A DNA stretch of 64,000 bases from Tubiluchus corallicola (Eukaryota; Animalia; Priapulida): positions 8,148-72,147 of the forward strand of contig JAQGDQ010000993.1 of the NCBI GenBank assembly GCA_030141605.1, written 5' to 3'. The stretch's first letter is position 1. Every line of letters starts with the position of its first letter. Both the position numbers and the translations under genes were made by a program. The notes beneath the pieces are model-generated. The model saw only the letters and a list, made by a program, of their open reading frames with translations. It did no database searches and was not told where the DNA came from. Of this stretch, positions 1 through 64,000 are shown piece by piece.

Positions 1-1195
1 CTTTGTTTATTTTATTCGGGAAAAGAAAACTTATTCTTTAGTACGTTTAGGTGTTAAAGCGGTTTTCATTAAAAATAATGCATGTAAGTATAATCGTCAT
101 TTTCGACATTCGTTATTTTGGATGAGTTTCACAAACACGTGTAATCTTGTCTTTTTAAAGGAAGACCGGGCTATTGTTTAGACTCAATCTCATTTTAATT
201 TACTATGCAAAATCTACATTTTCTTGCTTATAACAATTGTTCCTTATATTTGAATAATTAGCTTAGAAAGTTAATTAACGCCGACCGAACACAGCTATTG
301 CTTACAGTAAAGAGAAGATGATAATTGTATGATTAGTATTAGTAGTTCAGTAATGAAACGACTCTATGAAGGGGATATGAGAGATATGTAGAAATGAAGC
401 CATGATTTTAGGTGCGGCTGTCATGTGACTGAGTTCCATATATGGACATTGCCCGTCTGAATTGTCAGACTAGCAACAATTATAACGCATGCGCTGTGAG
501 TCCAAAAAGCTGAAGGAAGCCAAGTGGAATGAGAGATCAGATCACGGGGAATCTCGAGGAAGCAGGAACAGATCTTGGGCGGTTTGGCAGAGCTATGATA
601 TGTATTTTACCATGTAATATATTATTGTGAAATAAATGTGTTAGTCGCTCATCAATCCAGATCTTATAGCTTTGTCACCACCTCACGTCAATAAACGGCT
701 GCGGCCTCCTCAATAATCCACCAACAAGTACTACCACTATACGACACAGCTCATAAACATAACTTATAAACTTTACTCTTACGTCAGAAGCTAACCACAG
801 TTTGTGCAATGGCAGGCGTCTTCCCGTGCGCGTCAAGCACATTTGCATAAGTGTTACAGTACTGTTTAAACGCGTGATGTCACGAAAAATGGGCTTTACA
901 TCGTATGACGCCAGAAACTAGCACTACAGTTCGTAATCATGGTTATCCCGCTGCCGCCTTCTATTTCTCGGCCACGCGAATGTGACAAAAAGGCGTCGTT
1001 GCCAGTCTTAGTAGATTCACTGAGCTGTGCGTAGCTTTGAAAGTTTAACGAAATTTCAGTATCCGAGGTAATTATTATTTAATCTAAGCTTTGATTTAAT
1101 AAAAGCTATTGTAGTTTTCAATATTTTAGAGCATTCTTTATTCTGAACTCATCTTTACACAATCATCTGGTTTTCCATTAACTACATCTACTTAC

Positions 1196-4100
1196 TTAAC
1201 TGCTTCATCGTGATGCCGAATAAAGCTGTCATTCTTACGAATGTACATATGAGGTTTGACTGTCATGTTCCAATCCTGAAAAGATGGATTCATCCATGCA
1301 CCTGAATTCATTTTGAGTGGCTTCAACAGGCGGTCCTCAACAAGCTCTTCGTATGTTTTACCTGAACCGTCTAGGGCTTCAGCGATGCGTCCCGCCAGCA
1401 TGTAATAGTTGTTACTGTAGATGAAATCTGTCCTAAATGGTACTACTTCTTCCAAATATTGCAAACTACTAAATCGGTATAAAACAAATCAAGAGTTGTA
1501 ATTAATTGTGAACTAAATTAGATAATTAATCAGTGCTGTTATATCGAACCAAAGTCATGTTAAGAATCTCCAAGTATAGTAATTAATGGAAGATGGTACC
1601 CAATGGCTTTGGAAGAGGGAAAGATTTTTCGGGAAGCATAATTTTATTAGTTTTTGTTATTGCATGCTCTTGGTCATGCCATACTTAGATGGGCAACTAT
1701 AACTTTCTAGAAATGGTGTGCACAGCAAATAAGCATGGTACCACATCAGCAGAACCCGGTCCAATAATAAAAGCTTTGGACAGCTTCAAGAAATAACTCC
1801 TGAGCATAGCAACAACGTTGAAAGTCGACATTATGAACATGTGGCGTTGCTGTTCCTATTGTTTTACCCATTGATGTCATCTACCCATTGTTTTACCCAT
1901 TGATGTCATCTATCCATTGTTTTACCCATTGATGTCGTCTACCCATTGTTTTACCCATTGATGTCATCTACCCATTGTTTTACCCATTGATGTCATCTAC
2001 CCATTGTTTTACCGGTTGATGTCATCTACCCATTGTTTTACCCATTGATGTCATCTACCCATTGTTTTACCCATTGATGTCATCTACCCATTGTTTTACC
2101 CGTTGATGTCATCTACCCATTGTTTTACCCATTGATGTCATCTACCCATTGTTTTACCCGTTGATGTCATCTATCCATTGTTTTACCCGTTGATGTCATC
2201 TACCCATTGTTTTACCCATTGATGTCGTCTACCCATTGTTTTACCCATTGATGTCATCTACCCATTGTTTTACCCATTGATGTCATCTACCCATTGTTTT
2301 ACCGGTTGATGTCATCTACCCATTGTTTTACCCATTGATGTCATCTACCCATTGTTTTACCGGTTGATGTCATCTACCCATTGTTTTACCGGTTGATGTC
2401 ATCTACCCATTGTTTTGCCCATTGATGTCATCTACCCATTGTTTTACCCATTGATGTCGTCTATCCATTGTTTTACCCATTGATGTCATCTACCCATTGT
2501 TTCACCCATTGATGTCATCTACCCATTGTTTTACCCATTGATGTCATCTATCCATTGTTTTACCGGTTGATGTCATCTACCCATTGTTTTACCCCTTGAT
2601 GTCATCTACCCATTGTTTTACCAATTGATGTCATCTACCCATTGTTTTACCCCTTGATGTCATCTACCCATTGTTTTACCCATTGATGTCATCTACCCAT
2701 TGTTTTACCCATTGATGTCATCTACCCATTGTTTTACCCATTGATGTCATCTACCCATTGTTTTACCCATTGATGTCATCTACCCATTGTTTTACCCATT
2801 GATGTCATCTACCCATTGTTTTACCCATTGATGTCATCTACCCATTGTTTTACCCATTGATGTCATCTACCCATTGTTTTACCCATTGATGTCATCTACC
2901 CATTGTTTTACCCCTTGATGTCATCTACCCATTGTTTTACCCATTGATGTCATCTACCCATTGTTTTACCCATTGATGTCATCTACCCATTGTTTTACCC
3001 ATTGATGTCATCTACCCATTGTTTTACCCATTGATGTCATCTACCCATTGTTTTACCCATTGATGTCATCTACCCATTGTTTTACCCATTGATGTCATCT
3101 ACCCATTGTTTTACCCATTGATGTCATCTACCCATTGTTTTACCATTGATGTCATCTACCCATTGTTTTACCATTGATGTCATCTACCCATTGTTTTACC
3201 CATTGATGTCATCTACCCATTGTTTTACCCATTGATGTCATCTACCCATTGTTTTACCCATTGATGTCATCTCCCATTGTTTTACCGTTGATGTCATCTA
3301 CCCATTGTTTTACCCATTGATGTCATCTACCCATTGTTTTACCCATTGATGTCATCTACCCATTGTTTTACCCATTGATGTCATCTACCCATTGTTTTAC
3401 CCATTGATGTCATCTACCCATTGTTTTACCCATTGATGTCATCTACCCATTGTTTTACCCATCTAGCACTGGTCATATGCTCTCAAATAGTTTTCTAAAT
3501 TTAACTGTCAGAAACAATTTGCTTATTATAGAGTAATGCAATAGACAATTTGCTTATTATGTCTAATGGGTAATTTTGAACTATATTCCAAACTAATGTA
3601 CGGTCTAAGAATAGCCCTACTTTTCTTATACCTAGCCAGTTGTTTTGAGTCAGTGTTCCGATGTTCTCCCATAATCATGGACCCATCAAAACTCTGGGAT
3701 CCCATTCTGTGAGCCAGCAGGTCTTGCAACAGACCGTGTTCGGTTCGTTGTTCATCGTGAAGTCTGATGTCTTGTCCAAGAAGATCCCGTATTTTACTGT
3801 TAAAACTGTATTTCCTGGTAGAAAATAACATAAAATAAGTGAAATGTACATCCGGCATGACTGAATGTGTTTGTCACAATTAATTGTACATATTTGATAG
3901 TTATTTATCCAAAATACCTATCCCTGCCCCTCCGCTCGTGACAAGATGCCCTGCCCTGCCTATTTCACGCACACTGCCCTGCCTATTTCATCTTGTCTAG
4001 AAAGATTATATGAATGTGTTCTTATGGAGCTGATGAGTATAATTACGTCTGATAATTATTTTCAATATTTGGCTCTTTTTCCGTCATTAGTTTAGCTAGT

Positions 4101-4290
4101 AGTGTTGCCGTAAAGCTTTTTGTCACCGAGACGGCTTCTCCAGTCTCTACATCAGCCAAGCCAAATGCTTTGCTATAAACGATTTCATCATCACGTACCA
4201 TGACTATGCTGATTCCTGGTCCAAAATGGTGACAGCCCATCAGCTGAAAAACAATCATTTGAAACACAAACTCCAACAGAGAGAGAGAGA

Positions 4291-4339
<49 letters not shown>

Positions 4340-5645
4340 AGGAAGCGAGAGAGAGAGAGAGGGGGGAGAGGGGGAGCGAGAGGGAGAGAAAGAGGGAGAG
4401 AAAATCAGCGATCAAAATGAGCCTGCGAATGTAGCTGAACAGAGATGTAAAAATCAAGGATAGCCAAAGCTCGCCAGATTTTGTTAGGCATTTCAAAAGG
4501 GTTTTTAGAGCAGACAGAAACCTAAAATTTGGTAGCGGATACTTTGTCACAGTAACACATCCACTACAATAGTGAATAGTGTTGGAAACGGCATATCCAG
4601 GCATTTGGGCAGAAAAACTGATTAAGCGAGCAATCCATTACTTCACACTCCGGAGCAGTTTTTTGCTTAAAATTATTCATTTTATTCATTTTTTTCTTTC
4701 AATTCACATTTTTTGAGTTTAAAAATTTATGATAATGATTACAAGCTAATTTTGTCTATAATTTTGTTATAATGTTGTCTTTTCAGTCGCTAGGCTAACA
4801 TCAATTAAATTAGGGCCGCCTTGGCTTGATAACTGTTTTTTACACCACCCTGTACCATTTACCAAATCCACAACTGTATGAGATGAGATGAGATGAGATG
4901 AGATGAGATGAGATGAGATGAGATGAGATGAGATGAGATGAGATGAGATGAGATAAGAGATAAGATAAGATAATATTTATTTTCATCGGTATGATATAAA
5001 ACAGTACATATTTGTAAAACATGAGCTTAAAGTTCGTAAACCGATATCACACATAATGTATATAAGTGATAACATGGTAATATGTACTTCCTAAATCTTT
5101 TGGATGCTACCAAAGGTATTGGTACAAGAAAAATTAAAACTACATGAAGACAGTAAAAAAACTGCGACAGTTAAGAATTGAGACGGTAAAAATTTTAGGC
5201 AGTAACATTTTATAAAATTTACACAAAAAGCTATCTAGGTCAATAAAAATTTTTCCTGCCAACATTTCAGCATTTAATTACGACTTAACAAAATTGGGAA
5301 GTTCCCTGAATTTACAAATGGCACATTTACATGATACACCAGTCCATGAGTTAATTAGACGTTTAAATTCCCCAAGATTTTCGGCCATTCGGAGACAGTT
5401 TGGTAATTCATTCCACAGTGTGGCTCCATAATAGGAGAAACTTTTCTTGAAAGTTAACTTTGACACTAACGCAAGTCGTAGAACTCAAATCATTCAAAAC
5501 GCAGAATACGTAGAAACAGGTTTCTGTTCATATGCAGTTGTGAATGCAAACAAACCAAATTCAGTGTCAGAATAGTTTTGTAAAATCAAATAAAAAATAA
5601 TAGTTTGATAATGAAATAATTTTTATTATAACGTTATTCAACACA

Positions 5646-5687
<42 letters not shown>

Positions 5688-6433
5688 ATGAATCACATGT
5701 CCAGGGGCATGATTCTGCTCACCTCCCTATGCCAGGACTCCCTACTCGCTGCAATGCCCCAAGTACATTTATTTCTAAGGACCAATGCTGAAGTGCTCAA
5801 ATATTTATGTGCAAAATCTAAATGTGTTAACATTTGTCCTCTTGCAGGTTTTTTAGCTGTTTCTATGGCTTGTTGGAGAGCTATCTTTACTGGACTATCA
5901 TCAGGTAGTGTAAGCATATGCCCAATCCATTTTAAATGGCGTCTTTTTATTTTTCTTGTCCAATGTTCTTCTTTTATTTTTTATATAGATCTTTGTTTGA
6001 AATTTTTTCTTTGGCCATCTAATACCCAAAATGTTTCTGTAATTTCGCCTTTGAAACGCATCGATTTCAGCTTTATGATTTGCTTTTAATGTCCAGAGCT
6101 CAGAGTTGAACAGAAATACAGTTTCAACTAAGGCTGAGAATATTCTAATTTTTGTTTCCAAAGAAATCTTGCTATTCCAACACACATAAGCAGTTCAATG
6201 AAAAACGCGTACAACTACAGCGTGGCAGGTTTACTTCGATTGCGTTAAGATAATTAATATAACTTATTGATATAAGAGAGAAACTGTTTACATACCGATT
6301 TTACAAAGTTGTCCATTGATTCTTCCTTTTCTTGAGAAAGCTTATTCGCTTCTGACTGTGGTGTAGCAAATAAAATTAATTTATACGTGTGTAAAGCGAG
6401 TGCCAAATTTACATAGACCTTTGCTTTGGGCAT
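1196..6433 (-). CDS. Mirror copy of beta-lactamase-family gene, exons 1-4 (3' part lies beyond the window edge if present)
   Basis: Exons 6433-6296, 4243-4047, 3814-3632 and 1465-1196 mirror the right copy. Confidence 0.8.
1858..3462. repeat. 29-bp tandem minisatellite (ttttacccattgatgtcatctacccattg), about 55 copies; mirror 52297..53901
   Basis: Period 29 read directly from the sequence; intronic in the beta-lactamase gene. Confidence 0.95.
4878..5466 (-). mobile_element. 3' remnant of CR1/L2-group LINE with AATAAA and (ATCTC)n tail; mirror 50295..50880
   Basis: KKSFSYYGATLWNELP..F K is typical of the ORF2 C-terminus; followed by a UTR, aataaa and a microsatellite tail. Confidence 0.6.
5647..6185 (-). 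mobile_element. 3' remnant of RTE-like LINE with (GAT)n tail; mirror 49576..50114
   Basis: Frameshifted KIRIFSALVETVFLFNSELW..AFQRR..RNILGIRW..KWIGHML..P..K, then W..A..R..W and a (GAT)n tail. Confidence 0.75.
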
Positions 6434-7866
6434 GATTGCTGTAAAAGATGTTGCATCAACAGTGCATATCAAATTTGAGAAAAACAATGCACAAAAATAT
6501 TGTTTCTTTTTTCAAACTTTTTATCTTGACTTGGAACGGTATTTGTATGATTTTCTTATTTTTGCACGGAAAAGAATCTTTTGTAAATAAAGCAGAAACT
6601 AGCTTGCTACAAAGTCACCATGGCAACAATTACACATGCAATGTATTCTGGGAAGTTATGACGTTTAATTTGAATATCAAAGTAATAATAATTCTGTATG
6701 TAGTCCTGGAGTCCTAAGCTCAAAACGAGGCCGGGATTTGCTCAGTCTGGTAACTAATGGCGACTCTTAGCTAAAATTAGCAGGGGTTGCCGCAAAATTA
6801 AAAAACTTTTAACCATTGTTTTAATATTGTGTAAAACGAAACAAACGTATGCAATTATAATGCCGTAATTGTAATTTTAAACAAATAAGCTAATTTAAAC
6901 ATAACCTTGATAAACTACTAAACAAAAAATATTGTTTTTTTACGAATAGCTTAAATTGTCGCAGTTCAAGAATATTACGATACACGCCTTTTAAACACGT
7001 GACAACTGACAAACGAGTACTGCAGTGAGCGACAGTACTCTTTCTACCTAAAGTACAGCGTCTGTCCTCAGATATGTGCGATGGCCGCATGCGCACAGCA
7101 GCCCAAACATCACGTTGCTTGGACTGTGAAGCAAATTGTACTTCCCTCACATGCTCCGGTTCCGCACAAGTGTAAAGAAAGAACTAAAGAAAGCAGATTA
7201 TTATATTGAATATCATCGATAATAATGAATGAAAACAGGGGGCGCTGCAGTAGCACAGTACCTACACGCGAGCTGCCACTGCTGGCAACCAGTTTTTTTA
7301 CTTATATTAACCACACTTAGATCACCAAATGCTAACCTAACCGACAGTTAGACTGACCTAACAAACGAACTGATGATGAATTCGAACAGTTTGTACATCA
7401 GGATGTACGTCAACAGCTTTTTGCTTTAAATTCATTTGATTTGATTTACTTAATTTTTCTTTTCGATATTTGATTTGGTATGGTCTATTTGTACTCTTTT
7501 TAAAATCAACGAGAAAACAGTGCTGCTGAAACAGTTACTGCTGCTTGCATATGCTTAATAGCCTACATTCATAAACCTAATACAATCAGTCATTGCAATC
7601 ATAACAGTTAGGTCTATATTCAGCACACAAACTTCAGGTAGCTAATTTAAAACATCATTAAATGATAACTAATGTTGGTGTGTGAAAAATTTAAAAATAC
7701 AATTTGCAATAGATCTCTTTATAATTTACTCAGCTTCAGGCCTAAAATATAAATTGCACTGGTACAGAGATTAGAATAAAAAGATACAAATTATTTCAAA
7801 AGGTGATAACAAATACGAATACTGAAATAGTTAAATTGATACAAGAGATGATATATTAATAAATAG

Positions 7867-8156
7867 TTACAATTCCCGACACAATTTAAATATCTTACAC
7901 CTAACCCTAACTCTAACCCTAACCCTAACTCTGACCCTAAACCATGACTCTAACTCTAACCCTAACCCTAAGCCACCCTAACCCAAACCCTAAGGCACCC
8001 TAACCTTAACATTAAGCTACTCTAACCCTAACCCTCCCTAACCATAACTACAACCTTAACCCTAAGCCACCCTAACCCTAATCCGTGAACTCCATGACTA
8101 ACTTCATGAACCCTAATAACTTCATGAACTTATCTCTTGTGTGTAGGGAATTGTAA
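7867..8156. mobile_element. MITE-like element with about 16-bp TIRs enclosing degenerate (CCCTAA)n; mirror 47605..47894
   Basis: ttacaattcccgacac ... gtgtagggaattgtaa; telomere-like hexamers at 7899-8082. Confidence 0.6.
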
Positions 8157-9467
8157 ACTTTACACTAAAGCATCTCTTGTGCCCATCTAACTATTTCAGT
8201 GTGTTTATTTATTTATTATTAGGCACAAAAATATTTATAGGTATTAGTGCGTTAATAAAAAAAAAACAGCGAATAGGTTTGTACAAAAGTTCAGAGCAAA
8301 GAGCTACAGAAAAAAGCCACTTTGAGTTAAAAATTTGCAAATCTCAGTTAAATCTGTGAGGCCACAGTTAAATCAGAGACGTTTCAAAAGAGGTAGATAG
8401 GCCTACATATCTATATATATATCTAAATATATATCTATAAATATCTATATCTATATATCTAAATTGATAGGTTCGTCGATAGACCTACATTGTTTAATTC
8501 AGTAGGCCTATTTCAACTGACTTAATAAAATATTAGTGTCATGGCATGCCGGATTTTCATGCAGACGGTCGAGTTCAAATCCCCGCAATAATTTTTTTGT
8601 AGGGAGGACTGAAAAAATCCCAATCTCCGTTGACAATGGAGAAGAAAGGGAATTATTATTATTATTATTATAATTCTATATTTTTAAAAACTATGTACAG
8701 AATACATTCCCTCTATTTGTAGCAATATGTTTCAAATTTCTAAAAGCGTTTACAACATATTAAACATATTCACTTATATATAATTTAGAATCCAACGCAT
8801 GAGACACATTGAACGACAACAAATATACAATAGACATAGTTTAAAATTATAATCCAACACTACATACATACATAATAAACAATAACTAACATATTTTAAT
8901 ACTTAGTAACAAAAATTTACACACATTATACACAATGACAAACAGCGAGTACAATTATAATAAACATAATTACCAATTCTAATGTTAATTCGCATAATCA
9001 TAAATAAAAACAAAACAGCATATAGAAAACACGACGAGAGTTGTAAAATTTCATCACGAACAGACTATTTATATACAGGCGAAAGACGATAAAAATTTAT
9101 CCGAGATAAGATTTGCAAAAGCTTTTATAGCATTATTAACCTGGCTAGAGAAAACATAGTACGAATCTAACGTGCTAATAAAATCATTTCTTTTGGCTTG
9201 GCTTTCTAATATATATTCAAATAATAAATGATGTACAGACTGAGGGCTTAATAACAGTTACATGTGCTCTATGAACTGTGGTAATTGTTCGCGAAGCTCA
9301 TTCTGATGACGCGTTACTATAGTTACTGCATTGTACTAGAAATCATATTGTGATTGCTAAACGTTCCAATATTTGAGCAGCTCAAACTTGCTTCTTCAAC
9401 ATGTCATATCGTTTTGAAAGTCATTTAAGTGCAACGACATCAACTCATTGACTTTTTTTACAACAAG

Positions 9468-12380
9468 ATGGAGGCATGTAAAGTTTCTTTAGGCTTATCT
9501 GCCATATTTGTTATTGTTGCGACGTACATCCAGCCAGGGTTTTCAGACTTCTGTGAGAAGATTGAATGTCCTCAATGCTTTCACGTCACGAATTATTACA
9601 ATGAAGACAATTGTACTATATTCTGCAGGCCGAACCGTGAATATCTGTGCTCCATTGGAATACCATTGCTTGAAGACCATTGCTTGACGTCTGGGGACCT
9701 TCAAAATATAGCTGATAAACTTCCTCAACCTATAAGCCACGTTTACATTGAACGTTTAGACTGGGATGGTGGTCTGACTGGAGAAGGAGATGTTTTCTAC
9801 ATGAAATTTCCAGGCAAGTCAGTGAAATCATTAAATATAATACAAAGCAAATTCACTAAGTTGTATCAGCATTGTCTTGAGGGTACTATTGAAGAACTGA
9901 ACTTCTCGTTTAACCATAATCTTGTACAGATACACCCAAAGGCTTTTGCTAAGGTAGATGGTCTGAGAACGCTGAAGATTCGATTTACCCACCCAAAACT
10001 GAAGATTCCTGCATTGGATTTGACTCAGAGTTTAAATTTCGAGCTTTTGTACGCAGAAGGGGTGAAGAGGATAAACAAACCTCAGCTACACGAGAGTGTA
10101 CCCTCCTCTAATGTTACTGTAATAGTAAAAGGTAAGTCTCATCTTTCGCAAATCAAAATGATAAAGTGTCTATGGTGAATCACTACATTTTGTAAAATTG
10201 TAAGAGAAGGAAACCTGTCGTCAAGTTGGTAGACAGTTTTTAGAGGTTTGGAGTAAGGAATACTAGACCAGAGTTAGGTATAGCCAAAATTTGTGAGAGA
10301 TGTCGTAAAAACATATTCCTATTCTGAGCTCCAAACAGTTATGTGGTTGCGTGAGCAATCCCCTTAGCATCCGCCACGTTCTAGTCCATTGAGATCGCCA
10401 TGAAAGTTTATAGGAACATATTTTAGAATAAGCTCCACATTCGATTGGCGTAATCGTATTTTCGATCTACCATTTTGAGATTGAAATGGCAGCAGTAACA
10501 TCATTTTTGAAAAGAGCTCAAGGCTCTGCCAAATCGCAGTGGATCATCACAAAACTTTGCTGAGTTCGGGATTTTGATTTTCGGTCCAATGCTTCGAATT
10601 CAAGATGGCGACGTAACACCATTTTTGAAAAAAATCTAAGGCTCCGCCAACTCGTAGTCGGTTGTCATGAAGCTTTACTGAGATATACTAGAACAAATTC
10701 TGCATCGATTTTCCATTTGCCATCTTAAATTCAAGATGACGACATTGATGTCTTTTCAAGTATGTTAGCAGTCGTACGTGATCATTAGCGAACCAGCTTA
10801 ATTCAGAAGGTGAACCATCGCATGAAATACATGGTAAAGTTGCTCCAGCTAATAAACACAGTGAGTAACAGTCAGCAGAATGCGACGAAGCAAAACTTAA
10901 AAAATTTAACCAAATTCTGCTATTTTTTATAAAACACCGGTCTGTAAAGCTTTCAAAACTCTTCGCGTTGTTCATGACTCATTTAAATTACTCAGTACTC
11001 ATTTGCTAACAAGGATTTCATTTTCAGGTTACCATCTGAAATGTGACAAGAAGCTTAGCTGGGCTATAGAGGAACACTTAAAATGGGAACCTAAATGGAA
11101 CATAAGCATGACATGCGGTGAACCTAAACGTTTTTTTGGATTCGATTTGGCAGATTTAGCTTGCCCAATTCTTGGTAAATGCATTCAGTAAATGCATTTT
11201 ATTTTTAGAGAACCTTTTACTTTTTGTTGTATTACCAAAAAAACACTTTTATTATTCGTTGTTTTATTTTTTAGAAAACATATTGTTTTAGAAACGTTTA
11301 CCGTACAAAACAATTTTATCGTTTACTGTTTTATTTTACAAATTCTTTTTTCCTTTGTAATTAAATACAGTAATGTTAATTCAGTGACATGCCTATACCT
11401 GTTGTATACGCCAGCAATGTAATACTTTAATGTTCAAGCAATTTAATGTTTTCGTAAGTATTATGCGTTTTTTAAATATTTATTTTTTTAACTTGTTCAC
11501 TTGTGGTTTAATGTTCGAAATAAATTAGATATAATAAAGATATCTGGTGCTTTTAAGCGAATTGCAAATCAACATTAAATCAATGAACACCTGTACTGGC
11601 AGTTTTTCAAATTGCTTTAAAGCCCAAGAAAACCCTCAACTTATATCAAGCTTCATATTTTATATCACTTGCATACTACCATTGTACATATTAGACTTGC
11701 GTCTGCTGTCATGCTGTATAAAACTTGTAAATTGAAACTCCCGCGATGACTGTTTTACGCAGCCATTTTGACGATAAGTTATTTGAAACCAATTTAGATA
11801 ACATCTTGTAAAGTTTAAAAAAATAATCAGAGCATTCGTAGGGCACAAGTCACTAACGGAATAAAATTTAAAATTACTGTATCTTGTCATTAAGATTAAA
11901 AACTAAGTTTTTGGTTAGTGAGTGGTGCACCCCGGAGGGTGAGTCAGCGACATGGTACCAATTGCTGAAAATATTTTACATGATTAATAATTTTTTTCTA
12001 GTTACATAAGTCTTTCCCGCAGATAAGCGAAATGCTAAGTAATACGGATTTGCATGGAAAGTTTTTTGGGACATAATTTAACATTTCCTTTTCTTCCCCT
12101 GATTTACCTGTTTTAGTGACGTCATGTAATGGTGCCGTCGGAACAATATTGCGCGAAATTTAAAATGCAATCAAACGAAAATTACTTTCAACACGAATAC
12201 CATAGGTGCATAAAATTGCTATGAAGTAGTGTAATTTTTAAGGCAATTTTTCTGAAACTTATTTCAGGTATCCCTTTTCTTCTCCTTCAAGGGTAAAAAG
12301 ATAATGTTTTAGTTAATCCTGTTTTAGGAGATTCAGATAAAGACGATACAAGAATTACATATGTACTGTATATTGCATAA
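9468..12380 (+). CDS. Secreted Cys-rich/leucine-rich-repeat protein with LRRCT cap (about 287 aa)
   Basis: Signal peptide MEACKVSLGLSAIFVIVATYIQPGFS; LRR-like IEELNFSFNHNLVQIHPKAF..LRTLKI. Exon 9468-10131, then exon 11028-11174 encoding LKCDKKLSW..C.EP..G.DLADLAC (LRRCT-like). Tentative last exon 12328-12380 is followed by AATAAA. Confidence 0.7.
11617..12290. mobile_element. Non-autonomous Kolobok-like element in LRR gene intron (mirror 43445..44118)
   Basis: ttaa|agcccaagaaaaccc ... cccttttcttctcct|tcaa; imperfect TIR AGnnnAAGAAAA; homologous to the spacer copy. Confidence 0.65.
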
Positions 12381-12683
12381 TCCCATCAAGCATCAAACAA
12401 TTTTCTTCTTATATAAATAAAAAGGTATCTGCATCTTGATTACATACACTATTAATTAAATTTAAAACTAAACTTGAAAAACAAGAACTGTGAAAAAGTT
12501 GTAACAGAACCAGGATTTGAACAAGGGACCTTCTGTTTACAAGACACGCTTTACAAGATGTGCGCTAGACTACGTACTCTCCAGCGGTTATAACAGTAGA
12601 AATAATTTCGTTCTTCACAACTGACCAACAAGGTAGACATTTCCAATGTTAGATTGTTTACGATAGAGTGATTCTTACTAAGA

Positions 12684-12835
12684 TTCAAACACTGAACTCT
12701 GTCCACATGGTCCTTTAAAACACTAACATTCAAAAGAATCACATTCAATCACTGAACTCTGTCTACATGGTCGTTCAAAACACTTACATTCAAAAGAATC
12801 ACATTCAAACACTGAACTCTGTCCACACGGTCCTT
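12684..12835. repeat. About 60-bp tandem repeat, about 2.5 copies; mirror about 42900..43051
   Basis: ttcaaacactgaactctgtccacatggtc recurs at about 12684, 12744 and 12804. Confidence 0.8.
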
Positions 12836-13120
12836 CCAAATTCTAACAAAACACAAAACACAAGACAACGAGCTTCGTCTATATCATTTGCATCTGAAAA
12901 GGAAAACGAAATCAGAGGAAAAAGAATTTTTTGGGTAAAAAGTGGTTGCAGCAAACAAATGAAAGAAAACGTTGTTATCAGAATATATTAGAGAACTGAA
13001 AGCAGAAGTAGGACATTTTATTCAGATAACACCAAGTATGTTCGACCACTTGCTGGAAAATTTTCACTTCAATGTACAAGAATGACAATAGAAAGGGCAG
13101 ACTCTCTTTCTCCCTCCCCC

Positions 13121-13787
<667 letters not shown>

Positions 13788-14760
13788 GAGCACACAAACA
13801 GGAGGAAGACAGACAGAGAGAATCTCATGCAAATAATCAGAAAAGTTCTTTTGTAAAAGTTGTTTCTTGTACTATCTTTGTACTCAGTTAGGCGTTTATC
13901 ATATAACATTGTATTCTCTTCCACTTACAATATTATTGTTTCAGTTTTTATCAGCCATTGTGCAATGTGCAGTTTATAAGCACGTATAGACCAGTAGAGA
14001 TTTCTTTTTTCAGCTAACTGCCTTGCCGATTACGTATTAACAAAGCCCACTTCCGATTGCAATCTAGTGGGAAAAACGCGCGGTTTTTGTAAAAAAAATC
14101 GCTCAGAGAGCAATGAGTGCTGGAAACGGCGCGGGCGATTATTTGTCCCGCATTGTGTATGAACAACGGCACCTGTAAAATCGTAGAGCAATTAAGAGGG
14201 GAAAACCCCGCGGTTTCCTGCCTTTTGTATAAACGGACGACAAGGCTATAATATTTCTTTCGTGCTACATGTATTTGCGCGCACATATATTCTCTTTTCT
14301 AATCTCTTCCGTAATCCTAGCTCAAGCAAATTTCGGAATTGGACAGGATTTCAATCCAGAAAATTGTTTTCTTGAAATTTATCAATGTATAAGGTTTCTG
14401 TTTTAATTGCGACATGTAACAAAACGCCGAAAGAAGACCTACACGACTTACGTTTTCCACTATATAAGAACTAATAGACTCAGTTAGCGTAACAGTCTGT
14501 TGTTGAGCAAAGCAGGCTTAATTCTGGGTTTTCAGGAGATAATATTCTGAACGATTTCTCAAAAGCAATGTAACTAACATAACCACTTGGAAAATCGTGC
14601 CTTGTTTACTAAACATATGCTTTTCAAAACTTGCATCTTTATTGTGACATCTTTTCTTATGTTGTTTACAAACAGGAATAGGTGTTTTCATTTGGTTACA
14701 TTGTTGGGGAAAAACATATTTTTATTGTTTTTACAGTGGCAGCCATTATTTTTTCATAAA

Positions 14761-15741
14761 ATGAACGTTACTAATGTAACTACGTCTGACACATCGTCTG
14801 CTTTGTTTGACTATACGTTTTTTCTTTTGATTTCCACGATTGCAATATCCTTTGTTATAGTGTTCAGTAACACACTTGTTCTGATTACGTTGGCGATGGA
14901 AAAACGTTTCCATAGTGCAGCCTACGTGTTTGTTGGAAACTTGGCAGTTGCAGACTTACTGACAGGAATATCTATGCTGTACATGGCGCTAACAGTTTTT
15001 ATACCGGAACTGATGATATCCAAACATGCGTGTCTTACTACATTTACAACTACAGCATGCTGGTCTTCTCTTTCAATGTACAGCATTTTGCTCATATCCG
15101 CAAGTCAGTACACAAAAATTGTTTATCCACTTAACAGTGATAATATCATGACTAATATGCGTATAATTTTACTGGTATTTGCGTCGTGGTTAGCCTCTCT
15201 GACGTTAGTATCATTACCGTATTTTGGATGGTCAAACGAGTATCATGGCATAGCGTCTTGCTTTCTACTGACAGTACTGTCACCAAGTCACCTACTGCTT
15301 TGGTTGACTGCTACATTTTTCCTACCGACTCCAGTGATTGCGTACTTCTACATTCGTATAATGAACATAGCTCGCTATCACTCTAAACAAATTAGGTTGC
15401 AAACTGGAACAAACTCTGCCGAACCTGCCCTTCAACAGGAGCGCTTTAAAAGAGAAATGAAACCATTTGTCACTACTCTAATCGTGCTAGTCGCGTTTCT
15501 CTCGTGCTGGCTTCCAGCCGTTGTGGTTGTGCTTACAGATGTTTTAAACTCTTTGTTAAATCCAACTGCAGCAACTCATCCAGACGTGATGATAGTGTGC
15601 ACTTTCGTCTACTGTAACTCGTTCTTTAATCCGGTCATATACGGTATGAGAGATAGAAATTTTCGTAGGGCATATCGCAAAGTCATCCGCTGCAGAAATA
15701 CTGGCGCCACAGTCGATACTATGTTAAGTAACTTTTCCTAG
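14761..15741 (+). CDS. Rhodopsin-like class A GPCR (326 aa from MNVTNVT), single coding exon
   Basis: Seven hydrophobic segments, N-terminal N-glycosylation sites, SN (TM1), NLAVADL (TM2), W (TM4), CWLP (TM6), NSFFNPVIY (TM7), FRRAY helix 8. Splice acceptor at 14736 lies upstream of ATG 14761. Confidence 0.92.
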   Translation: MNVTNVTTSDTSSALFDYTFFLLISTIAISFVIVFSNTLVLITLAMEKRFHSAAYVFVGNLAVADLLTGISMLYMALTVFIPELMISKHACLTTFTTTACWSSLSMYSILLISASQYTKIVYPLNSDNIMTNMRIILLVFASWLASLTLVSLPYFGWSNEYHGIASCFLLTVLSPSHLLLWLTATFFLPTPVIAYFYIRIMNIARYHSKQIRLQTGTNSAEPALQQERFKREMKPFVTTLIVLVAFLSCWLPAVVVVLTDVLNSLLNPTAATHPDVMIVCTFVYCNSFFNPVIYGMRDRNFRRAYRKVIRCRNTGATVDTMLSNFS

Positions 15742-18594
15742 AGTCAAAAAAATTTATGTGGTGTGACATAACCTCTTTAGAAAGACGCAGAAAACGTATT
15801 TTGATAAAATAACCACATCAGGACAGCGTGAAAATACTGAAGCACACATGTTACAGTTTCAAATCGTTTAAAACAGTTTTAGAAGTACAACCTCGTACTT
15901 CCGCTATAATTAGTACCTGATGCGCAGAATTATCAGTGACTTCCTCTCCTGTTCAAACTTCACAATAATCACTTTATTTACCACTGAATAACATTTTGAC
16001 CATACTAATCATGATAATTTTACAGAGAAAAACATACGCTTGCCCAAAAATTAAAGCGCTGAACTTTATTTTCAATAAATGTAACTATTAAATGTCAATT
16101 TCGTTTCTTGGAAGAAGGAAGAAGCAAGACATAGTAGGTCGTTTTTGAACAGACTTCGACAAGAGCGAACGGAAACGGTTTCTGACCGGACTTCCGCTGG
16201 AGAATTGAATGTGTGTGTGTGTTGTAGTGTGTAATAGCTACCCGTCGACGTGTAATTACTGTTTGTTGACTAAAGCAATGTAAACAAATCACGAGTAGTA
16301 TCTTACGACAATATTTTACTATTATTGTATGTAGGTTGCTCAATTGTTGTTTCTGTTGCTGTACTGTTGTTGCCACTATTGCTATTGTTGTTGTGCTGCT
16401 ATTGTTTGCAGTTTGATTTGACAATTCTTCGTAGGCCTCATTAATTTCTTTGTTATTTAGCATTCAAGCAGAGGTCTATTTATCTGACTTAACTTCCCAA
16501 TACAAAACTCAAAACCAATCTTACTGTAGTGGGTGCATAAGCCCTTTTTTGGTTTTAATTTAGTTTTCAATTACTGCCACGGTGCTGCCACCTGCTTGTT
16601 TATTTAGTAGGCTTTTTACTTTTTACAGTAGTTACTCTTTTAAAATTGAAGCACCCAATATCCTTCAATACATTAGCATTTTGGTCTTTCGTGAGCTATA
16701 GCTGTAGTAGTTGTATGACATTTTACCTGTCTTTTGGTTCTCTCCGCCATTGCTCTATTTTTCTTACGCATTATGACTGTGAATTTCTTACGAATTTATT
16801 TTTGTGACATTTTTGTTCTTAAGGGTACTTGGAGTTCTCATTCCTGTCTTTGTAATTGTTAAAGGCTCTAACAACGTCAGTTATTGTTGAAGTTATAATT
16901 AACTACGTAAGTTATTATTAATTAATTTCAATATAATGTAGTCTTTATAAATTTTATATCAGTTCTTAGCTATAGCAACACATTTAATTATGCAACTAAT
17001 TTCTTCTACTCAATGCAAATTAAACTAAATGTTAATAATTGTATTTCAGAATAAAGAAACTTTTGGTCAACATGTTAAACTGGTGTTTTGTATCCATTTC
17101 AGTTACTACTTTACTACAGTTATTTTCAACATGTTTTCATACCAGAAATTGTGCAAGTTGATTGCAATGTACACAACACAACATACGCAACATGCAAAAT
17201 AACAAATAAACAAAACACTTATTCAACTAAGACGCATACATACTATACACAATACAAAATAACAAAACAGAAATGCAAAAATATAATAAAGCAAGAACAG
17301 CTTAACAGACAGAAACATTTATATTCTATTAGAAAGATAAAAATTCCATAAAACGAAAATAAATCTGGAAGAAAGAAGTTTCCATATTCTGCCAGAAATG
17401 TATGAAAATCTGAGCGTCGTATGTACAACTTTCAAACTAAACAGGCTTGAGCACCAACATATTCATCTAAAACAAAAAACAGCACATTTCACATCTAATT
17501 TTTGTATTTTCACTTGCGAATTTTGAAACTAGAATGTCTTAAAGCTTGAAAATAGAATTAATCTCAGATCGTTAACCAACTTCTAAATTTTCGTCTGCTT
17601 TTTATTCGCATAATTTTAGGCGCTAAACCTATTTAAACAGTTCTAATCTAAGTATTAATTAATTTTGAATTGCTACTTTTGAAATGCTTCGTCAAAATTA
17701 ATTCATCAAATCTATTAGTTTCTCTCACAGAAATCTTATCGTCGGCTGTTTTTCTCCCTAACATACTGATACTATTTCTGCAAAATAAGATTCTTATAGA
17801 ATAAGTTTATTCTATTTTATGCTTGGTATATACGAAGACTTAAAGTTCGTGTTTTTCTTGTTTGAACATGTCACAAGAATAACTCAGAGGCTTAAACCCA
17901 AATTAATCTGTTGCTGTGCACCCTGCTTGGAGGGAGGATCCACAACTGTTGAAACACACTATAATATAGACAGAAGGGTTCAGTTATGTGTGGTGGCAAG
18001 ATCTTCCATGAAGTGGTAGCTTACAATGTCATAATGTTTGTGCAATATTATTTATTCAAAATGCTTAAAACTTACTAATGTGTGTTGTGCCAACATGGCT
18101 GCTAACTGTAACTCACATCTTCACGAAATTGTGACAAAAACCTTTAAAAAATTATGAACATTTTTAAGTACAGGACTACGCAGGTCTTGTTGTTTTGGGG
18201 TTTAATAGGTACTGTATGTTGTTGCATATTGATTCATTTTAAAGGCATTAACTTACCTTTTACTGTTGTGTTAACCATAGACAATTTGTTTCGGTTGAAA
18301 TAAAATAGATTTGAATTTCGTTTATACTTGGTATGTATTGCAATTGCCATATTTTCACTAGGTCATCGTTACGATTCATTGATTTAAAGTTCTGATAGAA
18401 AACGTTTGAAATAATTTGACAAACGTTGCCCAAGTGTCTATTACAACTACTCAGTGTATGGTTTCACATGTTAACAATTGAAATTGAGGCAGCTCGACAA
18501 AGTATCAATGAATGTAATTAAATAAGCCATTTCTAATGATTAGTAATCAATACAATAATCGATATTTATTGGTATTGTTAATGCGATTTTTCAG

Positions 18595-21500
18595 TTTGGT
18601 ATTATACTGGATTAGAGGAAGTCACTAAAGACAATTTTCTTGAAAATTTGGAATTGACCAGTAAGTACGAGCTGCTTTTTATATGTCGACAAATTTGGTA
18701 GAAAACAGCTGAACAGTTGGAAGCTAAATCAATATCAAATTTAGTTTTATCATAGCAATGTACTGAAGTATGTATTTTGTATCGAAGTAAATAAATTTAA
18801 TAAATTCAAACTAAAAGAAAAATACGCTGAACAACATAGTTGTTTGCTAGTCATTATAAATAAATTCCTAATTGTAAATACTCATACTAACTATAGAAAA
18901 CTGGCTATTTGTTTTACAGATTTTATTTTTCACTCACTGTAAAAAGGTGAAACTGCAATAGAAACACGAAACAAGAACATGGAACAAAAATAAATCCATA
19001 ACAGACGTGCAAAAAATAAATAAAGGAACAAGCAATAGCAAACTAACCGGTATACTGTTACTAATTTACTAATAAATAAACTTCCTGACATATCACAAAT
19101 CAACATGCATGCCTACACAAAAACACACATATGAATATGCAGTTGCAAAAATCAATAATTAGGCATCACTGTAACACTATCAGAAACTATTAAGCTGACA
19201 AATAAATTACTGAAAAGCTTTGCATAAAAATGAAGAAACATATGAACTTACAAACGTTTGAGGATCTGTAGAAAAAAACTTTAAGCCAGTTTTCAGAAAT
19301 CAACAGAGACATACTGATTTTATTTTACAACAATGGCATACTGACCACACAGCTACTGACCTCTATACCACTAAAACAGGATTTTTTCCTATTCTAAGGC
19401 TATCTAACCTCTCATACAAGAGCGGCCAAGCATGTTAAACAAACGCTACAGGTAATGCAAAAATGAATAATGACTCTCTAGAATCAACAAACCTGGCTTC
19501 ACTGTACTCATGCTAGCCTGAGAGATAACACTAACTATCAGCAATATGTTGCTAATTTTTCTTTTCATTATTAATTCTAGTGGCCTAACATAAGCTTGCT
19601 TCTTAGATCTGTAGCGCAGAATTTACGAATTGTATCTTAATTTTATTGTATTAGCGAAGATTTGATTTGTATAAGTGTACTTGTGATGCATAAGTATTTC
19701 TTTATTATGCGGAATAAATTGATTGAATTGAATAGTACTTATCTTGTGTCCGTCCCAGTTCTTTCCGTTATTTCGTTATCATCATCATCAACGTCGTCGT
19801 CGTCGTCGTCGTTGTCAAGTAAACGCTTTAACTGCTACAACGTTCATGTCAGTTTATTATTGTATCATTTTTCCAGCTATAAAGAATTACTCTTGCAGCC
19901 ATGGGCAGTTCCTTCTACCTGGAATGACTCGTTGTTTACCCTGGTTAACTTGCAGTGACATTAATAAACTGAACATTTCTCGTAGTGCGTTTACTCGTGG
20001 CTCTACAAAACAGGTGAGACGTGTGATAGAAGTCCAATTATTAATGATGAAATAAACCCCGCCATTGTTAACTTTATGGAATAAACTCGGTTGAATAGGA
20101 GGAGACTCAAATTCAGGACTGCTCCTGACTCTTCCACATTTTTTTCGTCAAGTTTGGCTTTGCCTGGCTTAGGAAATTAAAAGCGGCCTACTATTTTGCA
20201 TTATCGAAGTTTTTTGCTTACCGTAGGGACACCACAGCATCGTGTGCCGAAAATGGCTGTAGTCATTTTAAAGTCATTTTACACAAAAATACGTTTAGCC
20301 TTCGTCAGCGAGTTTTAAATTCAAGCAATGAAGCCATTTAAATTCAATCAATGAAGCCATTTAAATTCAATCAATGAAGCCATACTCAGTTTTATTCTTA
20401 ATACTGATGTCATTTTAACTTCGAATGTTTTTGCCCATTGGGAATATATACTTAATAACCCTTTTTTACATATTTAGCTTAGCAATTCTCTGTTCTTTGT
20501 GAAGATGTTTATTTTATTTGTCTTGTAGTAATATTTTTTAATTGTGATTTTTTATCTAAGCTTTGTTTATTGTTCTATGGTACTTTTTATGTACTGAAAT
20601 AAACGAAAAATAAAAAAATAATATGAATATTGAATTCATCATTCTAGAGCAGATGATCCCTAATGACACCACAGATCGCCTCTCTCCACCATTGTCTATC
20701 CCTCTCCTTCGCTTTCATCCACTACAATGATCCCACCTCAACCACATCCTTTAACTGATCCAGCCGCTGGTTTTTTGGCCTTCTTTGTCTTCCTCGTTAT
20801 TGAATGTTCCTCTCCCCTTCTAGTGGATGTCTTTTTTGAGTGTGCAGTCCTCGTGAATGATGTATGCTGCTTCATATCGAGTTTGTTCTGCAAGGATAAT
20901 GAGGGGTGTTGGAAAGCTTCACTTCTCCAAGATTTATTGATTAATCTTCCCTTCTCTCTATCTGATCCTGAACACAAAGGCAGCAATATAGTCTCTTTCA
21001 TCTTTCCTGAAATCCAGTTGCCCAGGATGATTTTCCAGAGAATCCTTAACTTGACTATAATGAAAAAATAACGATCCTTCCAGATCTTCCTCTAATTCAC
21101 TTTTTCACAGTGAAGCTGACGTGCTAACCTTTCTTACTGTTTCTGTCAATAGAGACTAGGCTACCCACGAGAATAAATTTTCTACGATATCGTGCTGTTC
21201 TCTGATCACAATTACTTATCTAGTTCACTCTTCCATATTATTCTCAGTGAGGTTAAGATCTGCTTCAGCACTATTCTTCTTCAGCCTCATCAAGATCTCT
21301 TGTATTTCTTTCTTCGAGTTTTCCAGCAGGATCATATCATCAGCCTAAAGAAAACGAAGGTTGGAGATTTTCCAGCCACTGATTGTGATCATATCATTCC
21401 ACTTCTTCAGTGTCTCACTCAGTGTCCTCTCTGCATAGTGAGTTATTTCATCGTCTTTCCTTGGTTAAAACTTCATTTCAAACACCGAACAATTATTATT

Positions 21501-21656
21501 GTTCTATTGCTAAACAAACAATAAGTTACTCCACTAAGACCACTCTTGACTGCCACGCTTGTGAGTACACACAAGTATAATTTGGCCTTCTTTGTTTTCT
21601 TCATTGTTACCAGTTTCATTCATTATTATATTATTATCTCCATTATTATTATTATT

Positions 21657-21729
<73 letters not shown>

Positions 21730-22761
21730 ATCATCAATCATCATCATCATCATCATCAATCATCAATATTATTATGATTATCATTCATTTATCAGCTATC
21801 AATTGAGAAATAAAAAGCTTCTGAACTGCTGCTGCTGCTGCACCTATTAACTTTCAAATTTAAGCAGCACGATCAAACTATCAAGCAAGAAAAGAAGCAA
21901 ACAGTTTGTATCGTATTTAACTTAAAACTGAAAAAATTCCTACTGATACTGTCTGAAGAAGCTATTGTTGTGAATGATCATAATTGGGTTTTTTTTGACG
22001 AAATAATTCTTGCTTTTCAGCTTAAGCTTGCTTGGTGGAATAACCACACAGTATTGCTGGTGAAAATGCGTTTAGCGAGGTACGAGTACATTTTCAAGAC
22101 CATACTACAAAACTACATAAGATTTCAACCAAACCCAAGATTTGTACAGCTTGTTGGCTACTGCCAAAGCAAGCACGTATTTATTATTGAATATCACGAG
22201 CATGGAGATGCTCGTTATGCGTGGAAACATTTATCCGAGTTTCCCGCCAAAATGGTGGTAACAAAGGCAGTTCAAATGTGCATAGATTATGTAGACATTC
22301 TGGCCTATCTACATAAGCAGAATTATTTTCTCTGCGATTCGGGTGACTTGGAGAAACTTTTGTCACAGTACCTCGTCACTGACAACTTTCGTCTTGTGTT
22401 AGGCGACCTAGACGATGTACAGCCTACGGATGTAGAATGTGTGTGGAGAAACGGGAAACCTTTTCAGAGAGACTGGTCGTTTGAAGCGCCCGAGTTTAAA
22501 CATTGGAAGGACACAGACTGTAACACTACCGAGTGTGCACACAAACAGGGATTGTATAAGTTGAAGACAGATATCTGGAAGATTCCTGACGTTTGCCTGT
22601 CTTTCTTAGGTTCTCCTGCGGCTACAGAACACATAGAATCTATGTCATATGTTGCAAGTACTAAACTCTGGAATATTTACCAGATGTGTAAAACCATGAA
22701 TCCATTAGAGAGACCATCATTGAATTCAATCAAGATATTTTATTCAAATGTGTTGAAATAA
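18595..22761 (+). CDS. POMK: Protein O-mannose kinase (SgK196)-like; N-terminal TM exon not located
   Basis: Exons 18595-18660, 19877-20013 and 22021-22761 are in phase. Motifs match POMK from memory: C..GQF...M..C.PWL.C, EYH, DYV.I..YLH, LCDS.DL.K.LSQYL.T.NF, DLD, APE, K.DIWKIPD, CK...P.ERP. Confidence 0.85.
20636..21420 (-). mobile_element. Degenerate RTE-like LINE fragment in POMK intron; mirror about 34315..35100
   Basis: ISNLRF..ADDMILL (RT FADD motif with an insertion) and a 3' RGRPK..DQ..DR..WR segment; many stops. Confidence 0.65.
21656..21764. repeat. (ATC)n microsatellite; mirror about 33972..34078 differs in structure
   Basis: Direct reading. Confidence 0.9.
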
Positions 22762-23318
22762 AGCTATTGATTTTGCTTTCGTGAAATAAGCCTAGCTGGT
22801 CTTTTTGTCTAATGTATACAGAACTTACGATAAACACATGCGCAGTGTGAAACGGGTTATTGATACATTTACCTTCTGATAGCAATAGTTACACCTAGGT
22901 CATATATATATACATATAAGCCTATATAACATATAGAAAATTGCAAATCTGTCATAATTGAAAACAACTTTTCCCAGGGATGCTGACAAAAACATTTATA
23001 TTTTTTATACATGTTCTTTTCTCTTTATTACATTGTGGATATGACATACTTATTCACTGTGTAAGACATTAACAGAAAAGAAAAATGTGTATAAAAATTA
23101 AAGTATTAGGTAGGCCTAAGTATCACCAGTGAAGATTGTTATTAAATGATTGTACTATATTTGTATATTCTGCTCGTATGTGTGTTAGTCTTCTCACGAA
23201 TTTTAGTGACATCAATCATAAATGACGTCGGAATGTATTTATCTTCGCAAAAACTGTAGACAATGCGAGTGTTAAGCCCGGGAGAAGAGAGGAAAAATTA
23301 AGAGAAAGAAAGAGAGCG

Positions 23319-23520
<202 letters not shown>

Positions 23521-24102
23521 CGATCATATGTAGAACTAATTTTTGAAGAGGCACAATTTATATTCAAAACATTACAATAATGTTATTTTATTTTTAGTTT
23601 TATTTCTTACACGTAAGTTTCAACGTCACACATCATTATAAATCTTTATAAAATATAAAAATAAATAATAAATAAACATTAAATGAGTGAGCACATTTAT
23701 CAATCGATTTCAGTTTTGTCAGGTCCACAGTTTTACATTTTACTACATATAAATGTTCCATAGATAAACAAGGTATAAAATCCCTGTAAGTCAACAATCT
23801 ATCACATTTTCCTACGTTAGTACTAATAGTGACATCTACTTATACAGTCAGTTGGACTGCATTGTAAAACCTGCACATTACACGAGTCAATGCTCATTTT
23901 TACAGCTATTCTAGTCCTCTATTTCTTATAATCTCTTACTCTTTATATGAAAAATTTAGGAATTATATAATCCTAAAACTCAAAACTTGGTTTAGGTCTT
24001 TGAGATAATGCAACTACAATAATTGATCCATTTCTTTTATAAAAAACCCTGTATTTCCGACCACCTGTATCGCTGCGACATTCTTGATATTTTGCCACAG
24101 TT

Positions 24103-24365
24103 ATTAACACACATAATTTAACACATTAACACACATAATTTAACACATTAACACACATAATTTAACACATTAACACACGTAATTTAACACATTAACACAC
24201 ATAACTTAACACATTAACACACATGATTTAACACATTAACACACATAATTTAACACATTAACACACATAATTTAACACATTAACACACGTAATTTAACAA
24301 ATTAACACACATGATTTAACACATTAACACACATAATTTAACACATTAACACACATAATTTAATA
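24103..24365. repeat. 22-bp minisatellite (ttaacacacataatttaacaca); mirror about 31365..31626
   Basis: Direct reading; unit variants differ between the arms. Confidence 0.9.
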
Positions 24366-25051
24366 CACTCTTAACTTATTAATTTTAAATACTGTTATAT
24401 TAATATAACTTAAATACTAGCGTATATAACTTAAACGTGTTATACGCATACCCTGTAGATGTACATTTTTCGTAGATATTACATCATTACTATATTATCA
24501 GTTAGCTGCCTACTTTCAGAATGGCCCTGACGATGACTCTGATGATGATGACGCTGATGATGATGATGATGATGGTGAAGATAATGACATTTGTGACGGA
24601 CAACAATGACAGTGATTGACGATGATGACGGTAATGATGATGATGGTGATGATAATGACGATGGTGACGGACAACAATCACAATGATTGACGATGATGAC
24701 GATGATTATCAAAGTCATCAAGTTTTGTAAATAAAGCGATGGAAATTTTTATTCACAAAACTTGACGACATTGAGTAACCTTTCCTAGATCCGGGAACTT
24801 CACTTTCCTGCTTTCCTCTTCTTGTACGGCACTCAATCAATCAAGACTTTCACTTTATCAGCTACCTACCCTATCATTTACTATCAAATTCTAAACAATT
24901 CTATGATACATACGCAAAAAAACACTGCAGAACTGTCAGCTGATTTAATGGCAGGCCTAATGACGTCATAGCAAACAACTACAATGGTACGACGAGTTAC
25001 TAAACAGGTACGATTTGCTTTGTCTCTATTTGCAAAACTTGATGACTTCGA

Positions 25052-26289
25052 TTAACCCCTCCTTCCACTTCTACGTCCTCTCCTCCAACCGCCTCCAACC
25101 GCTGCTTCTGCAACCACCCTCAGAGGACCCACTGCAGACTCGACACCGTAGCCGACATCTTTGTTGATCTCGCAAAGAATTCCACCAAAGTTGAGCGGAC
25201 AGACGCAAACTTGAACTAGATCATAGTCGTTGCAGAATCCGCCATTTTGACACGGCAGTTTGCAGTTGTAATCTGTAACAAAAAAAGACATCGCACGTCT
25301 AAGCATCACAAATATGGCAACTTAGAAAACTTTGCTGCTTATAATTTTGTTCAAAGTAGATGGTTGCAATGTGCTGCCACCTACACGAGGACAATACAAG
25401 TATAATACGTTATACAGTAACTGGTGTGAGTGATCTGATCAAACTAAGCAGATGGTTGCAATGTGCTGCCACCTACACGAGGACAATACAAGTATAATGC
25501 GTTATACAGTAACTGGCGTGAGTGGTGTTGTCAATTACACTGGTCAACACTAAATTTATTGTTCAAGTTTTTTAACTGAGTTAGGATAATTTTGACGTGC
25601 TTAATCCAAAAATTACATTGGTTTTGCCCAATCAGGTCAACTTTCTGAACTAAAAGCCACATATTTATTTTTTGACGTTTTTTGACGAATTATTAGCGTC
25701 TACGAGAACATTGCGTTTATTGATAAATCACTTGTTTCCGTCAGTTCATTGAGTCTTGTTTAATTCAAACAACTTTTTTGCATCAACGCACACGAGCTGA
25801 CTACTGCTACTACGGTACAGTACGGATCAATTACTCCAAATAATGATATTATACGTAATTTGTGTACTACGCATTTTGGTACTTTGCTTTTAAATATGTT
25901 GTCTTACCTTGAAATAAATCTCCAATGCCCGGGCGTCCAAAACCGGCAAAGTCGGCAAGACTGACGCCTTTTCCTGCTCCAAACGATAGTGGAGGTGAGT
26001 TATATGGATTGTAAACCTTTCCAAGTGGATCAAGTCCAAAGTTTCCTCCAATGTACGGTGGTTGTTTTGGACCGGAATCCGCCTCCACTTTCAATGGCTT
26101 CGTTGGATCGTAAAAGTGACCTCGACGATAATCAGCTCCCGTAAACTGAGTGAGATGAAAAGGGACTCCCAGCTGATACCAAAGAGGAATGGGTCTTTCT
26201 ATGATTGTTGTAGTTGCAGGTGCTGCTGGTGCTGCTGATGCTGCTGAAACCACCAGCAGGAGGAGCAATGTCGAAATTCCGCTCAACAT
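25052..26289 (-). CDS. Mirror copy of secreted EGF-domain protein
   Basis: Exons 26289-25908 and 25272-25052; identical translation. Confidence 0.83.
25359..25523. repeat. Local duplication of a 74-bp segment in the EGF gene intron; mirror about 30206..30370
   Basis: agatggttgcaatgtgctgccacctacacgaggacaatacaagtataat..gtaactgg occurs twice. Confidence 0.85.
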
Positions 26290-26889
26290 TTTTCACTTTC
26301 AAATCTGAAAATTTTTAGACATCTAAGATTTCACCATGTGTGAAATTTCAACTCAATTAGATAACTATGCGTTTGTAGCAAAATGGCTGTCGAATATTGC
26401 GAGTTCTGTAGGCTTGCAATTCAAAGATATGAAGTGCTGTTTGTGTGATTTGTTTGCACTTCGTATAATAAAGCATTTAAAACAAAATTAAAATCACTAA
26501 TATTAACCAGATATGAAATACCATCACACCAGTACGACAACATACACACTAATTCAGAATTCATATATCCATGGCCATGTTAATTAAATCATAGTTTTTC
26601 ATTTTTTGTGCATAGTTGTAAATACGTTTGATTTTTTCGTCGCTACTTTCCATTACTGCACAGTAGTTTAGATTGCACCGACGCATTTGCCTTTAGCAGT
26701 GTAAGTTTTTATTAACTAACACTGATTGATCATCTCAGTAAAGTAAAGTTTTTATCAGTGATTATCAATGTATTTTAATGGCAAATAAAGATTATTATAT
26801 GTATATATAATATAATATATAATATATAATATATAAAATATAATAGATAATATACAATATATAATATAATATATAATAGATAATATACA

Positions 26890-26939
<50 letters not shown>

Positions 26940-27138
26940 CCCGAACGACAAGTCAACGAACAAAACCTCAAAAAGGCAGTGAGACTGACAGCTGATTATG
27001 TACAAAAAGTTCAGAATTTAATTGCTTACCTTATCTCAACTTCCGGTAAGAGATGATCTCCGTATACTTCTCTGTCTTCTGTTGTATTCTTTCTTCTCTC
27101 AAAGTTGCTTGCGTTTTGATTTCTTGTCCTTTAACCGC

Positions 27139-27786
27139 TTAAGCACAATAACCCCCCCCCCCCGGCCACTTACATAAAGCTTAAAAAATTTGTCTTGAAA
27201 TTTTATACCACTTATATACTACCTTTTCGTATGCAGGGCTTGCATCGGCAGTAACGCGGTATAAAACGTGTAAATTTAAACTCTCGCGATGACCGTTACG
27301 CGCAGCCATTTTAATCGTAGGTCGTTTGAAACAAGTTTTGATAACATTAAGTAAAGTTTGAAAAAAATCACAGCATGTCATTGTCAATATCTTGTCAATA
27401 AGATTAAAAATACGCTTTTGGCTAGTGAGTGGCGCACCCTGGAGGGTGAGTCAACAACATTTTACCAATTGGCACAAACATTTTAATTATTATTTCTAGT
27501 TACATAAATCTTTCCAGCAGGTAAGTGAAATGCCAGGTAATATAGATTTGCACGGAATTTTTTTTGCGTCATAATTTAACATTGCCTTTTCTTCCCCTGA
27601 TTTACGTGCCGTAGTGACGTCATGTAATGGCGCCGTCGGAACAGTATTGCGGGAGATTTAAAAGGAAAACAAACGAAAATTCCTTTCAACGCGAGTACGA
27701 TATGTGCATAAAATTGCTGTAAAGTAGTATAATTTTTAACGCGATTTTTGAAACCTACTTCAGGTGCCCCTTTTCTTGTCCTTTAA
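27139..27786. mobile_element. Non-autonomous TTAA-flanked DNA transposon (Kolobok-like), spacer copy
   Basis: Diverged homolog of 11617..12290 (shared blocks such as agtgagtggYgcacc, ttttcttcccctgatttac, agtgacgtcatgtaatgg). Begins ttaagcacaataaccc and ends ttttcttgtcctttaa. Confidence 0.7.
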
Positions 27787-28578
27787 GCCTTTTACCAAAT
27801 TATTATTAAAGCTTTCATAAATTCATTTCCAAGAGTTATTCGTGAATTTTATAGGCTATTCCAATTAATGGTTGCATTGGAAAGGTAAGCGGATGTTTTT
27901 TGTAAATATGTATTGTAATTTTATTTATCTAAATTCTCCTTATTCAACAGTCAAATTTTGGGATTTTGTTAACGGATCCGCTTTCATTTCTCTGATACAG
28001 AGATTATAAATGGATTCAGGTATTATAATCGTAATTTAAAGTATTTGAAAAATTCTTAGTTATGCCCATAAAACGTCCAGTGTCTAAAAAATTTGTGGTA
28101 ATTCATATCGGTAAACGTGAAATATAAATACTAAATATTTAACGCTAACTGTTGGTTAAGGGGCTGGTCTAAGATTCAGTAGAGGCAGGTTGTGATAATA
28201 GCACTTAGTACGTTCGAATAACAGCTTTTACAAGTTGAGCTAAGAAATATTTTTTATCATAGATTCGGGCTCTTTATCATCGTTAGATTTATTTCTATTA
28301 AAGATATTGTAGTTTACACTGTGAGTATTAAGCAACACATTAACATCAAGCACCCTTTTGATTGTCATTCTGTTGTCATAGATCCGCCTTTTATAGCAGT
28401 GTGCCTTGACTGGTACAGCATTGTAAAAATGTCTGCGGTATTTTATAGTAACTTGTAAGAACTGCTTCCGATAATAAGAAGGAAATATTTAAAATGATTA
28501 CAACATTATTATTGTTTTTCTTTGAATATTCGCAAAAAGGCGAATAATCTGAATTTTCTTGAAGCGAAACGATTCGTG

Positions 28579-28586
28579 TATAAATA
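28579..28586 (+). promoter_or_regulatory. Candidate TATA box (TATAAATA) of the right EGF gene copy
   Basis: Lies about 30 bp upstream of TCAAAA at 28609 and a short exon ending in a consensus donor (AAGgtaagc, 28698/28699). Confidence 0.55.
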
Positions 28587-28790
28587 CCGGAGAGAAAGCT
28601 CAACGAAATCAAAACGCAAGCAACTTTGAGAGAAGAAAGAATACAACAGAAGACAGAGAAGTATACGGAGATCATCTCTTACCGGAAGTTGAGATAAGGT
28701 AAGCAATTAAATTCTGAACTTTTTGTACATAATCAGCTGTCAGTCTCACTGCCTTTTTGAGGTTTTGTTCGTTGACTTGTCGCTCGGGAT

Positions 28791-28834
<44 letters not shown>

Positions 28835-29438
28835 ATATTGTATATTATCTATTATATATTATATTATATATTGTATATTATCTATTATATTTTATATATT
28901 ATATATTATATATTATATTATATATACATATAATAATCTTTATTTGCCATTAAAATACATTGATAATCACTGATAAAAACTTTACTTTACTGAGATGATC
29001 AATCAGTGTTAGTTAATAAAAACTTACACTGCTAAAGGCAAATGCGTCGGTGCAATCTAAACTACTGTGCAGTAATGGAAAGTAGCGACGAAAAAATCAA
29101 ACGTATTTACAACTATGCACAAAAAATGAAAAACTATGATTTAATTAACATGGCCATGGATATATGAATTCTGAATTAGTGTGTATGTTGTCGTACTGGT
29201 GTGATGGTATTTCATATCTGGTTAATATTAGTGATTTTAATTTTGTTTTAAATGCTATATTATACGAAGTGCAAACAAATCACACAAACAGCACTTCATA
29301 TCTTTGAATTGCAAGCCTACAGAACTCGCAATATTCGACAGCCATTTTGCTACAAACGCATAGTTATCTAATTGAGTTGAAATTTCACACATGGTGAAAT
29401 CTTAGATGTCTAAAAATTTTCAGATTTGAAAGTGAAAA

Positions 29439-30677
29439 ATGTTGAGCGGAATTTCGACATTGCTCCTCCTGCTGGTGGTTTCAGCAGCATCAGCAGCACC
29501 AGCAGCACCTGCAACTACAACAATCATAGAAAGACCCATTCCTCTTTGGTATCAGCTGGGAGTCCCTTTTCATCTCACTCAGTTTACGGGAGCTGATTAT
29601 CGTCGAGGTCACTTTTACGATCCAACGAAGCCATTGAAAGTGGAGGCGGATTCCGGTCCAAAACAACCACCGTACATTGGAGGAAACTTTGGACTTGATC
29701 CACTTGGAAAGGTTTACAATCCATATAACTCACCTCCACTATCGTTTGGAGCAGGAAAAGGCGTCAGTCTTGCCGACTTTGCCGGTTTTGGACGCCCGGG
29801 CATTGGAGATTTATTTCAAGGTAAGACAACATATTTAAAAGCAAAGTACCAAAATGCGTAGTACACAAATTACGTATAATATCATTATTTGGAGTAATTG
29901 ATCCGTACTGTACCGTAGTAGCAGTAGTCAGCTCGTGTGCGTTGATGCAAAAAAGTTGTTTGAATTAAACAAGACTCAATGAACTGACGGAAACAAGTGA
30001 TTTATCAATAAACGCAATGTTCTCGTAGACGCTAATAATTCGTCAAAAAACGTCAAAAAATAAATATGTAGCTTTTAGTTCAGAAAGTTGACCTGATTGG
30101 GCAAAACCAATGTAATTTTTGGATTAAGCACGTCAAAATTATCCTAACTCAGTTAAAAAACTTGAACAATAAATTTAGTGTTGACCAGTGTAATTGACAA
30201 CAACCACTCACGCCAGTTACTGTATAACGTATTATACTTGTATTGTCCTCGTGTAGGTGGCAGCACACAGCAACCATCTGCTTAGTTTGATCAGATCACT
30301 CACACCAGTTACTGTATAACGTATTATACTTGTATTGTCCTCGTGTAGGTGGCAGCACATTGCAACCATCTGCTTTGAACAAAATTATAAGCAGCAAAGT
30401 TTTCTAAGTTGCCATATTTGTGATGCTTAGACGTGCGATGTCTTTTTTTGTTACAGATTACAACTGCAAACTGCCGTGTCAAAATGGCGGATTCTGCAAC
30501 GACTATGATCTAGTTCAAGTTTGCGTCTGTCCGCTCAACTTTGGTGGAATTCTTTGCGAGATCAACAAAGATGTCGGCTACGGTGTCGAGTCTGCAGTGG
30601 GTCCTCTGAGGGTGGTTGCAGAAGCAGCGGTTGGAGGCGGTTGGAGGAGAGGACGTAGAAGTGGAAGGAGGGGTTAA
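29439..30677 (+). CDS. Secreted 200-aa protein: signal peptide, Pro/Gly/aromatic-rich region, one EGF-like domain, Arg/Gly-rich basic tail
   Basis: Exon 29439-29820 (CAAG|gtaaga) plus exon 30457-30677 (ttacag|), phase 1. EGF pattern C.LPCQNGG.C........C.C...FGG..CE. Probable non-coding exon about 28608-28698 (AAG|gtaagc). Confidence 0.85.
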
Positions 30678-32216
30678 TCGAAGTCATCAAGTTTTGCAAA
30701 TAGAGACAAAGCAAATCGTACCTGTTTAGTAACTTGTCGTACCATTGTAGTTGTTTGCTATGACGTCATTAGGCCTGCCATTAAATCAGCTGACAGTTCT
30801 GCAGTGTTTTTTTGCGTATGTATCATAGAATTGTTTAGAATTTGATAGTAAATGATAGGGTAGGTAGCTGATAAAGTGAAAGTCTTGATTGATTGAGTGC
30901 CGTACAAGAAGAGGAAAGCAGGAAAGTGAAGTTCCCGGATCTAGGAAAGGTTACTCAATGTCGTCAAGTTTTGTGAATAAAAATTTCCATCGCTTTATTT
31001 ACAAAACTTGATGACTTTGATAATCATCGTCATCATCGTCAATCATTGTGCTTGTTGTCCGTCACCATCGTCATTATCATCACCATCATCATCATCACCG
31101 TCATCATCGTCAATCACTGTCATTGTTGTCCGTCACAAATGTCATTATCTTCACCATCATCATCATCATCATCAGCGTCATCATCATCAGAGTCATCGTC
31201 AGGGCCATTCTGAAAGTAGGCAGCTAACTGATAATATAGTAATGATGTAATATCTACGAAAAATGTACATCTACAGGGTATGCGTATAACACGTTTAAGT
31301 TATATACGCTAGTATTTAAGTTATATTAATATAACAGTATTTAAAATTAATAAGTTAAGAGTGTATTAAATTATGTGTGTTAATGTGTTAAATTATGTGT
31401 GTTAATGTGTTAAATCATGTGTGTTAATGTGTTAAATTATGTGTGTTAATGTGTTAAATTACGTGTGTTAATGTGTTAAATTATGTGTGTTAATGTGTTA
31501 AATCATGTGTGTTAATGTGTTAAATTATGTGCGTTAATGTGTTAAATTACTTGTGTTAATGTGTTAAATTATGTGTGTTAATGTGTTAAATTATGTGTGT
31601 TAATGTGTTAAATTATGTGTGTTAATAACTGTGGCAAAATATCAAGAATGTCGCAGCGATACAGGTGGTCGGAAATACAGGGTTTTTTATAAAAGAAATG
31701 GATCAATTATTGTAGTTGCATTATCTCAAAGACCTAAACCAAGTTTTGAGTTTTAGGATTATATAATTCCTAAATTTTTCATATAAAGAGTAAGAGATTA
31801 TAAGAAATAGAGGACTAGAATAGCTGTAAAAATGAGCATTGACTCGTGTAATGTGCAGGTTTTACAATGCAGTCCAACTGACTGTATAAGTAGATGTCAC
31901 TATTAGTACTAACGTAGGAAAATGTGATAGATTGTTGACTTACAGGGATTTTATACCTTGTTTATCTATGGAACATTTATATGTAGTAAAATGTAAAACT
32001 GTGGACCTGACAAAACTGAAATCGATTGATAAATGTGCTCACTCATTTAATGTTTATTTATTATTTATTTTTATATTTTATAAAGATTTATAATGATGTG
32101 TGACGTTGAAACTTACGTGTAAGAAATAAAACTAAAAATAAAATAACATTATTGTAATGTTTTGAATATAAATTGTGCCTCTTCAAAAATTAGTTCTACA
32201 TATGATCGTCTCTCTT

Positions 32217-32324
<108 letters not shown>

Positions 32325-32351
32325 CCTCTCTCTCTCTCTCTCTCTCTCTCT

Positions 32352-32420
<69 letters not shown>

Positions 32421-32977
32421 CGCTCTCTTTCTTTCTCTTAATTTTTCCTCTCTTCTCCCGGGCTTAACACTCGCATTGTCTACAGTTTTTGCGAAGATAA
32501 ATACATTCCGACGTCATTTATGATTGATGTCACTAAAATTCGTGAGAAGACTAACACACATACGAGCAGAATATACAAATATAGTACAATCATTTAATAA
32601 CAATCTTCACTGGTGATACTTAGGCCTACCTAATACTTTAATTTTTATACACATTTTTCTTTTCTGTTAATGTCTTACACAGTGAATAAGTATGTCATAT
32701 CCACAATGTAATAAAGAGAAAAGAACATGTATAAAAAATATAAATGTTTTTGTCAGCATCCCTGGGAAAAGTTGTTTTCAATTATGACAGATTTGCAATT
32801 TTCTATATGTTATATAGGCTTATATGTATATATATATGACCTAGGTGTAACTATTGCTATCAGAAGGTAAATGTATCAATAACCCGTTTCACACTGCGCA
32901 TGTGTTTATCGTAAGTTCTGTATACATTAGACAAAAAGACCAGCTAGGCTTATTTCACGAAAGCAAAATCAATAGCT

Positions 32978-37140
<4,163 letters not shown>

Positions 37141-39993
37141 CTGAAAAATCGCATTAACAATACCAATAAATATCGATTATTGTATTGATTACTAATCATT
37201 AGAAATGGCTTATTTAATTACATTCATTGATACTTTGTCGAGCTGCCTCAATTTCAATTGTTAACATGTGAAACCATACACTGAGTAGTTGTAATAGACA
37301 CTTGGGCAACGTTTGTCAAATTATTTCAAACGTTTTCTATCAGAACTTTAAATCAATGAATCGTAACGATGACCTAGTGAAAATATGGCAATTGCAATAC
37401 ATACCAAGTATAAACGAAATTCAAATCTATTTTATTTCAACCGAAACAAATTGTCTATGGTTAACACAACAGTAAAAGGTAAGTTAATGCCTTTAAAATG
37501 AATCAATATGCAACAACATACAGTACCTATTAAACCCCAAAACAACAAGACCTGCGTAGTCCTGTACTTAAAAATGTTCATAATTTTTTAAAGGTTTTTG
37601 TCACAATTTCGTGAAGATGTGAGTTACAGTTAGCAGCCATGTTGGCACAACACACATTAGTAAGTTTTAAGCATTTTGAATAAATAATATTGCACAAACA
37701 TTATGACATTGTAAGCTACCACTTCATGGAAGATCTTGCCACCACACATAACTGAACCCTTCTGTCTATATTATAGTGTGTTTCAACAGTTGTGGATCCT
37801 CCCTCCAAGCAGGGTGCACAGCAACAGATTAATTTGGGTTTAAGCCTCTGAGTTATTCTTGTGACATGTTCAAACAAGAAAAACACGAACTTTAAGTCTT
37901 CGTATATACCAAGCATAAAATAGAATAAACTTATTCTATAAGAATCTTATTTTGCAGAAATAGTATCAGTATGTTAGGGAGAAAAACAGCCGACGATAAG
38001 ATTTCTGTGAGAGAAACTAATAGATTTGATGAATTAATTTTGACGAAGCATTTCAAAAGTAGCAATTCAAAATTAATTAATACTTAGATTAGAACTGTTT
38101 AAATAGGTTTAGCGCCTAAAATTATGCGAATAAAAAGCAGACGAAAATTTAGAAGTTGGTTAACGATCTGAGATTAATTCTATTTTCAAGCTTTAAGACA
38201 TTCTAGTTTCAAAATTCGCAAGTGAAAATACAAAAATTAGATGTGAAATGTGCTGTTTTTTGTTTTAGATGAATATGTTGGTGCTCAAGCCTGTTTAGTT
38301 TGAAAGTTGTACATACGACGCTCAGATTTTCATACATTTCTGGCAGAATATGGAAACTTCTTTCTTCCAGATTTATTTTCGTTTTATGGAATTTTTATCT
38401 TTCTAATAGAATATAAATGTTTCTGTCTGTTAAGCTGTTCTTGCTTTATTATATTTTTGCATTTCTGTTTTGTTATTTTGTATTGTGTATAGTATGTATG
38501 CGTCTTAGTTGAATAAGTGTTTTGTTTATTTGTTATTTTGCATGTTGCGTATGTTGTGTTGTGTACATTGCAATCAACTTGCACAATTTCTGGTATGAAA
38601 ACATGTTGAAAATAACTGTAGTAAAGTAGTAACTGAAATGGATACAAAACACCAGTTTAACATGTTGACCAAAAGTTTCTTTATTCTGAAATACAATTAT
38701 TAACATTTAGTTTAATTTGCATTGAGTAGAAGAAATTAGTTGCATAATTAAATGTGTTGCTATAGCTAAGAACTGATATAAAATTTATAAAGACTACATT
38801 ATATTGAAATTAATTAATAATAACTTACGTAGTTAATTATAACTTCAACAATAACTGACGTTGTTAGAGCCTTTAACAATTACAAAGACAGGAATGAGAA
38901 CTCCAAGTACCCTTAAGAACAAAAATGTCACAAAAATAAATTCGTAAGAAATTCACAGTCATAATGCGTAAGAAAAATAGAGCAATGGCGGAGAGAACCA
39001 AAAGACAGGTAAAATGTCATACAACTACTACAGCTATAGCTCACGAAAGACCAAAATGCTAATGTATTGAAGGATATTGGGTGCTTCAATTTTAAAAGAG
39101 TAACTACTGTAAAAAGTAAAAAGCCTACTAAATAAACAAGCAGGTGGCAGCACCGTGGCAGTAATTGAAAACTAAATTAAAACCAAAAAAGGGCTTATGC
39201 ACCCACTACAGTAAGATTGGTTTTGAGTTTTGTATTGGGAAGTTAAGTCAGATAAATAGACCTCTGCTTGAATGCTAAATAACAAAGAAATTAATGAGGC
39301 CTACGAAGAATTGTCAAATCAAACTGCAAACAATAGCAGCACAACAACAATAGCAATAGTGGCAACAACAGTACAGCAACAGAAACAACAATTGAGCAAC
39401 CTACATACAATAATAGTAAAATATTGTCGTAAGATACTACTCGTGATTTGTTTACATTGCTTTAGTCAACAAACAGTAATTACACGTCGACGGGTAGCTA
39501 TTACACACTACAACACACACACACATTCAATTCTCCAGCGGAAGTCCGGTCAGAAACCGTTTCCGTTCGCTCTTGTCGAAGTCTGTTCAAAAACGACCTA
39601 CTATGTCTTGCTTCTTCCTTCTTCCAAGAAACGAAATTGACATTTAATAGTTACATTTATTGAAAATAAAGTTCAGCGCTTTAATTTTTGGGCAAGCGTA
39701 TGTTTTTCTCTGTAAAATTATCATGATTAGTATGGTCAAAATGTTATTCAGTGGTAAATAAAGTGATTATTGTGAAGTTTGAACAGGAGAGGAAGTCACT
39801 GATAATTCTGCGCATCAGGTACTAATTATAGCGGAAGTACGAGGTTGTACTTCTAAAACTGTTTTAAACGATTTGAAACTGTAACATGTGTGCTTCAGTA
39901 TTTTCACGCTGTCCTGATGTGGTTATTTTATCAAAATACGTTTTCTGCGTCTTTCTAAAGAGGTTATGTCACACCACATAAATTTTTTTGACT

Positions 39994-40974
39994 CTAGGAA
40001 AAGTTACTTAACATAGTATCGACTGTGGCGCCAGTATTTCTGCAGCGGATGACTTTGCGATATGCCCTACGAAAATTTCTATCTCTCATACCGTATATGA
40101 CCGGATTAAAGAACGAGTTACAGTAGACGAAAGTGCACACTATCATCACGTCTGGATGAGTTGCTGCAGTTGGATTTAACAAAGAGTTTAAAACATCTGT
40201 AAGCACAACCACAACGGCTGGAAGCCAGCACGAGAGAAACGCGACTAGCACGATTAGAGTAGTGACAAATGGTTTCATTTCTCTTTTAAAGCGCTCCTGT
40301 TGAAGGGCAGGTTCGGCAGAGTTTGTTCCAGTTTGCAACCTAATTTGTTTAGAGTGATAGCGAGCTATGTTCATTATACGAATGTAGAAGTACGCAATCA
40401 CTGGAGTCGGTAGGAAAAATGTAGCAGTCAACCAAAGCAGTAGGTGACTTGGTGACAGTACTGTCAGTAGAAAGCAAGACGCTATGCCATGATACTCGTT
40501 TGACCATCCAAAATACGGTAATGATACTAACGTCAGAGAGGCTAACCACGACGCAAATACCAGTAAAATTATACGCATATTAGTCATGATATTATCACTG
40601 TTAAGTGGATAAACAATTTTTGTGTACTGACTTGCGGATATGAGCAAAATGCTGTACATTGAAAGAGAAGACCAGCATGCTGTAGTTGTAAATGTAGTAA
40701 GACACGCATGTTTGGATATCATCAGTTCCGGTATAAAAACTGTTAGCGCCATGTACAGCATAGATATTCCTGTCAGTAAGTCTGCAACTGCCAAGTTTCC
40801 AACAAACACGTAGGCTGCACTATGGAAACGTTTTTCCATCGCCAACGTAATCAGAACAAGTGTGTTACTGAACACTATAACAAAGGATATTGCAATCGTG
40901 GAAATCAAAAGAAAAAACGTATAGTCAAACAAAGCAGACGATGTGTCAGACGTAGTTACATTAGTAACGTTCAT
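39994..40974 (-). CDS. Mirror copy of class A GPCR
   Basis: Identical translation to 14761..15741. Confidence 0.92.
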   Translation of the reverse strand: MNVTNVTTSDTSSALFDYTFFLLISTIAISFVIVFSNTLVLITLAMEKRFHSAAYVFVGNLAVADLLTGISMLYMALTVFIPELMISKHACLTTFTTTACWSSLSMYSILLISASQYTKIVYPLNSDNIMTNMRIILLVFASWLASLTLVSLPYFGWSNEYHGIASCFLLTVLSPSHLLLWLTATFFLPTPVIAYFYIRIMNIARYHSKQIRLQTGTNSAEPALQQERFKREMKPFVTTLIVLVAFLSCWLPAVVVVLTDVLNSLLNPTAATHPDVMIVCTFVYCNSFFNPVIYGMRDRNFRRAYRKVIRCRNTGATVDTMLSNFS

Positions 40975-41947
40975 TTTATGAAAAAATAATGGCTGCCACT
41001 GTAAAAACAATAAAAATATGTTTTTCCCCAACAATGTAACCAAATGAAAACACCTATTCCTGTTTGTAAACAACATAAGAAAAGATGTCACAATAAAGAT
41101 GCAAGTTTTGAAAAGCATATGTTTAGTAAACAAGGCACGATTTTCCAAGTGGTTATGTTAGTTACATTGCTTTTGAGAAATCGTTCAGAATATTATCTCC
41201 TGAAAACCCAGAATTAAGCCTGCTTTGCTCAACAACAGACTGTTACGCTAACTGAGTCTATTAGTTCTTATATAGTGGAAAACGTAAGTCGTGTAGGTCT
41301 TCTTTCGGCGTTTTGTTACATGTCGCAATTAAAACAGAAACCTTATACATTGATAAATTTCAAGAAAACAATTTTCTGGATTGAAATCCTGTCCAATTCC
41401 GAAATTTGCTTGAGCTAGGATTACGGAAGAGATTAGAAAAGAGAATATATGTGCGCGCAAATACATGTAGCACGAAAGAAATATTATAGCCTTGTCGTCC
41501 GTTTATACAAAAGGCAGGAAACCGCGGGGTTTTCCCCTCTTAATTGCTCTACGATTTTACAGGTGCCGTTGTTCATACACAATGCGGGACAAATAATCGC
41601 CCGCGCCGTTTCCAGCACTCATTGCTCTCTGAGCGATTTTTTTTACAAAAACCGCGCGTTTTTCCCACTAGATTGCAATCGGAAGTGGGCTTTGTTAATA
41701 CGTAATCGGCAAGGCAGTTAGCTGAAAAAAGAAATCTCTACTGGTCTATACGTGCTTATAAACTGCACATTGCACAATGGCTGATAAAAACTGAAACAAT
41801 AATATTGTAAGTGGAAGAGAATACAATGTTATATGATAAACGCCTAACTGAGTACAAAGATAGTACAAGAAACAACTTTTACAAAAGAACTTTTCTGATT
41901 ATTTGCATGAGATTCTCTCTGTCTGTCTTCCTCCTGTTTGTGTGCTC

Positions 41948-42044
<97 letters not shown>

Positions 42045-42347
42045 TTCTTCCAACTCACACTTTTCATCATACAATGGTCATTTTTTGCAATAATTCCTAC
42101 ACTGATGTATGTGTCTTCTACCATAATTTTTCACGATCTCGTCTATGTAAATACAGTGTCAACATTTCATTCACAACGAACGACGTCATTTCTGAAAGTG
42201 GTGTAGAAGCTACCAAAAGCCGCTTCATATTCGAAGCGAGAAAGGAATTTTCCTTCGCGAGAAACCGCCCTATGTATAAACGGGGCGTTACCGATTTTAC
42301 GTAATTATAAAGAAATGCAGAGAGAAAGTGTGAAACAGAGCGAGGAA

Positions 42348-42614
<267 letters not shown>

Positions 42615-43354
42615 GGGGGAGGGAGAAAGAGAGTCTGCCCTTTCTATTGTCATTCTTGTACATTGAAGTGAAAATTTTCCAGCAAGTGGTCGAACATACT
42701 TGGTGTTATCTGAATAAAATGTCCTACTTCTGCTTTCAGTTCTCTAATATATTCTGATAACAACGTTTTCTTTCATTTGTTTGCTGCAACCACTTTTTAC
42801 CCAAAAAATTCTTTTTCCTCTGATTTCGTTTTCCTTTTCAGATGCAAATGATATAGACGAAGCTCGTTGTCTTGTGTTTTGTGTTTTGTTAGAATTTGGA
42901 AGGACCGTGTGGACAGAGTTCAGTGTTTGAATGTGATTCTTTTGAATGTAAGTGTTTTGAACGACCATGTAGACAGAGTTCAGTGATTGAATGTGATTCT
43001 TTTGAATGTTAGTGTTTTAAAGGACCATGTGGACAGAGTTCAGTGTTTGAATCTTAGTAAGAATCACTCTATCGTAAACAATCTAACATTGGAAATGTCT
43101 ACCTTGTTGGTCAGTTGTGAAGAACGAAATTATTTCTACTGTTATAACCGCTGGAGAGTACGTAGTCTAGCGCACATCTTGTAAAGCGTGTCTTGTAAAC
43201 AGAAGGTCCCTTGTTCAAATCCTGGTTCTGTTACAACTTTTTCACAGTTCTTGTTTTTCAAGTTTAGTTTTAAATTTAATTAATAGTGTATGTAATCAAG
43301 ATGCAGATACCTTTTTATTTATATAAGAAGAAAATTGTTTGATGCTTGATGGGA

Positions 43355-46267
43355 TTATGCAATATACAGTACATATGTAATTCTTGTATCGTCTTTATCT
43401 GAATCTCCTAAAACAGGATTAACTAAAACATTATCTTTTTACCCTTGAAGGAGAAGAAAAGGGATACCTGAAATAAGTTTCAGAAAAATTGCCTTAAAAA
43501 TTACACTACTTCATAGCAATTTTATGCACCTATGGTATTCGTGTTGAAAGTAATTTTCGTTTGATTGCATTTTAAATTTCGCGCAATATTGTTCCGACGG
43601 CACCATTACATGACGTCACTAAAACAGGTAAATCAGGGGAAGAAAAGGAAATGTTAAATTATGTCCCAAAAAACTTTCCATGCAAATCCGTATTACTTAG
43701 CATTTCGCTTATCTGCGGGAAAGACTTATGTAACTAGAAAAAAATTATTAATCATGTAAAATATTTTCAGCAATTGGTACCATGTCGCTGACTCACCCTC
43801 CGGGGTGCACCACTCACTAACCAAAAACTTAGTTTTTAATCTTAATGACAAGATACAGTAATTTTAAATTTTATTCCGTTAGTGACTTGTGCCCTACGAA
43901 TGCTCTGATTATTTTTTTAAACTTTACAAGATGTTATCTAAATTGGTTTCAAATAACTTATCGTCAAAATGGCTGCGTAAAACAGTCATCGCGGGAGTTT
44001 CAATTTACAAGTTTTATACAGCATGACAGCAGACGCAAGTCTAATATGTACAATGGTAGTATGCAAGTGATATAAAATATGAAGCTTGATATAAGTTGAG
44101 GGTTTTCTTGGGCTTTAAAGCAATTTGAAAAACTGCCAGTACAGGTGTTCATTGATTTAATGTTGATTTGCAATTCGCTTAAAAGCACCAGATATCTTTA
44201 TTATATCTAATTTATTTCGAACATTAAACCACAAGTGAACAAGTTAAAAAAATAAATATTTAAAAAACGCATAATACTTACGAAAACATTAAATTGCTTG
44301 AACATTAAAGTATTACATTGCTGGCGTATACAACAGGTATAGGCATGTCACTGAATTAACATTACTGTATTTAATTACAAAGGAAAAAAGAATTTGTAAA
44401 ATAAAACAGTAAACGATAAAATTGTTTTGTACGGTAAACGTTTCTAAAACAATATGTTTTCTAAAAAATAAAACAACGAATAATAAAAGTGTTTTTTTGG
44501 TAATACAACAAAAAGTAAAAGGTTCTCTAAAAATAAAATGCATTTACTGAATGCATTTACCAAGAATTGGGCAAGCTAAATCTGCCAAATCGAATCCAAA
44601 AAAACGTTTAGGTTCACCGCATGTCATGCTTATGTTCCATTTAGGTTCCCATTTTAAGTGTTCCTCTATAGCCCAGCTAAGCTTCTTGTCACATTTCAGA
44701 TGGTAACCTGAAAATGAAATCCTTGTTAGCAAATGAGTACTGAGTAATTTAAATGAGTCATGAACAACGCGAAGAGTTTTGAAAGCTTTACAGACCGGTG
44801 TTTTATAAAAAATAGCAGAATTTGGTTAAATTTTTTAAGTTTTGCTTCGTCGCATTCTGCTGACTGTTACTCACTGTGTTTATTAGCTGGAGCAACTTTA
44901 CCATGTATTTCATGCGATGGTTCACCTTCTGAATTAAGCTGGTTCGCTAATGATCACGTACGACTGCTAACATACTTGAAAAGACATCAATGTCGTCATC
45001 TTGAATTTAAGATGGCAAATGGAAAATCGATGCAGAATTTGTTCTAGTATATCTCAGTAAAGCTTCATGACAACCGACTACGAGTTGGCGGAGCCTTAGA
45101 TTTTTTTCAAAAATGGTGTTACGTCGCCATCTTGAATTCGAAGCATTGGACCGAAAATCAAAATCCCGAACTCAGCAAAGTTTTGTGATGATCCACTGCG
45201 ATTTGGCAGAGCCTTGAGCTCTTTTCAAAAATGATGTTACTGCTGCCATTTCAATCTCAAAATGGTAGATCGAAAATACGATTACGCCAATCGAATGTGG
45301 AGCTTATTCTAAAATATGTTCCTATAAACTTTCATGGCGATCTCAATGGACTAGAACGTGGCGGATGCTAAGGGGATTGCTCACGCAACCACATAACTGT
45401 TTGGAGCTCAGAATAGGAATATGTTTTTACGACATCTCTCACAAATTTTGGCTATACCTAACTCTGGTCTAGTATTCCTTACTCCAAACCTCTAAAAACT
45501 GTCTACCAACTTGACGACAGGTTTCCTTCTCTTACAATTTTACAAAATGTAGTGATTCACCATAGACACTTTATCATTTTGATTTGCGAAAGATGAGACT
45601 TACCTTTTACTATTACAGTAACATTAGAGGAGGGTACACTCTCGTGTAGCTGAGGTTTGTTTATCCTCTTCACCCCTTCTGCGTACAAAAGCTCGAAATT
45701 TAAACTCTGAGTCAAATCCAATGCAGGAATCTTCAGTTTTGGGTGGGTAAATCGAATCTTCAGCGTTCTCAGACCATCTACCTTAGCAAAAGCCTTTGGG
45801 TGTATCTGTACAAGATTATGGTTAAACGAGAAGTTCAGTTCTTCAATAGTACCCTCAAGACAATGCTGATACAACTTAGTGAATTTGCTTTGTATTATAT
45901 TTAATGATTTCACTGACTTGCCTGGAAATTTCATGTAGAAAACATCTCCTTCTCCAGTCAGACCACCATCCCAGTCTAAACGTTCAATGTAAACGTGGCT
46001 TATAGGTTGAGGAAGTTTATCAGCTATATTTTGAAGGTCCCCAGACGTCAAGCAATGGTCTTCAAGCAATGGTATTCCAATGGAGCACAGATATTCACGG
46101 TTCGGCCTGCAGAATATAGTACAATTGTCTTCATTGTAATAATTCGTGACGTGAAAGCATTGAGGACATTCAATCTTCTCACAGAAGTCTGAAAACCCTG
46201 GCTGGATGTACGTCGCAACAATAACAAATATGGCAGATAAGCCTAAAGAAACTTTACATGCCTCCAT
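43355..46267 (-). CDS. Mirror copy of LRR/LRRCT protein gene
   Basis: Identical translations; exons 46267-45604, 44707-44561 and 43407-43355. Confidence 0.7.
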
Positions 46268-49200
46268 CTTGTTGTAAAAAAAGTCAATGAGTTGATGTCG
46301 TTGCACTTAAATGACTTTCAAAACGATATGACATGTTGAAGAAGCAAGTTTGAGCTGCTCAAATATTGGAACGTTTAGCAATCACAATATGATTTCTAGT
46401 ACAATGCAGTAACTATAGTAACGCGTCATCAGAATGAGCTTCGCCAACAATTACCACAGTTCATAGAGCCGCTTGGTTTCTTCCCTTTCTTTACAGCACA
46501 TGTAACTGCTATTAAGCCCTCAGTCTGTACATCATTTATTATTTGAATATATATTAGAAAGCCAAGCCAAAAGAAATGATTTTATTAGCACGTTAGATTC
46601 GTACTATGTCTTCTCTAGCCAGGTTAATAATGCTATAAAAGCTTTTGCAAATCTTATCTCGGATAAATTTTTATCGTCTTTCGCCTGTATATAAATAGTC
46701 TGTTCGTGATGAAATTTTACAACTCTCGTCGTGTTTTCTATATGCTGTTTTGTTTTTATTTATGATTATGCGAATTAACATTAGAATTGGTAATTATGTT
46801 TATTATAATTGTACTCGCTGTTTGTCATTGTGTATAATGTGTGTAAATTTTTGTTACTAAGTATTAAAATATGTTAGTTATTGTTTATTATGTATGTATG
46901 TAGTGTTGGATTATAATTTTAAACTATGTCTATTGTATATTTGTTGTCGTTCAATGTGTCTCATGCGTTGGATTCTAAATTATATATAAGTGAATATGTT
47001 TAATATGTTGTAAACGCTTTTAGAAATTTGAAACATATTGCTACAAATAGAGGGAATGTATTCTGTACATAGTTTTTAAAAATATAGAATTATAATAATA
47101 ATAATAATAATTCCCTTTCTTCTCCATTGTCAACGGAGATTGGGATTTTTTCAGTCCTCCCTACAAAAAAATTATTGCGGGGATTTGAACTCGACCGTCT
47201 GCATGAAAATCCGGCATGCCATGACACTAATATTTTATTAAGTCAGTTGAAATAGGCCTACTGAATTAAACAATGTAGGCCTATCGACGAACCTATCAAT
47301 TTAGATATATAGATATAGATATTTATAGATATATATTTAGATATATATATAGATATGTAGGCCTATCTACCTCTTTTGAAACGTCTCTGATTTAACTGTG
47401 GCCTCACAGATTTAACTGAGATTTGCAAATTTTTAACTCAAAGTGGCTTTTTTCTGTAGCTCTTTGCTCTGAACTTTTGTACAAACCTATTCGTTGTTTT
47501 TTTTATTAACGCACTAATACCTATAAATATTTTTGTGCCTAATAATAAATAAATAAACACACTGAAATAGTTAGATGGGCACAAGAGATGCTTTAGTGTA
47601 AAGTTTACAATTCCCTACACACAAGAGATAAGTTCATGAAGTTATTAGGGTTCATGAAGTTAGTCATGGAGTTCACGGATTAGGGTTAGGGTGGCTTAGG
47701 GTTAAGGTTGTAGTTATGGTTAGGGAGGGTTAGGGTTAGAGTAGCTTAATGTTAAGGTTAGGGTGCCTTAGGGTTTGGGTTAGGGTGGCTTAGGGTTAGG
47801 GTTAGAGTTAGAGTCATGGTTTAGGGTCAGAGTTAGGGTTAGGGTTAGAGTTAGGGTTAGGTGTAAGATATTTAAATTGTGTCGGGAATTGTAACTATTT
47901 ATTAATATATCATCTCTTGTATCAATTTAACTATTTCAGTATTCGTATTTGTTATCACCTTTTGAAATAATTTGTATCTTTTTATTCTAATCTCTGTACC
48001 AGTGCAATTTATATTTTAGGCCTGAAGCTGAGTAAATTATAAAGAGATCTATTGCAAATTGTATTTTTAAATTTTTCACACACCAACATTAGTTATCATT
48101 TAATGATGTTTTAAATTAGCTACCTGAAGTTTGTGTGCTGAATATAGACCTAACTGTTATGATTGCAATGACTGATTGTATTAGGTTTATGAATGTAGGC
48201 TATTAAGCATATGCAAGCAGCAGTAACTGTTTCAGCAGCACTGTTTTCTCGTTGATTTTAAAAAGAGTACAAATAGACCATACCAAATCAAATATCGAAA
48301 AGAAAAATTAAGTAAATCAAATCAAATGAATTTAAAGCAAAAAGCTGTTGACGTACATCCTGATGTACAAACTGTTCGAATTCATCATCAGTTCGTTTGT
48401 TAGGTCAGTCTAACTGTCGGTTAGGTTAGCATTTGGTGATCTAAGTGTGGTTAATATAAGTAAAAAAACTGGTTGCCAGCAGTGGCAGCTCGCGTGTAGG
48501 TACTGTGCTACTGCAGCGCCCCCTGTTTTCATTCATTATTATCGATGATATTCAATATAATAATCTGCTTTCTTTAGTTCTTTCTTTACACTTGTGCGGA
48601 ACCGGAGCATGTGAGGGAAGTACAATTTGCTTCACAGTCCAAGCAACGTGATGTTTGGGCTGCTGTGCGCATGCGGCCATCGCACATATCTGAGGACAGA
48701 CGCTGTACTTTAGGTAGAAAGAGTACTGTCGCTCACTGCAGTACTCGTTTGTCAGTTGTCACGTGTTTAAAAGGCGTGTATCGTAATATTCTTGAACTGC
48801 GACAATTTAAGCTATTCGTAAGAAAACAATATTTTTTGTTTAGTAGTTTATCAAGGTTATGTTTAAATTAGCTTATTTGTTTAAAATTACAATTACGGCA
48901 TTATAATTGCATACGTTTGTTTCGTTTTACACAATATTAAAACAATGGTTAAAAGTTTTTTAATTTTGCGGCAACCCCTGCTAATTTTAGCTAAGAGTCG
49001 CCATTAGTTACCAGACTGAGCAAATCCCGGCCTCGTTTTGAGCTTAGGACTCCAGGACTACATACAGAATTATTATTACTTTGATATTCAAATTAAACGT
49101 CATAACTTCCCAGAATACATTGCATGTGTAATTGTTGCCATGGTGACTTTGTAGCAAGCTAGTTTCTGCTTTATTTACAAAAGATTCTTTTCCGTGCAAA

Positions 49201-49327
49201 AATAAGAAAATCATACAAATACCGTTCCAAGTCAAGATAAAAAGTTTGAAAAAAGAAACAATATTTTTGTGCATTGTTTTTCTCAAATTTGATATGCACT
49301 GTTGATGCAACATCTTTTACAGCAATC

Positions 49328-50073
49328 ATGCCCAAAGCAAAGGTCTATGTAAATTTGGCACTCGCTTTACACACGTATAAATTAATTTTATTTGCTACAC
49401 CACAGTCAGAAGCGAATAAGCTTTCTCAAGAAAAGGAAGAATCAATGGACAACTTTGTAAAATCGGTATGTAAACAGTTTCTCTCTTATATCAATAAGTT
49501 ATATTAATTATCTTAACGCAATCGAAGTAAACCTGCCACGCTGTAGTTGTACGCGTTTTTCATTGAACTGCTTATGTGTGTTGGAATAGCAAGATTTCTT
49601 TGGAAACAAAAATTAGAATATTCTCAGCCTTAGTTGAAACTGTATTTCTGTTCAACTCTGAGCTCTGGACATTAAAAGCAAATCATAAAGCTGAAATCGA
49701 TGCGTTTCAAAGGCGAAATTACAGAAACATTTTGGGTATTAGATGGCCAAAGAAAAAATTTCAAACAAAGATCTATATAAAAAATAAAAGAAGAACATTG
49801 GACAAGAAAAATAAAAAGACGCCATTTAAAATGGATTGGGCATATGCTTACACTACCTGATGATAGTCCAGTAAAGATAGCTCTCCAACAAGCCATAGAA
49901 ACAGCTAAAAAACCTGCAAGAGGACAAATGTTAACACATTTAGATTTTGCACATAAATATTTGAGCACTTCAGCATTGGTCCTTAGAAATAAATGTACTT
50001 GGGGCATTGCAGCGAGTAGGGAGTCCTGGCATAGGGAGGTGAGCAGAATCATGCCCCTGGACATGTGATTCAT

Positions 50074-50115
<42 letters not shown>

Positions 50116-51419
50116 TGTGTTGAATAACGTTATAATAAAAATTATTTCATTATCAAACTATTATTTTTTATTTGATTTTACAAAACTATTCTGACACTGA
50201 ATTTGGTTTGTTTGCATTCACAACTGCATATGAACAGAAACCTGTTTCTACGTATTCTGCGTTTTGAATGATTTGAGTTCTACGACTTGCGTTAGTGTCA
50301 AAGTTAACTTTCAAGAAAGGTTTCTCCTATTATGGAGCCACACTGTGGAATGAATTACCAAACTGTCTCCGAATGGCCGAAAATCTTGGGGAATTTAAAC
50401 GTCTAATTAACTCATGGACTGGTGTATCATGTAAATGTGCCATTTGTAAATTCAGGGAACTTCCCAATTTTGTTAAGTCGTAATTAAATGCTGAAATGTT
50501 GGCAGGAAAAATTTTTATTGACCTAGATAGCTTTTTGTGTAAATTTTATAAAATGTTACTGCCTAAAATTTTTACCGTCTCAATTCTTAACTGTCGCAGT
50601 TTTTTTACTGTCTTCATGTAGTTTTAATTTTTCTTGTACCAATACCTTTGGTAGCATCCAAAAGATTTAGGAAGTACATATTACCATGTTATCACTTATA
50701 TACATTATGTGTGATATCGGTTTACGAACTTTAAGCTCATGTTTTACAAATATGTACTGTTTTATATCATACCGATGAAAATAAATATTATCTTATCTTA
50801 TCTTATCTCATCTCATCTCATCTCATCTCATCTCATCTCATCTCATCTCATCTCATCTCATCTCATCTCATCTCATCTCATACAGTTGTGGATTTGGTAA
50901 ATGGTACAGGGTGGTGTAAAAAACAGTTATCAAGCCAAGGCGGCCCTAATTTAATTGATGTTAGCCTAGCGACTGAAAAGACAACATTATAACAAAATTA
51001 TAGACAAAATTAGCTTGTAATCATTATCATAAATTTTTAAACTCAAAAAATGTGAATTGAAAGAAAAAAATGAATAAAATGAATAATTTTAAGCAAAAAA
51101 CTGCTCCGGAGTGTGAAGTAATGGATTGCTCGCTTAATCAGTTTTTCTGCCCAAATGCCTGGATATGCCGTTTCCAACACTATTCACTATTGTAGTGGAT
51201 GTGTTACTGTGACAAAGTATCCGCTACCAAATTTTAGGTTTCTGTCTGCTCTAAAAACCCTTTTGAAATGCCTAACAAAATCTGGCGAGCTTTGGCTATC
51301 CTTGATTTTTACATCTCTGTTCAGCTACATTCGCAGGCTCATTTTGATCGCTGATTTTCTCTCCCTCTTTCTCTCCCTCTCGCTCCCCCTCTCCCCCCTC
51401 TCTCTCTCTCTCGCTTCCT

Positions 51420-51468
<49 letters not shown>

Positions 51469-54400
51469 TCTCTCTCTCTCTGTTGGAGTTTGTGTTTCAA
51501 ATGATTGTTTTTCAGCTGATGGGCTGTCACCATTTTGGACCAGGAATCAGCATAGTCATGGTACGTGATGATGAAATCGTTTATAGCAAAGCATTTGGCT
51601 TGGCTGATGTAGAGACTGGAGAAGCCGTCTCGGTGACAAAAAGCTTTACGGCAACACTACTAGCTAAACTAATGACGGAAAAAGAGCCAAATATTGAAAA
51701 TAATTATCAGACGTAATTATACTCATCAGCTCCATAAGAACACATTCATATAATCTTTCTAGACAAGATGAAATAGGCAGGGCAGTGTGCGTGAAATAGG
51801 CAGGGCAGGGCATCTTGTCACGAGCGGAGGGGCAGGGATAGGTATTTTGGATAAATAACTATCAAATATGTACAATTAATTGTGACAAACACATTCAGTC
51901 ATGCCGGATGTACATTTCACTTATTTTATGTTATTTTCTACCAGGAAATACAGTTTTAACAGTAAAATACGGGATCTTCTTGGACAAGACATCAGACTTC
52001 ACGATGAACAACGAACCGAACACGGTCTGTTGCAAGACCTGCTGGCTCACAGAATGGGATCCCAGAGTTTTGATGGGTCCATGATTATGGGAGAACATCG
52101 GAACACTGACTCAAAACAACTGGCTAGGTATAAGAAAAGTAGGGCTATTCTTAGACCGTACATTAGTTTGGAATATAGTTCAAAATTACCCATTAGACAT
52201 AATAAGCAAATTGTCTATTGCATTACTCTATAATAAGCAAATTGTTTCTGACAGTTAAATTTAGAAAACTATTTGAGAGCATATGACCAGTGCTAGATGG
52301 GTAAAACAATGGGTAGATGACATCAATGGGTAAAACAATGGGTAGATGACATCAATGGGTAAAACAATGGGTAGATGACATCAATGGGTAAAACAATGGG
52401 TAGATGACATCAATGGGTAAAACAATGGGTAGATGACATCAATGGGTAAAACAATGGGTAGATGACATCAACGGTAAAACAATGGGAGATGACATCAATG
52501 GGTAAAACAATGGGTAGATGACATCAATGGGTAAAACAATGGGTAGATGACATCAATGGGTAAAACAATGGGTAGATGACATCAATGGTAAAACAATGGG
52601 TAGATGACATCAATGGTAAAACAATGGGTAGATGACATCAATGGGTAAAACAATGGGTAGATGACATCAATGGGTAAAACAATGGGTAGATGACATCAAT
52701 GGGTAAAACAATGGGTAGATGACATCAATGGGTAAAACAATGGGTAGATGACATCAATGGGTAAAACAATGGGTAGATGACATCAATGGGTAAAACAATG
52801 GGTAGATGACATCAATGGGTAAAACAATGGGTAGATGACATCAAGGGGTAAAACAATGGGTAGATGACATCAATGGGTAAAACAATGGGTAGATGACATC
52901 AATGGGTAAAACAATGGGTAGATGACATCAATGGGTAAAACAATGGGTAGATGACATCAATGGGTAAAACAATGGGTAGATGACATCAATGGGTAAAACA
53001 ATGGGTAGATGACATCAATGGGTAAAACAATGGGTAGATGACATCAATGGGTAAAACAATGGGTAGATGACATCAATGGGTAAAACAATGGGTAGATGAC
53101 ATCAAGGGGTAAAACAATGGGTAGATGACATCAATGGGTAAAACAATGGGTAGATGACATCAAGGGGTAAAACAATGGGTAGATGACATCAACCGGTAAA
53201 ACAATGGATAGATGACATCAATGGGTAAAACAATGGGTAGATGACATCAATGGGTGAAACAATGGGTAGATGACATCAATGGGTAAAACAATGGATAGAC
53301 GACATCAATGGGTAAAACAATGGGTAGATGACATCAATGGGCAAAACAATGGGTAGATGACATCAACCGGTAAAACAATGGGTAGATGACATCAACCGGT
53401 AAAACAATGGGTAGATGACATCAATGGGTAAAACAATGGGTAGATGACATCAACCGGTAAAACAATGGGTAGATGACATCAATGGGTAAAACAATGGGTA
53501 GATGACATCAATGGGTAAAACAATGGGTAGACGACATCAATGGGTAAAACAATGGGTAGATGACATCAACGGGTAAAACAATGGATAGATGACATCAACG
53601 GGTAAAACAATGGGTAGATGACATCAATGGGTAAAACAATGGGTAGATGACATCAACGGGTAAAACAATGGGTAGATGACATCAATGGGTAAAACAATGG
53701 GTAGATGACATCAATGGGTAAAACAATGGGTAGATGACATCAACCGGTAAAACAATGGGTAGATGACATCAATGGGTAAAACAATGGGTAGATGACATCA
53801 ATGGGTAAAACAATGGGTAGACGACATCAATGGGTAAAACAATGGATAGATGACATCAATGGGTAAAACAATGGGTAGATGACATCAATGGGTAAAACAA
53901 TAGGAACAGCAACGCCACATGTTCATAATGTCGACTTTCAACGTTGTTGCTATGCTCAGGAGTTATTTCTTGAAGCTGTCCAAAGCTTTTATTATTGGAC
54001 CGGGTTCTGCTGATGTGGTACCATGCTTATTTGCTGTGCACACCATTTCTAGGAAGTTATAGTTGCCCATCTAAGTATGGCATGACCAAGAGCATGCAAT
54101 AACAAAAACTAATAAAATTATGCTTCCCGAAAAAACTTTCCCTCTTCCAAAGCCATTGGGTACCATCTTCCATTAATTACTATACTTGGAGATTCTTAAC
54201 ATGACTTTGGTTCGATATAACAGCACTGATTAATTATCTAATTTAGTTCACAATTAATTACAACTCTTGATTTGTTTTTTACCGATTTAGTAGTTTGCAA
54301 TATTTGGAAGAAGTAGTACCATTTAGGACAGATTTCATCTACAGTAACAACTATTACATGCTGGCGGGACGCATCGCTGAAGCCCTAGACGGTTCAGGTA

Positions 54401-57400
54401 AAACATACGAAGAGCTTGTTGAGGACCGCCTGTTGAAGCCACTCAAAATGAATTCAGGTGCATGGATGAATCCATCTTTTCAGGATTGGAACATGACAGT
54501 CAAACCTCATATGTACATTCGTAAGAATGACAGCTTTATTAGGCATCACGATGAAGCAGTTAAGTAAGTAGATGTAGTTAATGGAAAACCGGATGATCGT
54601 GTACAGATGAGTTCAGAATAAAGAATGCTCTAAAATATTGAAAACTACAATAGCTTTTATTAAATCAAAGCTTAGATTAAATAATAATTACCTCGGATAC
54701 TGAAATTTCGTTAAACTTTCAAAGCTACGCACAGCTCAGTGAATCTACTAAGACTGGCAACGACGCCTTTTTGTCACATTCGCGTGGCCGAGAAATAGAA
54801 GGCGGCAGCGGGATAACCATGATTACGAACTGTAGTGCTAGTTTCTGGCGTCATACGATGTAAAGCCCATTTTTCGTGACATCACGCGTTTAAACAGTAC
54901 TGTAACACTTATGCAAATGTGCTTGACGCGCACGGGAAGACGCCTGCCATTGCACAAACTGTGGTTAGCTTCTGACGTAAGAGTAAAGTTTATAAGTTAT
55001 GTTTATGAGCTGTGTCGTATAGTGGTAGTACTTGTTGGTGGATTATTGAGGAGGCCGCAGCCGTTTATTGACGTGAGGTGGTGACAAAGCTATAAGATCT
55101 GGATTGATGAGCGACTAACACATTTATTTCACAATAATATATTACATGGTAAAATACATATCATAGCTCTGCCAAACCGCCCAAGATCTGTTCCTGCTTC
55201 CTCGAGATTCCCCGTGATCTGATCTCTCATTCCACTTGGCTTCCTTCAGCTTTTTGGACTCACAGCGCATGCGTTATAATTGTTGCTAGTCTGACAATTC
55301 AGACGGGCAATGTCCATATATGGAACTCAGTCACATGACAGCCGCACCTAAAATCATGGCTTCATTTCTACATATCTCTCATATCCCCTTCATAGAGTCG
55401 TTTCATTACTGAACTACTAATACTAATCATACAATTATCATCTTCTCTTTACTGTAAGCAATAGCTGTGTTCGGTCGGCGTTAATTAACTTTCTAAGCTA
55501 ATTATTCAAATATAAGGAACAATTGTTATAAGCAAGAAAATGTAGATTTTGCATAGTAAATTAAAATGAGATTGAGTCTAAACAATAGCCCGGTCTTCCT
55601 TTAAAAAGACAAGATTACACGTGTTTGTGAAACTCATCCAAAATGGCGAATGTCGAAAATGACGATTATACTTACATGCATTATTTTTAATGAAAACCGC
55701 TTTAACACCTAAACGTACTAAAGAATAAGTTTTCTTTTCCCGAATAAAATAAACAAAGGAAAAGCTCCCTGAAAGAAGTTAATTCTAACACCAGATGTAG
55801 TGGGGAACAGTATGACGTCAGAAACTAACACAACAGTTCATGATCATGGTTATCACTGTACCGCCTTCTATTTGTCGGCCACGCGAATGTGACAAAGAGG
55901 TGCGGCTGCCAATCTTAGTAGATTCACTGAGCCGCGCGTAGCTTTGAAAGTTTAACGAAATACAGGTATCCGAGGTAATTATTATTTAATCTAAGCTTTG
56001 ATTTAAAAAAAGCTATCGTAGTTTTCAATATTTTATTACCAGTGCTGGATTAAGCATGTGGGAGGTCTGGGCCCCGCTTGGAAGGGAGGGGCCCAGGCCC
56101 CTTGGGCCCCTCTTAATCCGGCCCTGCACATTACACTGTATAACAACTGTACCTGTAGGCTGCCATGAACAATGCTGCTGACTGATCACGTGACACTGTT
56201 TTGACGAATTGCATAATTTAGTCGAAATTACCGAAATATTTTACACAAGTAATAAACCTATGCCAGCAAATGTATTTTCTGGTATCATGCGAAACCACTT
56301 TGACGAATCACAAAACTTGTTAACGGTGTGTATAATATTAATACTGTTTAGTCGAAAGCTACGTTAATGAAAAAGCAAGGTTAGGTTGCTGGAATGATTC
56401 GCATGATTTTCCTAAATCAAACTTGGCCGAAAGACAAACACCTTGAAAGAGAGTGACTGACCGACTATGCCTGGATTTTAACTAAAGATCTTTCGACTGC
56501 AACACGCCTAGCACCAGCAAACCACGCAGCATCCAATGTCAAGCAGACTCTATTCATTGATTAATTAATTATCAGGGACGTATTAACCAATAGGCTATCT
56601 AGGCTATAGCCTAGGACGCCAAAGTTTGAGGGGTGTCACATTTTAGAAAAAAAATTTTATTCTCTTCGCAAAAAGGGCATATTTTATGATACACCACAGG
56701 CAGTTCTTGAACACAGCTTTTACATAAGTGCCACATAACGAACAGGTGCAAGGTACTACACAATAAGCAGTTGCGCAGCCTACTTGAATATAAGCACTAT
56801 ACAAATACATGTAAGTAATAATGACGACGTAGAAACTAGGTCAATAGTGTTTCTAGTACACCACAAGTAGTTGATTAATGTGATCTTTACATAAGCAACA
56901 ATAAATTCACAATAGAGATGGGCGGGGCAGAATTATCAGCCTAGGGCGTCGTAAAGTTTTGATAAGCCCCTGTTAATAATATATTTATTTGTTTTATAAT
57001 AGAATCTCACACCCGACTGAGGCTGCTGGAGCCTTGTGCACGACCATGCCAGACATGGCTAACTGGATTCGCTTCCACCTTGGTTACGGCAGCAATCCTA
57101 CCGGTGGACCACCACTAATTAGACCAGACCTGTTTTTGACCATTCATAAAGAACATCAACAACTGCCTTTCAGTTTGACGGGCTTCATGGGAGAACCAAT
57201 TTACCCAGTAACGGTTACAAACGCTGCTTATGCCCTTGGTTTCTTTACTGGAACATACAGAGGTTAAACTTATGCAGTAAGATTTTTATTACCAACAATG
57301 ACATGCAAAAGATCTATATTAAACACTAATTACATTATCAGCGTCATTCGTATCATCATTGCACTGATCGTCATTATCGTCATCGTTATTATCATCATCA

Positions 57401-57409
57401 TCATCATCA

Positions 57410-57445
<36 letters not shown>

Positions 57446-57562
57446 GCATCATCATCATCAACATCATCGTCATCGTCATTATCGTCATCGTCATTATCGT
57501 CATCGTCATTATCGTCATCGCCATCATCATCATCATCAACATCGTCATTATCATCATCATCA

Positions 57563-57600
<38 letters not shown>

Positions 57601-57723
57601 ACATCAACATCGTCATTATCATCATCATCAACATCAACATCGTCATCGTCATCATCATCATCAACAACATCATCATCATCATCATTATCATCATCATCGT
57701 CATTACAACAACAACAACAACAA

Positions 57724-57756
<33 letters not shown>

Positions 57757-58795
57757 TACAACATCATTACAACATCATAGTAAACGGCAAATCAAGATTA
57801 AACTGAAATTATTTTAACATCATAGTAAACGGCAAATAAGATTAAACTGAAATTATTTTAACATTTGATCAACGATGAAGCCATGCTAATTCTAACTGCA
57901 TACGTTTTCAGGCCATCGTGTTCACAGCCATGGGGGAGCACTAGTGGGATACAATACACAGATGTGGTTAGCACGGGATGTGAAAATGGGCATTATCGTT
58001 GCAAACAACGGACCAACTGATCAAGCGAATGTAAAAGCGATACAAATTGCTGTATTTCGTGGCTTAGATTTGTTACTTGACTTGGAACCTTGGCTTAATG
58101 ACTCAACAGCGTGTTCATTTCCTGAACCATGGACGATGCAAAATCCTTCTGGAGATGCACGCATGGACCGGTCGCGTATGAACCAAGCAGCAACCAATTC
58201 TCAAAATGAACCCCCGGTTGTGAATATGGACTTGCCTCACGTGGATCTACCAACAAGCGAAATCTTTAATACATACACACGCTCAGAACAGAAAGAGTTT
58301 TTGAAAAACACAAATGACCAAAGACCACATGACGATTACGTCGGAAATTACAGACATTATTTTGGCGGCATTGTGGAGATCACGTATGACGAGAAAAAGG
58401 AGAAACTCCATTTCAAACTTGGTCTTGGGACAGGGTATCTTAAACCACTGGACATACGAGATGCCTTTACCATTAAGTTTTACGGTCCCATGTGGTTTTA
58501 TAGCAGCAAAACTACTCAAAAGTTTAACACGGCATTGCAATTTTTACCACAAGATAAACAGGATCCAGAAACAATCACCTCAGTAGTGATACCTTGGATA
58601 AGTCCCGAAATGCCTCCCATATTTATTAAAGATCTTCCTGATCCAACCACTACAACTACAACAACATGCCAACCCTTAACCACATGTCCACCTTTAACCA
58701 CTGAAGGAAAGGCGAGTTGTTTGAAGCCACTTTGTGACCTATTCTTGATGATTCACTTACTATCAACAATGATTTTCATCATTTTCTTTGTATAA
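49328..58795 (+). CDS. Serine beta-lactamase/PBP-family (class C/AmpH-like fold) hydrolase, about 643 aa, with Thr-rich linker and hydrophobic C-terminal tail; 6 coding exons
   Basis: Exons 49328-49465, 51516-51712, 51945-52127, 54294-54563, 57003-57262 and 57912-58795 have GT-AG boundaries and consistent phases (0,2,2,2,1). Motifs: PGISI, SVTK (SxxK), DLLAHRMG, FIYSN (YxN), AAGAL..DMANW, HGG. Confidence 0.85.
54631..56036. mobile_element. Foldback element (about 1.4 kb) with about 225-bp TIRs in beta-lactamase intron 4
   Basis: 54631..54855 is a diverged reverse complement of 55812..56036. Confidence 0.75.
56040..56127. mobile_element. Tiny hAT-like MITE
   Basis: TIRs cagtgctggattaag / cttaatccggccctg, GC-rich core, partial 8-bp TSD (..attac). 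Confidence 0.5.
56573..56972. mobile_element. hAT-like MITE
   Basis: caggg...ccctg termini, 8-bp TSD ttaattat/ttaataat, subterminal agcctagg repeats. Confidence 0.55.
57330..57778. repeat. (ATC/GTC)n compound trinucleotide repeat, intronic
   Basis: Direct reading. Confidence 0.95.
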
Positions 58796-59117
58796 ATCAT
58801 GGTAAAGCTGATTCACTTGTAATAATGCGGTTTATATATGCAAGCATATTCATGCCTGAAAATACTAAGGCATAAATCTTAGGCACAGAAGTTAAACTCT
58901 TCCCTTAGAGTGACGTCATTAGAAATATCTGAGTCTAACAAGGGTTAGATTCAAAATTATAATACAGTTATATGTATTCTATTAATAAACATTAATTATT
59001 ATATCAAATTTTGCAAATGCCTGATGAAAAAAGATTATACAAACATTTCCGCATTCTTTTATTCTGTACAGAACCCCCGAGGGCACATGATGAAAAAATG
59101 TTTAATTTGTGTAATCC

Positions 59118-59425
59118 ATGTGCACGAAATGCTGGCCATGAATTAATACAATCGTGTGCACGAAATGCTGGCCATGAATTAATACAATCGTGTGCACGAA
59201 ATGCTGGCCATGAATTAATACAATCGTGTGCACGAAATGCTGGGCACGAATTAATACAATCGTGCACACGAAATGCTGGCCACAAATTAATACAATTGTG
59301 CACACGAAATGCTGGCCACAAATTAATACAATTGTGCACACGAAATGCTGGCCACAAATTAATACAATTGTGCACACGAAATGCTGGCCACAAATTAATA
59401 CAAGTGTGCGCACGAAATGCTGGTG
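59118..59425. repeat. 36-bp minisatellite, about 8.5 copies
   Basis: Unit cgaaatgctggccatgaattaatacaatcgtgtgca with a gradient of variants. Confidence 0.9.
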
Positions 59426-60094
59426 GGCACAAACTGTGTTAATAGTGCCCGGTAGCTAATGTTACCAAAGCAGCTAATCTAACAAAAAGTTGCAAAGCAG
59501 AATGCTGCGAAGTATACACTTTCGAAAACATTTGCATGTATTTGTTTGTTAGGTATTAAAGATATGGATTTTGTATTCAGCGCTGGTGCTGGGACAGGCA
59601 GAAGCCCCGCAGGTGCAAAATTGTGTGCCTAAATTTTACCGTGAGCTGCAAATTGTAAATTAAAAGCCAAAAGCAACACACGACTGGCGGTTTCCTATTG
59701 ACCACAAATGCATCAAGTCCACCTGTTGAAGACTAAAGGATTACCGTACATCAGATTAGATTAGGCTAGAAAAAACAGAAATACAAAAGCAGAAGTAGAA
59801 TAGAATGTAATCAAGCAATAGAAGAGGAGATGGGAGGGAAAGGAGACGAGGAGAAGGGGAGCAGAGAAGTGGAGAGGAGAGGATAGTGGAGGAAGGGGAG
59901 GCAAAAATAGTAAATTATAAGAGATTCGCGTTTTATAGAAATTTATAATGGGTAAACTGGGCAGATTAACATCTGAAATACTAAGACTGCAAATCAACAA
60001 TGACTGTGAAAGATCGTGGTATAAAGAATTAGCGAAATCTGCCAGAACGTATTATATAAATATTGATACAGAGATGGTAACAAATCTGACTGGA

Positions 60095-61130
60095 AAAGAG
60101 AAGAGACGAGAAGAGAAAAGAAGAGAAAAGAAGGGAAGAGAAGAGAAGGAGAACGAGAAGAGAAGAGAAGAGGAGAAGAGAAGAGAAGAGAAGAGAAGAG
60201 AAGAGAAGAGAAGAGAAGAGAAGAGAAGAGAAGAGAAGAGAAGAGAAGAGAAGAGAAGAGAAGAGAAGAGGAGAACGAGAAGAGAAGAGAACGAGAAGAG
60301 AAGAGACGAGACGAGAACGAGAAGAGAAGAGAAGAGGAGAACGAGAAGAGAACGAGAAGGAGAAGAGAAGAGAAGAGAAGAAGAAAGAAGAAGAGAAGAG
60401 AAGAGAAGAGAAGAAGAAGAGGAGAAGAGAAGAGAAGAGAAGAGAAGAGAAGAGAAGAGAAGAAGAAGAAGAAGAAGAAGAAGAAGAAGAGAAGAGAAGG
60501 AAGAACGAGAAGAAAAGAGAACGAAGAGAACGAAGAAGAACGAGAAGAGAAGAAGAGAACGAGAAGAGAAGGAACAAGAAAGTGAAAGAGAAGAGAAGAA
60601 GAAGAGAAGAAGAGAAGAGAAGAAGAAGAGAAGAGAAGAGAAGAAGAAGAGAAGAGAAGAGAAGAAGAAGAAGAAGAAGAAGAAGAAGAAGAAGAAGAAG
60701 AAGAAGAAGAGAAGAGAAGAAGAGAAGAGAAGAGAAGAGAAGAGAAGAGAAGAAGAAGAGAAGAGAAGAGAAGAGAAGAGAAGAGAAGAGAAGAGAAGAG
60801 AAGAGAAGAGAACGAGAAGAAGAGAGAACGAGAAGAGAAGAGAACGAGAAGAAGAGAGAACGAGAAGAGAAGGAGAAGAGAACGAGAAGAGAAGAGAACG
60901 AGAAGAGAAGAGACGAGACGAGAAGAGATGAGAAGAGAGAAGAGAAGAGAAGAGAAGAGAAGAGACGAGAAGAGAAGAGAAGAGAAGAGAAGAGAAGAGA
61001 AGAGAAGAGAAGAGAAGAGAAGAGAAGAGAAGAGAAGAGAAGAGAAGAGAAGAGAAGAGAAGAGAAGAGAAGAGAAGAGAAGAGAAGAGAAGAGAAGAGA
61101 AGAGAAGAGAAGAGAAGAGAAGAGAAGAGA
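60095..61130. repeat. Purine-rich (GAAGA)n/(GAA)n microsatellite, about 1 kb
   Basis: Direct reading. Confidence 0.95.
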
Positions 61131-62517
61131 ATACTGGCAGTCTACATGACGTGGTTATTTTATTGCAGACTACCAGGCTAATGAATCTCTTATTAATAGT
61201 AATAAAAATGCACGACAGAAAAACCAAATACCTAAACATTTAACAACGAGCTCCACATTTTTAATACAAAAAATATAACATTACTCATATAATAATTATG
61301 TTATCAGGTATAAAGTGAAAAGCATATGTGTAGTTTAAGCTTATATAAATGTACAGTTATAAATATGTTCATATTTCAATACATACATGTAGATAATAAA
61401 TATAGACAAATTTATCTTCGTACAGCTGTGCACAGTGTACAGTGTTCAGCAGGTATTAATTAACCCTTAGCCGACCAAAAATGTCAGTACATATCTCTGC
61501 ATATACATTGTCGCAGAAATGCGAGGGAATTTGTTTTTAATAGTAGGTTAAAAACTTGATTAATGACAGGTGAGCTAAACTTGTGATGATATCACAACTG
61601 AACATAGTACAAGCATCCCACGAGCATGTTGCACATCTTTGCGAAAGTGTGAGGTGTACGTCTTTGTAAAGTGCAGTGTTAAGTTGAAGTTCAAGTTTAA
61701 AATGCAAATTTTGAGTTTATCACTGTGCTCACACATGAGCTCTATGTCACAACTGAACACTTCTGAACTAAAACTGTGTGCATGTAATTGCTGTACATGC
61801 AGTACCAGTTACATATCAGCATACTGATAGCCCAACATTTTTAGGAGATGCCGTTGCAGCATCATTTACAGTTCACAAGAATTTGGAGTGCTGTCGGGTT
61901 GGACACATTGGTTACCTTTTCACAGTTCATGATCACAGTCTCCTTGTAAAGTTTTCCTCCCAAAAAGGTAAATATAGTTTGATGTTGATTCAGATTTTCC
62001 ACTTGTGTTAGTAGAGGAATTTTCTTCCACTTTTGTTTAATCCTTGTTTTTGCACGAACTTGGCACCGTTTTTTCCAATTTTTTGCCACTGAATGAGCGA
62101 AACATCGTATACAGTGGTAAACAATAGTAAACAATTATTTGGTATCTTAATGTCAAGATTTCCATTAATGATGGTACAAACCCACAATAAATTAGATGTT
62201 GATAACAAACTGAAATGTTGGAACACAGCTTAGATTGGAACCGGTGACCTTAGCTTATAAGGTCAACATCATAACCACTAGGTCACCATGTTTCTTGGTG
62301 ATTATGGCACTCCAACCTTTATCCCATGTAGGGTGTCGACCATTTCAGTATTTCCAGTGTTAGTTCGCTCACATTAAAGTGATTCTAACTAATTAGATGA
62401 TTTTCCTTTTTGATTAATTTGGAGCCTGAAATTTCCATGGGTAAAATAATCACCTACTTATCATCTTAATGTCAAGATTGTCGTTTTTGATGGTACGAAC
62501 AGTAACAAGCTATTATG

Positions 62518-63211
62518 GTGCATAAATAAAGCACTATAATGTGCAACCCTTCGGCACTTATTTTGTCATCTCTCATTACCCTGTTTTATGCTTTTAAACT
62601 TAACAGTAAACTGTGGACAACCATATTAAACTACTGTCCAGTAATTGTATTAACCTGAGAAAGATCTAAGTTTGAGACCTCAAACTTTATCCTGGAATCA
62701 CCAGTTTTTATCAATTTGATGACATTTTGAGAGTGCTTATCACTGTTGATGGTGCAATAAATTAAATTTTGATACCAAACTCCAAGGACAGGAAATGTTA
62801 ATAGTTGAACACAACCTGGAAATGGAACACATTCTAAAACATTGACTAGCTATACGTACAGATGGACTACTATAATTATGCGGAAACAGTGTGGATTGAT
62901 TATTCTGGTATCGGTCTTGTAAGCCACGGGTTCCTGGTTCGAATACAGGTTGTATTTCCTTATCTTTGGAGTTTGTATCAAATTTTAATTAACTGTGGGC
63001 TTGTACCATAAACAAATGGTAAGTACTGTCAAGATGTCCCCAAATTGATAAAAACTGGTGATTCAGGATAAGGTTTGAGGTCTCAAATTTAGATGTTTTA
63101 GTTTAATCTGGTTTAATACCTGTTGGAAGCATTGTACACCTAAAATAGAGCAATGAGAGATGACAAAATAAGTGCTAAAAAGCTGCACCTCAAGCACTTT
63201 ATTTATGAACC
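62518..63211. mobile_element. Old foldback element with about 270-bp imperfect inverted arms
   Basis: gcacttattttgtcatctctcatt pairs with aatgagagatgacaaaataagtgc; tttgagacctcaaac pairs with gtttgaggtctcaaa; aatcaccagtttttatcaattt pairs with aaattgataaaaactggtgatt. Confidence 0.7.
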
Positions 63212-64000
63212 AGTTTTTCAGATTTATTTATGATTTTGTAGATTTTGGATCGTTTCACAATACTATATCTCCATTCAGACGAGAAGGTAGTAAACCGTCG
63301 GTATTTACAGAGAGGACTGACGATTCTTCGGCTGTTCAGTATTTTCAGGTAATGTAGCTGATGGTTTTTTCCACATTACCTGTTAGTAAAATGCATGCAG
63401 CCCATGAAACACATTACAAATTGTGTGGTTAAACAATCGGTTTTGTATAATTGCAATATTGACATGTATGTTACATTTACAGTGTGTCACTCAGCTTCTT
63501 AATTTATTTATTACGGTCACATTTCTGATGGGTCTACTGATGAGTGTTGGCCCAGTGTCATTACTTGGAATTTTTTCATAGGCTGTTTACTGACTTGAGA
63601 TTGTGTAACTGCCATCCTTGCAATTCTCAGTAGGATTGCTTTTATGATAATAATATGCACCTGTGGCTTACTGAGCCATCTTGCAAATATTATGGAAAAG
63701 TACTAGCTGGTGTTCTAGTATTTTAGGCAAATATAGATTTATACTTTATAGTATGGTACACAGTAATAGATCCTGCCATCTGCTTTGGTGCAGACCAAAT
63801 TGACTTAGTTTTTTATGCTACTTCTCAATACTGCAAAGTGTCAACCTAAAGCAGTTTGTTTGCTTTTCAGTTTTATGATACAGTTGCATATTCTATCTAG
63901 TAATACTAGAAGCTTAGCCCTTACTGCATACACATTTAAATATTAACCACTTTTTAAAACATAAATAAATAAACAACGTGTTTTATTAAAAAGTTACACC

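What the first reader, a model, noticed from the sequence alone, without database searches (positions are those of the whole stretch)
27120..27786. Palindrome breakpoint is fused to a transposon terminus
Seen: the left arm ends in tttcttgtcctttaa (27120-27134), an exact 15-bp copy of the right terminus plus TTAA of the Kolobok-like element lying immediately adjacent (27772-27786). Only 4 bp (ccgc) separate this copy from the element's left TTAA at 27139. The arm and the terminus overlap by 4 bp of microhomology (tttc/gaaa). Established: alternative (sister-chromatid) transposition of Ac/Ds and P elements produces inverted duplications, and MMBIR/FoSTeS leaves short templated inserts. Inference: this TTAA element's ends created the palindrome, a mechanism I do not know of being described for Kolobok-type elements.
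Basis: partly seen in the sequence, partly recalled or inferred. Interest (0 to 1): 0.8.

Follow-up and report, generated by a model that had tools for sequence, protein, structure and literature searches.

The report
Fold-back palindrome starts at transposon end
In this animal assembly a mirror-image copy of at least 27 kb begins right at the left end of an abundant, non-coding TTAA (Kolobok-type) transposon, through a junction carrying 11 bases that match the element's right end; it is likely an ordinary break-and-fold-back repair scar at a transposon end rather than a clean transposition, and it may instead mark a small inversion whose two alleles the assembler stitched together.

Summary
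Observation holds, with one correction. The 15-mer occurs only at 27120 and 27772, and the arms (1-27123 / 28605-55758) carry 38 substitutions. The element is a real high-copy family with sharp AG...CT ends and TTAA target copies (Kolobok-type, non-coding). Public contigs from two samples continue the arm into the right-hand junction. One of them gives this copy an intact TTAA and a different left flank. So the left junction is the derived state, and it falls in the element's left target-site copy. Correction: the element starts at 27142 after TTA; the 'TTAA at 27139' borrows its first base. This is not clean alternative transposition: the target has no TTAA, 18 bases of filler intervene, and the copy is old. 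Spacer size, 4-bp microhomology and a local templated insert match known fold-back inverted duplications. That a transposase made the break is inferred from both termini meeting at one junction. Arm differences are patchy (none in 12.8 kb), like two alleles, so a haplotype switch across a 1.46-kb inversion remains a serious rival. No laid contig spans the left junction. The scan's notes showed no earlier report of this.

The parts
1..27123 (.). Left arm: inverted copy of 28605-55758; runs off the window's left edge
   Evidence: 38 substitutions, 24 transitions and 14 transversions
9291..22078 (.). Tract with no substitution between the arms, including a (CT)127 array of equal length in both
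27120..27123 (+). 4-bp microhomology shared by the arm end and the element's right terminus
27124..27134 (+). 11-base insert identical to 27776-27786 (last 7 bases of the element plus TTAA); stops exactly at the end of the TTAA
   Evidence: 15/15 to this copy's right end; 12/15 and 13/15 to the three other ends compared
27135..27141 (+). Remaining filler CCGC plus TTA (residue of the left target-site copy); source not established
27142..27782 (+). 641-bp non-coding Kolobok-type element (AG...CT termini, imperfect TIR of about 12 bp), an old copy of a very high-copy family
27783..27786 (+). Right TTAA target-site copy
27787..28604 (.). 818-bp unique part of the spacer; continuous with the right arm in other samples
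   Evidence: (record 8)
28579..28586 (+). TATA-box-like motif 19-26 bp before the right breakpoint, left behind in the spacer (predicted promoter)
   Evidence: inference from motifs only
28594..28608 (+). Breakpoint site with weak inverted likeness to the element's right terminus (11 of 14, one gap)
   Evidence: as good or better at 139 of 72,396 sites, and at 43 of 529 sites ending in GAAA
28605..55758 (.). Right arm (ancestral position); probably continues beyond 55758
28611..29820 (+). Predicted 5' part of a gene for a small secreted-type protein: untranslated exon to a donor at 28698/28699, acceptor at 29423/29424, ATG 29439. Its mirror in the left arm lacks the TATA motif
   Evidence: no RNA evidence
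11621..12286 (+). Second copy of the same family (666 bp; TTAA left, TCAA right); mirror at 43449-44114
   Evidence: 517 of 616 aligned bases identical

Best explanation
The 27-kb-plus mirror copy is likely a real fold-back inverted duplication that would have begun with a DNA break in the left TTAA of the Kolobok-type element, most likely cut by the family's transposase, and would have been finished by error-prone host repair rather than by transposase insertion. Shown: the arm is joined to within 5 bp of the element's left end through 18 bases of filler, 11 of which match the right end and stop exactly at its TTAA; the other allele seen has an intact TTAA and a different flank. Inferred: the two element ends were cut or held together, so the right end served as template; synthesis then switched through 4 bp of microhomology to a site 818 bp beyond the element, between a predicted TATA box and transcription start, and copied the arm backwards. 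Given a biological junction, I put transposase as the cause of the break at about 55%.
For: The right junction is continuous in 2 of the 2 samples laid (X1 at depth 128, X4 at depth 9), and this copy's X1 allele has another left flank, so the left junction is the derived one. A break within 5 bp of a family end has about 0.1% chance at local density, and the insert ends at the other terminus. A 1,481-bp spacer, 4-bp microhomology and a local templated insert fall within human fold-back duplications: spacers 766-70,466 bp, microhomology 2-8 bp, one 16-bp local insert, inserts usually from within 1 kb (PMC3907307 passages). Arm differences are transition-rich (24:14), so the arms are two different molecules, not one folded read. 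The window has no N, and the spacer is far shorter than a long read, which should make a haplotype switch hard (inference; the assembly method is unknown).
Against: None of the 3 contigs laid on 26945-27180 spans the left junction, and the X1 arm contig runs unbroken into the right junction. Logan contigs collapse variants and drop pieces of 150 bp or less, so this is not proof of absence. Outside tandem repeats the arms differ at 0.22%, 0% and 0.15% in three successive tracts (approximate P 3e-6 for so long a gap), which an intrachromatid fold-back explains only with later conversion. The copy is old: only 1,763 of 24,875 X1 pieces are 99% or more alike, and its left TIR departs from the consensus. 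The insert has the same orientation as its template, so it needs a slip or a second template, not the fold-back itself. CCGC has no significant source. In human fold-backs the microhomology usually lies between spacer end and arm; here it lies between insert and arm.
Confidence: 0.45

Rival explanations
1. The junction is biological but belongs to a heterozygous inversion of about 1.46 kb (element plus unique spacer) that breaks at the element's left end and at 28604/28605. The assembler entered the segment on one haplotype and left on the other, so the arms are the two alleles and the palindrome does not exist in any chromosome.
For: This walk gives exactly the observed order (derivation). 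Patchy arm differences with a long identical tract and equal-length long microsatellites look like alleles with a collapsed stretch. The three runs of sample S1 disagree with each other at spacer sites (27984, 28128), so more than one allele exists there. False heterotype duplications are a common assembly error (10.1101/2020.05.22.110833 passages).
Against: That paper describes such duplications as joined with a gap or left as separate contigs; here there is no N. Long reads should span 1.5 kb (inference). The second inversion junction was not seen: the X1 contig crosses 28604/28605 unbroken.
Confidence: 0.3
2. True alternative transposition (hybrid element insertion): the left end from one chromatid or homologue and the right end from the other were inserted together at 28604/28605 in the orientation that yields a palindrome, and the junction was then roughened by repair.
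For: The geometry fits, and both termini appear at one junction. Use of a homologue would explain allele-like arms. The process is described for P and Ac/Ds (PMC2775673, PMC3239180 passages).
Against: No TTAA at the target, although Kolobok insertion is TTAA-specific (PMC9587614). The end is not joined directly to the target. The copy is old, with a worn left TIR. The predicted products are mirror chromosomes that need a further break to survive (inference).
Confidence: 0.12
3. The junction is a library or amplification chimera in one read, extended by the assembler with reads of both haplotypes.
For: No laid contig carries it. Amplification is known to produce false palindromes (PMC6218980, search listing and abstract start only).
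Against: A random chimera should not fall within 5 bp of one terminus and carry a copy of the other. Pairing between the TIRs is weak (duplex -4.0 kcal/mol).
Confidence: 0.13

Closest known systems
Fold-back inverted duplications with disomic spacer (human; PMC3907307, passages read)
   Same: Short unique spacer, few-bp microhomology, short insert copied from DNA within 1 kb.
   Different: Here the break sits at a DNA-transposon terminus and the insert is the other terminus; copy number and the far end are unknown.
Hybrid element insertion of P and sister-chromatid transposition of Ac/Ds (PMC2775673, PMC3239180, passages read)
   Same: An inverted duplication that abuts an element end; both ends implicated.
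   Different: No direct join of end to target, no TTAA target, a single old non-coding copy; the Ac/Ds cases use two linked elements.
Non-autonomous Kolobok elements: T2-MITE of Xenopus and solo LTDRs of KolobokP (PMC6004289 passages; PMC9587614 passages, two parts of the text, supplements searched)
   Same: TTAA target copies, AG...CT ends, short TIR; copy lengths of 641 and 666 bp are near the 660-bp LTDR class.
   Different: No match to five family motifs among the KolobokP supplements (one chance hit); no internal region or transposase seen. The right end / spacer / left end join recalls the circle junction proposed for KolobokP, but the 11-base spacer is longer than the 1-5 flank bases lost there, and its CCGC core matches neither flank.
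False heterotype duplication in diploid assemblies (10.1101/2020.05.22.110833, passages read)
   Same: Two near-identical copies with allele-like differences in one assembly.
   Different: Here they are inverted, gap-free and joined by a structured junction.

Membership tests
Kolobok superfamily (non-autonomous) | TTAA target-site duplication | tested here: met
   Right TTAA at 27783-27786; left TTAA in the X1 allele; family consensus and loose ends; second copy TTAA/TCAA
Kolobok superfamily (non-autonomous) | 5'-RR...YY-3' termini with a short TIR | tested here: met
   AG...CT in both window copies; TIR of about 12 bp; definition from PMC9587614
Kolobok superfamily (non-autonomous) | Autonomous partner with a Kolobok DDE transposase | not testable with these tools
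   No genome held; no ORF of 120 aa or more in the element; metagenome scans gave no family member
KolobokP solo LTDR | Length near 450 or 660 bp and occurrence as LTDR-INT-LTDR | tested here: inconclusive
   Length fits; no motif match in the supplements; composite form not testable
Alternative transposition / hybrid element insertion | Element end joined directly to a new target of the family's type | tested here: not met
   18-base filler; no TTAA at 28604/28605
Alternative transposition / hybrid element insertion | Inverted duplication abutting an element end | tested here: met
   Break within 5 bp of the left end
Alternative transposition / hybrid element insertion | Reciprocal product and an active transposase | not testable with these tools
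   No genome or reads of a known source
Fold-back inverted duplication | kb-scale spacer, 2-8 bp microhomology, local templated insert | tested here: met
   1,481 bp, 4 bp, 11 bases from about 650 bp away; the microhomology is to the insert, not to the spacer end
Fold-back inverted duplication | Arms at higher copy number than the spacer | not testable with these tools
   Only contigs were available, with one depth figure each
False heterotype duplication | Half read depth on each copy; copies are the two haplotypes | not testable with these tools
   The pattern of differences is compatible; no reads
False heterotype duplication | Copies joined across a gap or left as separate contigs | tested here: not met
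   No N in the window

The most novel reading that the evidence does not exclude
This is a natural footprint of Kolobok transposase chemistry: both ends of one old non-coding copy were cut in a paired complex, the right end was left with a TTAA overhang that repair copied to its last base, and the left end seeded a large inverted duplication. High-copy Kolobok MITEs would then be a source of palindromes and promoter-splitting rearrangements in invertebrate genomes.
Probability: 0.2. Interest if true: 0.55.

Novelty: new member of a known kind. Interest (0 to 1): 0.3.

Why it matters
Transposon-triggered inverted duplications are known for Ac/Ds and P, and fold-back junctions are well described. 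My searches of the held library (listings, plus passages of two Kolobok papers) showed none tied to Kolobok, whose cutting chemistry PMC9587614 calls unknown for KolobokP. A verified case would give a first hint of how its ends are cut and would make a very abundant MITE family a candidate source of structural variants. If the palindrome is a haplotype switch, four predicted genes here are falsely doubled in this assembly.

Tried and rejected
Whole genome: not held, so no genome-wide consensus or survey of other palindromes. A pre-existing second copy 4 bp left of the element: rejected for the one allele seen, whose flank differs; an ectopic family copy as source of the insert cannot be excluded. 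Insert as a fold-back of the left TIR: it matches the right end 15/15 and the left end 12/15. Source of CCGC-TTA: a 7-base inverted match at 27886 arises in 2,925 of 20,000 simulations, so it is not significant. The 8-bp palindrome at 27137-27144 could be an opened hairpin, but one lost A explains most of it; a hint only. TIR-like target site: 43 of 529 GAAA-ending sites score as well, so weak. The X1 left flank does not occur in the window (only a two-mismatch hit and its mirror). Metagenome scans: 0 hits and 4 hits with no BLAST match to the element at E<=0.01. Two protein searches meant to place the animal gave no hits. Three look-ups of earlier findings gave nothing on this feature. The literature search for palindromic misassembly at heterozygous inversions gave no specific paper in its listing, so that rival is my own derivation. 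One search (templated insertion after transposon excision) listed nothing relevant.

Full report
Structure. The window is dominated by one inverted repeat: 1-27123 mirrors 28605-55758 around a 1,481-bp spacer. The left arm runs off the window, so the far junction is unseen. The arms differ by 38 substitutions (24 transitions, 14 transversions) and a few indels, one of 28 bp. There is no N. The arms hold ORFs for a rhodopsin-type receptor (strong Pfam match) and, with matches below or near Pfam's cut-offs, a kinase-like, a leucine-rich and a beta-lactamase-like protein; a small secreted-type ORF has no Pfam match. With the microsatellites, this points to an animal genome (inference).

The observation. 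The 15-mer is exact at 27120-27134 and 27772-27786 and nowhere else. Its first four bases are also the arm's last four. Chance expectation is 8e-6 in the spacer for the 15-mer; 56 of 20,000 simulations held the 11 non-arm bases.

The element. Laying four public contig sets (X1-X3 from sample S1, X4 from sample S2; 4 of the 5 runs listed) on 26945-28645 gave summed depth of 0.6-1.9 million across the element in X1 against 128 on single-copy flank, from 24,875 laid pieces. The tool warns that this is no copy number, but the family is clearly very abundant. Loose ends pile up at 27786 in all four runs, and the left consensus reads TTAA-AGCACAAGAAAACCC in three. A second window copy at 11621-12286 has the same ends and 84% identity. 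TTAA with AG...CT ends fits the Kolobok definition (PMC9587614; PMC6004289). No autonomous partner could be sought. The focal copy is old, and its left TIR is worn.

Which junction is new. On 26945-27180 three contigs were laid. In X1 and X4 the arm end continues into the sequence left of 28605, so the right junction is the common state. One X1 contig at single-copy depth matches this copy's distinctive left end (one mismatch, poly-C four shorter) and continues into TTAA and an unrelated flank. The element really starts at 27142; the window has TTA where the allele has TTAA, so the break lies in or just outside the target-site copy, 0-5 bp from the terminus. No contig carries the left junction. 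Logan contigs collapse variation and report only pieces over 150 bp, so absence is not shown. Whether S1 is the source individual is unknown: its runs carry the window's base at some spacer sites and another base at others.

Mechanism. With four independent family ends in 36.8 kb, a break within 5 bp of one has about 0.1% chance (post hoc). The insert is the other end, stopping exactly at its TTAA. The element's ends are therefore very probably involved. But transposase did not simply insert the end: the target has no TTAA and 18 bases of filler intervene. Spacer size, microhomology and a local insert match human fold-back inverted duplications (PMC3907307). I read it as a break at the left TTAA, likely by transposase acting on paired ends, repaired by template-switch synthesis that copied the right end, then primed through TTTC at 28605 and copied the arm. 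The run-off at TTAA hints at a cut right end, but it is one event. A route without transposase is open: weak TIR pairing (-4.0 kcal/mol) and a weak TIR-like target (11 of 14; -5.8 kcal/mol; 43 of 529 comparable sites score as well). The order of parts is also what a hybrid element inserted in the inverting orientation would give (my derivation; process defined in PMC2775673; Ac/Ds cases in PMC3239180).

The main doubt. Outside tandem repeats the arms differ at 16 of 7,245, 0 of 12,097 and 6 of 4,108 bases, going from the window edge to the junction (approximate P 3e-6 under uniform scatter; 16 of the 38 substitutions lie in tandem repeats and were left out of this count). A young sister-chromatid copy should be most alike at the junction. 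The pattern suits two alleles, or an older palindrome with a long conversion tract, or assembler homogenisation: a (CT)127 array has the same length in both arms. A heterozygous inversion of element plus spacer, entered on one haplotype and left on the other, gives the identical sequence. It keeps the junction biological but removes the palindrome. Long reads should prevent such a switch, so I rank it second (0.3).

Consequence. The right breakpoint falls between a TATA-like motif (28579) and a predicted first exon ending at a consensus donor (28698/28699) of the gene with ATG at 29439. The left-arm copy would lack that promoter motif. This rests on motifs alone.

Literature seen. Passages: PMC6004289, PMC3239180, PMC3907307, PMC2775673, 10.1101/2020.05.22.110833, 10.1101/2024.07.30.605881. 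PMC9587614: passages, parts 2-3 of 6, and a motif search of its four supplements. Others: search listings only. Searches for Kolobok with TTAA (7 of 7 listed), with transposase and rearrangement (23 of 25 listed) and a broad two-of-five-term search (25 of 998 listed, none holding the word Kolobok) showed no title or abstract start on Kolobok-made rearrangements. Subscription papers are not covered, and bioRxiv supplements were not seen.

Verdict. A real, non-random junction at the end of a Kolobok-type MITE, best filed with known fold-back inverted duplications. Transposase as the cause is plausible but unproven, and the palindrome itself is unverified. Interest 0.3.

Noticed in passing
window 28579-29861 (+) and mirror ORF 25909-26289 (-): The breakpoint separates a TATA-like motif from a predicted untranslated first exon of a gene for a small Gly/Pro/Tyr-rich protein with a signal-peptide-like start; no Pfam match.
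   Followed up: partly
window 9291-22078 versus its mirror in the right arm: 12.8 kb with no substitution between the arms, including equal-length (CT)127 and (AG)45 arrays: a long conversion tract, an identical-by-descent block, or a collapsed assembly path.
   Followed up: partly
window 51348-51716 and 57896-58795 (+): Two pieces of a probable beta-lactamase-family hydrolase gene (PF00144 match; weak DUF3471) straddle 55758, suggesting that the right arm continues past the mirror of the window edge.
   Followed up: no
window 39994-41157 (-), mirror 14578-15741: Single-ORF rhodopsin-family receptor, identical in both arms; no database relative at E<=1e-20.
   Followed up: partly
window 32978-33763 (-): 261-aa kinase-like ORF with only a weak Pfam match and no hit in the protein search.
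   Followed up: partly
window 7900-8081 and 47680-47861: Degenerate interstitial TTAGGG-like array inside the arms.
   Followed up: no
window 1858-3462 / 52297-53901; 59122-59423; 60096-61131: A 29-bp x 55.5 array with one difference between the arms, a 36-bp x 8.4 array within an open frame, and a 1-kb AAGAG array.
   Followed up: no
window about 28541-28597: Run X4 shows raised depth (193) just left of the right breakpoint, suggesting a short repeat there in that sample.
   Followed up: no
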